Positions 1 to 64,000 of a stretch of 64,000 nt of DNA are shown here, in pieces. The DNA comes from a virus. The notes beneath the pieces were generated by a model that saw only the letters and a list, made by a program, of their open reading frames with translations, ran no database searches and was not told the DNA's origin. How positions within the stretch are numbered: position 1 is the stretch's first letter; every line of letters begins with the position of its first letter. Location of the stretch: the IMG/VR virus record IMGVR_UViG_3300033149_006357, positions 1 through 64,000 of that record; one strand, given 5' to 3'. A program made the translations under genes and the position numbers.

Positions 1-699
1 CTGGGATCGTCCTATGCCGGTAGTGGCAAAGGGATGTCCAGGAACGGACCTTCTCACGGTCCAAAGCAACGCACAAATCGTGGAAGCGTGAACCTGCCCG
101 TGTTTGGTGTCCCTGCTGGCTTCAAGCCAAAGGATTTGGTGCCCATACCCTGGATGGTAGCCTTGGCCCTCCAGGCAGATGGATGGTATTTGAGGAGCGA
201 CATCATCTGGGCGAAGGGATGGGACGGCCTGGGAATAGCTACGTATGGTTCTGCCATGCCGGGATCCCAGACGGATCGCCCCACAGGAACGCATGAGTAC
301 GTGTTTTTGCTCTCCAAGAGCAGACAATACTTTTATGATAACGAGGCGGTCAGGGTAAAGCATGCTACAGGAGACCATCAATTGCGCAGCGTCTGGCTGA
401 TCAGCCCAAAACCGTACAAGGGGCCGCATTACGCCGCGTTCCCGCCAGATCTGGTAGAGCCAATGGTGTTGGCCGGTACAAGCTCGAGCGGGTGCTGCGC
501 GGTGTGCAAAGATCCGTACCGCACCTGCGGGCATGATGCGGGGAGCGTTCCATGCACAGTGCTCGACCCATTTGCCGGGACGGGGAGGGTTGGCGTGGTA
601 AGCCTGGCGTATAGGAGGCACTTTATTGGCATCGAGGCCAAGCCAGAGTACGCGGGGATCATCAGGGATAGCTTGCGCGGATCAGACCTGCCATTTTAG
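1..699 (+). CDS. DNA N6-adenine/N4-cytosine methyltransferase (beta class), 5'-truncated by the window edge
   Basis: Frame is open from base 1 (LGSSYAGSGKG). Family motifs KDLVPIPWMVALALQADGWYLRSDIIWAK, HYAAFPPDLVEP and SAM-binding VLDPFAGTG. Confidence 0.9.
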   Translation: MGSSYAGSGKGMSRNGPSHGPKQRTNRGSVNLPVFGVPAGFKPKDLVPIPWMVALALQADGWYLRSDIIWAKGWDGLGIATYGSAMPGSQTDRPTGTHEYVFLLSKSRQYFYDNEAVRVKHATGDHQLRSVWLISPKPYKGPHYAAFPPDLVEPMVLAGTSSSGCCAVCKDPYRTCGHDAGSVPCTVLDPFAGTGRVGVVSLAYRRHFIGIEAKPEYAGIIRDSLRGSDLPF

Positions 700-707
700 G
701 AGTCGAG

Positions 708-887
708 ATGCTGAGGACAAGATACAACCGGTGGATTCGATTTTGCGAGGAACACAACTGTCGGCATGCGCTGAGGTGCTTCAAAAGGATGCTGGATGGG
801 GATGTATTGGCGCTGGATTTGGTAAGACACGAACCGTATCCTGCGTATCGGTGGCTGTATCCGGCGTTGCATCCGGTGAGGAAATGA
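708..887 (+). CDS. small hypothetical protein (~59 aa, MLRTRYNRW...)
   Basis: Translated by hand. AGGAG upstream; stop overlaps the next ATG. Confidence 0.4.
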   Translation: MLRTRYNRWIRFCEEHNCRHALRCFKRMLDGDVLALDLVRHEPYPAYRWLYPALHPVRK

Positions 888-1117
888 TGGATAAGTGTCA
901 AGTGTGTTTTGTGGGGGATATTACAACTGGTGGTTGCACATACTGCATAGGCGAGCGCTGCTGGGAATGCCACAATCCTATCCTGCGCGGGATGGGATAC
1001 ACCATACTCGGCGGGCGGTACTACCATTTGGGATGTTTTCGCTGGTACAGGCTGAGGAGTGACGGTGGAACCGCATATGGTCGAGATCGATGGCAGGGAA
1101 ATAGAGGGAGAAGATGA
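884..1117 (+). CDS. small Cys-rich (Zn-binding) protein
   Basis: GAGG then ATG inside ORF 626..1117. Three CxxC motifs plus HxxC. Confidence 0.5.
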   Translation: MMDKCQVCFVGDITTGGCTYCIGERCWECHNPILRGMGYTILGGRYYHLGCFRWYRLRSDGGTAYGRDRWQGNRGRR

Positions 1118-1294
1118 AAAGGAATGAAGAAGAGGCGGTATGGTTTGTGCTCGGATTGCTTTTGGTCTTTGGCATTCCAGTCATATCGCTAATAGCGCTC
1201 ATCATTAGCAATTGGGGGTAAGATGGAAAATGTGCATTTAGCAAGCGCGAATTTGTGTTGTCTTGATTGATCAACATCATCAGGAGGGTGTGAA

Positions 1295-1708
1295 ATGAAC
1301 GTAAAAGAGCTAGTAAACCGCGTGTTCAGGGATTGGTCCAGGGACATCGACGGTAAGATCCGCGAGATGTTGGACGAGCGGCTGCATGATACGATTGCAA
1401 AGCTCTTGGGTTTCGACGACTCTTATGGGCGATGGGAAATAGACCACTGCAACGGGCGGAATTCTCCCATTACCAGGTATCTTGACGAGAAGGTGCGCGA
1501 TGCCGTGAGGTGCTGGCTGGAGGAGCATTTTTGCGATCTGCCGGAGCCATCGGATGAATGGTACGAGGCACTGAGAAACGATTACTTGGGGGCGTACAAA
1601 TCTCATCTCAGGCGTCGTGCGTCGTTGTTAGCGGAGAGGGCGGCCAGAGACAGGCTCGACCTATTGTTGCGGGACGCCATAGACGAAGTGGATTTCAATT
1701 TTCAATGA
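1295..1708 (+). CDS. hypothetical protein
   Basis: AGGAGG SD; 137 aa; overlaps the start of the next gene. Confidence 0.65.
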   Translation: MNVKELVNRVFRDWSRDIDGKIREMLDERLHDTIAKLLGFDDSYGRWEIDHCNGRNSPITRYLDEKVRDAVRCWLEEHFCDLPEPSDEWYEALRNDYLGAYKSHLRRRASLLAERAARDRLDLLLRDAIDEVDFNFQ

Positions 1709-2085
1709 CTGCTTTTCACATCATCGTGCTTATCGCGGGCATCGTGTCGCAATACAGCCCAGGGGTAATGGAGGAGGTTGTGGCCAACCGCGTGGCCTGG
1801 GAACAGTTGCCATATCCATTGCCGGGGGTGGACGGTTACGTGGCGGTCAGGGACTGCGACCGCATCGGGGACATCATGTATTTGAGGCCTGTCGGCGGCG
1901 AGTGGGAAAAGTTTCTAGTCGCGGACTGCGCCATGCCGCCCGGGACCGATGGGGCGTGGGAGTGGATGACGGAGTACAACATACTGGCGGAGGTGGACTA
2001 TTGGACCGCCGTCAGGTGGAAAACGGTTGGGAGTGTGATAAGGGCGGAAGTTGGCATTAAAGTGGAAAGGGGCTTGATGCCATAG
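1705..2085 (+). CDS. putative RlpA/barwin-like double-psi beta-barrel protein with hydrophobic N-terminus
   Basis: Start MTAFHIIVLIAG overlaps the previous stop (ATGA). Pattern SQY...YVAVRDCDRIGD...LVADC...EVD resembles a DPBB fold. Confidence 0.4.
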   Translation: MTAFHIIVLIAGIVSQYSPGVMEEVVANRVAWEQLPYPLPGVDGYVAVRDCDRIGDIMYLRPVGGEWEKFLVADCAMPPGTDGAWEWMTEYNILAEVDYWTAVRWKTVGSVIRAEVGIKVERGLMP

Positions 2086-2324
2086 CTATATTGTACAAGA
2101 GACCCAGTGGGGTGTAGCGAGCCGTATTATACGAGAAGACCCAGAATGAAGTAGCGAGCCTCATTGTACAAGAGATCCAGAAAATGGAAGCGAGCCACAC
2201 TATATGAGAGAACCAGAAAATGGAGCGAGCCGTGTAATTCGAGAGATCCACATATGGGTAAGCGATTATGTAAGAGACCCATTACCAGAGAGGTACCATA
2301 TAAGAGATCCACCACCCACTAGCG
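2084..2324 (+). ncRNA. TIGR (tandem interspaced guide RNA) array: 5 intact ~36-nt units plus 2 degenerate units
   Basis: Unit = AGCCN + 9-nt spacer A + AGAGA(C/T/A)CCA + 9-nt spacer B + AGCG. Units start at 2084, 2120, 2157, 2193 and 2228 (36, 37, 36, 35, 37 nt); partial loop repeats at 2273 and 2303. Lies directly upstream of a Nop-domain gene. Confidence 0.85.
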
Positions 2325-2345
2325 TGAAGGAGAGAGCCGATCATT

Positions 2346-2972
2346 ATGAAGCGTTATATTGCGTTGCAGAAGCATTTACAGAGAGTGCGTATCGGGCTGC
2401 AAAATCGTTTGGGCAGAGACGGTTTGTACAAAGAGGAGCTGTTGGAACTGTGCGAGTCTATTATTGGACTTGAGGACAGGCTCGATAAGGAGATCGAGCA
2501 AACTGCAAAAGAACACCCTATCTATCACGAGTTGCTAAAGATCAAGGGCATCGGGCCAAAACTTGCATCCAGACTGGTGGCGTACATAGATATCCGCAAA
2601 TGCAACACCGTCAGTCAGCTATGGAGATACGCGGGGTATGGGGTAGTAGACGGAAAAGCGGAGAGGGCCAAAAAGGGGGAAACTCGTCATTACTGTGGTG
2701 AGCTAAAGACCATCCTATACCTGGTAGCCCTGGCGTTTTTGAGGTCTCACAGCCCCTACACGCACCTATACTACGAAGAGCGCGAAAAGCATCCGGACCT
2801 CAAGCCGATGCACCAGCACCTCAGGGGCCTGCGCAAGATGATCAAGATGTTTCTGTCCCACCTATGGGAAAAGTGGCGCACCCTAGAAGGGCTGGAGACG
2901 CGCAAAGCATACGTGATAGAAGTACTCGGACACACACACATACACGAGGCAAAAGACTATGGATGGGAATAA
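2346..2972 (+). CDS. tasA: TasA-like Nop-domain RNA-guided DNA-binding protein (IS110/Nop5-related, no nuclease domain)
   Basis: Coiled-coil N-terminus, then LLKIKGIGPKLASRLVAYIDIRKCNTVSQLWRYAGY and GLRKMIKMFLSHLW. Only 208 aa, with no RuvC DEDD or HNH domain. Adjacent to the dual-repeat array. Confidence 0.82.
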   Translation: MKRYIALQKHLQRVRIGLQNRLGRDGLYKEELLELCESIIGLEDRLDKEIEQTAKEHPIYHELLKIKGIGPKLASRLVAYIDIRKCNTVSQLWRYAGYGVVDGKAERAKKGETRHYCGELKTILYLVALAFLRSHSPYTHLYYEEREKHPDLKPMHQHLRGLRKMIKMFLSHLWEKWRTLEGLETRKAYVIEVLGHTHIHEAKDYGWE

Positions 2973-3129
2973 ATGGCTTATGGCGCTGACCATTGTATGT
3001 ATGCTAGCAGATGGGCATCTTGGATGCAAAGCCGAACAAGGGCGGGAAGAGTACCAAAAAAAGCTAATGGAAGAAAAGCGTAAAAGATGGGAGGATCTAC
3101 TACGCTCTGCGGCAGCTACACAGGACTAG
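2959..3129 (+). CDS. small hypothetical protein (56 aa, MDGNKWLMALTIVCML...)
   Basis: Hand-translated ORF overlapping the tasA 3' end. Confidence 0.3.
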   Translation: MDGNKWLMALTIVCMLADGHLGCKAEQGREEYQKKLMEEKRKRWEDLLRSAAATQD

Positions 3130-3407
3130 ATGCCGGGCAGATGCATCCCTGCAGAATGAACCGGAAGACAGATCGAGGGACCGCTCGATGATCCCAATGT
3201 GGTGATATCACAAAGAGGAGGCGCCTGATGAGGGAGAGATAGGGACAAGGGCGCGGAGTGAATGCGAGGGGGCGGCATCCCGATGAGGCATGGGGGTGAT
3301 TTGGGGGGAGGAGGGGACTATCGCTGTCGTAGCAGTACGGTGCACGAGAAAACAGATGGGGGGTATTTGATAAATGACGATTAACGATGTACTTTTATGT
3401 ATAACTG

Positions 3408-3700
3408 GCGATACTTAGCGATACTTAGCGTGCCGTGACGATATTGTATTAACACTTGCGCAACCTAGGGATAACGTTAGCTAGTGTGTATACACAAACG
3501 ACAGTTTGCTATGCCTAGGGAATGCCAGATAGCACTTGCAATACTTTTTTAGCTGCAGCGCGGCTTGCAATACATAGCGTATATGTAAGTGCGATACGCG
3601 CCTTACATGTAAGACCGATACACTGATACGGCGATACACCGATACACCGATACGCGTAAGGGCAACATACTGTTACACTGTTACACGTAAGACCGATACG
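3408..3700. repeat. non-coding region of short direct repeats (candidate origin or genome-end region)
   Basis: GCGATACTTA x2, a run of (C)GATAC(A) units at ~3590-3700, TGTTACAC x2, GTAAGACCGATAC x2. Confidence 0.55.
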
Positions 3701-3822
3701 CCGGCAAGCCGCCAAACTAGTTGACATAAATAACCTTAAAATTGACTGAACGTAGATATTGCCAAGTAGCGCCCGCTCGAGGGCGCGTGAGGTTGTGTTA
3801 CGTTGTGTTCTGTAAAGCGCGT

Positions 3823-3851
3823 TTGCAAGTCTCGGCGCCCTGTGGTATACT
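3823..3851 (+). promoter_or_regulatory. sigma70-type early promoter with extended -10
   Basis: TTGCAA - 17 bp - TATACT, preceded by TGTGG. Confidence 0.75.
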
Positions 3852-3919
3852 TGGCGTGTGCGTGGAGGCGCATACGGCCGCTCTTTACCAGCCAAATAGA
3901 CTAGGAAGGAAGGAAAATC

Positions 3920-4711
3920 ATGTCGTACAAAGACCTAATCTCGGGCGCATCGGAAGAGTTTTTCGAGAGTGTCGATCTACGCAATGTGATCGAACGCTTC
4001 CCTACAATCACACTCTGTAGCGCGCTGTCGGCTGCTTGCAGCACTTGGCGTGAGTATGACGATGTGGAGGCGCAAGAGCAGATCGACGCGATCGAGAAAC
4101 AACTAGCCGCTCTTGCACAAGAGCGGCAAGGGCTCGATTTCTCAGTTTTTGCGCAAGCCTTGGCTGGGAAGGAAGCAAGCGAGATTGCCAGTATGCTTGC
4201 GGATCGAGAGAAGCGCCTTGCAGAGATTGCGAGCGAGCGAGAGAAACTTCAGGTCGAGAAGTCGCTTCTCCAAGAGCGACGCAAGACAGAAGCAGTACTT
4301 GCGTTCGTCAAGGCTTGTGGGGGGCGCCCGAGCACAGGGCGCGCGGCGACGTCCGATCTTACGGCTCTTGCGTGGTCTTGCAAAGCTTACGGAAGCGTTT
4401 GGACGATCTACGGATCACCTAGGTCTTGGCTTGTGTGGAAGGACAACAAGCCGGTCGCGTCAAGCAAGGACGTAGACATGGGTATCACAAGCCGAACTGG
4501 TTTTCGCAAGGTGATCTATGTCTTGGCCGGCAAGCTTGCCGGTTACGGCAAGGGTACCAATGCCTTGTCCAAGGCACACAAGGACAACATGTTGGGCGGC
4601 ATCCATGCCGGCGGATCGGCCGGCGTGGTAGACTTGTCCGATGTGGGCCCTTGGGCGCAAGGCTACACTGAGTTTTTCGCGCCCCCCAAGTCAAAGGACA
4701 AGACCAACTAG
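3920..4711 (+). CDS. first early gene; hypothetical protein with N-terminal coiled coil
   Basis: AAGGAAGGA SD; 263 aa; lies between a promoter and a terminator-like hairpin. Confidence 0.75.
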   Translation: MSYKDLISGASEEFFESVDLRNVIERFPTITLCSALSAACSTWREYDDVEAQEQIDAIEKQLAALAQERQGLDFSVFAQALAGKEASEIASMLADREKRLAEIASEREKLQVEKSLLQERRKTEAVLAFVKACGGRPSTGRAATSDLTALAWSCKAYGSVWTIYGSPRSWLVWKDNKPVASSKDVDMGITSRTGFRKVIYVLAGKLAGYGKGTNALSKAHKDNMLGGIHAGGSAGVVDLSDVGPWAQGYTEFFAPPKSKDKTN

Positions 4712-4726
4712 CAGAGTACCACTAGC

Positions 4727-4770
4727 AGAGCGCATGGCTATAGCGGCCGGCCATGCGCTCTTTCCCTTCT
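4727..4770 (+). terminator. putative intrinsic terminator
   Basis: 12-bp stem AGAGCGCATGGC/GCCATGCGCTCT followed by a pyrimidine tract. Confidence 0.55.
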
Positions 4771-4962
4771 CTGCTAGCGTAAAAGTTACCCATTGCAAAC
4801 TCTGGTACGTAAAGCAGACTATCACAAAGTGCAATGGGTAAAGCAGATCATCGCGCCTCACGGATTGTGTTAGCCATAATCCGGGGGGAACGATGGTTAA
4901 CAAAAGCATAATCGCGATGGTCGAGGCGAGCGCAGCGTATCCCCCACTATCACCCACAATGG

Positions 4963-5017
4963 TATCGTTACCATGGACGTGATAGTATCGTTACCATATC
5001 CACGGTGATATCGTTAC
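4963..5017 (+). repeat. three TATCGTTAC direct repeats with 23-bp period
   Basis: Copies start at 4963, 4986 and 5009. Confidence 0.7.
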
Positions 5018-5035
5018 ACTAGAAAGGAAATACTC

Positions 5036-5320
5036 ATGATCAAAAAAGAGATCCCGGTCAAGGTCGCGGTCCTGACAATCTCAAGGCAGATCTTGCGACA
5101 GGTTCCTTATCGTCCCATGCTGCCAAGAGATGATAGGGAAATCATTGGCTGGTTCTGGGCGGATATCAAGGGCATCCGCAATGGAACCAACATTTGCGTC
5201 TTGGTACAAGATCTTTCCGTGGGCGATCTGGCTGTAGAGGACGGTAGGATGGATCGTCGTACAGGAAGGGTCAGGGGCAGGTATGGAGAGGTCGTGCCGG
5301 ATCACATCTATGTCAGGTAG
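5036..5320 (+). CDS. hypothetical early protein
   Basis: AGAAAGGA SD, 94 aa. Confidence 0.65.
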   Translation: MIKKEIPVKVAVLTISRQILRQVPYRPMLPRDDREIIGWFWADIKGIRNGTNICVLVQDLSVGDLAVEDGRMDRRTGRVRGRYGEVVPDHIYVR

Positions 5321-5332
5321 AAAGGATCTAAC

Positions 5333-5671
5333 ATGATCGAGAATGTAGTTGATCTGCTATGGCATCCGCATTTCCATAGGTTGGTCGGGGCTCACATCGA
5401 GCTGGACCTTCCTGCGGTCGGCCTGGTCAGGGTCGACCAGAAACGCATGGTCGTGTGGGCCGATTTAGCCCACGACCTGGATCGGGAAGGATTCGACTTT
5501 GAAGCGGTCGAGAATTATCTCGGTCAAGGGTGGTACATTGTCAAGGAAGTCGATGGCAATGGTGGAAGGATCGTCGCCATAACTCCAGACTACGACACAG
5601 CCAAAACGATCGCGGAATGCGATGAGGAGCACCGCGATATATGGCGTAACGGGAAGTTTGTATCCTGGTAG
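5333..5671 (+). CDS. hypothetical early protein, paralog of 5801..6169
   Basis: Shares LDLPxVG, ADLAxDLD, GWYIVKEV, AECDExHRDIW with 5801..6169. Confidence 0.8.
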   Translation: MIENVVDLLWHPHFHRLVGAHIELDLPAVGLVRVDQKRMVVWADLAHDLDREGFDFEAVENYLGQGWYIVKEVDGNGGRIVAITPDYDTAKTIAECDEEHRDIWRNGKFVSW

Positions 5672-5800
5672 TCTTAATGCCCCGCCCGTCGGGCGATAAT
5701 AGGCGGGCCAAAGGGGATTCCGCTCTTTTCACGGGAAGAGCATGGCCAAAGCCCCCGGTCGCGCTCTGCCATATCTGCGTCAAGTAGAAAGGATCTTACA

Positions 5801-6169
5801 ATGAACGAGCACATTCTCGACCTCATTTGCAGCCCGTATTTCAGGGGGCTGCGTGAGGGTGGCGTCAGGCTCGATCTGCCCGTGGTGGGCAAGATCATCG
5901 TCGATCAGAACCGCGAGGTCATCCAGGCGGATCTTGCGGATGACCTCGACCAGGCCGGATATTCTGGCTGGCACATTCTTGATTTGGCGAAAGAGTACAT
6001 CGGTGAGGGCTGGTACATCGTCAAAGAGGTGAGACGAAACGCCGATGGTGCTATCACCGAGATCAGGCAAATCATTGCGATGGCAGACTATGCGACCGCC
6101 AAGGCTGTTGCCGAATGCGATGAAGCCCACCGCGATATCTGGTGCGGCGGGAAGCTCGTATCCTGGTAA
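5801..6169 (+). CDS. hypothetical early protein, paralog of 5333..5671
   Basis: Same GTAGAAAGGATCT leader and shared motifs. Confidence 0.8.
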   Translation: MNEHILDLICSPYFRGLREGGVRLDLPVVGKIIVDQNREVIQADLADDLDQAGYSGWHILDLAKEYIGEGWYIVKEVRRNADGAITEIRQIIAMADYATAKAVAECDEAHRDIWCGGKLVSW

Positions 6170-6341
6170 TCCATTATGCCCGCCCGTCGGCATTGTAGGC
6201 GGGCAGGAGCGATTGATATGGTGGTGGCCGTCATCCTTTTGTCCCCAGCGATTGGGCACGCAATCGCCGGGGTGTTCATTCGGTGGTACGAAAAGCACCA
6301 CCCAATCTATGTGCCGGATTGGGTGGTAGAAAGGATGCCGG

Positions 6342-6602
6342 ATGACTGAAAAACACCCAATCGTACATCGCATTGCCCTCGCGGTCACCGCCGCCGTATT
6401 TGAGGCGGTAGATGAGGCCGGGACGGATTACGACTCACTGTTCTGGGCGCTGACCAGGCGAGCCCGACCGATCGTGAAATCGCTGGAAACGATCGTCGGT
6501 CATCCTGTGGGGTTTGGGTTTGAGCTCACGGATGGCTGCTCGGTCGATGTATCCGTCGGCGAAAATGAGATCTTTGCAAGCATCGGAAAGAGGATCGCGT
6601 AG
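6342..6602 (+). CDS. hypothetical early protein
   Basis: GTAGAAAGGAT SD, 86 aa. Confidence 0.6.
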   Translation: MTEKHPIVHRIALAVTAAVFEAVDEAGTDYDSLFWALTRRARPIVKSLETIVGHPVGFGFELTDGCSVDVSVGENEIFASIGKRIA

Positions 6603-6723
6603 TAAGTGCTCAATCGGGCGTGTCCCCAAGGCGCTAGGCCGAATGGCCGTGAATGCGCACCACCCAGAATGCGCGCCCGATTGAAATCTCAAATCGGGAT
6701 CCGCACTAAGAGAGGGAAGTGAA

Positions 6724-6936
6724 ATGTGGCTCTCGGTAATAGGATTGGCGGTAGGCATAATCTGTATCGCAATCGCGGCTTGGGACTTGGCGGCCAACCA
6801 AATCCCTGTCGCCAAAGATTGTGATCGGCTATGCTATATGGCTGCGAAGGTCGCGCTGGACTTGCTCGACAAGGAAAACGTAGACGCGGCAAGGGATGTG
6901 CTCAAACGGCTATTGGAAGAACTTCAAGATTGCTAG
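6724..6936 (+). CDS. small membrane-anchored protein
   Basis: N-terminal hydrophobic helix MWLSVIGLAVGIICIAIAAW. Confidence 0.55.
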   Translation: MWLSVIGLAVGIICIAIAAWDLAANQIPVAKDCDRLCYMAAKVALDLLDKENVDAARDVLKRLLEELQDC

Positions 6937-7185
6937 CCGATAATCCCCAGAAATGGGAATCTGCCAGGGATGGGCGCTGTTCGGCAGACCAAGAGGAGGG
7001 CGAATGAATAGTTACAGAAGGTTCTGGCGCGTATGCGCCTGGAACAACAAGGGGAATCGCACCCGCGTCGTACTGAGGCCACGCCGGGAGCGGCGACGAG
7101 CAGCGCGGGCGCTATGGAAAGCCATCAAGAAGTGATATGGCCCGGGCGAGCTCCTGCACCGGGCAAAGAAGAAAGGAGCAAAGAA

Positions 7186-7509
7186 GTGGATCGGAAAGAG
7201 CTAGAAAATGCTGTACTGGATGCAGCGCTTGCGATTTGCAAGAGATGGGGGCCGACCGTCATCGCCCCCGGGATTGGCAAAGTTGAGAGATCGCGGGATG
7301 GATACTCTGCTTATGTGACGCCAGGGGCAGATGCGTGGGGAACCATCCCACTGGGATCGGAATGGCAGGCACCGTCGCTGCGCGATCTGGAGACCGCCGA
7401 AAGACTTGTCATTGGGATCGCGCGGTACTGTGCAAGTGAGGACTTTCTCGGCAAGGTCGCCGGGTCGATTAGACGGATGAAGGCGATAGCCAGGGCCATT
7501 CAATCGTAA
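7186..7509 (+). CDS. hypothetical early protein (ELENAVxDAA...WG family)
   Basis: GTG start after AAAGGAG; paralog of the N-terminal half of 7625..8197. Confidence 0.7.
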   Translation: MDRKELENAVLDAALAICKRWGPTVIAPGIGKVERSRDGYSAYVTPGADAWGTIPLGSEWQAPSLRDLETAERLVIGIARYCASEDFLGKVAGSIRRMKAIARAIQS

Positions 7510-7565
7510 CACGCACAACAATAGCCCATCGCTGCTTTTGCGGCTTTGCAGGCGATGGGAATATC

Positions 7566-7604
7566 AAGCCGCACCGGATTTCGATCTGGTGCGGCTTTTT
7601 TCTT
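7566..7604 (+). terminator. intrinsic terminator
   Basis: AAGCCGCACCGGAT-TTCG-ATCTGGTGCGGCTT followed by a T tract. Confidence 0.75.
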
Positions 7605-7624
7605 CTAACGAAAGCGAGTATCAG

Positions 7625-8197
7625 ATGATCGGAAAAGAGCGAATGGAACTAGAAAATGCGGTGTTCGATGCAGCCAAGACAGTCATCGAAAAATGGGGAA
7701 ATCCGATACGAACAGAGTTCGGCGAAATCTCCGGGTCGGAATCTGGGAATCAGATCAACATTCGTGAGGGCTGGTGGAGCACGGAAGTTGGTCGCTGGTG
7801 CGATCCCAACATGGACGATTTATGGCGTGCGAAGAGGGTCATCGAAACGATTGTATCGTATTGCGCGATAGAGGATTTTTCCAACAAAGTGTATGGGGCT
7901 GCCCAATGCTTGAGAGCAATCACCAACGCCATCGAGAGTAAAATGAGAAAAGTAAGCTCAGAAGTTAAGGACGTTTGGTGGATTAGATTGGGAAGGCGTG
8001 CCTCTACCGAGGCGCAAAAGAAATACGCCGAGCGCTTCGATGGCGAGATGTACAAACGAGCAACGGAAGGCTTATCTGGCGTGGCAGCCAATGTACTGAT
8101 CGACGATGCATTGGCCCTGTGCGGGTCACCCCATTACAAGCTGTCGCGCTCGGAATGGGATATGCCCCAAATCAAGTTCCTAGAACTGTTTTTGTGA
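7625..8197 (+). CDS. hypothetical early protein (ELENAVxDAA...WG family plus extra C-terminal domain)
   Basis: Shares ELENAV, KWG, YCAxEDF and AIxxAI with 7186..7509. Confidence 0.7.
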   Translation: MIGKERMELENAVFDAAKTVIEKWGNPIRTEFGEISGSESGNQINIREGWWSTEVGRWCDPNMDDLWRAKRVIETIVSYCAIEDFSNKVYGAAQCLRAITNAIESKMRKVSSEVKDVWWIRLGRRASTEAQKKYAERFDGEMYKRATEGLSGVAANVLIDDALALCGSPHYKLSRSEWDMPQIKFLELFL

Positions 8198-8321
8198 TTG
8201 AGAAAAGAAGATAGGATGAGACAGGTCGAATTGGTCAGATTCGAAGCGATTACCACGGCCGGGTCAAGCTCAGCCCTGGAACGTGGGCGTTCGAGCGCCC
8301 AATCCCAAGAAAGGAAGAAAG

Positions 8322-8618
8322 GTGATAACGAAAATCAGAGCCCCCGACGCCGATTGCGCCCGGCTGGCAATGGCCACCGTCGATGCCATTGAGGAATGGG
8401 GAGCAGGGTCGCAAGAGGAAGGATTGGAAACGGCGATAGACGCGGTGCTCCGTGATGAGCGGGATCGGATCTTCGAGATGCACAACATCTACCCGGCGAT
8501 CTCAATCGAGGTTGTCGATAGCCACCCGTCTGTGGGCGGCGATGGGTACATTGACATCGAGATCGATGAAGGGTACGCCGATATCGCCGTGTACGTTCAG
8601 TACCCATTCCCAAGATAA
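8322..8618 (+). CDS. acidic hypothetical protein
   Basis: GTG after purine-rich SD, inside ORF 8283..8618. Confidence 0.55.
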   Translation: MITKIRAPDADCARLAMATVDAIEEWGAGSQEEGLETAIDAVLRDERDRIFEMHNIYPAISIEVVDSHPSVGGDGYIDIEIDEGYADIAVYVQYPFPR

Positions 8619-8646
8619 GTCCAGAAATGGACTTGAAGGGGGCAGG

Positions 8647-9015
8647 ATGAAGAAACTGGTTGGAGCAATCACGGGGGTCGCGATGCTGGCCACGTTGAAA
8701 TGGGGAAACCCCGTTTCAACGCCAGAAGGATCAATCCTTAGGGTATCCCCGGATACGACAATGGTCAGCATCGAGTATCCCTACCACCGTTCGGTGATCG
8801 TCGATCCCGCCACACGCGAGAAAGATGTCGTCTGGGCGGCGAACGTGGTCGCGGCGGTCATTGACCGCTGTCTGGACGACTATCTGGTGAAAGAGCTCCG
8901 GGCGTCCGTGAAGCGGATGGTACGGGAGGCTGTGAAAAATGCCGATCTCGGAATGGGCGGAGGAAAATCTGAGGGAAACCATTTGAGAGGGAACGATGAA
9001 AAAGATAACATTTGA
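8647..9015 (+). CDS. hypothetical protein (distant KWGNP-family paralog)
   Basis: MKKLVGAITGVAMLATLKWGNPVSTPEGSI resembles EKWGNPIRTEFGEI in 7625..8197. Confidence 0.5.
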   Translation: MKKLVGAITGVAMLATLKWGNPVSTPEGSILRVSPDTTMVSIEYPYHRSVIVDPATREKDVVWAANVVAAVIDRCLDDYLVKELRASVKRMVREAVKNADLGMGGGKSEGNHLRGNDEKDNI

Positions 9016-9313
9016 ACAGATCGTATCGGGCGAGTTTGCCCGATCTGGCAAGACCTGGGGCGACCGAATCGCCCCACATATCCACTGCACAGATGGGGCG
9101 GTGCTATCGGTGCAGGCATCATCCCTCCACTATTGCTCGCCCCGCGATGACCATGGGCCATATCAGTCTGTGGAAGTGGGCTATCCTACTAGCCCGCCAC
9201 CCCCCTCGTGGGATCGATACCAGGATGGCGAGAATCCCGTTTGGGGATTCGTTCCCGTGAATCTCGTTAGGCAATTCATCGAGGATCACGGCGGCGAATC
9301 CGACCAGGGCTAG
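8996..9313 (+). CDS. conserved phage hypothetical protein
   Basis: SVQASxxHYCSPR...YxSVEVGYP...VWGFVPV pattern recalled from phage hypothetical proteins. Confidence 0.65.
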   Translation: MKKITFEQIVSGEFARSGKTWGDRIAPHIHCTDGAVLSVQASSLHYCSPRDDHGPYQSVEVGYPTSPPPPSWDRYQDGENPVWGFVPVNLVRQFIEDHGGESDQG

Positions 9314-9332
9314 CACCCAGGGATGAGGATAC

Positions 9333-9590
9333 ATGTTGATCTCGGAATGGGTGGACGAAAATCTGACAGAGGAAGAGATCGCCGATATCGCCACATATGG
9401 GGCGCTCGGGCAACCAGGGCTCACATACGATGGTGAAATCCTGGAAATCTACGACCTCTGCCACAGAGACATTTGGGACAGCCTGGAAGACGATATCTCT
9501 CTGGCAGGGATAGACCATCTCGAGCAGTTGGAGATCGGGCTGACTATCCAGGCGGTCGAGAGAGAGTGCACGAGGAGGATACAATGTTGA
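9333..9590 (+). CDS. small acidic protein, candidate DNA mimic
   Basis: 21 D/E versus 4 R and no K in 85 aa; GAGGA SD. Confidence 0.6.
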   Translation: MLISEWVDENLTEEEIADIATYGALGQPGLTYDGEILEIYDLCHRDIWDSLEDDISLAGIDHLEQLEIGLTIQAVERECTRRIQC

Positions 9591-9973
9591 TCCGATGTGT
9601 TGACAAAATGGCTTACCGCCGAAATGGCGAAGGCTGGGAAAGGGTGCAAATCTCGGTTGGAGATACCGTCTGCGGCGAGATAGAGGACATCGTGGCTGCG
9701 CCTCGAGATCGTGGCGTGAAGCTCATCGTGCAGGATGGTCGAGTGATCGCAACACGTCACGAGCCATATTGCGAGGCGCCGCGCCCGACAAACCGCGTGC
9801 GGATTATTGGAGACACCATCATGAGGTGCTGGACGGATGGTACGGCGCGACCGTCCAGGGCGCTCATGGCGGACGATGTGATCGATTTTGCCGATCTCGA
9901 ATCTTTGCTGGACATCGAGGTCGAGGACGGCAGGTGGATCCGCGTCGAAAATGGAGTGGTAATAGTGCAATGA
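9584..9973 (+). CDS. hypothetical protein with internal duplication
   Basis: GAGGAGG SD; two similar beta-rich halves (LIVQDGRVI / IRVENGVVI). Confidence 0.6.
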   Translation: MLIRCVDKMAYRRNGEGWERVQISVGDTVCGEIEDIVAAPRDRGVKLIVQDGRVIATRHEPYCEAPRPTNRVRIIGDTIMRCWTDGTARPSRALMADDVIDFADLESLLDIEVEDGRWIRVENGVVIVQ

Positions 9974-10055
9974 CAACGTACATCTGCATGCGCAAGCCCA
10001 AAGCCAGACGTATCGACGGCATGGATCACTACGCGCTCTTCAAGGATTCGTACAA

Positions 10056-10364
10056 ATGAGATACCTGATTAACTTTGGGCCGCCGCTGACGGCCGAGGAA
10101 AAAGATACTGTATCCGGTTATCGCCTTCTACAAGCAGAGGGCGATGACGCGGAAGAAAAGATCCGCAGCCTCGGCCGCGACGGTGATTGGTGGTGGACAT
10201 CCGACATCACCGTCCGATTGCCGAACGATCCGATAGAGGCCGCGATCATCGCACTCAAGATTGGCGATGCAATGCCGCTTTGGCCGACTGTCATCGACCT
10301 GCGTGACAACAGCCTCATCGATCTTGAAGCTATTGCGGTATGGGGCGCCCCGCGCTGCGGATGA
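10056..10364 (+). CDS. Csx15-like protein
   Basis: YLINFGPPLT...WWTSDITVRLP...AAIIALKI...WPTVIDLR...LIDLEAI follows the Csx15 pattern (LNFSHPLT...WQTxxILVNxP...AAxLLAEL...FPxIxRLR...IINLQAV) as recalled. Confidence 0.55.
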   Translation: MRYLINFGPPLTAEEKDTVSGYRLLQAEGDDAEEKIRSLGRDGDWWWTSDITVRLPNDPIEAAIIALKIGDAMPLWPTVIDLRDNSLIDLEAIAVWGAPRCG

Positions 10365-10371
10365 GGAGGAA

Positions 10372-10830
10372 ATGATGGGACATCTGACCGACATCGCTTA
10401 CGCGGCCGCATCAGACATCGACGTGGCCATGCGGATGGCCAATGGCGACTGGGCGGCGATGGCCATAGCACGATTGGCCAAGGTCGACCTGGAGGCCGGA
10501 TTAGAGGCCGCAAGAGCGGTAGAAAAGGCAAGGAAGGTGAAATATCTGGTCAATTTCGGAAAGCGCTTATCGAAGTCAGAGCGCGAAGTGTTTCTGACTT
10601 ACGCGGTCGTTCAGCCGACCGGAAACACAGTAGATGAAAAGATCGACAATTGCCATTTCACGACAGGGCAATGGCAAGATGCCGATCTCTACATCATGCT
10701 GCCGGATGATCCAGTCGAGGCCGTCATTCTCATGCTGAAGATTGCAAAGCGTGTCAAGGAATTGCCGGATATCGTGGTCTTGTCCGATGGTTATCCAAAG
10801 TTCATTCCAACAGAGGAGGTCATGTCATGA
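10372..10830 (+). CDS. Csx15-like protein with N-terminal helical extension (alternative GTG start at 10537)
   Basis: GAGGAGG SD. YLVNFGKRLS...FTTGQWQDADLYIMLPDDPVEAVILMLKI is a clear paralog of 10056..10364. Confidence 0.55.
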   Translation: MMGHLTDIAYAAASDIDVAMRMANGDWAAMAIARLAKVDLEAGLEAARAVEKARKVKYLVNFGKRLSKSEREVFLTYAVVQPTGNTVDEKIDNCHFTTGQWQDADLYIMLPDDPVEAVILMLKIAKRVKELPDIVVLSDGYPKFIPTEEVMS

Positions 10831-11141
10831 ACGTAACCGTGAAGGTAAGCGATCTGGTGTTCGATATGGAAACCCTTCATGCCGCCATTGCCGTGGCAAA
10901 GGCGAATGATGGGGAAGTCCGCATCGATGGCAATACGGTCGACATCTCCGGCCTCTATACAGAGGTCGACATGTGCAGGGCAAGACTGCGTTACGTCGAC
11001 CTCGAGGAGAGATTGTACGATGTCGAGCGCGAACTCTTGACGCTCAATCCGTATGATTTCATCGACCGCGGCCTTCTGCCCGAAGATCATCCATACGCGC
11101 TGCGGCTGGTGACCAAGGAGGATAGTGTTGTCTACATCTAG
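10827..11141 (+). CDS. hypothetical protein
   Basis: GAGGAGG SD; start overlaps previous stop. Confidence 0.6.
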   Translation: MNVTVKVSDLVFDMETLHAAIAVAKANDGEVRIDGNTVDISGLYTEVDMCRARLRYVDLEERLYDVERELLTLNPYDFIDRGLLPEDHPYALRLVTKEDSVVYI

Positions 11142-11210
11142 GCTTGTTCGCCCGCCGGGACAGGTTGACGCCCTGCGATGGCGGGCCACACCGATAAAAG
11201 GAGACCGAAA

Positions 11211-11474
11211 GTGAAGCCAAGCGAATGGGCGAAAGTGATCGGGGCGATGCTTATCGCCGCAGCGGACAACCCGGATATGTTCAACTTTGAGGAAGACGAT
11301 TCCGGGATGTCGCCACACGACAAATCGATCATCAACATCGCACGCCGGCTCTTTCCCGATGAGCCAGTGCACAAGCAGGCGCTGTACGCCGCGACCGCCG
11401 CGTACATCGTGGACACGATCTTGGTAAAGATGCCAAAGGTTGAGGCCGCGATCGATGGCCTCGTGGAGGATTAA
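11211..11474 (+). CDS. hypothetical protein
   Basis: GTG after AAGGAG inside ORF 11178..11474. Confidence 0.55.
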   Translation: MKPSEWAKVIGAMLIAAADNPDMFNFEEDDSGMSPHDKSIINIARRLFPDEPVHKQALYAATAAYIVDTILVKMPKVEAAIDGLVED

Positions 11475-11477
11475 GAC

Positions 11478-11756
11478 ATGGGCGAGCTGACAAAGTGGTT
11501 CGAAGATGTGGCGAGGGTCATCGTCCTTGCCACGAACATCGATGGGTTCCTGGAGAACATTGCGGATGTCGCCGGTCCCCACGCCATGGCAATAGCGAAA
11601 GCGACGGATGTCGTCATGCCAGACGCAGATGCAATGAAAAAGGCATGCGTCGCTACCGTAGCCCTGATGACGGTCGAGTCGATGGCGGGTCACACAGAAT
11701 CCGTACTGAGCAGCGCGATCCGGCTAGACCGCCATCTGAGATCGGTGATGAACTAG
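11478..11756 (+). CDS. hypothetical protein
   Basis: GGAGGA SD, 92 aa. Confidence 0.6.
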   Translation: MGELTKWFEDVARVIVLATNIDGFLENIADVAGPHAMAIAKATDVVMPDADAMKKACVATVALMTVESMAGHTESVLSSAIRLDRHLRSVMN

Positions 11757-11799
11757 CATCATCGGGCTAGCATCCCGTTACCACTGCCAAGGTATAATT

Positions 11800-12333
11800 A
11801 TGTATCCAGAACTTTGCTCAAACTGTAATGAGATGTTGGACAGAATGGCGGCAGATCGCGGCATCCACAAGATCGAGGCCGCCGAGATAGCATGGAGAGA
11901 CCGCCTTTACTGCGGCGGGCGAAAATGCGCATCGCCGGAGCTCCTATCGGAGACAGACGATTGCGTAGCGACCGCCGTCGTCGATGGCCAGCACTGGACA
12001 GCAACGCTGGAAAAGAACGCCATCGTATGGGAGCTCAACGGCAACGTTGTTGATACATGGCGCGATTGCTCACAAATCACGTTTCGTGAGATCGTCGGGA
12101 TGAGGCCGCCCTTGAAGAGGGAAGACTTCCACAAAGTGTCAAAGATATCCATTGATATGCTCAAGGGCGTGACGTACACGCCGCCCAAGAAAGTATCCGT
12201 TCCAGGTGTGGACCTGTGGGATGTGTACATGTGGGTTGACACAATGACCGATAATGACATCGAAATGGAGGGCCTTGATACCTCGAAAAAAGTCATTGTG
12301 TTAGACGACTCAATCTACATAAGGAGAAAATAA
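11800..12333 (+). CDS. hypothetical protein with Cys pairs
   Basis: 177-aa ORF; stop overlaps next start. Confidence 0.55.
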   Translation: MYPELCSNCNEMLDRMAADRGIHKIEAAEIAWRDRLYCGGRKCASPELLSETDDCVATAVVDGQHWTATLEKNAIVWELNGNVVDTWRDCSQITFREIVGMRPPLKREDFHKVSKISIDMLKGVTYTPPKKVSVPGVDLWDVYMWVDTMTDNDIEMEGLDTSKKVIVLDDSIYIRRK

Positions 12334-12692
12334 TGGAGAGGTCTGAGGATAAACAATGGTACGACGCCATTCTTGCAATGACAAGCAACCCGCACAACAT
12401 CTACATCGATCGGTTCAGCGATGGCGTCGCGATCACGATCTCTGCGGCGGGCGCGAGGATGTCCCTCATAATCCCCAATGACATGGAGCTCAAATGGACA
12501 TCAAAGGGGTGCTCGCATCCTGAGACGGAAAACGAGGTCTTGTACGTAGATGGTTCCGCAATGCAGCGCGTCTGCTGCAAACATTGCGGATTTATCATCC
12601 GGCCTTGGCGCGCATGCAAGACGCCCTGGCCGATAGATAGGGAAGCAGAGGCACACATAATGGGAGGTCTGGATGAAATTCTTGAAGATTGA
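12333..12692 (+). CDS. hypothetical protein, possible Zn ribbon
   Basis: AAGGAG SD; CSH...CKHC. Confidence 0.6.
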   Translation: MERSEDKQWYDAILAMTSNPHNIYIDRFSDGVAITISAAGARMSLIIPNDMELKWTSKGCSHPETENEVLYVDGSAMQRVCCKHCGFIIRPWRACKTPWPIDREAEAHIMGGLDEILED

Positions 12693-13023
12693 CCTGAAGC
12701 CGTGGCAACCACCGGTCTCATCAGCCGAGGCGGTCGCCATTATCTGGGCGCTGCCGACAGCGCTGGAGTTGATGCGTGACATCTTTCCAGATGTCCGCAT
12801 CGTAGAAAGGGGGAAAAGGTACTTCAAAATCAGCGGACCGACTGAATCGGTCAAACAGGTCGCGTCGAGGTACGCCGACATCCAATACGCGGCCTTGGGA
12901 TGTGGAGCACGTATCGTCGGAGATGCCATCGACATTCGATACGTGCCAAAGTCGGCGCTAGAAGCGATGGCTAAGGGAGTCCCGATGAGGGACATCATAT
13001 CTCATTTCTCAGAAGGAGAATAG
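12673..13023 (+). CDS. hypothetical protein immediately upstream of the Ubl gene
   Basis: GGAGG SD, 116 aa. Confidence 0.6.
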   Translation: MKFLKIDLKPWQPPVSSAEAVAIIWALPTALELMRDIFPDVRIVERGKRYFKISGPTESVKQVASRYADIQYAALGCGARIVGDAIDIRYVPKSALEAMAKGVPMRDIISHFSEGE

Positions 13024-13025
13024 CG

Positions 13026-13214
13026 ATGAAGGTCACGATCGTAGGCGAGGGCAGGGAAATCACGTTGGAGGATGGGTTCACCCTGGAAGAACTGGTCGAA
13101 CAGGGCATCGTCCCATCCGACTACCGGGTCTTCGACAGCAACGGGAATGAAGTTGCTTCCGACGAGGAGGTGACCGGCGACCTGGTTGCCGCGCCCGTTA
13201 CCAAGAACGCCTAA
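13026..13214 (+). CDS. ubiquitin-like beta-grasp protein (ThiS/MoaD-like Ubl)
   Basis: 62 aa, MKVTIVGEGREITLEDGFTLEELVEQ...NGNEV...DLVAAPVTKNA; AAGGAG SD; first gene of an E2-JAB-E1 cluster. Confidence 0.7.
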   Translation: MKVTIVGEGREITLEDGFTLEELVEQGIVPSDYRVFDSNGNEVASDEEVTGDLVAAPVTKNA

Positions 13215-13220
13215 GTAAGC

Positions 13221-13246
13221 AGGGCGGGTCAATGGCGACCCGCCCT
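13221..13246 (+). promoter_or_regulatory. stem-loop between Ubl and E2 genes
   Basis: Perfect 10-bp stem AGGGCGGGTC/GACCCGCCCT, no U tract. Confidence 0.55.
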
Positions 13247-13261
13247 CATCGAGGTATTATC

Positions 13262-13885
13262 ATGTATGCACTTGCAGATTCTGAATCTACCCTGGAGGCG
13301 ATGGTAAGCGGTGAATGGGAAGATAAGGGGGTGTTCTTTGTCGCCAACGTCTTCCCAGAAGACCCAGACGGGCATGTGCATCAGCACATTATGGGCATCG
13401 CCCTGGGCGCTAAGTTTTTGTTCTCCCAATGGTGTTATCGAGAGCAGCACCCGCACCGCGCGAGCGACCGGTGCTTGTGCATCGGTTCAGGGGCGACTCA
13501 CGCGCGACTTCTTATCGATCGCGGTCACCTCACGCAGGCAATCGCGCTTGTCATCCGGCACCTCAACGAGGTGAACCTGGAAGATTGCTACAATCCCTAC
13601 GATGAGTTCAGCCCGTGCTCGAATTGCGGCTTGTATACGTCCACGCCGCACAAATGCAATGGATGCGGGGATTACTTTTGTGACAATTGCATGGAAGGCG
13701 ACTATTGCCTGACATGCATAGAATATGTCTGCCCGGAATGCGGGATATACGATCCGAACACGTGCATATTGTGCGGCCAAACGCACTGCACATGCGGATA
13801 CAGCGAGTGCGTGTGCTCGGCCCGTTTTCCGGATTACGAAATGATGGTGGAGGTCTTGAAAGATCATGGCATTGAGATACATTGA
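13262..13885 (+). CDS. prokaryotic E2 (UBC-like) enzyme fused to a Cys-rich multi-Zn-finger region
   Basis: HPH-x7-C(IG) catalytic signature (QHPHRASDRCLCIG) and following helices; C-terminal CxxC repeats. Start chosen after GAGGT SD; 13232 is the alternative. Confidence 0.7.
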   Translation: MYALADSESTLEAMVSGEWEDKGVFFVANVFPEDPDGHVHQHIMGIALGAKFLFSQWCYREQHPHRASDRCLCIGSGATHARLLIDRGHLTQAIALVIRHLNEVNLEDCYNPYDEFSPCSNCGLYTSTPHKCNGCGDYFCDNCMEGDYCLTCIEYVCPECGIYDPNTCILCGQTHCTCGYSECVCSARFPDYEMMVEVLKDHGIEIH

Positions 13886-14522
13886 GGAAGCAGCGCCGAC
13901 AAAATTGATCGTCACCGATAATGTAGCACACAAGATCGCGGTGCTCATGGCATCCGAGCCGAACGTGGAAATCGGCGGCGCTGGATACGTGGAAGGCAAC
14001 GAATGGACGCGCATCTGGTGCGGTACTACAGAGGCCAGCGTCGGCGAACACGAGATGTCCGCCGAGTCATTGGCCAACATCACGATGGAAGCCCTGAAGG
14101 CCGGATTGAAGCCCGCAGGGCTCAGATTGTACTGGCATACACATGGCGTCCATGGATTTGCCCCATCGTTTTCGCAGGTGGATTGGGACACAATCTATAA
14201 GCAAGCATCCCACGGGCTAAGGATCGTCAACGTCGTGTTTGGGGGTCTCACCAAATATGATGCGGTCGAGGCATGGAAAATCACGCCCGCAAGATATGTG
14301 GTGCGCAATGTAGAACTAGAATGGAGGCTGAGAGATGATAAGGGTTATTGGGATTGGGCATCTCGGTTCCTGGACGGCACTGGCATTAGAAAGAAGAGGA
14401 TGCCAGGTGTCAGTCTGGGATATGGACACGGTGGAGCCGCGCAATCTCCCGGTGTCCCCGTACACAAAGGACCAGGTTGGCCTTTTGAAGATAGAGGCGA
14501 TTGGTCAGCTTGGGACCTTTGA
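13866..14522 (+). CDS. JAB/MPN+ (JAMM) metallo-isopeptidase
   Basis: N-terminal EIGG glutamate plus WHTHG...SFSQVD (HxH...SxxD). Confidence 0.85.
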   Translation: MALRYIEEAAPTKLIVTDNVAHKIAVLMASEPNVEIGGAGYVEGNEWTRIWCGTTEASVGEHEMSAESLANITMEALKAGLKPAGLRLYWHTHGVHGFAPSFSQVDWDTIYKQASHGLRIVNVVFGGLTKYDAVEAWKITPARYVVRNVELEWRLRDDKGYWDWASRFLDGTGIRKKRMPGVSLGYGHGGAAQSPGVPVHKGPGWPFEDRGDWSAWDL

Positions 14523-14874
14523 GACCAATGGGATGTGGATGGGAAACCCGCTGGACGGGATCGTGATATGCGCCGTCGATAACAACACGACCAGACAGCG
14601 CATCCGGGAGGCCACGGATGGGATCTTCATCGACGTGAGGTCTGCAGGAAAGTTTTGCGAGGTCTTCTGTCTGGATGGATCCCCAGAAAAAGAGGCCAGA
14701 TGGGATGCGTCATTCAGTGGCGTAATGGCGAGCGACGGGTGCGGGTCGTTCGCGTCTTCTGGCCTGTGGGTCGCATCCGTTGTGGCGGACATGATAGACG
14801 ACATCCAGGAAGGGAAAAGTGTACCCGCCCATATCATGAGAACAGGATACGGAGTGATCCAATGGAAGCCTTGA
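14335..14874 (+). CDS. E1-like ThiF/MoeB adenylyltransferase
   Basis: VIGIGHLGS, WDMDTVEPRNL, KIEA, CAVDN..TR, IDVR and candidate catalytic Cys in SDGCG; GGAGG SD. Confidence 0.88.
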   Translation: MIRVIGIGHLGSWTALALERRGCQVSVWDMDTVEPRNLPVSPYTKDQVGLLKIEAIGQLGTFETNGMWMGNPLDGIVICAVDNNTTRQRIREATDGIFIDVRSAGKFCEVFCLDGSPEKEARWDASFSGVMASDGCGSFASSGLWVASVVADMIDDIQEGKSVPAHIMRTGYGVIQWKP

Positions 14875-14934
14875 TCATACTGATCGGAATTGGAGTGTGG
14901 ATTATCGGGTTGGCGATCATACACGAGGTGTTCG

Positions 14935-15186
14935 ATGAACGTTAGAATCGCTTTCATGGAGAAGGAAAGCGCCGTCGAATTCGGTCCGGATGACGAGATT
15001 GACAGATCGCAGATCCGGGTACACGCGTCCATATTTCTCGGACATCTGAGCAGTCTCGACATCCCGCGCAAGTTTCACGGGTCGTTTCGGCTTCAGGAAT
15101 GGAAGGACCACTTCCAGGAAAGAGCCGGATACGACCCATATCCCGATGCCGACGGCGACGAGATGTGCTTTTTCGCTCTGACATAG
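14935..15186 (+). CDS. hypothetical protein
   Basis: GAGGTG SD before MNVRIAF. Confidence 0.5.
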   Translation: MNVRIAFMEKESAVEFGPDDEIDRSQIRVHASIFLGHLSSLDIPRKFHGSFRLQEWKDHFQERAGYDPYPDADGDEMCFFALT

Positions 15187-15194
15187 GAGGCAGG

Positions 15195-15416
15195 ATGTAC
15201 AGGCCATTGATTGTGCTCGATCGTGGCAAGCTGATTGCATACGACATCCGCGATGGGAAAAAGGTCGTCCCGGTGCCGGAGCAGATGCAGTGGATGAAAT
15301 TGCTATGCTTTCCCAAAGCATTCTGTCCCGCGCACCTGGATTGGGACGGAGACCTACCGAGGGCGGTGTGGGTTATCAGTGAGCTTCACGGTCTCGGAAG
15401 AAGGCTGTGTAGATGA
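15195..15416 (+). CDS. hypothetical protein
   Basis: AGGAGG SD before MYRPLIVLD. Confidence 0.5.
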   Translation: MYRPLIVLDRGKLIAYDIRDGKKVVPVPEQMQWMKLLCFPKAFCPAHLDWDGDLPRAVWVISELHGLGRRLCR

Positions 15417-15607
15417 ACACGTTTATCGTAGATGGAAAGGAGTACGGGGTCAAGGATGGAAAGTGTGTTCACGGAGAAGGGGACGAGATACAATCCGTGA
15501 GACACACCGGATACGGGATGTTCATTCTTGTGAACAACGCATGGTATCAAGTGCTCAGATATTATAACGGGATAGCATGCAAAAGAGTGGATTCAAAACG
15601 CAACTGA
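15413..15607 (+). CDS. hypothetical protein
   Basis: ATGA overlap with previous gene; ends before terminator. Confidence 0.5.
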   Translation: MNTFIVDGKEYGVKDGKCVHGEGDEIQSVRHTGYGMFILVNNAWYQVLRYYNGIACKRVDSKRN

Positions 15608-15611
15608 CCAG

Positions 15612-15642
15612 GATGGGGGCGATTCGCCCCCATCATTTTTTT
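15612..15642 (+). terminator. intrinsic terminator
   Basis: GATGGGGGCG-ATT-CGCCCCCATC then A and T7. Confidence 0.85.
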
Positions 15643-15691
15643 ATCGTCCATGCAAACCGGACGCAGAAACGCAGACTATCGGAGATGTAAG

Positions 15692-16747
15692 ATGATATTG
15701 GTAACAGGAGACTGGCACATCAGGGACAAAGAAGGGCTGGATGCACTTGACCGAGTTATCCAAGTGGCGTATAATAGACGGCCCGACCTGGTTGCGGTAT
15801 GTGGGGATGTGTTCCACTCATCGCGGCCGGGCAGCGAGATGGAGAAAGAGGTAGCCAGGCGATTGAAAGAGCTGTCGAAAATGTGCCCCGTGGTTGGCGT
15901 GAGCGGCAACCATGATTCTACATCGAGAGCCGCCGCGACGGACACGATGGATATCCTCTCGCCCTCCATATCCATCGCATCGGCCCCGAGGATAGTACAG
16001 GCCAGGGGATACTATATCGTCTGCATCCCCTGGCTGAGACCGAATCAAATCCTCGCAAACGAGCCCCGCCTGCAGCGCAACGCTGCAAACGCAAAGCTTG
16101 CATCTACTGTCGAGGCTATGGTAACAGGATATCTCACGGATGCCCCGGATGGCGCAGTAAAAGTGCTCATAGCACATTGTACCACCCTCGGAGCGGATTA
16201 TGGCGGGTACATCCCGACATCCCTTGGCGGGGAGCTGATCTGGAACACAGATTGGTTCTCCGGCTACGATGTCGTTTGTCTCGGACACATCCACAAAGCA
16301 CAGATCGTAGCGCCAAATGCCGCGTACTGCGGCAGCACCTATCGCAATACCATCGCCGAGAGGGATGTGCCAAAAGGCGTCTACATATGGGATGGCAAGT
16401 GGGAATGGGAGCCGATCTGGGCGCGCCCGATGTACCTGGTAGAAGGGACGCCAGATGAGGTCGAGATTCAGGTCGCTACGCTACCAGATGGCGCAGACGT
16501 GCAGGTCAGGGTACAACTGCAGCCACATGACGACTGGTACGGGATGGATGGGTCCAGGTTCCACAAGTTCCAGGTTCACCAGGTCATCGAGCGGGAGGGC
16601 CGGCCGTTCGCGCAAGATCCCTGGCAATCGATGAGCGTGCCAGAGGCGCTGAGGAGGTACTTTGAGATCATCGGAAAGGAGGAAAGCGAGATCGACCTAC
16701 TTATGTCCGCATTCGCAAAACTGGAGGAGTCCAAAAATGGACAATAA
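15692..16747 (+). CDS. sbcD: Mre11/SbcD-like exonuclease (metallophosphoesterase)
   Basis: GDWH, GDVFH, GNHD, AH, GHIH and YCGS motifs. Confidence 0.85.
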   Translation: MILVTGDWHIRDKEGLDALDRVIQVAYNRRPDLVAVCGDVFHSSRPGSEMEKEVARRLKELSKMCPVVGVSGNHDSTSRAAATDTMDILSPSISIASAPRIVQARGYYIVCIPWLRPNQILANEPRLQRNAANAKLASTVEAMVTGYLTDAPDGAVKVLIAHCTTLGADYGGYIPTSLGGELIWNTDWFSGYDVVCLGHIHKAQIVAPNAAYCGSTYRNTIAERDVPKGVYIWDGKWEWEPIWARPMYLVEGTPDEVEIQVATLPDGADVQVRVQLQPHDDWYGMDGSRFHKFQVHQVIEREGRPFAQDPWQSMSVPEALRRYFEIIGKEESEIDLLMSAFAKLEESKNGQ

Positions 16748-17210
16748 AAAGACATGTCCCGTATGTGGGTATCGGGGATACAAACGACATCGCGGGAAAT
16801 ATTGTCCCGAATGTGGCGCCCGGTTGTACATCTACAAGCCGAAAAAGAAAGACAAGCCTTCCGTGTGGGTGGCCGAGGAGAAAAATCTGGGCGAACTTGT
16901 GGATGCGCTGGAAAGATACATCGCATCGGAATACGTTATCCCAAGATTCAGGTTTTCAAATCGCCTGCCAGAACTCGCGATGGCACGCACGCTGTACGAA
17001 AAGTGCAATTTCAATCAGAGCCTGGCCCTGCTTGTCATACGCAGGTACTTCACAACAAGCAGGAAGATAATATGGTATAGACCCAAGTCGATGGCGCAAG
17101 TCCTGTGGGATAACTCGCAGGGCGGGTGCTTCAGCACCGCGCTATCGCTGGCAAAAATGGATCACGCAAACGTGATCCAGAATCTAGAACAAGTAAAGGA
17201 GATGATATGA
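16737..17210 (+). CDS. Zn-ribbon protein
   Basis: GGAGGAG SD; CPVCG...CPECG. Confidence 0.6.
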   Translation: MDNKKTCPVCGYRGYKRHRGKYCPECGARLYIYKPKKKDKPSVWVAEEKNLGELVDALERYIASEYVIPRFRFSNRLPELAMARTLYEKCNFNQSLALLVIRRYFTTSRKIIWYRPKSMAQVLWDNSQGGCFSTALSLAKMDHANVIQNLEQVKEMI

Positions 17211-18244
17211 TCAGGGTAGACGGATCGGATTTCAAAACGATCCTGAAGGCCGCAATCGCCGGCCTGAGCAGGCGCGCCGCCGGCGACGCATCCAAGGTCA
17301 GGCTGAGAGCGACGGACGACATCATCGAGGCAAATGGCATGGACTACGAGCTCTACATCAAGGCAAGGGCGATGTGCCGGACGCCCGGGGATTCGTTGAA
17401 CATACTTGTGCCGCCGGAGATCGTATACACGATCGGCGATGGCGAGACAACGCTGATGCTGGATGACACGACGCTCATCGTACAAAGCAATGGTACGGCA
17501 AGGTTCCCGACGGAAGCGCCGACAGACTACCCGGCCATCGAGGGCATCATCGGGCAGAACATCCCGCTTTCAAAGCAAGACCTCAAGCCGCTTATCGCGG
17601 CGGCAAAAACCAACTCCGGGATGCTGAGGGACAGATGCATCCATATCCGGTCGAAAGACGAAATGGTATACTTTGGCACGACATACTCAGCCGTAAGGTT
17701 TTGCATCGTTCAAAAAGAGTACAATAGCAATGTCCCCATATCGGCGATGTGCGAGATCGCTCTGATCAACAGGGCGATGGCGGCCATAAATGGCAACGTC
17801 GTCCTATCGGATGACGCATGCGCCGTTGTCTCGGACAGGGGGCTTGCCAGGTTTCCGACAAGCGACACGTCATCGATCATGCTGACAGAGAATGTGGCGG
17901 GCCTCCAACCGCAGTTTTACTGGTCTGCGCCGGATGACATGATCGACGCCCTGCAGATCGCGCACGAGATCGGAGCCCAAATCGCAGAGTTCTCGTACAA
18001 GGCCGGACAAGTCGAAATGGTATGCAGCGGGAATACATCGTATCACAGGGCGTTTCCGGCACAATCCGACGAGCCATTCGAGGGCATGGTCAGCGTAAAC
18101 GACCTGCTCATAGCCGTAAAACACGTCGGCGTAGACAAAATCGGCATGATCCCCAACACTTCCACGGAAGACACATTGTACAACTGGAAGATCGGAGGGG
18201 ATGACACATTTTTCTTGTTGTTACCTTTCAGGAGGAAAGCATGA
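17207..18244 (+). CDS. dnaN: DNA polymerase III beta-like sliding clamp
   Basis: About 345 aa; VRLRA...ANGMDYELYI and PTDYPAI resemble beta-clamp domain 1 and its linker. Confidence 0.65.
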   Translation: MIRVDGSDFKTILKAAIAGLSRRAAGDASKVRLRATDDIIEANGMDYELYIKARAMCRTPGDSLNILVPPEIVYTIGDGETTLMLDDTTLIVQSNGTARFPTEAPTDYPAIEGIIGQNIPLSKQDLKPLIAAAKTNSGMLRDRCIHIRSKDEMVYFGTTYSAVRFCIVQKEYNSNVPISAMCEIALINRAMAAINGNVVLSDDACAVVSDRGLARFPTSDTSSIMLTENVAGLQPQFYWSAPDDMIDALQIAHEIGAQIAEFSYKAGQVEMVCSGNTSYHRAFPAQSDEPFEGMVSVNDLLIAVKHVGVDKIGMIPNTSTEDTLYNWKIGGDDTFFLLLPFRRKA

Positions 18245-19332
18245 GCACAGAAGGAAGAATCGTATCGCGTTCGCCAGTGCACGTCATCAGCCAGAATGAC
18301 GTGTGGATCAACACCGATCCGGCAGCCGGTGAGGTGTACGAGATCGAGCGACGAAAGATCAATAGCAGGTGGGTTCCAGTATACGCATTGTCAAAGCTCG
18401 CCCTTGACAAGCTTCTGGTGGCCGCCGGCATCAAGCAGAAAGAATCCGTGGTCGAAGAGCTCCGGCCAAACGTATGGAAGGCAAAGTTCGTCGGCGAATG
18501 GGAACAACCGGACGGCACGCAAATCGAGCTCGAGGCCACAAAGGTGATCGATCTGACCATCGGCGGGCCAAGATACACGGAGAGATACCAAAAAGAGGTC
18601 GACAACCTGCTATCGAAATACGCCGCAGATCGCGGCATCAACAGAAGGCAAGACGAAACGCGCGATCAATGGTTCGGGCGCGTCCGGTATCACCTGCACA
18701 AGCAGGATCCGGACATCCTGGACGAGATAGACTTTATCGCAGCCGAGGTCGCAAAACGCACCACGCAAAAGGCTGCCCAGTTCGGAGCCGAGCTCGCCGA
18801 GACCGGGGCGATCAACAGGGCCATCCGGACACTGCTCCAGATCGGGACATATACCAAAGAGTACCTGGATAACAACCCGATTACCGTTTACCGATCCCAG
18901 ATCGACTGGGAAGCGGCGAGAAACCTGCTCGGAGAGGAATACACAAAGTCCGTTATCGCGGGGATGGTGCAGCAAAACCTCGGCGTCGATAGCGTAGAGA
19001 TGCTGTCCCTCGATGCGCCAGAAGAGGAAGAACCATCCATCTGGGAGGCCACCATCCAGAAGGAGCAGGAACTGTCGATCAAGGCATACTATGCAGACAG
19101 GGACGATAAAGACCCGGACGAGATGACGCAAGCCCTGTTTGGCAAAAACGTGTCGGAGCTCACGGACGGGGAAGCGCGACTGACGCTGCTTGCCCTGGAT
19201 GAGCTGGAACACGATGCGTCTTCTGGGGGCGACAGGGTAGAGTTTTTCAATCATTTAAGGGGGGTTATTCGCAAATGCGCAGGCGAAAGAAGGATCCCGG
19301 ATAAGGAAGAACTATGGCAAATGAACTTCTAA
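18241..19332 (+). CDS. hypothetical protein, possible single-strand annealing recombinase
   Basis: AETGAINRAIR resembles a Rad52/Erf-like helix; lies near the exonuclease gene. Confidence 0.4.
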   Translation: MSTEGRIVSRSPVHVISQNDVWINTDPAAGEVYEIERRKINSRWVPVYALSKLALDKLLVAAGIKQKESVVEELRPNVWKAKFVGEWEQPDGTQIELEATKVIDLTIGGPRYTERYQKEVDNLLSKYAADRGINRRQDETRDQWFGRVRYHLHKQDPDILDEIDFIAAEVAKRTTQKAAQFGAELAETGAINRAIRTLLQIGTYTKEYLDNNPITVYRSQIDWEAARNLLGEEYTKSVIAGMVQQNLGVDSVEMLSLDAPEEEEPSIWEATIQKEQELSIKAYYADRDDKDPDEMTQALFGKNVSELTDGEARLTLLALDELEHDASSGGDRVEFFNHLRGVIRKCAGERRIPDKEELWQMNF

Positions 19333-19961
19333 CGAAACAAGATCAACTTGAAAGGTTTAGAAGGCTGGACAGGGAGGCATCCGAAATGCTATCCCTGTCA
19401 AAACTCACGATGACAAAAGCCATCCTCGACCTCAACGCCATCCGCGAGGAAGCCCTGTTCCTTGCGGCCGAGTATAACACGTTTGAGGAATACCTACACG
19501 ATTTCACGGACTACAACGGCGTAAGCAGGGCGATGATCTTCAATCACCTCGCCACGGTCAGACTGGCGCTCGCATCTGGCATGACAGAGAATGAAATTAT
19601 ACAGTATGGTATTTATACCCTCAAACCGTTTTACGAAACGGGCGCTGGCAAACCGATCCAGGAATACGATCGGTGGACTGGCGAGATCAAAAAGATCGAC
19701 GATCGCCTGAACGTAGACAGCGATTATGGGGATTACGTGCGTGAGCACATCTCTCCCGGAGACCCGCCCGCCGTGGCGCGTGCTATCGTCCGCCAAAAGA
19801 TGGCACCGGCAAGATACTCATTCTTTCCGGTGTTTTCTGGGGAAAAAGTTACAGATGTAGAGTGGTATCTCGAAAGCGGCGATAAAACTCTTGGACACGG
19901 GCTCATGAGAGACATGGGCGGAGATGTCCTCAAAGAGTTTGTGCGGAGACTGGGGAAATGA
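19314..19961 (+). CDS. hypothetical protein
   Basis: 215 aa, coupled to its neighbours. Confidence 0.6.
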   Translation: MANELLTKQDQLERFRRLDREASEMLSLSKLTMTKAILDLNAIREEALFLAAEYNTFEEYLHDFTDYNGVSRAMIFNHLATVRLALASGMTENEIIQYGIYTLKPFYETGAGKPIQEYDRWTGEIKKIDDRLNVDSDYGDYVREHISPGDPPAVARAIVRQKMAPARYSFFPVFSGEKVTDVEWYLESGDKTLGHGLMRDMGGDVLKEFVRRLGK

Positions 19962-20752
19962 TTTACCAGATGGATTGCAAGGATTATTTTGCCAGGCTCT
20001 GCGACGTGGATATCATCATCACGGATCCGCCATACAACCTGTCTACAGATGGCGCTAACTTTGACCTGCGCGGCAGAAAGCCCATCCAAAGGGACTTTGG
20101 GGATTGGGACAAGATGTACGACCCAGGGCCATTCATCGACATGGCGGCAAAGTCCCTGGCGGATGGGGGGTGGTTGATAATCTGGACGGGGGATCGGTTG
20201 TTTGGGAGATACCATGCACTGATCAAAGATCACCCAGATCTAAGCTATCGCACAACGCTCACATGGTGCAAGACAAACCCCGCCCCAAATGTAAGGCGCA
20301 GAAACTGGACGTATGCCTTTGAATGGGTCGCCGTCGCATCAAAGGGGAAACCAAACACGTTTCATTTCCTGTCAGATGCAGAAATGAAAAACTATATCGT
20401 TGGCACGACATGCAGTCATCACGAACGCGTGCATTGGCACAGCGTAGACGGGGAAATCGCGCTGTGCCAGAAAGGGTGTCACATCTGTAAGACCGGGGGC
20501 ATCCAGACCAGAAAGGCCCACCCCACGCAAAAACCAATGTACGTGTGGGAATGGATACTGCGCGTCATATCCGATCCCGGACAGACTGCGTATGATCCAT
20601 ACGCCGGCGTTGGGTCCAGCGGTGCCGCTGCGGAAAAATACGGATTGGAATGGGTTGGCACGGAGATCAATCCGGAATACGCTACCGTTGGGAACCTCTG
20701 GCTATCCAACATACAGCCTAGGACAGAGTACGCGCAAATCTCCTTGTTCTAA
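19958..20752 (+). CDS. DNA adenine methyltransferase (beta class)
   Basis: ITDPPY, HPTQKP, YDPYAGVGS, GTEIN. Confidence 0.92.
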   Translation: MIYQMDCKDYFARLCDVDIIITDPPYNLSTDGANFDLRGRKPIQRDFGDWDKMYDPGPFIDMAAKSLADGGWLIIWTGDRLFGRYHALIKDHPDLSYRTTLTWCKTNPAPNVRRRNWTYAFEWVAVASKGKPNTFHFLSDAEMKNYIVGTTCSHHERVHWHSVDGEIALCQKGCHICKTGGIQTRKAHPTQKPMYVWEWILRVISDPGQTAYDPYAGVGSSGAAAEKYGLEWVGTEINPEYATVGNLWLSNIQPRTEYAQISLF

Positions 20753-20753
20753 G

Positions 20754-20783
20754 ATACGGGGGAGGTCTAGGCCTCCCCCGTAT
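20754..20783. terminator. hairpin between convergent early and late transcription units
   Basis: 12-bp stem ATACGGGGGAGG/CCTCCCCCGTAT. Confidence 0.6.
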
Positions 20784-22065
20784 ACACTTTCCCATCCCAA
20801 ATCGCTATGCCATCTATGGATATCGGGGTAATGGCATAGTGATCATCGTCATAATCTATTACCGCAAAGCCCTGTTGCCAGTTTTGCGATGCGCTTGTCC
20901 CGGGCACGATTCCATCCACCCTGCATAGACACCCAGGGCAAAAACCCTCTATCACAACTGGGCCATCTTTCCCATACAGCGTCTTTGATACCCACTCCCT
21001 GCGATGGGCATGCCCAAATATCTCCGAGACCACAGACGATTCGATCTTTGCGCGTGCTGTACCACCTATGGTGGACGACACCACATCCCCGTGGCTAAGC
21101 CTTACCCTGTTTCCAAGGAGGCTCATTTCGTCGGGGTAGTCGCCAACCCAATCCACCTTGAGCTTGTGCAATGCAAGCAACCTCGGGACGCTGATCGATG
21201 GCGGCAAGTCTAGTTCGTCTACAGATTTCAAGCCATAAGCTACCGCAAAATGCTCCATCAAAATGGACCTCAGCCTGCGCTCATGGTTTCCTTCATACAG
21301 CCTGATCTGCGCATTCGGCAACATGTCCCTCAGCGTCTTGAGAAAAGCGTGCGCGGCCAACAGGCTCTTTTGCGTCTGATATTGATACTCTGGCGTGCGC
21401 ACAAACTTTGTCGTCCAGTCTGTCAAATCGAGCAGATCCCCGAGGATATCCACGCGATCTGGCCTTGCGTCTCTTGCCACGCTGAGCGCGATACGCAAAG
21501 CGCTCTCGTCGTGCAATGGCTCGTCTATCCTGTACCCAAAGTGCATATCTGCCAGCACGAGCGATCGGCGTAAACCAGTATGCTTTGGCAACGGAGCATC
21601 GTAGGTTACGTCGCACTCTATCGGAACAAGCACCGGCATGAGAGGTACGGGGACTTTGCGAACAAACTGAGCATGCACACTCCAAAGTTGCACGCTCTCG
21701 ATTCCGTTTTTGTTGACGTACCCACTCTCTATCCTGCCGTCTTCCCACCGCAGATCCACCCTCTCGTTCTTTGCCCACCCAGGATACGCCTTTATTTCAT
21801 ACTTGACTACTTTCCACACATCCAGGTCGACATTTGCGGCCTCGATGAGCTCGTCCAGCGTCTTCACCAGGCACGACGCCTCGGCGTAGTTTCCAGACTC
21901 GACCCACCTCGCCGGCGACTTGTCTTTCAGGCGCTTGTACTTGTTTTTACATGCGTCTTTGCTGCGACCTATACGCCTCCCGATCTGGGAAAACGGCATG
22001 CCCGCATTGCGCAGCGTCAATAACTCATCTATTTCGCTTTGAGTCCACTCTATGGTGTCGGCCAT
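20767..22065 (-). CDS. calcineurin-like metallophosphoesterase with N-terminal Myb/HTH-like domain
   Basis: WTQSEIDEL...IGRRIGRSKDACKNKYKRL; DMH, GDLLD, GNHE, SHG, GHAHR. Confidence 0.8.
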   Translation of the reverse strand: MADTIEWTQSEIDELLTLRNAGMPFSQIGRRIGRSKDACKNKYKRLKDKSPARWVESGNYAEASCLVKTLDELIEAANVDLDVWKVVKYEIKAYPGWAKNERVDLRWEDGRIESGYVNKNGIESVQLWSVHAQFVRKVPVPLMPVLVPIECDVTYDAPLPKHTGLRRSLVLADMHFGYRIDEPLHDESALRIALSVARDARPDRVDILGDLLDLTDWTTKFVRTPEYQYQTQKSLLAAHAFLKTLRDMLPNAQIRLYEGNHERRLRSILMEHFAVAYGLKSVDELDLPPSISVPRLLALHKLKVDWVGDYPDEMSLLGNRVRLSHGDVVSSTIGGTARAKIESSVVSEIFGHAHRREWVSKTLYGKDGPVVIEGFCPGCLCRVDGIVPGTSASQNWQQGFAVIDYDDDHYAITPISIDGIAIWDGKVYTGEA

Positions 22066-22808
22066 TCTTCCCTAAACACCCGTCTGACGATTTCTTCGAT
22101 CCTTGCGTAATCGATCTCGCCGCTTGGTGCAGGCGTGTATGGTGCCTGAGTAGGCAATGGCCCCTCTCCTACGATTGACAATTCCATGTCATCCACGTAG
22201 GCATCGTTATGCTTCAGCGCCCATTCGGATTGTCCCCAAGCCCACAGCGTAATACGATCAGATTTTGCTTGCGCCCGCACAGCGATCTGCTGGTACTCGT
22301 CATACGGTTGAACCGAGTTGCCATCGTTCGACCACACGATGTCCGCGCTCTCCGGGTCCGTTCCCCCGTAAGGGTCGATCCCGATGCGCATGCGGTAACG
22401 CCCGTTCGAGACATTCGGATCATCGCCACTGGACGACCAGGCTTGCACCCAGGCGCTAAACTGGTAGGTTTTCCCGAACTCTATCGGACTGATGATCTGG
22501 TAGATACCGGCGGTGTGCTTGCCCCAGCTCGTGAACCATTGCTGGGCATGCTGGCCAGAGTGTACCCGCCGGGGGTCCAAAGACACTTTGGCATCTTTGT
22601 ATTCTGGCCTGCGGTCGTTCTCGCTCCACCAGGCCACCCAGCCATTTGCCACATGAAGCTGTAGGATATCATCCTGGTATCGGAACCCTTCCTCAAAGTC
22701 CAAGTTTTGGATGTCCGACACCGAGGCTAAGTGGATCACCGACACCGGCTGGCAGCCTACCACCAAAGCAAGTACTACGGTGAAAATGAGGGCGATCTTT
22801 AGTTTCAT
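22050..22808 (-). CDS. lipoprotein with carbohydrate-binding-like jelly-roll domain
   Basis: Signal peptide and lipobox VVGC; NLDFEEGF...AGIYQ...RIGIDPYGGTDP...VWS...AYVDD. Confidence 0.7.
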   Translation of the reverse strand: MKLKIALIFTVVLALVVGCQPVSVIHLASVSDIQNLDFEEGFRYQDDILQLHVANGWVAWWSENDRRPEYKDAKVSLDPRRVHSGQHAQQWFTSWGKHTAGIYQIISPIEFGKTYQFSAWVQAWSSSGDDPNVSNGRYRMRIGIDPYGGTDPESADIVWSNDGNSVQPYDEYQQIAVRAQAKSDRITLWAWGQSEWALKHNDAYVDDMELSIVGEGPLPTQAPYTPAPSGEIDYARIEEIVRRVFREEWPTP

Positions 22809-23056
22809 TGACTTTTCTCCTCTTGTTTGGGCTTCTCGGTCAGATACAGCCCATCGTTTTCCTGGACGATGACAGGATCATCAAAGTCCACACCGTGGTA
22901 CAGGCAGAGCATTTCTATCAGCCTCGTGTTCAATTCTGCGATCTCTTGCAACAGCTCGTGCCGCCTGCGTTGCGCGAGCATCACAAGGCCCGCATCGTGC
23001 CTGTCCAGCTTGACTTTCTTTGGCTGGCCGTCTTCGTACTTTGTTTTAGTCTCCAT
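22805..23056 (-). CDS. hypothetical protein
   Basis: 83 aa; stop overlaps lipoprotein start. Confidence 0.55.
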   Translation of the reverse strand: METKTKYEDGQPKKVKLDRHDAGLVMLAQRRRHELLQEIAELNTRLIEMLCLYHGVDFDDPVIVQENDGLYLTEKPKQEEKSQ

Positions 23057-23214
23057 ACAATTTCTGGTTTACCAAACTATGTCAAACTGACACAGATTGG
23101 AAGGCCGCCTTTCCTCGGCCTACTTTCATAAAAAGTTCGCGCTTCATCGGGGCCTCGCCGCACCTAACCCTCCACGCGCAGGGGCCGCCACCACCGCGCA
23201 CATCAATACCGTTT

Positions 23215-26200
23215 TCATCGTTTGCCCTCCGTCAAGAGTTTTTCGATTCGCGCTATGCGCTGATCCAACTGTAGGATAGCACCACGCAGCAGTGCCGCGT
23301 GTCGTTTGCTGCTCATCATCAAGCCATTGTCGCATAGTGTGACGATGCCAAGCGCCTCGGTCCTTGGCCGCTCTACCAGGGCTTCCATGCGTGCGACTTT
23401 CGGATCGGTCGCCGCCCTGTCCAGAATCTGATTCAGCTCATGTAGTAGCGCCAGATCATCTTCCATGTCGTATGAGTGGAGCGACCCGTCGTAATAGAAA
23501 TCGCCTTCCTTGTCGAAAATGAACCGGGTGGCGTCGTGGTCACCGATCGAGAGAATGTTGCCATTGGCATTCAGGTATGTTGCGCCAGTTCCAGACTTGA
23601 TGGATCCAAGCAGTGCAATCACCCCGTAGTTGCTTGTCGTCTTGCCTGTTTCGGCGTTGCCCGTCAGATATCCCCACAACGTCATTGCGCCATGAGCGTA
23701 TGCGCCGACCTCGCGGAAGCTAGAAATTCGTAGGCCCCCATCGCTGCCGTGGTGCTTTTGAAAAAAGGCAAATGTATCTGTCTCGGTCAGGTTGGTCATT
23801 CCGTGCGCCACATCGCTGGATTTGAGCGAGATGATCTCGTCATCGTATCCGGCCTGATTGATGGTCAGGCCAAGAGTTTGTTTGGCGTTTGAGTTGTCAT
23901 TAACATATATGGAGTTAGATGTATGAATCTCTCCACTAGATAGTCCAGACGCATAATCGCCAACAGTCAGTGCTATTCCGCTAAGATAGAGATAGGCTGC
24001 GGTAAGTTGAAATCGTTGAAGGCCACCGAGCGACATCCCTATATCACCATTTGCACCAGCAGAATCGGCGCGCATTATCATGGCCGTGGAGTCCGACCCA
24101 TCCTCGCAATACAGTACTATTCCCGGATAACCACCAACGTCATTACCGCGAATGTAAGAGTACAATGTAGAGCCATCCATCCATCGAATCGCACTGGGAT
24201 TTCCTGTCCCCTGGGAAATTGTGATGCCATCGGCATTGAGTACTACATCGCCGCCACCGGCCACCAGCTTTCCATCGCTATCAAAATACGCTTGCAATGT
24301 ATCGTTGTTCCGCCCCTCGAACCGATACGTTGATCCATTTCTGTATAGCCGCAAGCCCGTAAAATTAGACCCAGGCGTGCCTGCGCCGAGACGGATTTCA
24401 CCACCATCCCCCATATCAAGAAGGCCATTGATCTCGCCTGCTTGTGCCTTGATGGTCCCGACAACTTCTAGCAATGCCGCAGAAGCATCCCAGAGAACAT
24501 ACTGTGAGCTGCCGCCTAGCAACACATCCCCTTTATCCAGCGTCAGGCCGCCCCAGCTCTTATTATCCACCCCGCTGACTCCGAAAGCCGCGTCGCCCTC
24601 GTCATCGATGGCCCACAGGCCCTCAGCATCGGCCCAGGCCAAGGTATTTGGCGTGCGCCAGTGCCAGGTGGAAGTCTCAGCGAATACCGGCGCTCCACTT
24701 TCAAATATGGCCCGGATCTCGTCAAAGGTCATGGCGCGCCCAATCACAGCAAGGTCATCCACGTTGCAGCAGCCAGCTTCGCCTATTCCCAACTTGTATT
24801 TCCCAAAGGCCATGCCATCCCCGAGGTTGGTAAGCTCGGTGCCTGCATAGAGTGTGCCACCCTCTACACCTGTGTACAGCCGCAAGGAGCTATTGGCATA
24901 GTCGTAGACAATCGCAAAGAAAACCTTGTCCCATGGTTTCCAGTCTACAGAAGATCCACTGCCGGTTACGGTCCAGCCCGAATCATTTAGATCCTTGAAC
25001 CACAAGCAGATAGTGTCGTGGGCGTGCCATTTCATTAACGCCAGGCTGCTATTGCCGTAATAATTGCCGACCTGGAGCGGGCGGAAGGTGTGGCCCGAGG
25101 TCGTATCGTTCTCCTCTGTCGTTGTCTGGAACCAGCCAAAGATAGAGAATACATCGTGTGGCACGATGTCGGGATACAGCAAGCTGCTGGCGCTTCTGCT
25201 ACTGGTGCTGTTGTGCGCAGTGCCGCTCCAGGAATGGCCCGGGCCAAGGCTGCCGTCGCAGTAGGGAGTAGCATATCCTCGTTCCTCGAGCTGCGCTGCA
25301 TCCAGATAAAAGCCCTGCCCGTCGGCAGTTACACCCTCAAAAATGACGTAAAGGTTGATGCTTGTCCGATCGGTATAATCGGGCTCAAACGTGGCAAACA
25401 CTCGAATCCAGTCATCTGCATCCGCGACCAATGCCACAGTTTGGGTTTCCGATTGATTCGGGTTCGCTCCGCCTTTCCAATATACTCTTAGCTTAATATC
25501 GTCGCCTACAGGTATGTCTCGATTTTTGACCCAAACTGACCAAGTATACGTTGATGTACCGGATATTGGTATATCAGGATAGCTGGCTTGAGCAAAGATT
25601 TGGCCGCCCCCCGATTCCACCAGACAACTGTATGACCCGATGTGCGCTTCGCTGTCAGTTCTAGTAAGTGTGCCAAGACTAGCTGAGCTCCATCCAGCCA
25701 GATTCACTTCAAAACTCGGATTTGTACAGAGATTCGTCGTCGCCTCCGCAACCTGTACTGCCTTCCCAAACTTCCCCGGCCTGAAGATGACCCCACCATC
25801 AATCGTCGGCACCTGGCCCATGTGCCCGTGCGCGTCACCGGTGAAATCCGTCTCATACGGTTCCGGGCCGTCAAAGTGGCAGATCATAAGAGCATCGCTA
25901 AGCTGGATCGCATGCTTGCCAACTATCCACCCCTGTGCTCGGAAATTGCCGGCCACATCCAGATCGAACTGCGCATCGGGCGCACAGTTGATTCCAATGT
26001 TGGATCCGGAATAGTCCACAAAAAGCAAGTTGGGGCCAACGACCAGATCATCGCCAACCTGCAAGCCACCATCCGCATCGATCTGTGCGTCGAATGTCCA
26101 GGCGCCCGTCACGGTTTCATTCTGTGCAAGTGCTGCATATTGAGGATGATCGTCATCCCCCAGGCCACCCAAAAGCCCGTGATCTATATTGGCCTCGTCC

Positions 26201-26568
26201 ACGTCGATCGCGCCAGCATTGAAGACCAGGCCACTACCGATATTTACACGGATATCGTTGTCGTTCTCAACCAGGCCATAAGCCGTATCGATAATATCGG
26301 TCACATCCACTGCAATAGATGCCGACGCAACATCGATCCCGTCGCCCGCGCCGACATTGAGCGTCGCCGTGCCTGGCAAGCTACCACCACCATACAATCC
26401 CTGTCCGGCGACGATGGTCCCACTCACTCCACTGGTCGGCCTGGGGGACGCGGACACGTTCCCTGTAGCACCGGCCAACTTTTTCTCAAGCTCGCGTAGC
26501 GCAGATTCTGCCCTGCCAATACGCGAATTGACTTTCCTGAACTCTCTGGTAACCTGTGGCTCTCTCAT
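23215..26568 (-). CDS. tail fibre / receptor-binding protein (CBM-like and LamG-like domains)
   Basis: TTNLCTNPSFE...LDAAQLE CBM-like module, LamG-like VDDLAV, Gly-rich beta region, C-terminal coiled coil. Confidence 0.75.
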   Translation of the reverse strand: MREPQVTREFRKVNSRIGRAESALRELEKKLAGATGNVSASPRPTSGVSGTIVAGQGLYGGGSLPGTATLNVGAGDGIDVASASIAVDVTDIIDTAYGLVENDNDIRVNIGSGLVFNAGAIDVDEANIDHGLLGGLGDDDHPQYAALAQNETVTGAWTFDAQIDADGGLQVGDDLVVGPNLLFVDYSGSNIGINCAPDAQFDLDVAGNFRAQGWIVGKHAIQLSDALMICHFDGPEPYETDFTGDAHGHMGQVPTIDGGVIFRPGKFGKAVQVAEATTNLCTNPSFEVNLAGWSSASLGTLTRTDSEAHIGSYSCLVESGGGQIFAQASYPDIPISGTSTYTWSVWVKNRDIPVGDDIKLRVYWKGGANPNQSETQTVALVADADDWIRVFATFEPDYTDRTSINLYVIFEGVTADGQGFYLDAAQLEERGYATPYCDGSLGPGHSWSGTAHNSTSSRSASSLLYPDIVPHDVFSIFGWFQTTTEENDTTSGHTFRPLQVGNYYGNSSLALMKWHAHDTICLWFKDLNDSGWTVTGSGSSVDWKPWDKVFFAIVYDYANSSLRLYTGVEGGTLYAGTELTNLGDGMAFGKYKLGIGEAGCCNVDDLAVIGRAMTFDEIRAIFESGAPVFAETSTWHWRTPNTLAWADAEGLWAIDDEGDAAFGVSGVDNKSWGGLTLDKGDVLLGGSSQYVLWDASAALLEVVGTIKAQAGEINGLLDMGDGGEIRLGAGTPGSNFTGLRLYRNGSTYRFEGRNNDTLQAYFDSDGKLVAGGGDVVLNADGITISQGTGNPSAIRWMDGSTLYSYIRGNDVGGYPGIVLYCEDGSDSTAMIMRADSAGANGDIGMSLGGLQRFQLTAAYLYLSGIALTVGDYASGLSSGEIHTSNSIYVNDNSNAKQTLGLTINQAGYDDEIISLKSSDVAHGMTNLTETDTFAFFQKHHGSDGGLRISSFREVGAYAHGAMTLWGYLTGNAETGKTTSNYGVIALLGSIKSGTGATYLNANGNILSIGDHDATRFIFDKEGDFYYDGSLHSYDMEDDLALLHELNQILDRAATDPKVARMEALVERPRTEALGIVTLCDNGLMMSSKRHAALLRGAILQLDQRIARIEKLLTEGKR

Positions 26569-28811
26569 CTCCTGCCCTCCGCAATACGTACCAGCTCACG
26601 CATGTAGCGCTCGAAATCGTCTCTCGCGTTTGCCGGCGTGACGGATGCCGTCATGTTGTCGTAGTCGACCTCCACCACAACCACGCGCTCCGTGGTCCAC
26701 TCATCCGTCAGATCCGACCCGGAGTTCAAGACGGACCTCCAATCCTGAACCAGCATCAGGCGGCCGGTTGCCTGGACCTCATCCGCGCTCACCGGTAGCC
26801 CGAACTGAGTAAGCGCCCCGCTCACGCGATACCTCGCCGACCTCTTCGGTTCCTTGTTTGAACTCAGATACAGTTGCACCAAATCGGACGCCTCAGAATC
26901 CGTGTCCACGACATCGAGCTCGATGGTCTTTTTCCTGACATACATCTTGTTCAGGTACGCATCCGAATCGCTTGCCCAGCTCGTCAACTGCCTTTCCCCC
27001 AATTTGTCCTCGTAAACGCCCCTCACGCTCTGATAAGCGTCCTGGGCATCTATCGATGCGTCCATATTCGACAGCTCCCTGGTGATCACATAATCGATGT
27101 TTGCGCTGGTCTGCGGCTCCAAAAATACCACCTTGTCGTCATCGAGTTTTAAGCCCCACGCAAGGAGATCGCTATTTTGATCCCCATATTTACATGCCCA
27201 CGACAAGACATCTTCCCACGTATTGAACTCGAACACCGCCGGTTCGAGCGCCTTCGTAGATGTCTCGACCCAATCCGTGTCCGAGCTCCAACCGTGATCG
27301 CCGGAGCTCAGGGCGTCTATCGCTTCTTGCACGAGAAACGTGGCCGTGACATCGTTTGTTTTGGCATACGCACGGATATTGGTGAAGTTCACGAAAGAGT
27401 ACTCGTTCGCAGTGCCAGCCAGATACCCCTCAAAATACAATCTCCAGCCATCGTTTGGCGTGACGAACAGAGAGATATCGACGGAGGTATGGTTTTGCGG
27501 AACGCCGCCCTCCCTTACATCGACCGTGGGCCAATATGGTGCCCCGTTGTAATCTTGCACCTGCGCCTTGAATGGCGAATAAATGCGAATCGTCTCGGTG
27601 GCAGACCACCCGGAGATGTCGAAAGAGTCATTCACGTCCAACTGATTGGACGCGGCGTTCCACGACTGAACTGTGGCATAGTTGTCCTGGTCGACGTTGT
27701 GTAAGATCCACCCGGTCGCAGACGACGCCCACCTTTCCCCAACCGGGCTCGAATACGCGATCGTGGATGTGGAGATCGAGGATATCGTTGCCTCGAAATA
27801 CGGAGCGCACACCGCGATGACATCGTTCTCGCCCCAGCCATTTATGTGATCTTCGTCCGTAACCGTGATCGTGTTCGCGCCGGTATCCACGGACTGTATC
27901 TCTGCCGTGCTCTTCTTCGTCAGGTTTGCGAGCATCTGCCCCACGGCCAGGTTGCTTTCGCCGACCATGCTGATGCCGTATGTGATCACCGCCCCGGAGA
28001 TGTCCGTGATGCCAGCGGAGAAATACGGGCCGTATACCACGATATCCTCGGACGCAGACCATCCGGAGATGTCCCCCGCCTCCGATACGGTGATCCTGTT
28101 CGTCGATGTATTTATTGCGCTGATGGTTGCGCTCTTATCCTGATTTATGTTGTACAGTTCCATCCCGGTGTCAATATGAGACTCCCCAGCATCGCTTGTA
28201 TAATACACATAACCGTTTGTTGCGTCGACCGACGCGATTTCGGCATCAAAGAGCACGCCGTTCCCAAGGCAGATGCTCACATCGCATTTTATGCGCTGGG
28301 AATACCCGGAATCGCCAGGGGCGGTATACTTGTAGTACACATAGTCCTGAGCGTTAAACTCTTTCCCGTTTCCTGCTGCGATATACAAACCACCGGCATT
28401 CGAGCTGGTACTAAACAGATCCGGCCTGATGCCCCACTTGGGAACCGCAGACGCGAGATCCCACTGATTGATCCGCTTGTCACAATATGCCTCGTTTACC
28501 TCGTCATCCCCGGCGATGGCGATCCAGCCAAGACACGACACGCTTATTTTCCCGGCCCCATTGCTAAACGATTCCTGTATTCCGCGTATCTGCCCGTCGA
28601 ACAGGATGGTGTTGAGATATTTGCGCACCTTGATCCTGTACCCGATGCCGATGTCCTTGTACCCGATCCCCACTTCCCTCGGAAGCGCAAAGCGTAGATA
28701 TCCGTACCCGCTCCCATTCTCGCCATAATGTGTTGACCATGAAATGTTCGTCGCATCGTTTATGATGTACTGCACATCCATATATTCATCATACGTCTCG
28801 ATCTCGATCAT
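26565..28811 (-). CDS. minor tail / tail-tip hub protein
   Basis: Follows the Dit-like gene; hub-like N-terminus (LFDGQI); internal repeats ATI...NxITVxD. Confidence 0.65.
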   Translation of the reverse strand: MIEIETYDEYMDVQYIINDATNISWSTHYGENGSGYGYLRFALPREVGIGYKDIGIGYRIKVRKYLNTILFDGQIRGIQESFSNGAGKISVSCLGWIAIAGDDEVNEAYCDKRINQWDLASAVPKWGIRPDLFSTSSNAGGLYIAAGNGKEFNAQDYVYYKYTAPGDSGYSQRIKCDVSICLGNGVLFDAEIASVDATNGYVYYTSDAGESHIDTGMELYNINQDKSATISAINTSTNRITVSEAGDISGWSASEDIVVYGPYFSAGITDISGAVITYGISMVGESNLAVGQMLANLTKKSTAEIQSVDTGANTITVTDEDHINGWGENDVIAVCAPYFEATISSISTSTIAYSSPVGERWASSATGWILHNVDQDNYATVQSWNAASNQLDVNDSFDISGWSATETIRIYSPFKAQVQDYNGAPYWPTVDVREGGVPQNHTSVDISLFVTPNDGWRLYFEGYLAGTANEYSFVNFTNIRAYAKTNDVTATFLVQEAIDALSSGDHGWSSDTDWVETSTKALEPAVFEFNTWEDVLSWACKYGDQNSDLLAWGLKLDDDKVVFLEPQTSANIDYVITRELSNMDASIDAQDAYQSVRGVYEDKLGERQLTSWASDSDAYLNKMYVRKKTIELDVVDTDSEASDLVQLYLSSNKEPKRSARYRVSGALTQFGLPVSADEVQATGRLMLVQDWRSVLNSGSDLTDEWTTERVVVVEVDYDNMTASVTPANARDDFERYMRELVRIAEGRR

Positions 28812-28814
28812 ACG

Positions 28815-30251
28815 CTACTCCTCAAACGGGTACACTGTCAAGTAGTATCCTGCTAATGTAATATCCGAGACAAAATCCATGTCGTATACATCGTCATCCT
28901 GGCATAATATACGCACCCTGGAATCGAATCCTTTGCGCAAAATGAACTTTGCCCAGTTTACACCGTACTTCCTCCAGGCGTACTCAAATTCCGGCGTGGA
29001 CGGATTCGAGAAGCGGTAGACCTGTTGCGTGAAAGCGTCTATGGATAGCCTGTCGTATTGCGTTATTTGACCAGAGGATCCGTCCGACTCGAGCTTCGCG
29101 ATCCACCTCGTGCTCACCGGAATCCAGAGCCACACAAACTGGAAATCCCCGGCGCTGATCTGCGTCACACTCACCTTGAGCTCGACATTTGCCATAAAAT
29201 CGCCAACGTCCGCCTCCTGAATAGAATCCGGTATCACAAATGGCGGGAAGTCCAGCTCGTCGAAAATGTAAAAGCGCCAATCCGTATCGGACACGGTAAG
29301 CGTCTTCGAGTTTATCTGGTTAGAAACAACGCCCGCAACCGCCACCTTAACGTAATACGACCCACCAGTGACTCTGGCAAGCAAAATAGGCGTGATCTTT
29401 CCAGTATAAGTGCGATCCATATCTATCCCGCCATCTGTACCGAGTGTCCATGTCGCCTGCGCACCGCTGCTAGATGTCGTGAGATAGTATCCACCGGGAA
29501 CGGCCCCGGCGGTTAGCGTGAAATTATTGAGCGTGCCAAAGTCATCCGCATAGATTAAGTCCAGATTTGTACTTGTGCCTTCCAGCGCCTCCCTGACATG
29601 TACATACACCTGCCTGATGTTCGCGGCATCGGCATCTGTACGATATACCCGAACGATCGGCAGAATGGCATCGCCAATTATATCTGAGGACGAGTCAATA
29701 ACAAATGACGAATCATGTGTCCCGTCGTCATAGTTGTCCAAGCCGCTCACGGACTTGACGGTGACCGCGCTGTCCGGATCGCTCATCGCCCAGGGAAACG
29801 TCTTTAGCATTACCTCGACGCTGATCCCGTAGTCGCTGGCGCTGTTTACCCTCGCCAGCTTTTCCATGCCTGGACCGTGAATCATGCCGGCAAGCGCGAT
29901 CCTCGGGACGCTGACGGCATACCGATTATCGTAACGATAAAACGTCGACCGCACAGACGCGCCAAGCCCCACCGGCTTGTACTCGATATACCCGCCAGGC
30001 TTGTCCATCACCGCACGCTGCAAAGCGCGAAAAGCGCTCATCGCGCTTTCCTGCGTCGTGCCAAAACAGATTACCATGAACTTTATATCCACCACGCCAC
30101 GTGCGACAAAACCAAGCTGCGTCGCCATAGCTCTTTCCTGCTCATTCATATCGATTGATGATGGTACGACTTGATAAGTCGCCGTCTCGTCCTCGAAAAT
30201 GCTACAAGTGATAGTCGACAGGTTGTCAGGGTGAATCTTGAAAACTCCCAT
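28815..30251 (-). CDS. distal tail (Dit)-like protein
   Basis: Directly downstream of tape measure; 478 aa. Confidence 0.55.
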   Translation of the reverse strand: MGVFKIHPDNLSTITCSIFEDETATYQVVPSSIDMNEQERAMATQLGFVARGVVDIKFMVICFGTTQESAMSAFRALQRAVMDKPGGYIEYKPVGLGASVRSTFYRYDNRYAVSVPRIALAGMIHGPGMEKLARVNSASDYGISVEVMLKTFPWAMSDPDSAVTVKSVSGLDNYDDGTHDSSFVIDSSSDIIGDAILPIVRVYRTDADAANIRQVYVHVREALEGTSTNLDLIYADDFGTLNNFTLTAGAVPGGYYLTTSSSGAQATWTLGTDGGIDMDRTYTGKITPILLARVTGGSYYVKVAVAGVVSNQINSKTLTVSDTDWRFYIFDELDFPPFVIPDSIQEADVGDFMANVELKVSVTQISAGDFQFVWLWIPVSTRWIAKLESDGSSGQITQYDRLSIDAFTQQVYRFSNPSTPEFEYAWRKYGVNWAKFILRKGFDSRVRILCQDDDVYDMDFVSDITLAGYYLTVYPFEE

Positions 30252-33200
30252 TACACTACCCCTATACTGGAATACGCCTTGTTCTTCGATACGAGCAGAT
30301 TAAGCTGTTCCATAAACGACCCCGCATCCTCCGGCCTCGTGATGTTTGGAAACGCCCCGCTGAACGCGCCCGCATAGAAGTTCATCGTGTTCGGCCTGCT
30401 CACCACGTCCGAAAGCGACATCTTCATATCGGACAGCGCCGCGGCGGCAGCAGATTGAAAATCAAAATCCCTCATGCCAATAGCCATATTGTGCACAATA
30501 GCTTTCCCAGATTCGCTAAGTCCATACAACGGGCTTCTCTTGTCTTTTGGTTCCGAAAATGGCAACAGATTGCGCAATTCTTGCAACTTTTTTCTAAACC
30601 ACTCTGTCACCTCCCCCCACTTTCTTTTAATGCCCTCCTTGACTGAGTTGGCTATCTTTGCGCCAATAGATACCGCATCCCTTAGCCACTCTGGGCCAGC
30701 CTTTAGTACGCCAGACAAGAATGGCTTAAGTATCAACTCAACAAACGTATCTATGAGATCCTGGGCGAGCTTAAGCGCATCAATTTCCAGCAAAGCGATA
30801 AACCAGGCAAATATCTGCGTAAAAACGTCGAGCAACTTCTCCGCCAATTCAGACACAAACAAAGTAAGCTTTAGTACGCCGATAGTAAACCAGAGCACGA
30901 GCTTATCCTTCAGCTTTGTCGAAAGCTCCGGCAGCTTTTCCGTCATCACCGTCAGCCACAGGCCAATTATACTGCCAATCGCCCACGACACGAGCTTGGT
31001 AAGATTCTCAGCGCCTTCTACAAACAGCTCTATCGCCTTTTCAAACAACGTGCTAAAGAAAGTAGACATCGTTTCGGAGTGCTTTGGCATTTCACCGGTC
31101 ATGCGATACGTCGCAAGTCGGATTACACGCCGAAACTCAAGTTTCAGCAACACGGACCACAGCCTGACCTTTCTGCGCACGACGCTGATCGCTCCGGGTA
31201 TGATGCTGCCAATGGATGCGCCGATCTTCTCCTTTTCCTTCTCGCCCTTTTTCGCAAGCTCCTCCTTGAACTTGTCAATCCCCGCTTCCACCCAACCCAT
31301 GACGGCACTGCTAAGCTTCTCGGCCCATTCTGGCGTTTTCTCAATAATATAGTTCACGGCCTCGTCGATCAAAAACGAGAACTGCTGAGAAAGCGACATC
31401 TCGTCCCAATCCTCTGGGAGCTCTACGCCCACTATATCGAGCAACTTTTTCAGTATCACCTTTAGCTTGCCCTCGACAGGCAATGCCAGAAACTCCTCGA
31501 CGCTCTTTCTGGCCTCATAGAAATTATCCGAAAGAGACAGCGCTGAGTCCGCCAGATTATCGAGCATGCCGGCGATGTCATCTTTCACGTCGAAATCGAG
31601 CTTGAAATCGGTTTCGACGGCGGCCTTCTCCATCGCTTTTGCCATGCGCTCGAGCAGTTTGGTCTGTTTGAGCTGGAGGTCGATGGTCTCTCTCTGCGCC
31701 GCGATGAGCTCGCGCTGCCAATCCACCGCCTCTTTTGCGACATTTACCTCGTTCTCCGCCGCACGCAGTTTTTCCTGCAACTCTTTTGGAACAAATCCCG
31801 CGCGCTCTGCGGCGGCGACCTGCTCCTGTACATCCTTGAGCTTGTTCACGGCTTGCTGGTATCTCAAAATCCTGCGGATGTACTCGACGATCTCAGCCCC
31901 GCCCTCGCCCAGTTTCTTCGAGATCCCGGCTATGATTTCTTCGCTCACCTGACCAGTCTGCCTGAAAACGCTTAGGAGCTGCGCCACGTCCTTGCGCACA
32001 GATCTGAGTATGGCTGGCATTCGTTTTTCGGATATCGCACCGGCGGACACTGCCTGTCGCAACGCATCTCGGATCGGGGCGACGATATCCCGCAGCACGC
32101 TAAAATCCGCAAGGGCAAATCCCTTGAGATACTCCATCATGACGCCACGACCCCACCTGACAATATGAGACAGCGGCCCTTTCTTTGGCGGCGAATGGGA
32201 TGCCAGAAAAGCGCCGATCATACCCCCGATCAGTTTCATGATGCCCTCTATCAGCGCATCCGCGGCCTTTAACATCCCCTCTGCGAACGACGCGACCAGG
32301 TTCCAGCCCCAGACCAGCGCCTGAGAGATCCATGAATCCACCAGCAACTTGATCGCCGTGAGCAGGTTGATGAACGCGTCCTTTAGATCCCTCTTCGCGC
32401 CCTCTACGTCCCCGAGGATCATCTTGTTGATCGCGCCCAGGACGTTGTGTAGCGCCATAAAGATCGCGCCGAAATTGTCCACTATCGATTGCACGAACTG
32501 CGCCATCCTACTATTTGCGTCTTGCAAAAGCTCGGACAGATGCTCGACAAAACCTTTCAGGCGCTCTGTTATCGAGCGGACGATGTTCTCGAAATCAAGC
32601 GCAAACTGCTTGAACCACCCCGTGAAGAAACCAATGAGCGGGGCGAGCATGCTCTTAATGGTCGCCAGCAACTCCTTCACGGAATCTTTGATGCCTGCAA
32701 AGTTCTCGTCCCACAGCTTCTTGAAGCCCCTGACGACGGCGATGATCCCGGCGATGGCGGCACTGATGGCTATCATCCACGGTAGAGATATCGCAAGTTG
32801 CCTGCCAACGGCGCGGATAAGCGGCACCAATGCCTTGATGGCCGGAGCGAGCGACATAATCGCGCCAAGCAACGTACCAGCCACCGCGCCCCACTTTACG
32901 AAGTTTGCAATCATATCCTTTACATTTTCTGGCAACCCAACGAACGATTTAAGCAACTTGTTCATCCCGAAAATGAGCTTTGCCAGTATCGGCTCAAACC
33001 TTCTTCCAAACACCAGTAGCGATTCCTCGAACAAGCGCTTCATCGAGCTGAGCTGCTTTCCTGCGGTCTTCATCGCCTCGTTGTAAACACCTTGCACCGA
33101 ATTCGCCTCTTTCAACAGGCCATTGATAAGAGCGAGATAGCGCTCCTGTTGAGTTAGAGCCTTGACGCTCTTTCCGATTTCCTTTGCATAGTCCTGGTAG

Positions 33201-35275
33201 AAGTGAATGGCGTTCCGGCCAATGCCAAGCGCGTTCAGTAGCTGAGAGTTTCCAGTCTGAATAAAGTAAATAAACCTGCCAAAGACCTCGGAGCTCGTCA
33301 GGTTGGAGATGGTCACGCCGAGGTTCTTGGCAGCTTGCGCCAAATCCTCGACTTTATCGACAGGAAGTCTCGCCCTCAAAAACTGAGTGAGCGCTTTTGT
33401 GGCTTCTCGTGTCGTGATTCCAGTGTCCACGAGCGTATCGCGCAAGTAATCGACATATCCTGTGAATTTCCCGACATCCGCACCGGCCTCTTGCGCGATG
33501 TTCGTTGCTACGGTGCGCATCGTCATCTCGAGCGTCCTGACCTCTGCGCCAAGCATGCCGGTTTTTACCATGAGGCCCGTCATCCCAAGACCAAGCGCCG
33601 TGAAGGTGCTGCTGGCAATTGTCACGAGCGCCCTGAACTTATCCGCAAGCGTCCCCGACACAGACGCCACAGCGGTAAAGGACCGCACCAGTTGGTCCGC
33701 GAACCTTCCGGCCCCAACGATCAGCATCGAGAACGCAGGATCGATCTGCCCCAAGGCGCCACCAACCGCACCGATGATCCCAATGGTGGCCCCAAGGGAC
33801 ATCCCAAACATCGCGGCACTCTCGGACGCGCCGTAAAGCCGATTCCCAAGGCTCGATATCCCAGATGACATCATGCCTTTCGGGGCAACATAGTACAACA
33901 AGTCGCTCTGCGCACTGGTCGCATCCTTTGTCGCTGCACTGAAGCTCTCAACGCCGAGCCTGGCATCGTCCACGTTTTTTCTAAAAATGCCAAATATCCC
34001 GCGCCTGCGTGGCCGCCCTTGCTCGAGCCTCTTGGCCTCTATGGCAAATTGCTGCAGGATTGCCTGAAGCTCCTTAAAGTTCTTCGCAAGCTCCTCTGGA
34101 ACCTCTCCCCCGGTCGCCCTTAAGACCATCATGACTCTGTTGAACTCTTTGACCTTCGACCTGGCACGCTCCAGATATTGCACGGAAATTTCGCCAGATG
34201 AACGCCACCTGGACTCAACATATCCGAGGTTTGTAGCCATTGTGGACAGGGCAGACGACATCCTGGTGATCAGCTTTGACTGGATGCCAGAACGCCTTGC
34301 GACATCATCGCTCATCTCCTCGTATGCCCGCCTGAAAAGAAAAGGCTGCGAGATCAGCCTCTCGAATTTCTCAGAAAAATTATCCAATCCAATCTGGCTA
34401 AGGGCAAATTCGGTGCGCTGATTCTTCAGCGACGCCCCAAGGTCGTCCATGCGCATCCTTGTACGCAAAATGCCCTTCTCCAGGTTGTTCATGACGGCGT
34501 TGTACTCTTCTAGTGGAGCGCCAAGCCGAACGAGGAGCGCTCTGAGCGCCATCATCTCGCGGCCCTGTGTCTCCCAGGCCGCCTCGCCAACCTCCCCGAC
34601 CTGCTTGATCGCGGACGCGTATAGCATCAGTTTTTGCGACAGCTCGGTAAGCTCTTTCAAGCGCGCTGCAACGCCGCGCCTGAATCGTATCTCATCGGCC
34701 TCCATCTCTCGCCATGCCTGTGCCTGCACCCTGACGTTGGTCGTGAGTATGCCCATTCTCTCAGATAGCGCACCGATATCGCCAGACATCTTCCCAAACA
34801 ACCTGGATGTCTTGGAGACAAACGAGAATATCGATTGCGAGATCCGCCCAACCTGCTCGACGGGCTTCGCCAGGCCCTTCAGCATGTCGCTTCTTTCGAT
34901 CAGGCTCGAAAGGGCCGAAGAAACCATGCTAATTCCAGATGCAGTATCCGTAAAGCTCTCGCCAATCGAGCTCAGGCCAAGCCGGATGCTCGACACGGCG
35001 TCCATAACAGACATCTCGACTGGCTCCATCGCTATCGCGATGGCTGCAGCGTTGCCATTGAACTGCGTCTTGAATTTCCTCGTCTCTCCAGTGGCCTCGG
35101 TGAAAAGCTTTACTATCTTTTCAACTGCCGGCTCCATACTGTCCGAGAAATCGCTGGCCGACTCAGAAATAGATCGCATGGACGATTCAACGGTACTTGC
35201 CAGATCCTTGATCGCACCTGTCGCTAAATCGCTCAGTGTGATTTTGATTTCGCCAGAAAAGATTTCTTCTGCCAT
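30251..35275 (-). CDS. tape measure protein
   Basis: 1674 aa, helical and Ala-rich with hydrophobic stretches; C-terminal LLPFSEPKxxxSPL; follows the chaperones. Confidence 0.92.
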   Translation of the reverse strand: MAEEIFSGEIKITLSDLATGAIKDLASTVESSMRSISESASDFSDSMEPAVEKIVKLFTEATGETRKFKTQFNGNAAAIAIAMEPVEMSVMDAVSSIRLGLSSIGESFTDTASGISMVSSALSSLIERSDMLKGLAKPVEQVGRISQSIFSFVSKTSRLFGKMSGDIGALSERMGILTTNVRVQAQAWREMEADEIRFRRGVAARLKELTELSQKLMLYASAIKQVGEVGEAAWETQGREMMALRALLVRLGAPLEEYNAVMNNLEKGILRTRMRMDDLGASLKNQRTEFALSQIGLDNFSEKFERLISQPFLFRRAYEEMSDDVARRSGIQSKLITRMSSALSTMATNLGYVESRWRSSGEISVQYLERARSKVKEFNRVMMVLRATGGEVPEELAKNFKELQAILQQFAIEAKRLEQGRPRRRGIFGIFRKNVDDARLGVESFSAATKDATSAQSDLLYYVAPKGMMSSGISSLGNRLYGASESAAMFGMSLGATIGIIGAVGGALGQIDPAFSMLIVGAGRFADQLVRSFTAVASVSGTLADKFRALVTIASSTFTALGLGMTGLMVKTGMLGAEVRTLEMTMRTVATNIAQEAGADVGKFTGYVDYLRDTLVDTGITTREATKALTQFLRARLPVDKVEDLAQAAKNLGVTISNLTSSEVFGRFIYFIQTGNSQLLNALGIGRNAIHFYQDYAKEIGKSVKALTQQERYLALINGLLKEANSVQGVYNEAMKTAGKQLSSMKRLFEESLLVFGRRFEPILAKLIFGMNKLLKSFVGLPENVKDMIANFVKWGAVAGTLLGAIMSLAPAIKALVPLIRAVGRQLAISLPWMIAISAAIAGIIAVVRGFKKLWDENFAGIKDSVKELLATIKSMLAPLIGFFTGWFKQFALDFENIVRSITERLKGFVEHLSELLQDANSRMAQFVQSIVDNFGAIFMALHNVLGAINKMILGDVEGAKRDLKDAFINLLTAIKLLVDSWISQALVWGWNLVASFAEGMLKAADALIEGIMKLIGGMIGAFLASHSPPKKGPLSHIVRWGRGVMMEYLKGFALADFSVLRDIVAPIRDALRQAVSAGAISEKRMPAILRSVRKDVAQLLSVFRQTGQVSEEIIAGISKKLGEGGAEIVEYIRRILRYQQAVNKLKDVQEQVAAAERAGFVPKELQEKLRAAENEVNVAKEAVDWQRELIAAQRETIDLQLKQTKLLERMAKAMEKAAVETDFKLDFDVKDDIAGMLDNLADSALSLSDNFYEARKSVEEFLALPVEGKLKVILKKLLDIVGVELPEDWDEMSLSQQFSFLIDEAVNYIIEKTPEWAEKLSSAVMGWVEAGIDKFKEELAKKGEKEKEKIGASIGSIIPGAISVVRRKVRLWSVLLKLEFRRVIRLATYRMTGEMPKHSETMSTFFSTLFEKAIELFVEGAENLTKLVSWAIGSIIGLWLTVMTEKLPELSTKLKDKLVLWFTIGVLKLTLFVSELAEKLLDVFTQIFAWFIALLEIDALKLAQDLIDTFVELILKPFLSGVLKAGPEWLRDAVSIGAKIANSVKEGIKRKWGEVTEWFRKKLQELRNLLPFSEPKDKRSPLYGLSESGKAIVHNMAIGMRDFDFQSAAAAALSDMKMSLSDVVSRPNTMNFYAGAFSGAFPNITRPEDAGSFMEQLNLLVSKNKAYSSIGVV

Positions 35276-35289
35276 AATAGATTCCTAGC

Positions 35290-35318
35290 AAAAACGGGGG
35301 CTAGTGATTGGCCCCCGT
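35290..35318 (-). terminator. intrinsic terminator after chaperone genes
   Basis: Minus-strand stem ACGGGGGC/GCCCCCGT followed by a T run. Confidence 0.55.
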
Positions 35319-35785
35319 CAGCATTTGAGTTGCTCTCGCAGATGGTACGAAAAAGCTACCCTCGGGGGGTGAAACTTCGTTCCCATCTTCGTCAACGTAT
35401 TTAATTTCCCCATCAGCCCCTACGATCTGGCGCACCATCATCAGGCCCTTTCTCTTTGCCACATCGTATACATCGCCCTTTACGGGGGCGATCTTCAGGT
35501 CTTTCGCCAGGCTCGTTATCTTTTCTCCAATATCTGCAGAGGACATTGCCCCTCTGTGACGATATCTCCATCTAAACTTTTTGGGATCCCCGCCTGCGCT
35601 TACCCAAAAGCGAAAGTCGTCTTGTTCCTGGGCCTCAATCGAAGCGTCAAGATAGCGTATCCAATCGCGCCAATACATGTCGCGCTCGATTTCCATCACG
35701 GACACGCCAGTATGTTTCGAGACGAGCAATATGACGGGGGCTAGTCCTCCTTCTTCTCTTCCTGAGCCCCCGAGCCTGCGAAGTT
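35301..35785 (-). CDS. tail assembly chaperone GT extension (reached by -1 frameshift)
   Basis: The -1 frame is open from the slippery site into ORF 35301..35729. Confidence 0.75.
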
Positions 35786-36193
35786 TTTTAGTGCAGTGAG
35801 TACTTCCTCGCCGAAACTCGTCTTAATGTGAAACTGCACGGCTCTCCACAGCGCGATGCCGATCTCCTGCATCGTCCCATTATTCTCAAGAAACTCATAA
35901 TCTTTTTGCAATAGGAATGGTACGATCTCCCTGGAAAAACGATCGTATTTCTCTCCAAGGACATTTGACACAAACCCAATTGCTCTCAAAATCGTATCGA
36001 GCTGCAACCTGATCTCGCCATCGAAGTCCTCGGAGAACCACTCATCAATGCGTATGCCGCCCTTGTATGCAGCATACACGATCTCCGCACACATTCCAAT
36101 CACATCTGGCATGATCTGGATCGCACGCAGACCTTTAAGCGGGGTGATGTCCCACGTTTCGCCACCCACGCTTACCGTCACTTTTTCTTCCAT
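35741..36193 (-). CDS. tail assembly chaperone G
   Basis: Between tube and tape measure; contains A AAA AAC slippery heptamer. Confidence 0.8.
   Translation of the reverse strand: MEEKVTVSVGGETWDITPLKGLRAIQIMPDVIGMCAEIVYAAYKGGIRIDEWFSEDFDGEIRLQLDTILRAIGFVSNVLGEKYDRFSREIVPFLLQKDYEFLENNGTMQEIGIALWRAVQFHIKTSFGEEVLTALKNFAGSGAQEEKKED
35783..35789 (-). promoter_or_regulatory. programmed -1 ribosomal frameshift site A AAA AAC
   Basis: In-frame X XXY YYZ heptamer; downstream stem CGGGGGCT/AGCCCCCG. Confidence 0.8.
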
Positions 36194-36202
36194 TTTTATC
36201 CC

Positions 36203-36841
36203 CTAGTAAAGATACAGAGAGCCCAGCCTGTTGCCACGGCTACGGGCCGTCACTGGCTTCGCGGTAAACTCCAATGAGACAGTGTTGTTTTCACGCGAGT
36301 TCATCGCCCACTCAAGACCGCCACTCACAAACACATCATAGAGCGTGAGCACGCCGCCGGAAATGCCGCTGGTGACGTCCTCCGATGACGGGGCGTCACA
36401 CGAGTCATTGGTGAACTCGACGCTGATCGGCCTCGACCGCATCGTGCAGCCGCCGCCAAATGTATACACGCGCTCATTCCCGAGCGAGTACATCGTACCG
36501 GTGCCAAGAGCGAGCTCCAATGTTTGCGGCTTGAATTCAAGAATCTCGATCGTCAGCCTGGTCTCCTCGCCCGTCACCTGGTACACCGTGTTGAGCGCCA
36601 GGTTGAATGTCTCAACAGGCTCATATGTTGGTTCATACGACCAAGACAGATCCGCAACACCGCCGATCTCAACGCTCTGCCCAGCCTGCAACCCAATAGA
36701 CGCCTCATATGTGCTATACACCCAAGATGACGTTTCCAACGAACCGTACAGGTTGGATGTACCAATCTTGATCGCGCCCTCCGGCTTCAAGAAAAAACCA
36801 GCAGTAATGGTTGGGGCCGAAGGAGTGTAATACGTTGCCAT
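36203..36841 (-). CDS. major tail (tube) protein
   Basis: 212 aa, beta-rich, upstream of the chaperones. Confidence 0.75.
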   Translation of the reverse strand: MATYYTPSAPTITAGFFLKPEGAIKIGTSNLYGSLETSSWVYSTYEASIGLQAGQSVEIGGVADLSWSYEPTYEPVETFNLALNTVYQVTGEETRLTIEILEFKPQTLELALGTGTMYSLGNERVYTFGGGCTMRSRPISVEFTNDSCDAPSSEDVTSGISGGVLTLYDVFVSGGLEWAMNSRENNTVSLEFTAKPVTARSRGNRLGSLYLY

Positions 36842-37096
36842 TTATGTCCTCCTACTTACATCTTCTGATGTCGGATTAAGCCTCACGAAAAGCGGCCTCG
36901 AAGTACCGCTCCCGCATGGACAATATCGCCTGATATCCAATAAGCGATCTGCGTCCTCTGGGTGAACCCACGTCCCATGTTTTCCTATCAAGTACGATAC
37001 GTTGTCCAAAGCTAGACTAAGAACTTTCTGCTCACCAAACCCCCTATTTGTACCCAAGAACACCCAATCATAACGATCCGCCATCTCCACACTCAT
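36842..37096 (-). CDS. hypothetical protein
   Basis: Small ORF in the neck/tail region. Confidence 0.45.
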   Translation of the reverse strand: MSVEMADRYDWVFLGTNRGFGEQKVLSLALDNVSYLIGKHGTWVHPEDADRLLDIRRYCPCGSGTSRPLFVRLNPTSEDVSRRT

Positions 37097-37595
37097 TCAA
37101 CAAGCTAAACGATATAACAGCATACAAAATCGGATATTCAGAGTTTTGCCCGTACCACGCCGTCCTATCCTCGACAGAGATCGTGGCGGCGGGCAGATCC
37201 AGCCTATATCTCGGAGAGCTCGTGCTATCCGGGAACCACCTTGCACCTCTAAGCCCGTAGACGATGCGACTGACAACCGTCCTGAAATCCGCATGGACTG
37301 TATCATATGGCACGGTATCTGACGATTGTGGCACCGCCAGATCGCTGATATGAACCTCCACATCGTACCTCACAACCGGTCTCTGCCCAGGAGAGTTGCG
37401 GATATCGGATAGCGTCTCTGTCGCGCGTCGAACATGTACAGCGATCACATAGTACTGCGATGGTGGATTCAGAATCGTCGGCGAGATCTCCGCTATCTGC
37501 CTGTCCACGCCCTGGTGCGAGATGCCAGATACAAACCCGTCCTTGTTATTTTCCAGCCACTCAGAAATCGCAGAAACGGCAGCATCTATGTTCAT
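37068..37595 (-). CDS. putative tail terminator/completion protein
   Basis: Synteny and size. Confidence 0.5.
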   Translation of the reverse strand: MNIDAAVSAISEWLENNKDGFVSGISHQGVDRQIAEISPTILNPPSQYYVIAVHVRRATETLSDIRNSPGQRPVVRYDVEVHISDLAVPQSSDTVPYDTVHADFRTVVSRIVYGLRGARWFPDSTSSPRYRLDLPAATISVEDRTAWYGQNSEYPILYAVISFSLLNECGDGGSL

Positions 37596-38170
37596 AGTTC
37601 ACCATCGCGCATGCGCTGCATGATCATCTCCCTGATACGAGGTCTTGCCGCATCGTATGCGTCCTCCAGGAAATCTCTATCCAGGTAAATCCCTGGATGG
37701 TTGACGTGCGTCCATATCCACCTGTCCTGCCCATCCATGTAAAAAGCTAGCGGGTGCACGGTCCCGTCCTTATCTGGCTGCAGATACCTCTCTCCGTACA
37801 ATGGAATTCTGTGTGGAGCTGTACCGCCTGGCCACTTGTACGGAATGCCTTTTGTGAAAAATCCCACATGTGGAGACGCAGAATATACATTTATATTTAC
37901 GCCAAGCTCATCGATGCCCGCAATATGCCTTGCGCCGAAATGCCAACTTGCGGAGAGCCCATCCTTAATCGGAACTTCGCCAAGCCTCTCGCTTGGCCTC
38001 TCGCCAAATCTCCACGAGAACATATCCAGGTTTTCCGACCCATCTGGCGCGTATTCTTTCACCCATTTGATCAACTCATCCGCCGCATCCAGGCCGAGTA
38101 ATTCTATGCGCCCTTCCTTTGATGCGAAAAAGTACTTGACCCTCCTGACAAGCCTACCAAACAGATTCAT
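37592..38170 (-). CDS. putative neck protein (HK97 gp10-like)
   Basis: Synteny; VNHPG...FLEDAYD motif. Confidence 0.55.
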   Translation of the reverse strand: MNLFGRLVRRVKYFFASKEGRIELLGLDAADELIKWVKEYAPDGSENLDMFSWRFGERPSERLGEVPIKDGLSASWHFGARHIAGIDELGVNINVYSASPHVGFFTKGIPYKWPGGTAPHRIPLYGERYLQPDKDGTVHPLAFYMDGQDRWIWTHVNHPGIYLDRDFLEDAYDAARPRIREMIMQRMRDGEL

Positions 38171-38778
38171 CAGTCCACGCTCGATGATCGCAACTCATAC
38201 ACATAGTCCCAATCTATATCCAGAGACCTCACCTCGGCGTATTCATCCATCAACATCTCCGTGTACTCGGCAAGACCCTGGAACCTGGTCGGATCTATGT
38301 AGTCCTCGACAAAATCGATGCGCGGGCCATATGGCTCACTCAACCACTTCTCCGCTTTCGTGCCTTTGTAATAATCCGCCCTAAAACCGATCCCAGTTTC
38401 CAAGATATCCCTGCGCATCCGATCGAACAGCTCTCCAAAGACATTGCCCTGCGCGGCCCTCGAGGCAAAACCGCCCATAGCGGGGGCAGGGCGTAAGATG
38501 TATCCACCAGCAAGCGCCGCCGTGCCAACCGCACTCATGTAAGACAAAAACGTCGTCTGAGACATGGGCCACGTTTCGCCTGATAGCACGGCGAACGGAA
38601 TCTTGTAACCCACGGATCGAAACGTGGCCTCTACCAGTGAGTCCGTCCACGGTATCAGCGTATCGATCCTGGATGCAGTTGGCATGCTGTTTGCATTCGC
38701 GGTCGACCCAACAAACAGCGTCGTCAGCAGGTAGCTGACCTGATCAGATGTGCAGTATGGAGTTGTCGGGGCCATCAC
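38170..38778 (-). CDS. head-tail connector/adaptor
   Basis: YCTSDQV N-terminus; directly after the major capsid gene. Confidence 0.65.
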   Translation of the reverse strand: MMAPTTPYCTSDQVSYLLTTLFVGSTANANSMPTASRIDTLIPWTDSLVEATFRSVGYKIPFAVLSGETWPMSQTTFLSYMSAVGTAALAGGYILRPAPAMGGFASRAAQGNVFGELFDRMRRDILETGIGFRADYYKGTKAEKWLSEPYGPRIDFVEDYIDPTRFQGLAEYTEMLMDEYAEVRSLDIDWDYVYELRSSSVD

Positions 38779-38783
38779 ACCCC

Positions 38784-39938
38784 CTAGTTAAAGACATCCA
38801 GCACAAAAACCTCTTGCGATGACTTTAGAACAGGGAATCCCTTGATCCCAACGCCAAGCTCGGTCGTCCACGGCGGTTTCTTCATCACGTCGATCCATGT
38901 GTACTTGCCCGGCTTATAGCTTTGATCCGGCCCTGCGGTCGGTGCCGTCGCAAGATATGCAATGTCTCCGCCAAGCGCACCAGGCGGGATAATGATGACT
39001 TTGCCCGGCTTCAAGAAATGCACATGGTTCTCTGTAACACCGCTCTCGCTGCCCAGGTTGGTCTCGTATGTCCACACGGCAGAATATGTGAGAATGTTAT
39101 ATCCCAGCTTCGTCTCAAGGAAATCCTGCAGATCCGGGTAGTTCACAAAACGCTGACCGGTATCCGTTCCCTTGAACCAGTTGATCACATTGGGCCTGGT
39201 CGCCATGTATGACAACACATCCTCACCCATGATTACGGTTGCGCCACGGATAGGCATGTGAATGGTGTTCGCCATCAGATCCCGCACGACCTCCAGGTCG
39301 AGGATCGGATCCGCGCTCGCGTGCTTCCAGTTATACCCGCCGCCGGATCGACTGTTGTAGCCAGAAAGAGAACTCACGTCCTGCTTGAAATTCGCTCTGA
39401 ACTCCAGATCCAACGTGATGGACGCATTGCCCCAATACGCAGGAGCGCTCGTGATGGTGTTGCCATCATCATCTTTCGGCGGCCATGTGATCGTGCCTTG
39501 CAATGCCTGCAAACACAGGTACTCGATGGTCGCCTCTACCTCATCATCTGCGCTGGCAAGTTTCGTTCGCACGTGGCGTAGCGCTTTGTTGCGCTTGTTC
39601 GCCAGAACGCGGCTCTTGATGGCCAGCTCGCCAGGCTCGCGCAGCGTCATCACTGCTTCCTCGTCGAGCTTCCTGGCGGCCATGACGTTCATGACATCCG
39701 CCATGATCTGGTAAAACCCAGGATCATCCCCAGGGATTGGCGTACCGTCCATCGAGTAAATGCCAGCAATGCGATTCGCAGCACGCACAACATCCCACAG
39801 CACCTGATACTCGCCGATGTCTTTCTCCGGGAAGAATCTCCTACCAATATACTGTGCCCGCAACGCTTCCGACGTTGGCCTTTCCTTGACCATCGCGTCG
39901 AGAAACTTGGTTGTCAATACATTAGGAAAAGTAGCCAT
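38784..39938 (-). CDS. major capsid protein (lambda gpE-like)
   Basis: 384 aa; RFFP, EYLCLQALQGTI, W...ADPILDL motifs. Confidence 0.85.
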   Translation of the reverse strand: MATFPNVLTTKFLDAMVKERPTSEALRAQYIGRRFFPEKDIGEYQVLWDVVRAANRIAGIYSMDGTPIPGDDPGFYQIMADVMNVMAARKLDEEAVMTLREPGELAIKSRVLANKRNKALRHVRTKLASADDEVEATIEYLCLQALQGTITWPPKDDDGNTITSAPAYWGNASITLDLEFRANFKQDVSSLSGYNSRSGGGYNWKHASADPILDLEVVRDLMANTIHMPIRGATVIMGEDVLSYMATRPNVINWFKGTDTGQRFVNYPDLQDFLETKLGYNILTYSAVWTYETNLGSESGVTENHVHFLKPGKVIIIPPGALGGDIAYLATAPTAGPDQSYKPGKYTWIDVMKKPPWTTELGVGIKGFPVLKSSQEVFVLDVFN

Positions 39939-39947
39939 TCGTCTCTC

Positions 39948-40361
39948 CTATACCCAAGTGATGTCATCTAGTGCAGTTTTTACAGCCGCCGGGACCGTGC
40001 CAACCGCGCCGCCATACACAAAGCAGCGCGACTCGATAAACACGCCGTGCCAAACCGGCGCGACAAGACGGTTCCCATACGTCATATCATAGGTCTCATG
40101 CAGCACACCGACTGGCGTATCAGATCCGGTCCCATACGCTGCACTTGCATTGTACGGCACGTATTTATTCGTGCTGGAATCTTTAGCCACGACTATTCCC
40201 GCATATACCCACTTCTCATGATACGAATTTTCTGCGATGTACGTGCTCGCGTCGAACTCGCGGCTCTCGCGCAACGAAAAGTGGTTGTCTCGAAGCACAG
40301 TCAAAGGCTGACGATGCTTCCTGGTTGTTCTAAATGCCATTTCCCCTCCTACATCGCCCAA
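39948..40361 (-). CDS. head decoration protein (gpD-like)
   Basis: AGIVVAK...KYVPY...GSDTPVGVL; between protease and capsid genes. Confidence 0.75.
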   Translation of the reverse strand: MGDVGGEMAFRTTRKHRQPLTVLRDNHFSLRESREFDASTYIAENSYHEKWVYAGIVVAKDSSTNKYVPYNASAAYGTGSDTPVGVLHETYDMTYGNRLVAPVWHGVFIESRCFVYGGAVGTVPAAVKTALDDITWV

Positions 40362-41449
40362 ACTTCTTTGGCGAAGTCCTCGACATTATCGTCATCCTCG
40401 TTGCCAAGATCTCGGTCTTTATCGCCCTCGGTCTGCGTACTCAGCATAACGCTGCCGGGCAGGATATTGACCAGCCTGGCAATCGCTTTTCGGAAATACG
40501 CCACGACCTCATCCGCACTCCCCCTGTCCTCGAGCTTGACCGCATCGTCGCCATCGCCAATTGGCGCAAGGGACAGCGTATCGCGCACCCAGTCCACGAA
40601 GACAGGCGGATGCCCCCTGCCATCATCGTCGCGGTAGTTCTCTGCGCTCATCACGACGTTATTCACGAGCGATTCGACCCACATCGCGCGATAACGATCC
40701 ACAAGATCGCGCTGTTGATCTGCCTCGCTCTCAAGAGCCGTAAGGCGCTCTTCCAGCTCGCTCATCTCTGTCACAAGACTATCCCGCTCTTCAACAAGCT
40801 GTCTGTACTCCTCAAGATTAATCTCGTTCATATCCTCCTCCAAATCATCCAGCGACATACGAATCTCTGGATGCTCCCAATCTGGATGAAATTCGATGCT
40901 CGCGTACCTAAATTGGCCGTTCTTGATCACCTCCAGGCCGGTGGGAGTTGGCTTGACCAGTGCGCACAACCAGTCGCCATTCATAAACAGATCCTCAAAC
41001 CACCCAACTGCGCCAAAATCCGGTTTATGGCGATGATCTAGTGAGATATCTATCCCAACCCTGTTCATCTTGAAATTATCGATGAACGACTGCAATGTAG
41101 CGTCATCGAACACAAGCTCGCCACCACGATACCTAAAACGGCCCCTCTTTACCAAATGGACAAGCAGCCGCTCGTCGCCCTCGTCCCCGATTATCTGAAT
41201 CGGCGGCATATTTTTGATATGCGGCCTGTTCGTAATCGCGGCCCCAAGAACGGTAGGGCCAACTGTCTCCAAAATAAATGTATCAAAAAAGTCGCCCATG
41301 ACGCCCTTTTCTTTCAGCATCGCGGTGCAGATGGCATACGCCTGCTGCTCCGCATCCTGGCCCTCTTCCTTCGGTTCAGGACGAGAGCCCGGATCTTTCT
41401 TCCACTTCTCAAGAAGTGAGCTCACGCACCTCTCCAATGCTTCGGGCAT
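40349..41449 (-). CDS. capsid maturation protease/scaffold (Mu gpI-like)
   Basis: GAAITNRPHIK, LDHRH, AVGW, FRYASIEF; acidic coiled-coil C-terminus. Confidence 0.8.
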   Translation of the reverse strand: MPEALERCVSSLLEKWKKDPGSRPEPKEEGQDAEQQAYAICTAMLKEKGVMGDFFDTFILETVGPTVLGAAITNRPHIKNMPPIQIIGDEGDERLLVHLVKRGRFRYRGGELVFDDATLQSFIDNFKMNRVGIDISLDHRHKPDFGAVGWFEDLFMNGDWLCALVKPTPTGLEVIKNGQFRYASIEFHPDWEHPEIRMSLDDLEEDMNEINLEEYRQLVEERDSLVTEMSELEERLTALESEADQQRDLVDRYRAMWVESLVNNVVMSAENYRDDDGRGHPPVFVDWVRDTLSLAPIGDGDDAVKLEDRGSADEVVAYFRKAIARLVNILPGSVMLSTQTEGDKDRDLGNEDDDNVEDFAKEVWAM

Positions 41450-41466
41450 ATCACACCTCTCTAATT

Positions 41467-41495
41467 AGTATAACATCTAATAAATAGTATGTCAA
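41467..41495 (-). promoter_or_regulatory. sigma70-type promoter for head genes
   Basis: TTGACA - 17 bp - TATACT (TGn extended) on the minus strand. Confidence 0.85.
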
Positions 41496-41833
41496 GTATC
41501 ACTTACGCGCTCAAGAACGCTTATCCTGCCATCATACACCACGTATTCGCTTCCGTCGGACCTGATCCATTGCACATCACAAAAATAGCTGCCAGGAGAC
41601 ACGTCTGTATCCGTCGGCGTCAGTGTAAATATGGCAACCCCGCTAGATCCCTGGGTTGCGACATCTGCATCCTTCTGAATGGCCGCGCTCGCATCTGAAT
41701 CGCTACGGTTCGATTTCATCGTAAAGCGCACAGTGTCCGACGTAATATTTTGGGCCACGCCATCTATTTTACACGTAATCGTAAATCGCTTCGTTTCTCC
41801 AGCCCTAAAATCGCTAATGCGTGTCGTACTCAT
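41492..41833 (-). CDS. BppU-like Ig-fold structural protein
   Basis: RAGETKRFTITC...GVAIFTLTPTDT...GSYFCDVQW...G.ISV. Confidence 0.65.
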   Translation of the reverse strand: MSTTRISDFRAGETKRFTITCKIDGVAQNITSDTVRFTMKSNRSDSDASAAIQKDADVATQGSSGVAIFTLTPTDTDVSPGSYFCDVQWIRSDGSEYVVYDGRISVLERVSDT

Positions 41834-41840
41834 ACACACC

Positions 41841-43526
41841 TCACAAATCGGCAACCATCTCATCTGCTACATAATCAAATATTATAGCATCCGCACTCAC
41901 AGCCCCAACGATCTCATCTGAAATCGGTATCTCTACAACATCTACAATCGCCACTGTTGGGCCATGCGATCTCACAACTAAAAACACAGCCGTTGGTGTA
42001 TATGACATGGATGACATATATACATCCGGATTGACGGAAACGGCTATAGCGCTAATCGCCTCTGGCGCGATCCCGACAGACCCAAGGACAACGGCCGGAT
42101 CGACACCGGAAACAATTGCCACCGTCGGTGTTGGCGATATAGAAATCCCGCCAAGCACAACCGTTGGGGCAACACCGCCCGCCACCAGTGCAGACGGCGC
42201 AACCGTAACCACAATGCTGCCCAGTACAACCGCAGGATCCATTCCAGACGCAATAGCGCTAATGGAAGACGGACTTACACTAACACTGCCCAACACAACA
42301 ACGGGATCGGCTGCACCGGTCACAACTGAGCTTTCTGTCGGCACTACAATTAGATCCCCAGTGGTTACTGTTGGATCAACCGTTGTCACAACACCAGATA
42401 CGACGGCCGGCGTGACCACAACAGATCCAAGATCGACCGCAGGATCAACACCCGCCGTTACCGCCGAAATCGAGTCGGGCGATACCGCGACCGAGCCGAG
42501 AACCGTCATTGGATCAACCGTCGTCGCCACGCCTGACACGGCAGTCGGTGTAACCGTCAAAGATCCAAGCGCCACCTCCGGATCGACCACAGAGGCCACT
42601 GCCGACGTAGCGGTTGGCGTAATTGCGACAGACCCAAGTGCCACTTCTGGATCAATGCCCGTAACCACCACTGAGTCGGCAGCCGGTGCGATTGTCAAGG
42701 AACCGAGGACAACGGCCGGATCAACCTTGGTCGCTACAACAGATACAGAAGTTGGCGTAATTGTGACATCTCCGCCCGCTGTTGCAACTTCCAAATACTG
42801 GATCGGGAGAAGGTATGCAGTGCCACCAGCACGGGCACGGACGATCTCATACCGCCGCCGCACCTCGGTGGCGGAGAGGGCGCGGTTGTAGATGCGGGCC
42901 ATGAGCAAAAGCCCGGCTGGAACTTCAGCGCCAGCGACAAAATCTGAATCTCGGCCAAGATAGATATCAGTTGCAGAAGCAAATGAATAGCTGATAGATG
43001 CTGCCGTAGTATTCTGTTCTGCTACCTGCTCCCCATTATGGTAAACGCGTTGAAACTCTCCTCCTTTGAATACTGCAACGACATGAGCCAACTCTTGTGC
43101 CACAATATATGCCCCATACCCAGCCAAGTACGTGGTATTGCCATCTCCAACGTAAAATCGCCAATCGTCATTAACCTGATATAGTAGCCAGCCATCATCA
43201 TCGCGCTGATGAGAGAAGATCTTCCCGCCAGCGTCGATGCGATCTGGGATAAACAACGCTTCCAGCGTCAACTCTGCGGTTGGTTCCAAGTGATCGGCGG
43301 CATCAATCTTGACCCATGTCCAGTTACTTATGTCGTCCTGTAGGCGAAGAGCGGGACCATATTGTGTAGCTTCCCTCCTGACCGTATTCTCTATTGCTGC
43401 GGCATGCCCGTACCTGGTATAGTCTGGCACGAACAGCCCATGATCACGGTCGAATCGCCATTCCCCGACTAGGCCGCGATCAAGCGGATCGCTAAGTTGT
43501 GGCATACCTGGCAATAGAATGCTCAT
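41841..43526 (-). CDS. LamG/concanavalin-domain fibre protein with 23-aa repeats
   Basis: GLVGEWRFD...HVVAVF...RIYNRALS; about 12 repeats P.....V...VDP.V.LGS. Confidence 0.8.
   Translation of the reverse strand: MSILLPGMPQLSDPLDRGLVGEWRFDRDHGLFVPDYTRYGHAAAIENTVRREATQYGPALRLQDDISNWTWVKIDAADHLEPTAELTLEALFIPDRIDAGGKIFSHQRDDDGWLLYQVNDDWRFYVGDGNTTYLAGYGAYIVAQELAHVVAVFKGGEFQRVYHNGEQVAEQNTTAASISYSFASATDIYLGRDSDFVAGAEVPAGLLLMARIYNRALSATEVRRRYEIVRARAGGTAYLLPIQYLEVATAGGDVTITPTSVSVVATKVDPAVVLGSLTIAPAADSVVVTGIDPEVALGSVAITPTATSAVASVVDPEVALGSLTVTPTAVSGVATTVDPMTVLGSVAVSPDSISAVTAGVDPAVDLGSVVVTPAVVSGVVTTVDPTVTTGDLIVVPTESSVVTGAADPVVVLGSVSVSPSSISAIASGMDPAVVLGSIVVTVAPSALVAGGVAPTVVLGGISISPTPTVAIVSGVDPAVVLGSVGIAPEAISAIAVSVNPDVYMSSMSYTPTAVFLVVRSHGPTVAIVDVVEIPISDEIVGAVSADAIIFDYVADEMVADL
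41930..42755 (-). repeat. ~12 x 69-bp coding tandem repeat (23 aa)
   Basis: Repeat register is visible in the translation. Confidence 0.75.
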
Positions 43527-43533
43527 CTATCCT

Positions 43534-43887
43534 CTACGCGGCGGAGTAGGTATTTGCATACCACTGGTATTGCCGTGTGATACGATCTGGTACTACAGCC
43601 TCCAGTTCCGCAAACCGGGCACGTAGGCGCTCCAGATAGTCCCCTGGCGGATCGTTCCTATGATAGGAGACCGCCCCCCGAATCTCGACTAGATCGCCTG
43701 CGCGGATCGCGTCCAGTTCAGCTTGCACGATGTCGGGAACGGCGGACTGGAAATTGGCAATATCCGGGTCTGATGCCATCCTGTCCCTGATCTCCTGCGC
43801 AACCCCAGTGGGCACGTGCAATACGTATTGGTATGATGTCCGATAGATGTTTCGGACGGTCCCTCGAAGGATATGGATGTCGGCCAT
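43534..43887 (-). CDS. hypothetical protein
   Basis: Coupled ORF in the fibre cluster. Confidence 0.6.
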   Translation of the reverse strand: MADIHILRGTVRNIYRTSYQYVLHVPTGVAQEIRDRMASDPDIANFQSAVPDIVQAELDAIRAGDLVEIRGAVSYHRNDPPGDYLERLRARFAELEAVVPDRITRQYQWYANTYSAA

Positions 43888-44276
43888 TACTGATACGCTC
43901 CCATTGCGGATACCCAGACGTCCACACTGTCCGTGCTATCGTTGTTCGTCACGGACACGCGTAGGGTATCCAGTGCTGAAACGTTGATCTGGTACGTGGC
44001 CCGCTCCTCACTGCTCGTTACCTCTGGGATCGAGGCTTCGAACAGCGCGAGCGTATCGACCTCGTTCGCCCCATCGGCATCCACGCCGAACAGCTCGACC
44101 GTCACATCGGCGTCCGGCGTGCCGCCAAAGATAACAACCACCTTGATTGCCACCACGATATACGGGTTCGCGCCATTGCAATCAATGTCCCCGGTCGTGG
44201 TGGACCCGGCAGTGACGGTGGTCTTGCTACCGTCTGAGCCGATTACATCTGCCCAAGCACTTTTCGTCCAAGCCAT
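43887..44276 (-). CDS. putative structural protein
   Basis: AAGGAG SD; beta-rich. Confidence 0.6.
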   Translation of the reverse strand: MAWTKSAWADVIGSDGSKTTVTAGSTTTGDIDCNGANPYIVVAIKVVVIFGGTPDADVTVELFGVDADGANEVDTLALFEASIPEVTSSEERATYQINVSALDTLRVSVTNNDSTDSVDVWVSAMGAYQ

Positions 44277-44287
44277 GGGTCATCTCC

Positions 44288-44746
44288 TTAGGATTCGTTC
44301 AGTCGGAGCTCGAGATCCTGGAGCGTCAGCGTCTGTCCATCCGACACGGTTCTGTCACTGGACAAGTCCCAGTAAGCCAACACCTCGCGGTTGGCTACCG
44401 TGCCGTCGTCATCCGTGAGCACGGCATACCGAGCGCCATTGCCGGACGCGGGGATAGGCCCGCCACTGGCCGTCCACGACACGTCCTTGACCTGAACCAG
44501 CGCCCGATCATTCGCGTCGTCCTCGGTCAGCGTATCAAAGTCCGTTGAGTTGCGGTCCAACTGATACCCGCCACTAGTATATCCATTACCCGCAGCAATC
44601 TCTGTGAGATCGCCGAGTACATTAGTGTCTGGGTCAGGCGCCGTGGCGCTCGTGACCAACGCAACATAAAAGTTGGTCGGCGCGCCTGTGTTGCGAAAAT
44701 AGGCGTCCAAAATCGCCTGTTTTCCCCTATTCGTCCATCCTGCCAT
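44288..44746 (-). CDS. putative structural (fibre-associated) protein
   Basis: YVALVT...GNGYTSGG...WTASGG...DGQTLTL, a pattern typical of virion proteins. Confidence 0.7.
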   Translation of the reverse strand: MAGWTNRGKQAILDAYFRNTGAPTNFYVALVTSATAPDPDTNVLGDLTEIAAGNGYTSGGYQLDRNSTDFDTLTEDDANDRALVQVKDVSWTASGGPIPASGNGARYAVLTDDDGTVANREVLAYWDLSSDRTVSDGQTLTLQDLELRLNES

Positions 44747-44877
44747 TCTCCTTACCTCCTCTTACAAGTTTCAAAGCGATAGAAGCTAATAGGAATACCT
44801 CAAACAAGGCGAAATCGTCACAGTAACGACATCGGTGCTCCTGATGGCCGCTCCAGGAACATAGACAATACTCGTTT

Positions 44878-45318
44878 CTAACGTTGGCCTCTTGCATTTG
44901 TATCTCCCGACTTCATTCTCTCAACGCTTTTCTCAAGGACCGCTATCCTGCCATCAACCTCTTGCCAGTACGACTTGGATGTCTTGTCATGATCCTGCGC
45001 CCAATCCTTTAGCCTGAGAACACAATCCGTCACGTCTTCGACCGTGCCCGCGACGTCCACCATCGACTTGTTCAGCGCAGAAATGCTCTCCTTCACCTCT
45101 GATAGCGCGCCCACCATCTCGGCGGTCAGGTTTCGCCATGACGAAATATAATCGTTTCTCGCCCTGACCGCATCGTCTACAAGGCCACGTATAAATGCGT
45201 CGTAGCTCTCCCGGCTTGTCTCGAGCTGTGTAAAATATTGCCTCAAAAAAACAGACACACCGATTAACACGAGCGCCAACAACCCCAAAGCACCATACTG
45301 GAGGAATTCGCTTTCCAT
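44878..45318 (-). CDS. holin-like membrane protein
   Basis: LQYGALGLLALVL transmembrane segment then coiled coil. Confidence 0.5.
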   Translation of the reverse strand: MESEFLQYGALGLLALVLIGVSVFLRQYFTQLETSRESYDAFIRGLVDDAVRARNDYISSWRNLTAEMVGALSEVKESISALNKSMVDVAGTVEDVTDCVLRLKDWAQDHDKTSKSYWQEVDGRIAVLEKSVERMKSGDTNARGQR

Positions 45319-45350
45319 GCTATACCCAATCGTTTAGTATTATTACACAA

Positions 45351-45379
45351 AGTATAACATTCCTATCCGCTAAAGTCAA
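45351..45379 (-). promoter_or_regulatory. sigma70-type promoter
   Basis: TTGACT - 17 bp - TATACT (TGn extended) on the minus strand. Confidence 0.8.
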
Positions 45380-48300
45380 AAAACTTTCCCAAGCTCAATG
45401 ATCTTTTCCTCAAAGAATCGCGCAACGGGTTCCCACCTCAAATCTTGCAGTATATGAGATGACCGGTCTTTGAGGCGATCCGCAAGTCCAGAAGTATACT
45501 TGATATCCAGTATCGCGTTCGCAACATCGACCGGGTCGGCCAACAAGAGCTTCGCCCCAGAATGCCAGGTCGTCCAGTGCTTCGGCCTCACCATGTAGCA
45601 ATACTTTGAATGCACCTCCGACCTCACCATGCCATCCTCAACGGAGATCGTCGGTACGCCACATGCGGCCACCTCCAACGGAGGCAGACCGAACCCCTCC
45701 GCACTGCTCACATCGACATATGCATCCATCAGCCCATACCGCGTGATCATATCCAGGTTGTTGAAAATCGCGCCCCTCATCTGCGCCGATGGCGGCATGC
45801 TCAACAAATACTCGTCCAGTTCATCCCATCCGTTATACGGAACACCCTTCCACATATTCTCGAATTCGACCGGAAACAAGATATGTTTTGAAAGTGGCAG
45901 CCCAGTAAGCCTCTCCTCTCGCTCGATAATCCAGGGCAGATCCCATCCCTGCATAACATGGCGATTGTACTTTTTCGTGTGTAAATACAGGTATACATCA
46001 TCCTCGCCCCTCTCAAGCAATATCTTCACGGCCTCGATCAAGTACGGCTGCTGTTTGACGCGCTTGTTCGTCCCAACATTGCAAATCACAAACTTGCCAT
46101 CAAAGCCAACCAGCTTTCGGTATCTCGACCGCTTCTCCTCGGACAACGGCGCAAATGGCGCGTGATCCATGCCATGATACTGCCAAAAAACGCCAGTATC
46201 CTGACCAAATACTCTGTTTATTGCATCCACCCCGGACTTGCAATACGTCACGGCGACATTCACTTTCTCCACAAGCTGCACGGTCGGCTTGTTGATGCCA
46301 TCCCCCTCGACCGGGAAATACACGATCTTCGGAAGGGATCCCTGACCAAGCGCATCCAAAGACATCAGATGCGCCATAGCAGATCCGGGGTCGTAAAGCT
46401 CAAAATATACGTGTGGTTGAGCCCACCTCACAAACTCCGGCAGCATCTTATATCCCTGCAAATCATCCGGATGCATGGGGTAAAAATTGAACGGCAATTC
46501 GTCTTTCTTTGGCACATCCGTATCCATGATTCCAAATACGTACAGGTCAATATCGTCATTCTCGATAAGCCGCTTGTATATTTCGTTAACAACCACGCCG
46601 AAGCCGGTCGTCAACCTGGGGCTGTCCGCAACGGCCGCGACCCTGATCTTCCTCTTTGTAGTTATTACTTTGTTAACCTTTACCTCAAGCGCTAAACCGT
46701 TCACGCGATGGATCATATCGATAACCTGCGCAACATACCTCTCATCCGAATAAAACGAGTCGTCGGCGCACAAACTGACCCCAAACGCATCATCGCCCCA
46801 TGACGCAACATCCAATGTGATTTGCTTTAGCTCATCTACTGTTTTCCAGCGAAACCGATCCGGCACCGTTTCCCTGTGGCCACCAGCGTCAAACGCTATC
46901 GGCACACACCCAGCGCCCATGGCCTCCAATGGCACAAGGCCGAAATGCTCACACTCGTTCGGATAGTCTTTTCCATATATCCCCTTAAAGCACCAGACCA
47001 TCTTCGCCCCGCGATATAGAGACTCCAAATCGCCCTGAGGAATATCCTCGAGCAAAACGATATTATCAAGCCCTTTAATGCTACTGGCAATCAGCTCCTC
47101 ATACTCTGCAAACCTGCCCGTCTTTCCGCCAACGACGACGAGCTTCCAGCCATCCAGCTCCATCCTAACGAACTCATCGATTGCCGCAAGCGGGGCTTTA
47201 AACGGATCAAGCCGCCCAACAAACAGGATAATATTCTCTTTCTTGCCAGGGCCGTATTTCGGCACAGAATGGTAAACCGGAAAGACACAGCTCCGATCTA
47301 TGTTCCACCGCTTGCAAACCCATTCCGCTGTGAACTTTGAATTGGTCATGATCGCGCCGTAATCTTTTACATCTTTCAGCTTTCCGTCCGGGAAAAAGAT
47401 GTACGCGAGGTAGCGCCTTGCTTTCACCGGTTTGAACAACTCGTGACCCATAACGATGCACACATCGTACTCATCCAGCTCATCTCCCTCCTCGTACCTA
47501 AAACCAAACAAGGACTCACACTCATCCGGAGAATAATAAGCATCCGTGAAAACAGGATATGCATCGATCCCGTTTTCCTGCAACAGATGCACGAGCTGAT
47601 AAAACGATTTCTGTGCGCCACCCACACCGTGGCTGTGCTGACACCACACCGCAACGGTTGGTTTAAAATTGATCGCCCTAATCAAGGGCAGCCTCGATCT
47701 CCACTTTAAATTGTCCATGTACTGCGCCCTGCCGACATCCGCCGTCGCGCGTATCCCGCCAGATGCCTTGAGGTGTTGGCCAAACGCAGTCGGACAAATC
47801 ACAAGCCTCTTCCCCGCCAGAAACAGCCTGTATGTCCCATCGGTCTCCTCGCCATGCGCCACGCCCGGCGAGTACACCTCTGGCCACCCGCCGACCTCGC
47901 GCATGGCATCGGCATTATACAGACAATTCGAGTATATATGTTCGACTTCCTGAAAATCATCTAGATCATGGTACATCCTTTGTTGCCAATTTGAGTTCCG
48001 AAACCCAACTCGCCCGGAGATCTCATCTTTCTTGTCAAGAGGAACTACCCCTACATGCGACATATCATGAAATACATCATCGATATACTCCGACTCAAAC
48101 CACAACCCACCGACCGCATCGACCTTTTTGTCGATCGCGGTATTCACCATGCTTTCAAGAACACGTCTCGATAATATGATGTCGTCGTCGGCCCTGAATA
48201 TGTATTTGTACCCCCTAAATCTCGGATCGTAAAGCGGGATGTTGTGATTATGTGCCTGGGAAATATGAGATCCCTCGACAACAAAGACACCCCTGACAAG

Positions 48301-48504
48301 AGAGTGGAGGCCCAACAGAGCCTCTGTTGTTTTCGTCGCACCGACTTTCTCCGTTCCATCGTTGATAATAAGAATATCAAAATCCTGATACGTCTGCAAC
48401 AACAAAGACGCCAAAAGCCTACCCAAAATAGAATCCCGATTTTTCGTGCTAATCTCAACCAGAATACGCACAGTACGACCTCCAATGCTTTGAAAACGAA
48501 TCAA
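45376..48504 (-). CDS. triple glycosyltransferase (GT2 + two GT4-type domains)
   Basis: LIINDG and RADDD (GT-A); EHFGLVPLEAMGAG and EGFGLPPLEVAACG (two GT-B ExFGxxxxE motifs). Confidence 0.88.
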   Translation of the reverse strand: MIRFQSIGGRTVRILVEISTKNRDSILGRLLASLLLQTYQDFDILIINDGTEKVGATKTTEALLGLHSLVRGVFVVEGSHISQAHNHNIPLYDPRFRGYKYIFRADDDIILSRRVLESMVNTAIDKKVDAVGGLWFESEYIDDVFHDMSHVGVVPLDKKDEISGRVGFRNSNWQQRMYHDLDDFQEVEHIYSNCLYNADAMREVGGWPEVYSPGVAHGEETDGTYRLFLAGKRLVICPTAFGQHLKASGGIRATADVGRAQYMDNLKWRSRLPLIRAINFKPTVAVWCQHSHGVGGAQKSFYQLVHLLQENGIDAYPVFTDAYYSPDECESLFGFRYEEGDELDEYDVCIVMGHELFKPVKARRYLAYIFFPDGKLKDVKDYGAIMTNSKFTAEWVCKRWNIDRSCVFPVYHSVPKYGPGKKENIILFVGRLDPFKAPLAAIDEFVRMELDGWKLVVVGGKTGRFAEYEELIASSIKGLDNIVLLEDIPQGDLESLYRGAKMVWCFKGIYGKDYPNECEHFGLVPLEAMGAGCVPIAFDAGGHRETVPDRFRWKTVDELKQITLDVASWGDDAFGVSLCADDSFYSDERYVAQVIDMIHRVNGLALEVKVNKVITTKRKIRVAAVADSPRLTTGFGVVVNEIYKRLIENDDIDLYVFGIMDTDVPKKDELPFNFYPMHPDDLQGYKMLPEFVRWAQPHVYFELYDPGSAMAHLMSLDALGQGSLPKIVYFPVEGDGINKPTVQLVEKVNVAVTYCKSGVDAINRVFGQDTGVFWQYHGMDHAPFAPLSEEKRSRYRKLVGFDGKFVICNVGTNKRVKQQPYLIEAVKILLERGEDDVYLYLHTKKYNRHVMQGWDLPWIIEREERLTGLPLSKHILFPVEFENMWKGVPYNGWDELDEYLLSMPPSAQMRGAIFNNLDMITRYGLMDAYVDVSSAEGFGLPPLEVAACGVPTISVEDGMVRSEVHSKYCYMVRPKHWTTWHSGAKLLLADPVDVANAILDIKYTSGLADRLKDRSSHILQDLRWEPVARFFEEKIIELGKVF

Positions 48505-49411
48505 AATCGCAGTGAGATATAGCCCACTCTCTTGCCATGCCCACCTTGTACCTTCTATCCAATCTCCTCATGGCCTCCCTGACTGCATATGGCGAGATGT
48601 CATCCAGTATCTCGCCGCACCCGTCATCCATCTCGCATGCAAGGCCGGTCGTATATGTCACAAGCGGCACGTCGCACGCAAGAGCCTCCATCAACAGGTA
48701 CGCGTTGCCCTCGTGCCTTGTTGGCGCGATCAACATCTTTGCTTGCCCAAGACGCCTCGCCTCTCTGGTCATTCTTCCAGAAAACTCATTCATTGGGGCA
48801 ACTTCGATATCAAACAAATCATACAATGCACGAATTACGTCCGCCCCCTTCCTTGCGGACGTTGCCCCATGCATCAAAAGCTCGCCTCTCTCCTCTGGCG
48901 GCCTGTAAATGTCCAAAAATATGCCGTGATGAATAACCTCGACATCCTTATCGATCCCGGCGCGCCTCAGGTCATCCGCACAGTCCTTGCTCACGCAGAC
49001 GACATCGACGCTCTCATCGCTCCACAGATCGTGCTGGGCAAATACGTGGTCCATCCCAACCGCTTCGCCCCACGGATACACCTGAGACTGAAGCCACCTT
49101 CCAAAATACGAGCCATGAACAACGCTGATCAGGCGCCCGACTTTTCCCTGCAGGCCAGTACCCCAGTAACCATCCGCGATCACGATCGTGCTGTCATCGA
49201 CAATGCCGTTCTCCAGCAGGTACTCATTCAAAACGGCGGCGCACACATAATCCGGCTGCTTTACGTTGATCCACCCAGGGTAATCCGACCATGAGATCAA
49301 CTTGAGGTCCGGGACCGCCTTGGACAGATAATAGGCAAACTTCTCAACACCGCCACACTGTATACCGACCTTATCATTTCTCTTGTACTTTGATACGTGT
49401 ATGACATTCAT
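48455..49411 (-). CDS. GT4-family glycosyltransferase
   Basis: GGVEKF, VVHG, RKG, EGNAYLLMEALACDVP. Confidence 0.85.
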   Translation of the reverse strand: MNVIHVSKYKRNDKVGIQCGGVEKFAYYLSKAVPDLKLISWSDYPGWINVKQPDYVCAAVLNEYLLENGIVDDSTIVIADGYWGTGLQGKVGRLISVVHGSYFGRWLQSQVYPWGEAVGMDHVFAQHDLWSDESVDVVCVSKDCADDLRRAGIDKDVEVIHHGIFLDIYRPPEERGELLMHGATSARKGADVIRALYDLFDIEVAPMNEFSGRMTREARRLGQAKMLIAPTRHEGNAYLLMEALACDVPLVTYTTGLACEMDDGCGEILDDISPYAVREAMRRLDRRYKVGMAREWAISHCDFDSFSKHWRSYCAYSG

Positions 49412-49898
49412 CTTCGCTCCTTTCGGCAATAATCCACGCGGCCTTTTCGCCATTCCAATCCGGATCGATCATTATCCCATATACCACACACACCTCCTCG
49501 ATCTTGTACACCACCATAGACAAGTTGCACTTGTCCACGGGCACATACATAAACAGCCTGCCGCCGATTTTCAGTTTTGGGATCACGCTATCGACCGCAT
49601 CGCGCGGATGTACGTCATCCCATAGATCATCCAACAGGAAAGCGTTGTCTATAATCCCGTCCGCAGCGCCCTCTATATTCTTATTGATTATAATATCCAC
49701 CAACGTCGGATGATCGCGCGCAAGCAGCTTGACCTCGCGCGGCAAATCGCCGACAAGCACCGCATACTCGGCGCGAACGTTATGGTTTATAGCGATGTAT
49801 GGCCTATCTGTACGCGCAACCTGCATGCACAAACCCATTTCATCGCCCATAAAGTAGATAAAGTTTTTATCGTGCCAATACCATGTCTCTTTACCCAA
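49374..49898 (-). CDS. hypothetical protein, methyltransferase-like fold
   Basis: LKIGGRLFMYVP resembles a class I methyltransferase motif; no clear GxG. Confidence 0.45.
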   Translation of the reverse strand: MGKETWYWHDKNFIYFMGDEMGLCMQVARTDRPYIAINHNVRAEYAVLVGDLPREVKLLARDHPTLVDIIINKNIEGAADGIIDNAFLLDDLWDDVHPRDAVDSVIPKLKIGGRLFMYVPVDKCNLSMVVYKIEEVCVVYGIMIDPDWNGEKAAWIIAERSEDECHTRIKVQEK

Positions 49899-50943
49899 AG
49901 TACCCTAAACCTCCTAACCTGTAACCGACGACCAGGTTCTCCTCTTCTGCATCGTAGTCGATCCCGTACTGGCTACAATGCTGTCTCAGGCAGAACTCAC
50001 CCATCGTGGCAAGCTCATCGCCGCCAATGCCCCCGCGATTCTCGAGCTCTATCGATACGCGATCCCCGTCTATCTTGCGCACAAACTGCGACCCATCCCC
50101 AAACACCACACCCCTGTGCCTCATGCGTGGCGGAGTATCCCCGGCCTGGCACACGTATGGTTTCTCGAAATCGGCGAGATACAAATCCGTATCCAAAATG
50201 TGAGAGGCCAACAGGCTGTATACGCTGCCCGGGGAAAGCAGGGCATCGGGCGCCACAAGAACCCCCTTGTCGCTGTCGATGGCGCGAATCTCCCTATTAA
50301 CAATACACGGAACGTTCGTGAGAAAGTCATACAGCCCGAACCCATGCATTTTGATCCCGCGATCACCCAGACCCTCTCCGTGATCTGCGACTATGATTAT
50401 CAGCGTGTTCTCCAGATCGATAGTCCACAAGAAATCCTGCATGGCAGAATCCACATATGCGGCCGCAGTGTCATACGACCCGCCAGTATATTCTGTATGC
50501 ATATCGTCCGTATGAACAACCACAAACCACGGGGCACCAGAGAACTTATTGATGATGTTTCCGGCAGCCCCGAATATGTCCATCCCAAGCCAACCCCTGC
50601 AATCGACATATACGTCCACGCCTCTCCTGTACCACCTGCTCAGGTTGGATACAAACCCAGTCCTGTACCCGGCAGTCTTCGCAAGCTGCGACAGCATTTC
50701 CACACCATCCGGAATTCTATAATCTCGAATTTCATACATCATAGAATACAAACCCAATTCATCCGGATGGCATCCACTCAGCATGTGCGTCATCGCAGGG
50801 TCCGTGCAATGGCTGGTCGACCAGTAATTCGTGAACAGTGTGCCGTAATCCTCCGCAAAAGAGCACAAGAACGGCATCTTGCTCGGTCGAACGCGATCCA
50901 GCCGCAAACAATCAACTACAATCAAAAGGGCAGAGCTAAGCAT
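49891..50943 (-). CDS. alkaline-phosphatase-superfamily (sulfatase-like) enzyme
   Basis: IVVDCLRLD, TDPAMTHMLSG, DMH, ADHGE, HG..LYD, C-terminal RLGGLGY. Confidence 0.8.
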   Translation of the reverse strand: MLSSALLIVVDCLRLDRVRPSKMPFLCSFAEDYGTLFTNYWSTSHCTDPAMTHMLSGCHPDELGLYSMMYEIRDYRIPDGVEMLSQLAKTAGYRTGFVSNLSRWYRRGVDVYVDCRGWLGMDIFGAAGNIINKFSGAPWFVVVHTDDMHTEYTGGSYDTAAAYVDSAMQDFLWTIDLENTLIIIVADHGEGLGDRGIKMHGFGLYDFLTNVPCIVNREIRAIDSDKGVLVAPDALLSPGSVYSLLASHILDTDLYLADFEKPYVCQAGDTPPRMRHRGVVFGDGSQFVRKIDGDRVSIELENRGGIGGDELATMGEFCLRQHCSQYGIDYDAEEENLVVGYRLGGLGYFG

Positions 50944-50944
50944 T

Positions 50945-51511
50945 TCATTTCCTTTCTAACAGAAATCTCCATTCCCCACCATGCTGTGGCCACGGCGGGG
51001 GATTGTTATAATCCACATCCTCATACTTTACGATTTTCAAATCGCAAAACAAAAAGTACCTCACCCAGGTCTGTCTGGGCAAGATACTCAAATGTGTCGA
51101 TTCCGAGTACGCGCCTTTCTCAAGTCTCGGCACAACGACGATGCAATACCGCGCCATCTTCCTCCATGCATCCAGCGCCACAACTGGAAACGGGGAATGC
51201 TCAAGCACGTGTCTCGCAAAAACAAGACCGAAATCACCGAATGCCTCGTGCATATCCATACAAACCACGTTCAGTCCGGCGGCAGACGCGTTTTCAAAAT
51301 CTTTCCCAATTGCAGTGCCGGTCCACTCATACCCAAGCACCTCGAATATCGGCTTGCAAAAACCAGACCCACATCCAACGTCCAGAACGGTCCGGCAGTC
51401 CAGATCTGGACACCACTTTTCTATCACGTCCCTTGCTAACCGTGTATGATTTGGATCTTGCGGCTGTGGTTTCGCAAACCCGATCTGCTTATCAACGAGA
51501 TGACTCAACAT
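50945..51511 (-). CDS. class I SAM-dependent methyltransferase
   Basis: VLDVGCGSG, MDMH, HVLEHSPFP. Confidence 0.85.
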   Translation of the reverse strand: MLSHLVDKQIGFAKPQPQDPNHTRLARDVIEKWCPDLDCRTVLDVGCGSGFCKPIFEVLGYEWTGTAIGKDFENASAAGLNVVCMDMHEAFGDFGLVFARHVLEHSPFPVVALDAWRKMARYCIVVVPRLEKGAYSESTHLSILPRQTWVRYFLFCDLKIVKYEDVDYNNPPPWPQHGGEWRFLLERK

Positions 51512-52061
51512 TTTTGACGAGCCTTACACTGATGTCCAACCCGCGCCTGACTACCATGTTATCCAGAACAAAACGCGTTCTGATACCATAGTCAGAGAAC
51601 CTGTCAACAAATGGCTCCCCACCTCTCAGGCAGAAATAATCAAAGCTTTTCTCCGAAAACCAATTTCTGTGTGTCGGGTCGCCAAATGCCCACGGACTCA
51701 AAAAATGCGGCACGCAATGCTCCGCTGCACCACCATTTTTCAGAACCCGCCACGTCTCATTCATAAAGTAGATGAAAGAATCCCTGGAAATGTGCTCAAG
51801 AAACTGGTTCGACTTGATCAAATCCACAGACTCGTCCGGCAACGGAATCCCGAACTCCAGATCGTAATAGATGTCGCAGTGATAATCCGCCGATGGATCC
51901 AGCCCGATCCAAATCTCGCTTTCATGTCCCGTACTTTTCCTGCCCGGGCCTAGCTCAACTACAATCCTATCGAGGCGCTTCCTCGCAACGATATCGTCAA
52001 ATACTCGTTTCAGCGGAAGCTCGCAAGCCACGACATTTGGCAAATTATATGGATAACTCAC
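51492..52061 (-). CDS. class I SAM-dependent methyltransferase
   Basis: VELGPG, FLEHI, WRVLKNGG, DPTH. Confidence 0.85.
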   Translation of the reverse strand: MSYPYNLPNVVACELPLKRVFDDIVARKRLDRIVVELGPGRKSTGHESEIWIGLDPSADYHCDIYYDLEFGIPLPDESVDLIKSNQFLEHISRDSFIYFMNETWRVLKNGGAAEHCVPHFLSPWAFGDPTHRNWFSEKSFDYFCLRGGEPFVDRFSDYGIRTRFVLDNMVVRRGLDISVRLVKNVESSR

Positions 52062-52381
52062 ATCAATCTCCTTGCCCTCAAAAACAAAAAGCGGTTCGTG
52101 CCAACGATAGCCCCCTCACCAAGAGACACATCCACCTTCACCGGGATAAAGTACACAAATGGATACTCCCTCAGCCTCAACAGGCTTGGCACGCCGCCCC
52201 CTCTGGATAAATGGTACTTGACTACCCGCTCCAATACCCTGTGCATATTCTTATCTGTAACAAAGTTGGCCCCAAATGCGCCCTCCAGCGACTCCTTCTC
52301 AATCCTATCCACAGGTATGCCACACACATTCACATAATTATCCCTGATCCCGCTCGCTATTCTCATTTTCCTCTTCCTCAT
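52058..52381 (-). CDS. hypothetical protein
   Basis: Coupled ORF. Confidence 0.5.
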   Translation of the reverse strand: MRKRKMRIASGIRDNYVNVCGIPVDRIEKESLEGAFGANFVTDKNMHRVLERVVKYHLSRGGGVPSLLRLREYPFVYFIPVKVDVSLGEGAIVGTNRFLFLRARRLM

Positions 52382-54356
52382 CGCTAAACGGATCGAAATC
52401 GATTCCGTAGATCATCGACCACTTTGCGCGCTCACTCTCCTTCCATGCCTGAATGTACTCGTCATCCTCCTCCAGGCTTTTCGGTGTGCCTTTAAGCATC
52501 CACTCAGTGTACCTTGAATTCCTGGACATTTTCATCGGCGGAAACTCGATGCTTTTCCCATCGTTGCTCGCGTGAACCATGTTGACCCATTTCCACGCCT
52601 TTTCGACATCGCCGTTGGATGCAACATACGCAAGGTACGACACATAGTTTACATATGGTCTGTACGACATATATTTGGCGGACCCAACCATATATGCCGA
52701 AAGCATATCCGTCATCGCCTCCTCGTATTTAAGGATGTTTTTGTCCTTCGTCAAAAACTTTGCGCCTCCTTTTCTCGCCCTTGAATGAATGATCTCATGT
52801 GTTATGACATAACGCGCAAATTCCTTGTTCTTGGACATCATCTTCCTGCCACGTTCTGTAAAAAATACCTTGCCCTCCTCCGGGCTCCAGAACCCAAGCG
52901 ACTTGTCTATCCCTGGATAATTTTTATACACAGAATCCTCCGCTTTGCCAAATCCAACCTTGTTGATCCCGGAAATCCTTGACGAGACGCCAGACAGCGT
53001 ATCATTAAACAGCCCAGAATCGACAGCGTATTCTTTGCTTGTGAACTTTCCCGCCTTATCATGGTACGGATTCGCAAGCTCCACTTCCTCGAGCGATTTG
53101 GCTTTGGCCATCTGCTCTACAAATGACAAGTCCGTATCGCCAAAGCCAGCCAGATCCTTTACGGTATCTTTTATCGCATTGATGATCGCCTTTTTCACGC
53201 TGACGGACACAGCCGTCAGGCCAGCCGCATGCACGGTATCGATAATAAAACGCCTCGACCTTACATCGCCGCGTTCTATTGTTCTCATCCCTGTGAGATC
53301 CGAGTAGCCGCCATGCGCGCCGCCGATCAGATCTGAAATGCGACCGGCGTTCCACCTGACATACGCATACACACCGATCGGCGAGATTCGCTTTCCGGTC
53401 TTCGCCGACAAATCGCGCGCGATCTCTGCCCACGAGGATCCATTCAAATGCTTTTCATCGGCCCACGCATTTGCCTTTCGCCTGTTACCATCGCCCATGT
53501 ACAGCGCTATTCTAGACACTGCATCAGACTGCTTTATATTCGCGGGATGCCGCGGGATCTTCATCTTCGACCCAATCAGCGACTCCGAAAGACCGTTTTC
53601 GAGACCGCTCCCGAATATTCTCGATAGGAACCCCTGTTTTCTAGCTCTCGGCCTGCCACGTACCATTCCATACGCTATAGTGCGCTTCACAAAGTCATCC
53701 TCTCTTTTTGTCCTGCGCTCCCTACGCAACAATCCGGCAACATATGGGTTCAAATGTATTCTCCTGGCACCAGGCTCACGAACAAACACGGCAGAGGACG
53801 AGAAACGGCGCTTGATACCAGATGCCAGCATGTAACTTGTTAAACTCTTATGGACCCTGACAACCGCATTCGGATTTCTAAGACCTTTTGGAACCCTCTT
53901 TGTCACATCCCTGATTACGCTTGCCGCACGACGGCGATCCTCTTTCGTATACCCCACCTCTCCAAGCGCACCCTCTCCAAGCACAACTGCGGCAGATGCA
54001 AGAAACTTTTTACTCTTTAACAGCTTTGCCGATTCCATACCAAGGTGTGTACCAAACGTTTTCCCAATAATGGTCACCGCATGCTTGATATCTGTAAACC
54101 TGCCAGCTATGTCATGGTAAGGATTTGCAAGATCGATAGACATTTCCACGTTGAGATTGACAGGCCCAGACGCGGCGGCGACCGTGGAATACGACATCAA
54201 AATCTCACGGACATCCTGCTCATCGAGGCCATACTTTGGAGCCATCTCAAACATTTTCTTGGCAAGACCCTCGATCACGGTCTCATCTTCTGCGCCCCTG
54301 ATCACATCTGCCAAGACGCCATCATCGTATTCAAGCGTTCTATTGGAGCCTGCCAT
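52338..54356 (-). CDS. virion-associated protein with two LANPYHD motifs, one degenerate and one intact HExxH domain
   Basis: LANPYHDIAGRFT and LANPYHDKAGKFT; THEIIH...YEEAMTD. Confidence 0.65.
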   Translation of the reverse strand: MAGSNRTLEYDDGVLADVIRGAEDETVIEGLAKKMFEMAPKYGLDEQDVREILMSYSTVAAASGPVNLNVEMSIDLANPYHDIAGRFTDIKHAVTIIGKTFGTHLGMESAKLLKSKKFLASAAVVLGEGALGEVGYTKEDRRRAASVIRDVTKRVPKGLRNPNAVVRVHKSLTSYMLASGIKRRFSSSAVFVREPGARRIHLNPYVAGLLRRERRTKREDDFVKRTIAYGMVRGRPRARKQGFLSRIFGSGLENGLSESLIGSKMKIPRHPANIKQSDAVSRIALYMGDGNRRKANAWADEKHLNGSSWAEIARDLSAKTGKRISPIGVYAYVRWNAGRISDLIGGAHGGYSDLTGMRTIERGDVRSRRFIIDTVHAAGLTAVSVSVKKAIINAIKDTVKDLAGFGDTDLSFVEQMAKAKSLEEVELANPYHDKAGKFTSKEYAVDSGLFNDTLSGVSSRISGINKVGFGKAEDSVYKNYPGIDKSLGFWSPEEGKVFFTERGRKMMSKNKEFARYVITHEIIHSRARKGGAKFLTKDKNILKYEEAMTDMLSAYMVGSAKYMSYRPYVNYVSYLAYVASNGDVEKAWKWVNMVHASNDGKSIEFPPMKMSRNSRYTEWMLKGTPKSLEEDDEYIQAWKESERAKWSMIYGIDFDPFSDEEEENENSERDQG

Positions 54357-54415
54357 AAAAAACCCCGCAAATCAGATTAGCCCGGCCCGAAACCATTCCT
54401 CTGTATAATCGGATA

Positions 54416-55645
54416 TCACCCGCGTATCGCATCCGTGGCATCCGACACGCCATCAGACCCGCCCATCCCTATCTCCTGCGCGGTGGCCAGCACCGCACTT
54501 ATCAGCGCCCGCTTCGCTCTTGCGGCAACGTACACAGACGGTATGCCAGATGCGGCATATGCCCAAAAACGCCCCATGTTTATCTTGCCCTTTTCCCTTG
54601 GAATACCGGTAAGTTTGTTATAGCCGCCATCTGGGCTCCCGATAAGCTTGGCGAGCTTGCCGCGGCCATTTTTAACATAAGCGAAAACATGAAACGGCGA
54701 AACGTTCGTGCCAAGAGCGGCCGATAGATCCCTGGACACATCCATCCACCTGGACCCGGCAAGATGTTTGTCCTCGATCCATTTCATCGCCTTTGTCCTA
54801 CTTCCGCCAACCTTGAGCGCCATCGTCGATACGGCATCTGAATACGCCTTGTAACCAGGAGACCCCCAGCGCGTGTATTTCGACGATATGGTATCTGTAA
54901 ACCCTTCTTCGATCGACATACCAAGTACATACGAAAGCGCCCCCCTGCGCTTCGTGCGCCTTCTGGTGTGAACCAACTCATGGGCAACTGTGTGCTCGGC
55001 CCTCCTGCGCTCCAAATTGGTTTTGTCCTTCTTTCCAAGCAAATGCGAGATAAACGGGCTGATGTGCGCGTTGCGGTTTCCAAGCCTGGTCACAAAACCA
55101 AACGACAATATAGAAGTTGGGGACCCCCTCCCCGACACGACATACGACAGCTCGCCAGGATGGGTACGAACAACGGCTCTTGGATGCCTAAGACGCCCTG
55201 GAATCTTTTTGTAAACACCCTGCACCGACCTCTTTCGCTCCGCGCTGCTGCCAACCGATTGCACATTGCCGGCGACCTGCAAACCGAGCGCAGAATATAG
55301 AGCAGCGCGAAACATCTTGCTTTTCATCAGTTCCGCAGATTCTCTAATCATATTCTTGCCGAATGACACCCCGATGGCCACAACAGCATTTTTTGCATTA
55401 GTAAACCTTCCAAGCTCATCATGATATGGGTTTGCGAGCTTCCTCGTTTGATCCGCATGCACGATATGGCCATCCATATACGCTTCTTCTGCGGCAATAG
55501 AAAGCTGGAAAAGCGCCTCCGATCTGGTAATGCCAGCTTTCTCTGTGGCCTCCATTGCTTTCAAAAAGAAATTGTATACATCTCTTGGGCTTTTCGTTCC
55601 CCTAAGAAAAAGCACAACGTCTTCTCTACTCATCTTTCCCTCCAA
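54416..55645 (-). CDS. virion-associated LANPYHD-motif HExxH metallopeptidase-like protein
   Basis: LANPYHDELGRFT; AHELVH...IEEGFTD; paralog of the first half of 52338..54356. Confidence 0.65.
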   Translation of the reverse strand: MEGKMSREDVVLFLRGTKSPRDVYNFFLKAMEATEKAGITRSEALFQLSIAAEEAYMDGHIVHADQTRKLANPYHDELGRFTNAKNAVVAIGVSFGKNMIRESAELMKSKMFRAALYSALGLQVAGNVQSVGSSAERKRSVQGVYKKIPGRLRHPRAVVRTHPGELSYVVSGRGSPTSILSFGFVTRLGNRNAHISPFISHLLGKKDKTNLERRRAEHTVAHELVHTRRRTKRRGALSYVLGMSIEEGFTDTISSKYTRWGSPGYKAYSDAVSTMALKVGGSRTKAMKWIEDKHLAGSRWMDVSRDLSAALGTNVSPFHVFAYVKNGRGKLAKLIGSPDGGYNKLTGIPREKGKINMGRFWAYAASGIPSVYVAARAKRALISAVLATAQEIGMGGSDGVSDATDAIRG

Positions 55646-57326
55646 AATCTATGTAAAACCTTTTTTGGTATGATATCCTTTCTGCCATTTCTGGACTAAG
55701 CACGATCGGAACTCTCGCGCCGGCCGCTATTTTCGATGTAATCGACTCAACTACGCCCTTATCCGACGGCGGCCCAGCAAACTCCGAGATATCCTCTGGC
55801 GATGGCTCATCGAAGCCCTCTTCCTCAGGAGAAAAATCCTCTGCCGCGTCAAGCAGCTCATCCTCTTCGCTGGTATCTTTGACTGGAATGTTGCTGACGC
55901 GGTACACCTCTTTCCAATCGATCTTTGTAAGAGCGCTGGATTTCGGATCGTTCCCGGCAATAGAGATCAGCTTGAACATCCGCTCCTTCTCGTATGGATC
56001 GTACCCCTCCGTGGAGATAATCGCGGGTGGCGCGTTGTTGCCAAAGTTGTATTGCACCAACTGCGGCACAACGTACCGATTGATCTGCGTCAGTAAAGAG
56101 GCCAGTATATGCTCGTTGTGCAACATCGTAACCGCAAGATGTGTGCGTGCGCTCGCATATCCGCCGACAGCGCTCTGCTCAATAGACTGATCCCCGATCA
56201 CAAGAGACCGGACGATAAGCGTCCCGAGTGTCTCGATAGCATCCACAAACTGCGCCGCCCGTTTATCATCCGACAAATACTCAAGCCGCCATGCTTCTTT
56301 CCCGCTATCCGGATCCGTATCGCTTGGCAATGCAATGGCGTTTGACTTTGCGACGTTCGTAGCAACAAGAAATGCGTATTTCATCGTTCCCATCGCCGTG
56401 CCATCCGGCTGCAATATCTGCCCTCTGGATGGTGCGTAGCACACTGTCACCGGAGTGCCAGTACGCTCCAGATATCTCACAAACGCGCGAAGTGCAATAT
56501 CATACCACACCCAGTACGGGTATACAGGCTGTAACGCGCTCTTGCCCCAGATGTTGCGAAACTTTTTATCGTGCGTCAAAATAAGGGCGACATCTCTCGG
56601 AACTCTGATCTCGTCTTTTCCCGTAACCTTCTGCACATACCCGTTGAACTCGCCACGGCTTGTGTATAAAACCCGATCGATGGTGCGCGGGTTGACGGGC
56701 TTGATGCTGCGATACCCTATATATGTTTTTCTTCCGTCGATCCCCCAAAAACGCGCGGGCTGCCTGTCGAACTCCTTTTCGCCAAAATACGCCCCATAAG
56801 CGAGACACTCCATGAAATCATTAGCATGCTGCCGAAACACCCTGCCAACCAATGCTTGAATCGCAACCTTGATCTTCTCGTCCCGACAATCGACATACCA
56901 CGACAATGGATCCCTGAGTGCCGATCGGATCCATGCCTTCTTCATCTCCAGCGCAAAAACAACCTGCCCGCTCTTCAGCATATCATCGATGCGGTCGAAC
57001 GACAGCGCATCCTCTGGACGATACACGCCACCGCTGCCGAAAATAACGCCAAACATATCCTCCTGATCGTCCCCGACTGTGAGGTTCGACATCATCTTCG
57101 GAGCCTTCATCTCTGCCTCGAGCTCCTCCAAAATCGGGATGGCCGCATCACCAACGAGGGACACAAGCTGCCTTGCGATAGGCTTCGGGACAGAAGAGGC
57201 TTTGGATAGTATGCGACGCTCTTCTTTCAATCTCTTCCTGTCCAGGGCCGCACATCTTCTCGAACAATAATATTTACCGCTGCGCACCTTATTATCGCAA
57301 CCAGGACGAGAACAAATCTCAGACAT
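55626..57326 (-). CDS. portal protein (DUF935/Mu gp29-like)
   Basis: Follows TerL; NIWGKSAL...Y..W, ERTGTP, GGYASA..H, LVQYNFG. Confidence 0.82.
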   Translation of the reverse strand: MSEICSRPGCDNKVRSGKYYCSRRCAALDRKRLKEERRILSKASSVPKPIARQLVSLVGDAAIPILEELEAEMKAPKMMSNLTVGDDQEDMFGVIFGSGGVYRPEDALSFDRIDDMLKSGQVVFALEMKKAWIRSALRDPLSWYVDCRDEKIKVAIQALVGRVFRQHANDFMECLAYGAYFGEKEFDRQPARFWGIDGRKTYIGYRSIKPVNPRTIDRVLYTSRGEFNGYVQKVTGKDEIRVPRDVALILTHDKKFRNIWGKSALQPVYPYWVWYDIALRAFVRYLERTGTPVTVCYAPSRGQILQPDGTAMGTMKYAFLVATNVAKSNAIALPSDTDPDSGKEAWRLEYLSDDKRAAQFVDAIETLGTLIVRSLVIGDQSIEQSAVGGYASARTHLAVTMLHNEHILASLLTQINRYVVPQLVQYNFGNNAPPAIISTEGYDPYEKERMFKLISIAGNDPKSSALTKIDWKEVYRVSNIPVKDTSEEDELLDAAEDFSPEEEGFDEPSPEDISEFAGPPSDKGVVESITSKIAAGARVPIVLSPEMAERISYQKRFYIDFGGKDE

Positions 57327-58920
57327 CTACCAAATCGACCTCCCTGGTATTCTCCGGCGGTACAAGATCCTCATAAGTGTTGCCGGTATCTCTCATACGC
57401 ACAAACTCGCTCATACTGATACCATCATCAACTACGGCGTCCACTGCGCGGCGACCGGAAAACGAGTTCGTATCCAGTTCCAACACGAACCCGCCATTCT
57501 TGTGAAGCTCCGAATACGCAAGCGCAAACGCGATCACTGGATCGTCATAGTATCCACCGGCGGCCTCTGCCTTTCCATCTCCAATATCCTGAAATGCGAC
57601 AAAGCAGGAATATGTGAACGGATCGCGGATAACTACCTGTTTCCCAGCGATAGCCGTACGCAAGAGGTTAAGCATGCGCATCTTCGATGTTCTGCCCCTC
57701 GCGCCAGCCTTCGTGCGTCGACCAATAACATACGAATCTGGATCCGCAAGTCGCATCGAATGCCTGAAATACACCATATCGCCAGCACCAAACCTCTCTA
57801 TGACCATCGCCCCTGGGTACTTTCTGTGATGCTTCGAGACAACGCCATCTACGTTCACGAGCTTCCCGTCATCCATCGCCATGGTATACCCGGCGACCTG
57901 CTCGACAGGCGTGCTGTTGGAATGCCAGCTCGCTATCTCTACCCCATATTCGTTCAGCGTAATGATCGAGGTGTAATCGCCGCCGCCGCCCTCTGCGACA
58001 TCCACGCCCGTGTAACTCATCTTCGTCGGCCGATCTATGCGCGTGCCCCCAAGCCACAACTCAGGATGCTTTTCCTTTGGCTTATAGCAATCGGCAAGAG
58101 CTTCCTGGTCGAAGAATGGAGAGCCGGATGCAACGAATTCCAGCTCGAACTCCTGCGCGATCTGGTATGGCGTAAGCCCGCTGGTCGCAGTCTTGTACCA
58201 CTCCTCCGAAAGGCCGCAATCTTTCCAGTAGGCCCGAATCGGATGGAAATGATCGTCGATCCCGTGTATCGCCGCCTGCCAGATCCTGAAGAAAAAGTTT
58301 GATGTGCCGTTCGGCGTACTAATGATCAACATCTGCCCTCCATGTGACGCCGCGGGCCGGATAGCCTCCCACGTCTCCTCGCTATTCGGCAAGTGCGCCG
58401 CCTCGTCCAACACAACAAGCGTCGCGCTGTAACTCGCGCCGCTTCTTCCCGTCGTCGTAAGAGAGTCAATCGAACTCTCTTTAACGATGATGGTATTTCC
58501 GTCCACCTTCCTGAAAATGACGCTGAAACGCGTCTGGGAGTTGGTCCCGATATCCGGCCTTAGAAATGACGGAAGGTGGTTATACATAAACTTTACATAG
58601 CCAAGCAGCCGGATCGCCTTTTTCTCTTTCTCGGAAAGGAAAAGAACCTCAACGTCCGGATGGAACAATATCTTCCACAAGCAGTATCCGGCGGCGGCCC
58701 AGCTACACCCTATCTGGCGGGTTTTGTTGACGATGATATCCTCGCCGGCCTGCAGCCTTTCCCACAACTCGATCTGGTATGGATATGGCGGGTCTTTCTT
58801 CCACGAAATAGCACCGCGAGATGTATGCTTGATCCACCCATAGTTCTCAAGAAAATATCTCGCGCTTTTGGCGCACTTGACAAACTCTTCTTTTTGTTTC
58901 GCGTTAAGCGGCCTGTTCAT
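57319..58920 (-). CDS. terL: terminase large subunit
   Basis: KTRQIGCS Walker A, VVLDEAAH Walker B, ISTPNG, GVDVA, YDDPVIAFALA. Confidence 0.95.
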   Translation of the reverse strand: MNRPLNAKQKEEFVKCAKSARYFLENYGWIKHTSRGAISWKKDPPYPYQIELWERLQAGEDIIVNKTRQIGCSWAAAGYCLWKILFHPDVEVLFLSEKEKKAIRLLGYVKFMYNHLPSFLRPDIGTNSQTRFSVIFRKVDGNTIIVKESSIDSLTTTGRSGASYSATLVVLDEAAHLPNSEETWEAIRPAASHGGQMLIISTPNGTSNFFFRIWQAAIHGIDDHFHPIRAYWKDCGLSEEWYKTATSGLTPYQIAQEFELEFVASGSPFFDQEALADCYKPKEKHPELWLGGTRIDRPTKMSYTGVDVAEGGGGDYTSIITLNEYGVEIASWHSNSTPVEQVAGYTMAMDDGKLVNVDGVVSKHHRKYPGAMVIERFGAGDMVYFRHSMRLADPDSYVIGRRTKAGARGRTSKMRMLNLLRTAIAGKQVVIRDPFTYSCFVAFQDIGDGKAEAAGGYYDDPVIAFALAYSELHKNGGFVLELDTNSFSGRRAVDAVVDDGISMSEFVRMRDTGNTYEDLVPPENTREVDLVDV

Positions 58921-59443
58921 TTTCTTCCAACATAGAGAATATTAGGTTATCCGCATCCGCTACGACCGCCAGCCCATCGCCAAGATCGGATATCGAGTAC
59001 TTTGCGAGGCTTATCCACGAACTAACAAGAGATGCATGATCCGGAGACCCGTAGTCATCGAACGAATCTATGATCTCATACAACTTGTCCCTGACCATAG
59101 ATATCTGGCTGGCATAAAACCCTTTGTATGGATGGCGCAGCGCCTGAATAAGCGTCACCAATATTCTGGCCATATCCCTGACGACCCTCACACCAAGATC
59201 GCCATTGAGCATGGCGAGAATATACTTGTCGATGATGCTCATTATCTGAATCGATGTGCGATCCGCGTTATACGCGGCCGAGATCCACCCGTCCGCCAGA
59301 GACCACGAAATTATCGCGTAACGGCCTATTTCCTCGCCAAGAAGCCGCTCGGTGTAGTCCACAAACTCAGAAGGAGAGACCTGCGCGCCGGCATTGACAA
59401 GCTCGACATATTTCTCTTTTGCGAGCTCCCTTATCGTATCCAT
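58904..59443 (-). CDS. putative terminase small subunit
   Basis: Directly upstream of terL; helical, 179 aa. Confidence 0.5.
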   Translation of the reverse strand: MDTIRELAKEKYVELVNAGAQVSPSEFVDYTERLLGEEIGRYAIISWSLADGWISAAYNADRTSIQIMSIIDKYILAMLNGDLGVRVVRDMARILVTLIQALRHPYKGFYASQISMVRDKLYEIIDSFDDYGSPDHASLVSSWISLAKYSISDLGDGLAVVADADNLIFSMLEENEQAA

Positions 59444-59449
59444 ACCAAA

Positions 59450-59478
59450 ATTGTACCACAGTTTCTAATCATTTTCAA
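59450..59478 (-). promoter_or_regulatory. sigma70-type promoter of the packaging operon
   Basis: TTGAAA - 17 bp - TACAAT with TGTGG extension; ATG follows 6 nt after the -10. Confidence 0.75.
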
Positions 59479-59953
59479 ATCTGCGACTCGTCATCCACGA
59501 CTCGAGGTGGGCATACCTTGTCTGATACAAGTGCCCAATGCCACCGTGCTCACATCTCCATCCTGGCCCATATTTCCTGTGGTTGTAGCGCATGTCATAC
59601 TCTACATTTCCGCCGCAAACAGGGCACCTATCTGGAACCCTCCATACCTTGCTTATCAGGTCTAAGTCTACCCTGGATGCAAACCTTGGATTAAACGTGT
59701 ATGGTGCCGGCCTTCCGCCAGAGCGCAGGTACCCCGCCACTATACCCACACCTCTACATGTGCTCTTCCTGCATATGTGACAATACTTGTCTTTACCTAT
59801 AAGGTGCTCTTCCCCATCATGTACAACATAATAACTATGTCCAATTATAGACACGTTGTATTGTACAGGGGGAGCCGGGATTTCGATATGCTCCTCATCG
59901 CGTTGTACCAATCCACAAGATCTTGACCGTACATCCTCATGTGGTGTTTCCAT
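59465..59953 (-). CDS. Cys-rich hypothetical protein
   Basis: CHIC...C and CPVC...C..H; true start may be downstream. Confidence 0.55.
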   Translation of the reverse strand: METPHEDVRSRSCGLVQRDEEHIEIPAPPVQYNVSIIGHSYYVVHDGEEHLIGKDKYCHICRKSTCRGVGIVAGYLRSGGRPAPYTFNPRFASRVDLDLISKVWRVPDRCPVCGGNVEYDMRYNHRKYGPGWRCEHGGIGHLYQTRYAHLESWMTSRRFEND

Positions 59954-60270
59954 ACTTCCTCTCTACTTGGAGGTCTGTATATGTTGCAATCCGCACAAAT
60001 CAGAATGCAGTTAAAGGCGCAATAAAACAAACGCCGCTTATTCAGCGGCATTCCCATAATTTGAGCTCTACTAACTATACCCTCGTGCATGACTATATTA
60101 TGGCCTTGTACCAACTTAGTACCACATACAAGACAATGCGTGTCCCTATACAGCAACTTCCTTTTCAGCCACTTCCTTATTTCCGGTATACTCCCAGACG
60201 ACTGTATCCCCCACCCCCTTTTCCCGGAAAGGGATAATACGTCATCGACACACGCTATTTTCATGTCCAC
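59845..60270 (-). CDS. HNH-like endonuclease
   Basis: RD..CLVCG...MHE...NCILICADCN; located near the terminase genes. Confidence 0.6.
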   Translation of the reverse strand: MDMKIACVDDVLSLSGKRGWGIQSSGSIPEIRKWLKRKLLYRDTHCLVCGTKLVQGHNIVMHEGIVSRAQIMGMPLNKRRLFYCAFNCILICADCNIYRPPSREEVWKHHMRMYGQDLVDWYNAMRSISKSRLPLYNTTCL

Positions 60271-60918
60271 CTTTCAGGCTTCGCCATTTAACGCTACCTG
60301 TTACCGAGGGCGATCTGCGCTCTCATTGGTTTTTCCTGGAAATGGGGAAGAAAAAGTAGCTGTCAAACATATATGCTGTATAACATTCGCTCTCTTAAAG
60401 GAGTAAAGATCTCTGTCGTAAATAGAGAAGGTTGTTCTATAAGACCCCAGTTCTAGGGGTGTTTGCCGCTCACTCTTTCCAGGCTGGTACTTTGGCACTA
60501 ACCACCCATTTACCGACAGTTTTATCGGCCCCACGTCCCCGGAAATAGTCCAAAGGCCGCCCTCGCGGGTTATGTACTGTCGTACCCCTCGCCATAATCC
60601 GTTTCCGGCCGCACAAGTGCCATTTGTGCTTATAAGGCGATCCGGCTTGTACGTGTAGGTGAAGCCCACTCCTCAGCATCGTTCACCCTTGTGTCCTGAT
60701 CCCGGCCGCAATTTACCGGTAACAGGAGGAGCAAAAAACGATCTTTGTTGCGTATGCGCCAAGGATAGCATGAAAACGAGGGGATGTCAATGGCGAATTT
60801 CAAAGTCGCAAAATTGCTTTTGGACGTACCGCTACGTACTGTTACGTGTTGCTGTAACAAGTTATATAGCGTGTTTACATAATTTACCTTAAAATTTTGC
60901 CAGTTCTGGCCAAAACCC

Positions 60919-60948
60919 TTGACAAAACGTTTGTAGGTGTGGTATACT
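60919..60948 (+). promoter_or_regulatory. sigma70-type promoter with extended -10
   Basis: TTGACA - 18 bp - TATACT preceded by TGTGG. Confidence 0.8.
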
Positions 60949-60971
60949 TGAGGCAAAAAGGAGTGGCTGCC

Positions 60972-61370
60972 GTGAATAGCCAGCTAGTGATCTTGGTGGG
61001 TACTATTGCGAGGCCAAAGGCGCGGTATACGCCTAACGGCGTCCTAGTCTTCTCGTTCTCGTTGCCTACGCATTCTTTTTATGGCAAGGGCGAGGACAGG
61101 GAATTGCGTACCACGTGGTTCAGGGTGACCGTCTTTGGGAAAAGGGCTGAAATTTGTCAGGAGCGCCTTTCCGACGGCGGGACAGTGCAAGTTGTCGGCT
61201 ACTTGCAGGGGGACGAGCATGGCAACCCGCGCACATGGCAGGATGACAACGGGAACGTGAGGTCGTCATTCGACGTGGTTGCGAGGGATGTCACAATCCT
61301 GGGGAAACGGGGTAGCAAGAAAGGCGAGGAGAAAAAACAACAAGGAGAGGGTGACTGGATTCCATTCTAA
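60972..61370 (+). CDS. ssb: single-stranded DNA-binding protein
   Basis: VILVG, RYTPNG, TTWFRVTVFGKRAE, C-terminal DWIPF; GTG start after AAGGAG. Confidence 0.92.
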   Translation: MNSQLVILVGTIARPKARYTPNGVLVFSFSLPTHSFYGKGEDRELRTTWFRVTVFGKRAEICQERLSDGGTVQVVGYLQGDEHGNPRTWQDDNGNVRSSFDVVARDVTILGKRGSKKGEEKKQQGEGDWIPF

Positions 61371-61744
61371 TGGTTGCGAGCGGATACATTCCATACACAC
61401 CAACGAACTGCTTTGACCACGGAGTGGGCATCATAAAGTGCGCTTTAGGAGAGGATTTTTCCGCGACAGGCAAGAGCCCCGATGCCAGGGCGTTTATCGG
61501 AGAGATTGCGCGGATCTTTAAAAACAGGAGAATACTCGTTTGGAATAACCTTGACGTAAGAAAACGTTTCCCGCGAAACGTGGAGTACATGGGCGATGTA
61601 GATAGTATATTCGTGGACGACCCGTGGAATTATATATGGTGTAGCCTTGTACTTACGGATGAGGGCCATTTACATATGATCGTCGGCGGTCCAATCGGAA
61701 AAAATCGAACGGTTGTCGCATGCGCGATCTCTACGTTGGCATAG
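61370..61744 (+). CDS. hypothetical protein
   Basis: Coupled ORF. Confidence 0.5.
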   Translation: MVASGYIPYTPTNCFDHGVGIIKCALGEDFSATGKSPDARAFIGEIARIFKNRRILVWNNLDVRKRFPRNVEYMGDVDSIFVDDPWNYIWCSLVLTDEGHLHMIVGGPIGKNRTVVACAISTLA

Positions 61745-62226
61745 ATAATGGGACGCGCATCATAGGGATGGCCGCCGTAGACGAGAGGAGAAATGTAGTA
61801 TGGACGAGGCTGATACGTGTAAGCGGGAAAATAGATAGCAGGCTGAAAAAGATCTGGAAAGAGGCAACGGACTCACTTTGCGGTCTAGATGGCAGGTTTT
61901 ACGTTGGAATAGAAGGACCATTTTTCGGGCGCAATACGCGCAACAACAGGACGCCGATCTTACTGGGATACTCATGGGGCATAATGTACGCGTGTGCATT
62001 GAGCGCTGGAGCGAGTGGGGTATACGAGATAGCCCCGTCCACAGCAAAATTGGCACTTACAGGCGCAGGCAACGCGACAAAAGAACAAATGTGCGAATGC
62101 GCTGGCTACGATAGTCAGGACGTGAGCGATGCGGTGGGAGTGGCGCTAGCGGTATATGATAAGCTTAGAGGAGATCGTAAGCACAAAAATAGAGTGCCTA
62201 AAAAAGGGGAAAAAGCAAGTCCTTGA
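61720..62226 (+). CDS. ruvC: RuvC-like Holliday junction resolvase
   Basis: VGIDNG, GIEGPF, KLALTGAGNATKEQM, DVSDAVGVA. Confidence 0.9.
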   Translation: MRDLYVGIDNGTRIIGMAAVDERRNVVWTRLIRVSGKIDSRLKKIWKEATDSLCGLDGRFYVGIEGPFFGRNTRNNRTPILLGYSWGIMYACALSAGASGVYEIAPSTAKLALTGAGNATKEQMCECAGYDSQDVSDAVGVALAVYDKLRGDRKHKNRVPKKGEKASP

Positions 62227-62530
62227 AGGTCGAGACCTACTCATATTGGAGGAGCTGAAGAGGCTCACAAGTCCAGACGTTGGATATACGATGAAAGAGC
62301 TCTTTTACCTTTTGAAAGGGAACGGGATCGACTTTCGTCTAAAGCGGTATGGCTTTCCGGGCCTGACGCTTTATGGCAAGGTACATGTCCATACAACGCT
62401 GATGAGGACGTTAAACAACCTTTGGTGGAACGACAAGATACAAAAGTTCGCCGATGGGATATACCATAGAAGCGGGAGGTATCGAGGAGTAATATGGGTA
62501 ATGCCAAGGAAAAAGTCTATGAGTTCGTGA
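62156..62530 (+). CDS. hypothetical protein
   Basis: Basic 124-aa ORF. Confidence 0.45.
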   Translation: MISLEEIVSTKIECLKKGKKQVLEGRDLLILEELKRLTSPDVGYTMKELFYLLKGNGIDFRLKRYGFPGLTLYGKVHVHTTLMRTLNNLWWNDKIQKFADGIYHRSGRYRGVIWVMPRKKSMSS

Positions 62531-62709
62531 TCGATTATCTGAACGAGCACGGGACGACGCCAACGTATCAGAGAATCGGGGAGGCGATCGGTGCATCTGG
62601 TGCTACGGCATTCAACTATGTCCGGCAGCTTGTCGCCGAGGGAAGGCTAAGGATCGATGGGCACCGTGTTGCCGTGATGGAGGGAAAATGGATCGCCTCA
62701 CAAGAATAG
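62494..62709 (+). CDS. LexA-type winged-helix DNA-binding protein (no protease domain)
   Basis: VYEFVIDYLNEHGTTPTYQRIGEAIG...YVRQLVAEG. Confidence 0.8.
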   Translation: MGNAKEKVYEFVIDYLNEHGTTPTYQRIGEAIGASGATAFNYVRQLVAEGRLRIDGHRVAVMEGKWIASQE

Positions 62710-62933
62710 TCGTGGAGGCCGTGCACAAGGCCAGGGCGCAAATGGCGACCTCGAAAGCGACGTGGTCGGATGCGAGCTTCGATGAGTTGCCAGACCGACA
62801 AAAACGTAGATGCATCGCGATTGCAAATAGTGTCGTGAGCGCTCTAAGGAACAACGGAATCCTTGCAGAGCCACAGCGTATCAGAAAGCCATTTGGGCAA
62901 TACAGGGTGTTGAGGAGGCGAGGTGGGCAATAG
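62688..62933 (+). CDS. hypothetical protein
   Basis: GGAGG SD. Confidence 0.5.
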   Translation: MDRLTRIVVEAVHKARAQMATSKATWSDASFDELPDRQKRRCIAIANSVVSALRNNGILAEPQRIRKPFGQYRVLRRRGGQ

Positions 62934-63267
62934 AATTACTATTACAGGATACGCGCGGAAGATCTTGCGCTCCCAAAACAACACTGGGAAAACAGTGGCA
63001 GTGGTCATCGTCAGGTCTATTCGTAGATACGGCGATGACGAGAGAGAGGTATCGTGGTTTAGGTGTGTAGCGTGGGACAACTTTGCAGAACGCATCTTGA
63101 GCTCTGTTGGGATAGGGGATGGCGTTCGCATCGTGGGATCGATCATACCAGATCCTAAAACGGGCAATCCAAAGCTATATGTAAATAGAGAGGGTGAGAC
63201 ATTTACCAGATACGAAGTCAGGATTACCAGCTTTGATGTACTAAAGAAATACGAGGAAGGCCAATGA
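62923..63267 (+). CDS. second SSB-like OB-fold protein lacking the IPF tail
   Basis: NRITITG, WFRCVAWDNFAE, GDGVRIVG. Confidence 0.75.
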   Translation: MGNRITITGYARKILRSQNNTGKTVAVVIVRSIRRYGDDEREVSWFRCVAWDNFAERILSSVGIGDGVRIVGSIIPDPKTGNPKLYVNREGETFTRYEVRITSFDVLKKYEEGQ

Positions 63268-63566
63268 CGGGAATAGCGTGGTTGTTGATCGGAATGCTGT
63301 GCAGGTACGTTTTGCCATACGTGTTGGAGGGGTTGCGGATTGTCGGAGAGAAGAACTCGTGGCACGCATGGCCGGCATTCCAGTTGAAGTATCTCACGTC
63401 GTTTTTCACGGGCGTGATCGAGTTTGGGCTGTACCTTGTGATGAACGCGGGCGCGGTCGACAGCTTGTTAAGTCTTGACGTGGTGTCCGCCTTTCTGGTC
63501 GGGTATGGCGCGGTCGATTTGAGTAGAACGGTATCTAAGGCGCTTACATACTGGAGAAAGAGATGA
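63264..63566 (+). CDS. membrane protein (about 3 TM segments)
   Basis: Hydrophobic segments; GAGG SD. Confidence 0.6.
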   Translation: MTGIAWLLIGMLCRYVLPYVLEGLRIVGEKNSWHAWPAFQLKYLTSFFTGVIEFGLYLVMNAGAVDSLLSLDVVSAFLVGYGAVDLSRTVSKALTYWRKR

Positions 63567-63946
63567 ACGATTTTGGTGACGTAATCACAAAGCTGTTTAG
63601 CGACACGTCTGCCTTTGCGGTCGCATGGGAGATTTTGGATGCGGAGAGCAGGAATGTCGCCGAGGCGAAAAACAAAGTACAGATGGCGGAGTCGCTACTT
63701 TCGGCGGAAGAGACTAGAGCGCTGTATGAGGCGCAGGAACAAGGGATGATCGATGGTAGAAACGAAGCGGCCCGCAGCCTGCAGCGCGAGTACATTCTGC
63801 TGAACGATAGTGTTGTGAAAGGCTTGAGGGATCAGTTGATCAAAGCGAGGGCGGAGTACGAGACCGCGAAAGCAAGGTTGGATGCGTTCGAAAGATCCGT
63901 ATCCGTCGCAAAGGCGTTTATGTACAAGGGGGTAAAAATTGATTGA
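63563..63946 (+). CDS. coiled-coil hypothetical protein
   Basis: GRNEAAR motif; GGAG SD. Confidence 0.6.
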   Translation: MNDFGDVITKLFSDTSAFAVAWEILDAESRNVAEAKNKVQMAESLLSAEETRALYEAQEQGMIDGRNEAARSLQREYILLNDSVVKGLRDQLIKARAEYETAKARLDAFERSVSVAKAFMYKGVKID

Positions 63947-64000
63947 GGTGTCTGTTTTTGGACAAGGGGAGCGGACGTTTGTTTCTGTCCTTGGGATGTG

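Follow-up and report, generated by a model that had tools for sequence, protein, structure and literature searches.

Is a 208-codon phage gene that standard annotation calls a transposase, and that is preceded by a run of short phased repeats, part of an RNA-guided DNA-binding system, or is it what remains of an insertion sequence? The gene lies in viral record IMGVR_UViG_3300033149_006357, a genome of 77,079 bp that is estimated to be complete and has 96-bp direct terminal repeats. The window analysed here is the first 64 kb (64,000 nucleotides) of this record, and positions refer to the window unless given as genome positions. The genome encodes a tape-measure protein, a portal and a large terminase, and is therefore that of a tailed phage. 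Megablast of window positions 1-12000 against GenBank phages gave no match, Rfam gave no match, and PADLOC reported nothing for the 208-aa gene or its neighbours. The phage carries a tRNA-Thr (TGT) at genome positions 73147-73219 and a tRNA-Trp (CCA) at genome positions 74412-74485. Upstream of the repeats, on the same strand, an N6/N4 DNA methyltransferase (PF01555, E 4e-22) is encoded at 34-699. As set out below, protein family, fold, array anatomy and comparative evidence, taken together, make it probable that the locus is a dual-repeat TIGR-TasA system of this phage.

The repeats occupy positions 2086-2329 on the + strand, in the gap that separates an unannotated gene, with its stop codon at 2085, from the 208-aa gene starting at 2346. 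An edge repeat, AGCGAGCC, alternates with a loop repeat, AGAGANCCA; the spacers between them are about 9 nt long and the period is 35-37 nt. The original prediction had described two alternating repeats with ~9-nt spacers at a ~36-nt period. This arrangement is present, with the refinements that only four units are intact and that the flanks on both sides are decayed. The features of the locus are as follows.

2063-2092, + strand: weak sigma-70-like promoter match (TGGAAA, 18 nt, TATATT), directly before the array
2086-2115, + strand: decayed first unit U0, without a proper edge; spacer A TATTGTACA, loop AGAGACCCA, spacer B GTGGGGTGT
2116-2152, + strand: intact unit U1, 37 nt
2153-2188, + strand: intact unit U2, 36 nt
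2189-2223, + strand: intact unit U3, 35 nt
2224-2260, + strand: intact unit U4, 37 nt
2116-2260, + strand: order within the intact units, edge AGCGAGCC plus one further base (N), spacer A of 9 nt, loop AGAGANCCA (10 nt in U1), spacer B of 8-10 nt
2261-2267, + strand: 3′-truncated edge repeat AGCGATT, which would give the last guide its 3′ end
2268-2329, + strand: eroded units, comprising two loops (2273 and 2303), AGGTACCA at 2291 resembling an edge, CCACCCACT resembling spacer B, and AGCG at 2321, a truncated edge
2327-2336, + strand: purine-rich stretch AAGGAGAGAG resembling a ribosome-binding site, ahead of the tasA start codon, as read from the sequence
2346-2972, + strand: tasA, 208 aa, coiled-coil hairpin (helices 2-22 and 29-54) and Nop-type RNA-binding domain, without nuclease

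The window contains exactly four copies of the edge repeat AGCGAGCC, all on the + strand (at 2116, 2153, 2189 and 2224) and 37, 36 and 35 nt apart, and the 77-kb genome has none beyond these on either strand. The number of copies is near chance (4 against 2.5 expected), but their clustering and phasing are not. The loop repeat AGAGANCCA was found nine times in the window compared with 1.66 expected, and none of 100 shuffles contained nine or more. Six of these copies fall within 2098-2311, starting at 2098, 2171, 2207, 2242, 2273 and 2303, and an additional 10-nt form of the loop, AGAAGACCCA, is located at 2134. Tandem Repeats Finder reported a period of 36 across 2116-2250. Both repeats read AG...CC (box D and box C); the base following the edge CC is variable (G, T, A and G in the four copies), and the final A of CCA is not kept. 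TIGR arrays typically finish in a 3′-truncated edge repeat (PMC12045711), and such a repeat follows U4 here; the eroded units beyond it continue into the ribosome-binding region of tasA. No further arrays were found elsewhere in the genome. A CRISPR-Cas locus was considered and rejected: such loci have a single repeat of 25-36 nt, spacers of similar size and cas genes, whereas the repeats here are two in kind and 8-10 nt long, with ~9-nt spacers, and PADLOC gave no such call.

Promoter-like sites in the array region are not in excess of shuffles, and the match at 2063-2092 is a hint only. The array could be read through from the + strand genes upstream. No terminator-like site was found, and none separates the array from tasA; with the array placed ahead of the gene, transcription could plausibly continue into tasA. 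The RNA of the array shows no significant folding (z -0.85), in keeping with a dual-repeat system. Downstream of tasA, about 790 bp (3130-3920) are non-coding and contain several short tandem repeats; this stretch may be a regulatory or origin region, and includes the following.

3408-3430: tandem repeat, GCGATACTTA in 2.3 copies
3614-3653: tandem repeat, ACCGATAC in 5 copies
3669-3686: tandem repeat, ACTGTTAC in 2.2 copies
3822-3851: promoter-like site

The open frame of tasA reaches only six codons further upstream than the start given above. A second contig, of 77,157 bp, encodes a protein identical to TasA, and the nearest protein among 5.8 billion is at most 47% identical over its full length. 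A phmmer search of the PDB with TasA returned TaTasR (9mty, E 6.3e-29), with TasA residues 3-198 aligned on TasR 116-314, and SpTasH (E 1e-18). A family profile built from 16 sequences gave E-values of 2e-52 for TasR, 2e-41 for TasH and 0.038 for the IS621 transposase. TasA passes the NCBIfam model NF052498 (TIGR_Tas_endo) with 153.7 bits against a cut-off of 100, and fails the NCBIfam IS110 model NF033542 with 39 bits against a cut-off of 140. Foldseek with the AlphaFold model of TasA (pLDDT 90.3) gave TM-scores of 0.79-0.85 to TasR and TasH, and VIA-align gave Z-scores of 21.9 for TasR, 20.1 for TasH and 14.5 for the IS110-family protein ISCro4. The structural likeness to Tas proteins was thus as anticipated. 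Nop5, the box C/D snoRNP protein whose partners are fibrillarin and L7Ae, was absent from the Foldseek and VIA lists, whose entries were Tas and IS110 proteins followed by generic coiled coils. The Nop label used here for TasA is based on the published structure of TasR (PMC12045711).

TasA aligned in VIA-align only to TasR 114-322 and TasH 71-308, and the RuvC and HNH nuclease domains of these proteins therefore have no counterpart in it. The array directly adjoins a 208-aa gene with neither domain, as had been proposed from the sequence, and the open reading frame upstream of the array matched none of the nuclease families searched. TasA residues Y189 and H196 align without gaps to Y289 and H296 of SpTasH, which cut the guide precursors of that system (PMC13421893). 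In an alignment of 16 homologues, Y189 does not vary and H196 is conserved in at least 90%, and every family-invariant residue is kept in TasA. A 2026 preprint reports that dual-repeat systems conserve the Tyr/His dyad and that stem-loop systems lack it.

Pfam recognises in TasA only the C-terminal domain of IS110 transposases (PF02371, Transposase_20; E 2.8e-7), and PHROG 4285 calls it 'transposase' (E 2e-39). The expectation that a pipeline would mislabel the gene as an IS110 transposase therefore holds for these two resources, but not for NCBIfam, whose release 20 contains the TIGR-Tas model that TasA passes. Automatic names are misleading for this protein, since NF052498 is named 'RNA-guided endonuclease' and TasA lacks a nuclease domain, and Pfam and PHROGs give a transposase.

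A scan of viral contigs yielded 80 loci encoding relatives of TasA at 23-49% identity. At 53 of the 80 there were at least three GCGAGCC-type edges spaced 33-39 nt apart; every one of these arrays runs on the strand of tas, and the opposite strand had none. The array directly neighbours the tas gene, on its upstream or its downstream side, in the closest relatives and in most others. The repeats of the closest relatives read AGCGAGCC(A/G/T) for the edge and AG..A.CC(A/G) for the loop, and they share with this locus the varying last base of the edge box C. These arrays, together with the matches to TasR and to NF052498 and the structural alignment, uphold the view that the locus has the TIGR-Tas architecture.

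Box D was compared between edge and loop in 51 arrays of related viral loci. It was AG in both repeats in 29, UG in both in 17 and mixed in five, and so concordant in 46, which is the covariation between edge and loop described by Faure et al. (2025, Science; PMC12045711). The original prediction had singled out AG rather than UG after each spacer as a mark of this variant. AG is present, but it does not distinguish the locus: with 29 of the 51 arrays AG/AG, it is the common state in the clade. The locus is small by comparison, with four edges against a median of eight per locus in relatives, and its units of 37, 36, 35 and 37 nt vary in length, whereas most relatives have units of strictly 36 nt. 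Among 185,579 species-representative prokaryote genomes, a close relative of TasA was encoded in only one, an uncultured Gammaproteobacteria MAG (CAYNYL010000014.1) in which the match is cut by the contig end; that MAG aside, the TasA clade is viral or metagenomic.

The spacers of the array resemble one another. Measured over 8 nt, the pairwise distance averages 3.2-3.7 for spacer A and 3.7-4.5 for spacer B, compared with a mean of 5.6 and minima of 4.17 and 4.3 in 40 arrays of relatives, and within-array spacer diversity is the lowest of the 41 arrays. Spacer A of U0-U3 has five variable sites, all of them transitions, with the consensus YAYTRTAYR. Spacer B is the same in U2 and U3 and otherwise close to random. 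The four edge repeats do not differ at any of their 8 nt while the spacers differ at 33-53% of positions, a sign that the repeats are under selection. The two repeat positions that vary freely differ in five of the six pairs of units, more than the spacers do. This pattern fits units derived from a common ancestor with selection on their repeats, and fits an eroding array equally well. The likeness of the guides may reflect a half-site shared by their targets, or could be the outcome of drift after duplication instead of active targeting. It is doubtful, on present evidence, that the guides, instead of having been acquired independently, form a mutational family that shares the spacer-A half-site and is aimed at related sites, for example a diverged tandem repeat of the host chromosome.

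The geometry of the target site was derived within this analysis: the published 8-nt 3′ overhang fixes it, and the predicted site therefore reads spacer B first and then the reverse complement of spacer A. The whole 77-kb phage genome was scanned for self-targets in both possible geometries, with spacer A taken as 9 or 10 nt and allowing 0-2 nt of gap and at most 3-4 mismatches. No ungapped site with three or fewer mismatches to any guide was present in the genome. The single gapped self-match was to the decayed U0, at genome positions 74178-74196, with two mismatches and the layout spacer B, 1 nt, reverse complement of spacer A; it lies inside a 129-aa open reading frame, and about 0.1 such matches are expected by chance. 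Exact scans of viral contigs gave two matches for U1, none for U2, 19 for U3 (as a 17-mer) and none for U4. None was in sequence related to the phage: most fell in AT-rich viral contigs, and one U1 match fell inside a 972-aa open reading frame on a contig of 52% GC that shares nothing with the phage. Given their placement at gene starts or within genes, and their collapse to a few families, these matches look like chance and were rejected as targets. A scan of metagenome contigs with the U2 site gave 20 matches in about 13 families, which is about the number expected by chance. Thus no convincing target was found for the guides in the phage genome or the viral contigs, or for U2 in the metagenome contigs.

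The reverse complements of spacer A were also compared with -10 hexamers (TATAAT, TACAAT and TATAGT), and the resemblance was judged too weak. U1 and U3 resemble T7-type promoter words, again too weakly to be accepted. Because the spacers are mutually related, such resemblances are not independent of one another.

One metagenome contig provides a lead. JACSEG010000041.1 contains a 19-nt tandem repeat with the unit ATGGATGTACATTGAGAAA at 14057-14153, in at least 4.9 copies and running into the contig end. The repeat is intergenic, and the contig is bacterial chromosomal DNA that encodes LeuRS, prephenate dehydratase and an SLT-domain protein. One copy of the repeat matches the predicted U2 target in the published geometry at 18 of 18 positions, and three copies match at 17 of 18; U2 is the best-formed of the guides. 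The tetranucleotide composition of the contig has the highest correlation with that of the phage among 99 loci (r 0.555, where the two halves of the phage give 0.66). No match to the other guides, no sequence shared with the phage and no tas gene were found on this contig, and in viral contigs the majority variant of the repeat matched one AT-rich gene family only. The repeat is a post-hoc lead that concerns one guide, not a result, and we think it improbable that it is the U2 target.

The locus might be read as a decayed IS110-family insertion sequence, in which tasA would be the C-terminal half of a transposase that has lost its DEDD domain and the repeats would be remnants of a bridge-RNA region or of element ends. 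The Pfam and PHROG labels agree with this reading. However, no DEDD_Tnp_IS110 domain (PF01548) was found in any of the six frames of the whole genome with stops read through, in searches whose positive controls worked. TasA matches the Tas model and the TasR structure far above their IS110 and IS621 counterparts (153.7 bits with a cut-off of 100 against 39 bits with a cut-off of 140, and E 2e-52 against 0.038). The upstream frame has no nuclease-family match, and dozens of relatives have the same short protein and phased arrays. A broken DEDD domain, which had been named at the outset as the sign of a decayed IS110, was thus sought and not found; this explanation is refuted, with a negligible chance of being right. 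Alternatively, the repeats could be binding sites in the DNA, such as operators or iterons, or could have clustered by chance and have nothing to do with tasA. The region is intergenic, AT-rich and promoter-like, and several copies of spacer A resemble -10 hexamers of the opposite strand. Yet the two-repeat, strand-fixed architecture with its 36-nt period travels with Tas homologues that are only 25-47% identical, the AG/UG covariation between edge and loop fits RNA binding by a symmetric protein dimer, and the motifs form no array elsewhere in the genome. A role as DNA sites, or chance, is therefore very improbable.

A further explanation accepts the family but regards the locus as a relic, with tasA intact, an array that is eroding after local duplications, guides that drift and have ceased to match any target, and little or no present function. 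This would account for the small number of intact units relative to the median of eight edges in relatives, the decayed units on both flanks and the variable unit length. The five transition-only sites in spacer A of U0-U3 are as expected for mutation from one ancestor, and the low spacer diversity and the outcome of the target searches also agree with erosion. The perfect conservation of the edges next to spacers that differ at 33-53% of positions, however, argues that selection has acted on the repeats, and TasA retains all family-invariant residues together with the Tyr/His pair. Short arrays are also not peculiar to this phage, as four or fewer edges were found in 14 of the 53 relatives with arrays. 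Finally, the freely varying repeat positions exceed the spacers in divergence, unlike the pattern left by simple recent duplication. We consider it rather unlikely that the locus is such a relic, and favour a dual-repeat TIGR-TasA system.

The closest described counterparts are dual-repeat TIGR-TasA systems such as FpTIGR/FpTasA of Flavonifractor plautii (Faure et al. 2025; PMC12045711), which are likewise phage-carried and have a stand-alone Nop-domain Tas protein without a nuclease. The locus shares with systems of this type the alternation of edge and loop repeats, the two ~9-nt spacers per ~36-nt unit, an array that adjoins tas on its own strand, and box C/D motifs common to both repeats. 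It differs from dual-repeat TIGR-TasA systems in having four intact units, where arrays there have 'most often 5 to 15' (PMC12045711), and in its 35-37-nt wobble, an edge box C whose final base is not constant and the mutual resemblance of its guides; its box D is AG, a state common in the clade. TaTasR (9mty) and SpTasH (9w03, 9w04 and 21kl) have the same Nop domain and coiled-coil dimerisation hairpin, at 33% and 26% identity respectively, and SpTasH has the same Tyr/His processing pair. The RuvC domain of TasR (1-115) and the HNH domain of TasH (1-69) are absent from TasA, which should therefore bind DNA without cutting it. MbTasA, PlTasA and catalytically dead TasR are likewise effectors without nuclease activity and serve as RNA-guided repressors (bioRxiv 10.64898/2026.09.09.750476 and 10.64898/2026.08.11.744272), and as with these, sequence-specific DNA binding and steric repression are expected here. 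PlTasA differs in that its guides are of the stem-loop kind, and the Tyr/His loop is missing from stem-loop clades, whereas the present locus is of the dual-repeat type and keeps this loop. The IS110 and IS621 bridge-RNA recombinases (8wt6 and 9t56) have a homologous RNA-binding domain (PF02371; Z 14.5), but the TasA locus has no DEDD domain, bridge RNA or element ends, and TasA scores below the family cut-off.

From these comparisons, a dual-repeat TIGR-TasA system at this locus would be expected to work as follows. The array would be transcribed with tasA or just ahead of it, as one precursor, with no terminator between them. A dimer of TasA would bind the AG...CC motifs of the edge and loop repeats, and Tyr189 and His196 would cut the precursor inside the edge repeats, releasing about four guides of ~36 nt (35-37 nt) that TasA would retain. 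In each guide, one ~9-nt spacer would pair with one strand of a contiguous 18-bp DNA site and the second spacer with the other strand. The TasA complex would bind and bend this DNA, leaving it uncut, and would thereby block transcription or another DNA transaction in a host or in a competing element. The anatomy of the locus, its family membership, the keeping of the catalytic pair and of the invariant residues, the selection on the repeats and the conserved architecture of relatives are seen directly in the sequences; we infer the expression, processing, binding and biological target of the system. MbTasA acts as an RNA-guided transcriptional repressor (bioRxiv 10.64898/2026.09.09.750476), and the programmable DNA binding or repression predicted here agrees with that report.

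The dual-repeat TIGR-TasA family, which has already been described (PMC12045711), gains in this locus a new member that is small and somewhat eroded. The family is catalogued in thousands of loci, and in most respects this is a routine instance; what it adds is a phage genome that is complete, has defined ends and carries one minimal array. With four guides, an effector of 208 aa and the array in the 5′ leader of the effector gene, it would be a convenient small test case. Only the relatedness of the guides and the tandem-repeat lead merit further attention. Faure et al. (2025; PMC12045711) state that the natural targets and the mode of array growth of the TIGR family are unknown. The transition-only relatedness of spacer A bears on how guides are acquired and evolve in TIGR arrays. 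If the guides are indeed a mutational family aimed at related sites, they would provide a candidate natural target for a TasA, and would argue that TIGR arrays become diverse through duplication and point mutation.

Follow-up and report, generated by a model that had tools for sequence, protein, structure and literature searches.

Tandem phage proteins with remote similarity to Csx15 lack its known functional residues and are predicted to form a dimer

The bacterial protein Csx15 acts on the cyclic-adenylate alarm signal of type III CRISPR systems, which it binds or cuts, and its fold is a Rossmann-like cyclic-oligoadenylate module that is kin to CARF and SAVED. Two adjacent small phage genes, designated here P1 and P2, raise the question of whether a virus carries this module in duplicate and, if so, what the pair may do. 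A sequence-only reading of the locus described the two products as tandem Csx15-like paralogs in which the NFSH motif of Csx15 is replaced by NFG(P/K). It proposed that they are ring nucleases or catalytically altered signal sponges, possibly a heterodimer, and that they would form a new Acr class; a profile match to Csx15 was named as the check. The stretch of DNA analysed (the window) covers the first 64 kb of an IMG/VR virus record; the record spans 77,079 bp, is complete and has direct terminal repeats. The − strand of the window encodes the large terminase, the portal and the major head protein, and the terminase shows only ~27% identity to that of any cultured phage. The only related phage found was G001 (73.8 kb, uncultured), whose major capsid protein is 59% identical and which has structural genes and some replication genes in common with this phage. 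Nothing in window positions 1-16,600, the 16.6-kb early region that holds P1 and P2, had a counterpart in G001, and a search of G001 for a Csx15-like gene found none present. P1 and P2 lie within a long run of small acidic genes on the + strand that are without family matches, and none of the ten neighbouring genes (0/10) belonged to a known family. No cas genes were found in the complete phage genome, where P1 and P2 are part of an early operon without linkage to Cas10 or type III genes. Neither the SAVED Pfam model PF18145 nor the DUF1874 model PF08960 (AcrIII-1/Crn2) had a genome match at E <= 10. The P1/P2 region is a hypervariable accessory early region, which fits counter-defence cargo without being proof of it.

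The two genes and their main features are listed below by window position.

10056..10364, + strand: P1 gene, an open reading frame of 102 aa (MRYLINFGPPLT...), pI 4.3, histidine-free, tail-less, Csx15-like
10071..10079, + strand: P1 N6-F7-G8 loop after strand β1, at the place of Csx15 NFSH, with Ser changed to Gly and the catalytic His to Pro
10218..10232, + strand: P1 LPNDP motif where β3 ends and α3 starts, core of the predicted dimer interface
10363..10369, + strand: P2 ribosome-binding site GAGGAGG, overlapping the P1 stop codon TGA at 10362-10364
10375..10830, + strand: P2 gene, 151 aa in public collections, with an alternative ATG at 10372
10375..10536, + strand: P2 N-terminal extension, 54 aa, Ala-rich, predicted to form three helices, with no family match
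10537..10827, + strand: P2 Csx15-like domain, 97 aa, β1-α1-β2-α2-β3-α3-β4-β5, without the α5 Arg helix
10552..10560, + strand: P2 N-F-G loop, NFGK instead of NFSH
10699..10713, + strand: P2 LPDDP motif, core of the predicted dimer interface

Both open reading frames were found exactly where the sequence-only reading had placed them, and the adjacent genes proved to be paralogs: P1 and P2 are 33% identical over 84 aa in an ungapped alignment (BLASTP, E 4e-18). The described change of NFSH was likewise present in both copies, which read NFGP in P1 and NFGK in P2. A profile search of the whole 77-kb genome detected these two copies only and no third. P1 is preceded by an AAGGA Shine-Dalgarno-like site 9 nt upstream, and the overlap of the P2 ribosome-binding site with the P1 stop codon suggests that translation of the two genes may be coupled. 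At its 3' end, P2 shares the sequence ATGA (10827-10830) with the following gene, whose ATG start overlaps the P2 stop codon. Within P2, AAAGG lies 8 nt upstream of an internal GTG (10537), so that a short P2 isoform starting at this codon is conceivable. Treating P2 as a plain second copy of P1 was rejected, given the 54-aa helical extension that precedes the domain start at 10537; treating this extension as a separate small gene was also rejected, as no stop codon precedes the domain. Both proteins are acidic (pI 4.3 for P1 and 5.05 for P2), as are the small early-gene neighbours.

The relationship of the pair to Csx15 was examined with two HMM libraries. The sole match of P2 was to the NCBIfam Csx15 model NF040560 (E 0.0017), over model positions 39-97 of 125 and with 18.6 bits, which is below the curated cut-off of 35 bits. 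A six-frame search of the complete record likewise gave this match and no other (E 1.3e-4). The PADLOC Csx15 model PDLC01376, which was built separately, matched P2 with an E value of 4.7e-4 and 18.2 bits, again below the cut-off. P1 alone had no direct match in either HMM library (NCBIfam, PADLOC); BLASTP of P1 against the Csx15 member P0003 gave 40% over 53 aa with an E value of 2e-9. When a profile of P1 and the P2 domain was searched with HMMER against 1.84 billion representative proteins, one non-self match was obtained at E <= 0.001, and this was P0003 (116 aa, E 6e-4). P0003 scored 61 bits on NF040560 (cut-off 35), identifying it as a Csx15, and it also matched the Csx15 structures 9teu and 9tet and the Csx15 domain of CbCash (9ylu) in the PDB. 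Alignment of the pair with P0003 and the mini-Csx15 P0004 by hhalign gave a probability of 95.9% (E 5e-9); the single proteins reached 94% (P1) and 84% (P2). Outside the HMM-aligned core, YLINFGPPLT of P1 and the shared pattern YL[IV]NFG..L[TS] resemble MIILNFSPAPPIT of P0004. Structural comparison gave a mixed picture. The ESM Atlas model of P2 (pLDDT 0.82) had as its nearest three structure clusters 125-126-aa Chloroflexota families, one of which is named Csx15 (TM 0.55/0.65, residues 57-152), and the fourth-nearest cluster bears SAVED. Collectively, these results suggest that P1 and P2 are very probably remote homologues of Csx15. The proposed Csx15 likeness was thereby borne out as remote homology by two HMMs, the profile search, hhalign and the ESM Atlas neighbours, and the profile match named as the check was found, with a 95.9% hhalign probability and a Csx15 as the sole foreign match of the profile. 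Full membership of the family, as judged from the sequences, fails: the scores lie below the 35-bit cut-off, and both His residues and the C-terminal Arg helix appear to be gone.

Searches for closer relatives of the pair were unsuccessful. Word-index searches with P1, P2 and P0003 returned the queries themselves only, and no relatives were found by pattern scans of IMG/VR (with P2, the P1+P2 profile and the P0003+P0004 profile) or by two scans of GTDB genomes. There was no match in a tblastn search with P0003 against plasmids and GenBank phages, or in a blastn search with the P1/P2 region against phages. When P1, P2 or the profile was searched against Pfam, PHROGs and PDB sequences, no meaningful match emerged, the best being ToxS (E 0.21), phrog_26168 (E 0.17) and PDB entries with E values of at least 0.6. 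Because no orthologues of P1 or P2 were found in the word-index, IMG/VR or 1.84-billion-protein profile searches, purifying selection is not demonstrable. A different phage contig, L003, which carries terminase and portal genes, encodes a single mini-Csx15 of 103 aa that is His-less and tail-less, has NFSP and scores 30.3 bits.

The residues that matter in Csx15 have been assigned roles in two studies (bioRxiv 10.64898/2026.01.21.700848 and 10.64898/2026.10.26.761840). The N-terminal His of the head face is catalytic and stacks on adenine (H8 in HaCsx15 and CsCsx15, H13 in CliCsx15; catalytic role from bioRxiv 10.64898/2026.10.26.761840), and has H11 as its counterpart in PfCsx15. Catalysis is abolished by H8A or H13A and likewise by R125A and R118A, and H11A abolishes cA4 sequestration by the PfCsx15 sponge. 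The central His of LHGxxGHFP (H82 in PfCsx15, H90 in CliCsx15) is required for cA4-induced oligomerisation. The α5 arginines (R118/R122/R125 in HaCsx15, R116/R120/R123 in PfCsx15) make up the tail face and complete a composite active site in head-to-tail filaments. CbCash contacts adenine through R204 and F241 (PMC13462974). At the position of the N-terminal catalytic His, P1 has Pro and P2 has Lys, and alignments place Gly70 of P1 and Ala70 of P2 at the position of the central His. The C-terminal Arg triad is absent, the domains stopping 10-20 residues after β4 with no Arg-rich helix α5 to follow, and P1 has no histidine at all. By transitive alignment, in which the P0003-CbCash alignment was chained to that of P1/P2 with P0003, R204 and F241 of CbCash correspond to Gly29 and Asp58. 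Every Csx15 side chain that has been experimentally shown to matter is therefore absent from P1 and P2, and the pair is catalytically altered as had been proposed, with the catalytic His, the central His and the α5 arginines lost in both copies.

What the two proteins have kept is the β3-α3-β4 core, with the pattern LP(N/D)DP(I/V)EA.I..LKI.......P. LPNDP of P1 is the best-conserved segment common to Csx15, and its D58 is the residue that aligns with the adenine-stacking F241 of CbCash. Conservation between P1 and P2 is concentrated at the C-terminal ends of β1-β4 (NFG, Q..G, LPxDP and LxDG), and we infer from the models that this crown of residues would occupy the usual ligand site of Rossmann-like sensors. 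The conserved Asp58 and Glu61 lie at the predicted dyad, and together with the acidic pI they make the pair a poor fit to a polyanionic ligand. The earlier proposal of a signal sponge is weakened by the missing equivalent of H11 and by the missing adenine-contact Arg and Phe of CbCash, which were assigned by transitive alignment (PMC13462974). A canonical cA4 sandwich sponge appears unlikely from the residues present, and the apparent absence of a tail face speaks against the formation of homotypic filaments.

Structure prediction of the P1:P2 complex gave an ipSAE of 0.72, compared to 0.02 for the best control. Among solved complexes, 58 of 80 attained the ipSAE mark used, as did 2 of 110 mismatched pairs; these counts are rough given the custom alignments. 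The prediction runs agreed in at least 81% of contacts, with a partner pLDDT of at least 83. The predicted interface is pseudo-symmetric, runs via helix α3 and comprises residues 55-68 of both chains together with residues 32, 79 and 81. Positions 32 and 81 correspond by transitive alignment to E207 and R264 of CbCash, which form the reciprocal salt bridge of the CbCash Csx15 dimer (PMC13462974). The prediction supports a Csx15-type P1:P2 dimer, by a method that cannot separate a heterodimer from homodimers of close cousins. Of the heterodimer that had been suggested for this locus, pairing as such was predicted well above the control, and the choice between a heterodimer and two homodimers is not distinguishable by the predictor.

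Our preferred reading, to which we give a probability of roughly 0.4, is that P1 and P2 act on cyclic-oligonucleotide immunity by non-enzymatic interference, in the manner of a sponge or of a capping decoy. They would be old, strongly diverged Csx15-fold paralogs in the early operon of a tailed phage, which have kept the N-terminal strand-loop (YLxNFG..L[TS]) and the β3-α3-β4 core and would not cut cyclic nucleotides. Pairing through α3 would give a pseudo-symmetric Csx15-type heterodimer that amounts to a SAVED-like unit encoded in two parts and that may act stoichiometrically on the cyclic-oligonucleotide signalling of the host (type III CRISPR or CBASS-like). By the first route, the dimer would sequester the signal molecule in a remodelled head-face pocket. 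This is a conceivable but doubtful mechanism. Precedents cited for a sponge are PfCsx15, which is a non-catalytic cA4 sponge, and the sensor CbCash, which is His-less and still binds cA4. By the second route, the acidic head face would bind host Csx15/SAVED sensor assemblies at their Arg-rich tail face, and the acidic head, with Asp58 and Glu61 at the dyad, would imitate a cA4-loaded head. Having no tail of its own, such a decoy would end head-to-tail polymerisation, namely that needed to activate Cash, Lon-SAVED/CalpL or TIR-SAVED. A filament-capping decoy of this kind is rather unlikely; it would explain why the assembly helix is kept, the ligand residues are lost, the dyad is acidic and the tail is missing. 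No published example of the poisoning of a signalling polymer in cyclic-nucleotide immunity was found. The His-less, tail-less mini-Csx15 of L003 is a further precedent for the preferred reading. Sub-cut-off HMM scores, the lost ligand residues, the acidic pI and the lack of orthologues count against interference with cyclic-oligonucleotide immunity.

Nearly as likely as counter-defence interference is an exapted role, in which an ancestral Csx15- or CARF-like domain gave rise to P1 and P2, and these now serve the early phage in a way that is unrelated to cyclic-nucleotide signalling. The pair could, for example, bind a host protein or act as a small scaffold or regulator, with only the structural core and the dimer helix conserved. 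The loss of all known ligand and catalytic residues is consistent with such a role, and the similarity to Csx15 falls mainly in β3-α3-β4, the core that also forms the predicted dimer interface. The same holds for the genomic setting, where P1 and P2 are acidic like all of their small early-gene neighbours, none of the ten neighbouring genes falls in a known family, and neither orthologues nor a conserved context was found. However, the Csx15 family and its fusions, as far as published, are tied to cyclic-nucleotide signalling. Moreover, the paralogs are only 33% identical, yet their conservation sits on the crown of loops after β1-β4, the ligand place in such folds, and a disarmed mini-Csx15 gene is present in another phage contig (L003).

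A further possibility is that there is no true relationship to Csx15, and that the weak HMM matches arise from a β-α-β pattern common in unrelated α/β proteins. The score of 18.6 bits against a cut-off of 35 and the shortness of the aligned core with Csx15 (~51-59 residues) are in line with chance similarity, as is the ESM Atlas model of P1, which is poor (pLDDT 0.51) and has generic neighbours only. An AF2 model of the P2 domain (pLDDT 77.6) matched no CARF, SAVED or Csx15 structure at a meaningful Z in a structure library ending 2026-04-08, a date that precedes the Csx15 structure paper (17 April 2026), so that 9TET and 9TEU may be missing from it. Published Csx15 models themselves reach a Z of just over 5 at most against CARF and SAVED structures. 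An AF2 model of P2 made without an alignment had a pLDDT of 46.7 and was set aside. Against chance, the two HMM libraries, the profile search, hhalign (94-96%) and the ESM Atlas neighbours converge on Csx15, and the resemblance of YLINFGPPLT to MIILNFSPAPPIT of P0004 lies outside the HMM-aligned core. We consider chance similarity improbable.

An active viral ring nuclease that degrades cA3-cA6 or CBASS signals, which had been a leading candidate for this locus and for which the Csx15 homology, the ring-nuclease activity of HaCsx15, CsCsx15 and CliCsx15 and the proposal of viral homologues as AcrIII-3 would speak, is very unlikely because the catalytic His (Pro or Lys here), the central His (Gly or Ala) and helix α5 with all three of its arginines are missing, P1 is without any histidine, the composite active site requires a tail face, and single substitutions (H8A, H13A, R125A or R118A) suffice to abolish catalysis in Csx15.

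The claim that the pair represents a new Acr class was overstated, as viral Csx15 homologues have tentatively been called AcrIII-3 since October 2026 and the general idea of a viral anti-defence Csx15 is already published. P1 and P2 differ from the published homologues in being a diverged tandem pair, in having lost both functional faces and, for P2 only, in carrying an N-terminal extension. If the preferred reading of non-enzymatic interference is true, phages keep Csx15-fold proteins that are stripped of their catalytic and stacking faces, and such proteins would be binders or polymer cappers, in contrast to the published proposal of ring nucleases. Under the same reading, the two halves of a SAVED-like pseudo-dimer can be encoded by separate genes, a point relevant to the published suggestion that duplication of Csx15 gave rise to SAVED. 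With genes of ~100-150 codons each, the pair is a small and easily expressed test case for separating the portion of the Csx15 fold that ligand binding requires from that required for assembly. If the pair has no such role, it is a warning against calling every phage Csx15-like open reading frame an anti-CRISPR.

Comparison with known systems places P1 and P2 at some distance from each of them. The phage proteins Acb2, Acb4, Tad1 and Tad2 are also small, abundant early proteins, and they neutralise immune second messengers stoichiometrically, which is the mode proposed here; their folds are unrelated, and their binding pockets are demonstrated whereas that of P1/P2 is hypothetical. Canonical Csx15 (HaCsx15, CsCsx15 and CliCsx15, the last being PDB 9TEU) shares with P1 and P2 a supported remote sequence relationship in β3-α3-β4, a similar N-terminal strand-loop motif and the nature of a small stand-alone α/β protein, and the predicted P1:P2 dimer forms via the equivalent helix and β4 region. 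In contrast to canonical Csx15, P1 and P2 are ~25-30 residues shorter, and with α5 the tail face built from R118/R122/R125 is lost; Pro or Lys stands in for the catalytic His and Gly or Ala for the central one, and ~8-12 residues are deleted around α1-α2. The pair is furthermore phage-encoded, lies away from cas genes and consists of two diverged copies rather than one homodimer-forming gene. PfCsx15 (PDB 9TET) is non-enzymatic and not CRISPR-linked, and is the closest functional model for a stoichiometric binder. It keeps S9/H11, H82 and R116/R120/R123, of which P1 and P2 have none, and it sandwiches cA4 between stacked dimers in a manner that needs H11, whereas P1 and P2 are without the tail face for such a sandwich.

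The viral homologues named vCsx15, or tentatively AcrIII-3 (October 2026, without experiments), comprise that of the Lokiarchaeota virus Skoll and >20 metagenomic viral sequences (bioRxiv 10.64898/2026.10.26.761840). Like P1 and P2, they are virus-encoded Csx15 homologues proposed to counter cyclic-nucleotide immunity. They were found by BLAST, model closely onto HaCsx15 and were proposed to be ring nucleases, whereas P1 and P2 are far more diverged (missed by BLAST-level searches), tail-less, His-less and in tandem. P1 and P2 are virus-encoded but show neither the close similarity to HaCsx15 nor the ring-nuclease residues by which AcrIII-3 is defined. CbCash (Schlafen-Csx15, PDB 9YLU) resembles the pair in its His-less N-terminal motif (NFLQ, compared to NFGP and NFGK) and in its dimer contacts, which lie at positions equivalent to those of the P1:P2 prediction, and it resembles P2 in that its Csx15 domain is C-terminal and is preceded by an accessory part. 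The extension of P2 is a 54-aa helical segment and not an effector domain, and CbCash holds cA4 via R204, F241 and F275, where the aligned positions of P1 and P2 are Gly and Asp. SAVED (including the viral ring nuclease vSAVED, AcrIII-2) and single-chain duplicated Csx15 are pseudo-dimers of two diverged Csx15- or CARF-like halves, as a P1:P2 heterodimer would be. P1 and P2 differ from SAVED in being two separate polypeptides with no Pfam SAVED match and no catalytic His; on this likeness of architecture, P1:P2 may possibly be a functional analogue of the SAVED pseudo-dimer.

Homology between the window and G001, the only related phage found, was examined by tblastn. No counterpart of the entire left-hand early region, window positions 1-16600, was detected anywhere in G001; what the two phages have in common is their structural genes, together with those located at 16.6-20 kb. 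Features within the 1-16600 region include:

within 1-16600, the Csx15-like gene pair, P1 and P2
2084-2972, a previously noted array-plus-Nop-domain gene
13026-14874, Ubl-E2-JAB-E1 operon

Region 1-16600 looks like an exchangeable accessory arm. The replication block is bordered by two genes on opposite strands from each other:

15650-16747, SbcD-like nuclease subunit (phrog_100, E 7e-22)
20767-22065, metallophosphoesterase, 432 aa (phrog_20266, E 6e-41)

ARAGORN also called a tRNA:

34322-34408, minus strand, tRNA-Gln(CTG), 87 nt

This call falls within a 1674-aa ORF (30251-35275, minus strand) and is either false or a tRNA-like element inside a large structural gene.

In P2, a GTG at 10537 is in frame and coincides exactly with the start of the Csx15-like domain. 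Because AAAGG lies 8 nt 5' of this internal GTG (window 10523-10539), P2 might be produced in two forms, one carrying the 54-aa extension and one lacking it.

A single-copy mini-Csx15 gene (103 aa) occupies positions 8241-8549 of metagenome contig Ga0114925_10000189 (L003), and the same gene occurs in a second metagenome locus, L004. L003 is a phage contig, carrying:

10239-11621, terminase
15636-17210, portal

Genes for HTH proteins lie on both sides of the mini-Csx15.

Compared with canonical Csx15, the L003 protein has NFSP where NFSH is expected, lacks the central His and the C-terminal helix, and scores 30.3 bits against NF040560 (cut-off 35 bits). P0003, a 116-aa protein encoded on a 1.1-Mb JGI contig, scores 61 bits against the Csx15 HMM, by which it is classed as a bona fide Csx15; it too is short, has DLAG at the NFSH position, and its C-terminal end falls ~25 model positions short of the Csx15 model end.

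Follow-up and report, generated by a model that had tools for sequence, protein, structure and literature searches.

The window analysed here comprises the first 64,000 nucleotides of IMGVR_UViG_3300033149_006357, the record of a complete tailed phage (77,079 bp, direct terminal repeats, CheckV completeness of 100%) that carries terminase, portal, major head and tape-measure genes. Four consecutive open reading frames on the forward strand, situated in the replication-gene region of this phage, encode a Ubl, an E2-like protein with zinc fingers, a JAB metallopeptidase and an E1, and all four were found where the initial annotation had placed them (table). The Ubl is preceded by a ribosome-binding site (GGAGA) 6 nt upstream of its start. 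Downstream of the cassette, a strong intrinsic-terminator-like hairpin probably ends the transcription unit that contains it, judging from the fit of the hairpin to the terminator consensus. A blastn search of positions 12000-16000 against INPHARED returned zero matches.

Table. Positions in the window of the Ubl cassette, its sequence features and the downstream hairpin.
Feature	Position	Strand	Remarks
Four-gene cassette, Ubl - E2/Zn - JAB - E1	13026-14874	+	Four tightly packed ORFs
Ubl, 62 aa, ThiS/MoaD-type beta-grasp	13026..13214	+	ESM Atlas model, Pfam SAMP2
E2-like protein with zinc-finger array, 207 aa	13262..13885	+	Alternative start at 13232 gives 217 aa
HPH motif	13448-13456	+	Residues H63, P64 and H65 of the E2-like protein
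Putative catalytic Cys73	13478-13480	+	HPH-x7-C spacing
8 Cys pairs (16 Cys), ~4 Zn sites	13616-13816	+	C-terminal to Cys73 in the E2-like protein
JAMM/JAB metallopeptidase, 218 aa	13866..14522	+	Domain at about residues 10-155
E1 ribosome-binding site, GGAGG	14322-14326	+	Precedes the E1 ATG
ThiF-type E1, minimal adenylation domain, 179 aa	14335..14874	+	Pfam ThiF above cut-off
JAB/E1 reading-frame overlap, 188 nt	14335..14522	+	E1 frame +1 relative to JAB
E1 Asp82	14578-14580	+	Conserved Mg/ATP-site residue
E1 Cys136	14740-14742	+	Candidate catalytic residue only
Intrinsic-terminator-like hairpin	15612..15634	+	10-bp stem, 8 GC pairs, then T run; consensus match

The fourth gene is a ThiF-type E1, as first annotated. 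It exceeds the cut-off of the Pfam ThiF model (PF00899; 30.2 bits against 28.1), matches the NCBIfam ThiF model at 1.5e-9 and the PADLOC Cap2-type 'E1-E2' models at 2.3e-7, and keeps the residues of nucleotide and Mg binding (G6, G8 and G11 of the GxGxxG motif, D29, D31, K52, D82 and R87). Its candidate cysteine, Cys136, lies near the crossover region, as in the Atg7/Cap2 type. The protein starts at strand beta1 and does not possess the N-terminal Arg-finger helix, whose RxxRQ motif is 100% conserved in the E1s of the Planctomycetota family described below. The third gene encodes a JAB domain that matches PADLOC JAB PDLC00899 with an E-value of 1.2e-4 (residues 10-146 against profile positions 13-155 of 160, or 143/160 positions). 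Its catalytic motif reads as intact (E35...H91-x-H93-x9-S103-x2-D106), and motif and profile together point to an active-site-complete peptidase of the JAMM HxH...SxxD kind originally proposed.

The JAB and E1 frames overlap, a point that the initial annotation had not mentioned, and JAB residues 157-218 form a tail whose codons share their DNA with the first codons of E1. In the public gene call, E1 is reduced to a 111-aa stump that lacks the Rossmann motif. Selected dual coding of the 188-nt overlap was considered and rejected, because 18% of synonymous E1 recodings leave the JAB frame open; the overlap by itself is no proof of selection. A JAB-E1 fusion produced by frameshift was also rejected, since a stop codon stands in the E1 frame two codons upstream of the E1 start, a strong GGAGG precedes the E1 ATG, no slippery site was seen, and the last JAB residues are within the JAB profile. 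A resemblance of the W/D-rich JAB tail to the tails of some Planctomycete JABs was unsupported by hhalign (P 0.63).

The first gene encodes the Ubl, which is of the ThiS/MoaD type. The ESM Atlas model of its exact sequence (pLDDT 0.75) aligns over residues 1-62 with ThiS/MoaD/SAMP2 clusters at TM 0.77-0.79, in line with the beta-grasp fold predicted at the outset, and the sequence matches Pfam SAMP2 at E 0.045 over 4-57 of 63 positions. Its sole phmmer match in PDB, a designed PPR repeat protein, was discarded as an artefact of summed repeats (single-stretch E ~200). The C-terminus (...APVTKNA) bears no Gly-Gly, and Gly is missing from the final 11 residues altogether; at the position of the Gly that is conserved in the Planctomycete relatives, the phage protein has Asn (...TKN-A vs ...KIEG-A). 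Alignment of the phage Ubl with 31 Planctomycete Ubls by hhalign yielded a P-value of 0.016, at which homology is not significant.

The second gene carries the HPH-x7-C signature that had been reported for it, and its H63, P64, H65 and C73 are invariant among 123 aligned family members, which differ from the phage protein in having HPH-x6-C spacing. Linear mapping sets the HPH and the Cys within a few residues of the HPN motif and catalytic Cys of E2 enzymes. The phage protein has no match in Pfam, PHROGs, PADLOC or NCBIfam, and no curated E2 model in Pfam, PADLOC, NCBIfam or PHROG (UQ_con, Prok-E2_A-E, E2-CBASS, BilB) matches either the phage protein or its relatives; for BilB, no PADLOC match appeared at E up to 0.1. 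ESM Atlas feature matches of the E2-like protein to UQ_con (0.83) and E2-CBASS (0.76) count as no more than leads.

Homology to the Planctomycete family is clear over residues 63-177 of the E2-like protein (hhalign probability 97%, E 1.1e-10), with the first 62 residues, in which the beta-meander of an E2 would be expected, unaligned. An AlphaFold2 model of the phage protein, computed from 123 sequences, stays below pLDDT 50 over residues 1-72, and a wide VIA search with this model gave generic helical matches only, together with FYVE/PHD for the zinc part. The fold is better seen in the family member P0006 (pLDDT 90), in which the stretch of residues 94-227 can be superposed on entire E2/UEV cores (Z 5.8-6.5). 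The best of these alignments are to UBE2S (Z 6.5), E2-25K (Z 6.3, residues 94-225 to 5-139) and Ubc13 (Z 6.1), and Foldseek gives TM 0.44-0.48 when normalised to the E2. It should be noted that this domain was scored through Foldseek's own candidates, the wide VIA list being filled by the N-terminal helical hairpin, and that a Z of about 6 between a model and E2 structures represents a moderate likeness. The UBC fold of the HPH protein can accordingly be maintained as a UBC/UEV-like middle domain of the family model, but not for the low-confidence, unaligned N-terminal part of the phage protein itself. The zinc part, to judge from the models, resembles ZZ, B-box, FYVE and RING domains and would consist of cross-brace fingers.

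Through profile searches, the E2-like protein is tied to a set of over 400 unnamed proteins of Planctomycetota with invariant HPH and Cys. The gene order Ubl - E2/Zn - JAB - E1 is identical in six metagenome loci (L001-L006) and in many of 80 genome loci (L007-L086), all found through the E2-like protein alone, and this recurrence places the cassette beyond chance. The loci lie on sporadic, multi-copy integrative elements, and in them the Ubl matches Pfam ThiS (4e-9) and the E1 matches Pfam ThiF (in the 1e-20 range), while the nearest profiles to E1 and JAB are defence-type Cap2/Cap3 models. The phage E1 aligns over its full length with 40 Planctomycete E1s (95.5%, E 1.6e-8, 148 columns), the phage JAB aligns with 35 Planctomycete JABs across the active-site region E...HxH...S..D (E 6e-5), and the E2-like proteins share the HPH, the Cys and the first zinc sites. 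The shortest Planctomycete Ubls also end in Ala.

The two sets of genes are nonetheless far apart. The identity between phage and relatives is approximately 25%, and catalytic residues that are kept at this distance argue for function. In the searches made, detectable relatives of the phage cassette occur only on Planctomycete mobile elements, and a search across 1.84 billion representatives found none that is close. Word-indexed protein searches with the phage E2-like protein and E1 returned self-matches only, and pattern scans of IMG/VR that used the family alignment, P0004 and P0003, the relative nearest to the phage E2-like protein, detected no relative. Unlike the phage form, the Planctomycete E2 protein possesses an extra 95-aa N-terminal helical domain and more zinc sites, and the Planctomycete Ubl has its conserved Gly before a terminal Ala, often with an extension of 1-7 residues. 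Neighbours of the Planctomycete module that the phage lacks are a recombinase, a Cas4-like nuclease and an IetA-like AAA ATPase; none of the phage neighbours matches the accessory profiles (recombinase, AAA ATPase, 315-aa protein, PD-(D/E)XK nuclease), the best hhalign probability being 17%.

Comparison with described systems indicates that the cassette is not Bil, not CBASS Cap2/Cap3 and not Bub. Types I and II of Bil encode Ubl, E2, JAB and E1 as separate genes in one operon (PMC10557695; bioRxiv 10.1101/2023.09.04.556158), an organisation shared by the phage, which likewise has no separate E3. Conjugation in Bil takes place at a conserved Gly, and in type II the Ubl can end in Gly-Ala and is trimmed by JAB (PMC10557695; bioRxiv 10.1101/2023.09.04.556158). 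The phage differs in its Gly-less Ubl, in the zinc-finger array of its E2 and in being a phage carrier rather than a bacterial defence island. The Bil E1 is moreover a multidomain IAD-AAD-CYS protein, whereas the phage E1 is a single 179-aa adenylation domain, against which the BilD model reaches E 0.0022 with no significant stretch. Type II CBASS resembles the phage cassette in its single adenylation domain and in the profiles of Cap2- and Cap3-type proteins, to which the phage E1 and JAB are closest; however, Cap2 is an E2-E1 fusion, whereas the phage E2 and E1 are separate genes (PMC10097602). The CD-NTase that is encoded alongside as substrate in type II CBASS is replaced in the phage by a small beta-grasp protein, and PF18144 (SMODS/CD-NTase) is absent from the whole phage record.

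Bub (6E/DUF6527) systems share with the phage a compact Ubl/E2/JAB/E1 set in which JAB is directly upstream of E1, and are characterised by Ser/Tyr oxyester chemistry, a DUF6527 protease and the fusion of Ubl to E2 and of JAB to E1 (PMC11601596). The phage, in contrast, keeps its four ORFs separate, reads JAB and E1 in different frames and has an invariant Cys, and PF20137 (DUF6527) is absent from its record. Eukaryote-like E1/E2/small-RING E3 operons of archaea and bacteria also pair a UBC-like enzyme with a RING-like cross-brace zinc finger, but there the RING E3 is separate and the E2 is a UQ_con protein, whereas the phage fingers are fused to a UBC-like domain without a Pfam match (PMC5654768, PMC3082918). 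The suggestion that the system is undescribed therefore holds for its protein families, which are absent from Pfam, PADLOC, NCBIfam and the literature searched, but not for the kind of operon, which is known from Bil, Cap2/Cap3, Bub and Iyer's classes 6a-6e. A literature search of incomplete coverage found no paper on a complete Ubl cascade encoded by a phage.

We consider it probable that the four genes constitute one translationally coupled Ubl-conjugation module, a diverged and stripped-down relative of the module on Planctomycetota integrative elements. In such a module, the ThiF-type E1, probably as a homodimer, would adenylate the C-terminal carboxylate of the 62-aa Ubl, whose Ala end would need no trimming. 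The tag would then be handed, possibly by way of Cys136 of the E1, to Cys73, the invariant residue after the HPH of the E2-like protein, the fused cross-brace zinc fingers could serve as a built-in substrate-binding or E3-like part that steers transfer to targets, and the JAMM peptidase may reverse or edit the conjugates. These chemical steps are our inference, as are the targets and any benefit that the phage would gain. The parts list given at first (Ubl, E2 with zinc fingers, JAB and E1) has profile, fold and synteny evidence behind it, with the UBC fold visible in the Planctomycete relatives only. Its description as a complete cascade is weakened by the restriction of the fold evidence to those relatives, as opposed to the N-terminal 62 residues of the phage E2-like protein itself, by the Gly-less Ubl tail and by the E1 without its RxxRQ helix.

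A broader reading, which we hold only tentatively and would not yet back over its alternatives, is that the cassette represents an unrecognised Ubl branch, with E2 and E3 in one protein and a tag activated at a C-terminal Ala instead of Gly, and that the phage uses it offensively against proteins of the host or of rival elements early in infection. That the phage tags such proteins at that stage is a guess on our part, and the targets suggested at first (host defence proteins, proteins of rival phages or the phage's own) are equally conjectural.

Alternatively, the phage genes may be a decoy for counter-defence, copied from a host mobile-element Ubl system and directed against it. The Ubl, which has lost its Gly, and the E1, which has lost its Arg finger, would then be poor or dead-end as substrate and enzyme and would jam a homologous cascade of the host, while the phage JAB, whose catalytic motif is fully intact, would strip the host Ubl from phage proteins. 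The restriction of the relatives to Planctomycete integrative elements, where E1 and JAB are nearest to Cap2/Cap3 defence models, is consistent with this idea. However, it presupposes both a defence role for the Planctomycete module and a Planctomycete host for the phage, and a pure decoy would not need the HPH and Cys of the E2 or the Mg/ATP residues of the E1, yet both kinds are kept; we regard it as unlikely. Still less probable, in our estimation, is that the cassette is a decaying passenger, acquired from a host element and by now inactive as a cascade. Its extreme divergence, the lack of a close relative among the representatives searched, the missing Planctomycete accessory genes and an E1 that is N-terminally truncated and overlapped by JAB could all be signs of decay, but the four frames are open in a complete and compact phage genome, ribosome-binding sites are present and all catalytic motifs have been kept. 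Finally, we give very little credence to sulfur-carrier or adenylation-only chemistry, in which a ThiF-like enzyme would adenylate, and perhaps thiocarboxylate, a ThiS-like protein for cofactor, tRNA or small-molecule modification with the Cys-rich protein as a zinc-finger partner instead of an E2, because, even though ThiF and TcdA are the best named sequence matches of the E1 and ThiS/MoaD the nearest models of the Ubl, the Ubl lacks a C-terminal Gly-Gly, a JAB and an HPH...Cys protein of UBC-like fold sit between Ubl and E1 in the relatives, and the 10 neighbouring ORFs have zero sulfur-related matches in PHROGs, in agreement with the original statement that no sulfur-cofactor genes are nearby.

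To our knowledge, work on bacterial Ubl cascades (Bil, Cap2/Cap3, Bub) has until now treated them as anti-phage defences; a complete phage with a cascade of its own suggests that viruses, too, make use of this chemistry. A tag without Gly would escape standard di-Gly proteomics, and the small phage version of the module is an attractive minimal system for biochemistry. In eukaryotes, the UBC-like core and RING/ZZ-like fingers are split between E2 and E3; the E2-like family described here, with its UBC-like core and RING/ZZ-like fingers in single proteins, is a natural test case for the origin of E2-E3 cooperation.

The window is part of a complete tailed phage, whose record (77,079 bp, direct terminal repeats) has a CheckV completeness of 100% and whose minus strand carries the genes for terminase, portal, major head and tape measure. 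The four close-packed plus-strand ORFs placed at 13026-14874 by the initial annotation are present on reading of the sequence, each with a Shine-Dalgarno-like sequence, and are flanked by replication-type genes (SbcD-like nuclease, sliding clamp, DNA methyltransferase). Overlaps amount to 20 nt (E2/JAB) and 188 nt (JAB/E1), and the transcription unit probably closes at a strong hairpin. The peptide encoded by a 27-codon ORF that overlaps the E1 stop is very hydrophobic and may be a small membrane protein; small ORFs of no assigned role follow up to the terminator. We consider it probable that the cassette is a working Ubl conjugation cascade. By analogy with Bil and Cap2/Cap3, the E1 would adenylate the Ubl C-terminus, the tag would pass to Cys73 of the E2-like protein, the fused zinc fingers would choose the target, and the JAB would undo the mark.

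Features of the phage cassette and of the loci compared with it
Record	Feature	Position	Strand	Remark
Phage	Ubl, 62 aa	13026-13214	+	ORF read from sequence
Phage	Cys-rich E2-like protein, 207 aa in public gene call	13262-13885	+	alternative upstream ATG 13232 gives 217 aa
Phage	JAB, 218 aa	13866-14522	+	ORF read from sequence
Phage	E1, 179 aa	14335-14874	+	ORF read from sequence
Phage	27-codon ORF	14862-14945		overlaps E1 stop
Phage	terminator-like hairpin, strong	15612-15634	+	probable end of cassette unit
L006 (metagenome locus)	tandem di-Ubl	954-1394		
L017 (genome locus)	conserved block, also in L033, L026, L048	798-12256		large serine recombinase, unknown, DUF1257-like, unknown, IetA-like AAA ATPase, 315-aa unknown, small protein, Ubl, E2/Zn, JAB, E1, Cas4/DruK-like nuclease
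L087 (MT774378, phage cr106_1)	adjoining JAB and ThiF genes	2216-4648		replication module
L088 (PP511520, Dulem virus 41)	adjoining JAB and ThiF genes	2916-4624		replication module
Planctomicrobium sp. SH661	E2/Zn gene copy	3527318-3528220		
Planctomicrobium sp. SH661	E2/Zn gene copy	3553279-3554277		

The E2-like protein had zero matches in curated libraries (Pfam, PHROGs, PADLOC, NCBIfam), and an exhaustive phmmer search of 1.84 billion representatives returned only two weak relatives, P0003 (2.4e-4) and P0004 (5.1e-4), which share with it the HPH motif, a Cys 6-7 residues on, two helices and CxxC pairs. The closest, P0003 (422 aa, on a 13.5-kb contig from Logan/ENA), is 32% identical over HPH..Cys..Zn, differs in its N- and C-terminal extensions, has only about two zinc sites and weakly matches Prok-RING_2. 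A search chain from these two led to six metagenome loci, then to more than 400 proteins and 80 genome loci. Nearly all family members belong to Planctomycetota (Pirellulales, Planctomycetia, Phycisphaerae); every one is annotated "hypothetical", none has a Pfam domain, and the family is uncatalogued in the libraries searched. All 123 aligned sequences have H63, P64, H65, C73, L101 and the first three Cys of the zinc sites, and the match of the phage protein to the family profile (97% probability, E 1.1e-10) covers residues 63-177 only, from HPH onward. Sequence-profile comparison matches the zinc part to ZZ, B-box, TFIIH p44, FYVE and RING fingers (best E 6e-4), and fold comparison to FYVE and PHD; these are cross-brace fingers of the sort typical of E3 ligases.

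AlphaFold2 gave residues 1-72 of the phage protein a pLDDT below 50. The model of a family member, P0006, is confident (pLDDT 90, pTM 0.73) and comprises, in order, an N-terminal helical domain, a helix, a beta-meander, the HPH loop, Cys180, two helices and the zinc fingers. With this model Foldseek returned nothing at E <=0.001, and many E2 enzymes at E 0.1-0.3 (~135 columns aligned, TM 0.44-0.48, E2-normalised). VIA-align, limited to Foldseek's E2-type candidates, matched residues 94-227 to UBE2S (Z 6.5), TSG101 UEV (Z 6.4) and UbcH8 (Z 5.9), and residues 94-225 to 5-139 of E2-25K (Z 6.3) and 4-138 of Ubc13 (Z 6.1); the Z values are moderate, but the matches all belong to one superfamily and span the whole E2 core. 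By linear mapping, HPH171-173 and Cys180 fall no more than a few residues from the HPN motif and the catalytic Cys of E2 enzymes. The proposal of an E2 with zinc fingers stands in part: the invariant HPH and Cys, the E2-like core of P0006 and the E3-type fingers favor it, whereas the phage segment preceding HPH is poorly modelled and lies outside the family alignment.

The sequence signal of the phage Ubl is weak (SAMP2 0.045 in Pfam; P 0.016 against 31 related Ubls). The ESM Atlas model of the exact 62-aa protein is fair (pLDDT 0.75), and the structures nearest to it are ThiS, MoaD/ThiS, SAMP2 and TGS/ThiS clusters (TM 0.66-0.79, full length). Because of these matches and the operon position, we accept the predicted beta-grasp fold, as initially annotated. 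In the relatives, the Ubls share a conserved C-terminal ...TPTKIEGA, which either is the very end or is extended by 1-7 variable residues, and the L006 di-Ubl has the junction ...KIEGAA-K, which suggests JAB-dependent maturation. This tail is similar to that of type II Bil, in which the JAB cuts off a short extension that follows a conserved Gly (PMC10557695). Ala is the last residue of the phage Ubl, as it is of the shortest family forms, so that no maturation would be needed.

The remaining two proteins bear out their annotation as a JAMM peptidase and a ThiF/E1. The JAMM site is intact (E35 in EIGG, H91-T-H93, S103, D106), with matches to the PADLOC JAB model (143/160 positions, E 1.2e-4), to a profile built from 35 related JABs (E 6e-5) and, weakly, to Pfam Prok-JAB (0.17). 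The E1 lies above the Pfam ThiF threshold (30.2 bits, cut-off 28.1) and matches NCBIfam ThiF (1.5e-9), Cap2-type "E1-E2" defence models in PADLOC (2.3e-7) and, at the top in PDB, TcdA and UBA5, all over its first 57 residues only. A profile built from the E1s of related loci (40 sequences) aligns with 148 of its 179 residues (95.5% probability, E 1.6e-8), and the nucleotide-/metal-binding residues G6, G8, G11, D29, D31, N37, K52, D82, R87, D100 and R102 are retained. Cys136 (DGCGS) is offset by one column from the conserved family Cys (GsCT, 97%). The N-terminal RxxRQ helix of all relatives is missing; the phage ORF begins at strand beta1, with an in-frame stop two codons upstream. The public gene call keeps the JAB at 218 aa and shortens the E1 to 111 aa without the Rossmann motif. 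A strong GGAGG (14322-14326) precedes the E1 ATG, and the JAB frame, which differs from that of E1, stays open across the overlap (14335-14522) in 18% of synonymous recodings.

It should be noted that a working cascade is proposed with caution, because the phage Ubl has Asn at the position of the family's conserved Gly and the E1 lacks the Arg-finger helix. The cascade may still work with these changes; alternatively, the phage version may be a decoy acting against a related host system, its intact JAB stripping host marks; all three features would suit such a decoy, which we nevertheless think rather unlikely. Decay of the cassette is improbable, and a sulfur carrier role very improbable.

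As a conjugation system, the cassette would be like Bil, type II CBASS and Bub in mode of action, and its E1 and JAB are of a lineage common to them. Identity with Bil was rejected since the phage E1 is single-domain and the E2-like protein has no BilB match; with type II CBASS, since E2 and E1 are separate genes and no CD-NTase was found in the phage; and with Bub (6E/DUF6527), since DUF6527 was not found in the phage, fusions are absent and the Cys is invariant. JAB and ThiF genes also adjoin in crAss-like and related gut phages, where cr106_1 and Dulem virus 41 give profile matches to Prok-JAB (1.1e-6) and ThiF (5e-17, 1e-20); a phage setting for genes of this kind is thus not peculiar to the cassette. 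The 180-aa N-terminal part of the cr106_1 ThiF protein, without assignment, might by analogy be E2-like, as in Cap2. What is new in the phage cassette is that its E2 is fused to zinc fingers, that it is linked to Planctomycete elements and that its tag lacks Gly.

The order Ubl, E2/Zn, JAB, E1 recurs in all six metagenome loci and most long genome loci, in which Pfam assigns the Ubl to ThiS (4e-9 for the tandem di-Ubl) and the E1 is a clear ThiF (8e-20, 4e-22). Surrounding genes encode a large serine recombinase or tyrosine integrase, an IetA-like AAA ATPase, a 315-aa protein of no assigned role and a Cas4/DruK-like PD-(D/E)XK nuclease; element maintenance and defence are candidate roles for the block. 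No counterpart of these accessory genes was found near the phage cassette. The E2/Zn family was found in 10 of 301 sampled Planctomycetota genomes, with up to six matches each, and this sporadic, multi-copy distribution is a mobile-element pattern. Planctomicrobium sp. SH661 has two E2/Zn copies on opposite strands of its chromosome, ~25 kb apart, and this cultured strain offers a tractable experimental host.
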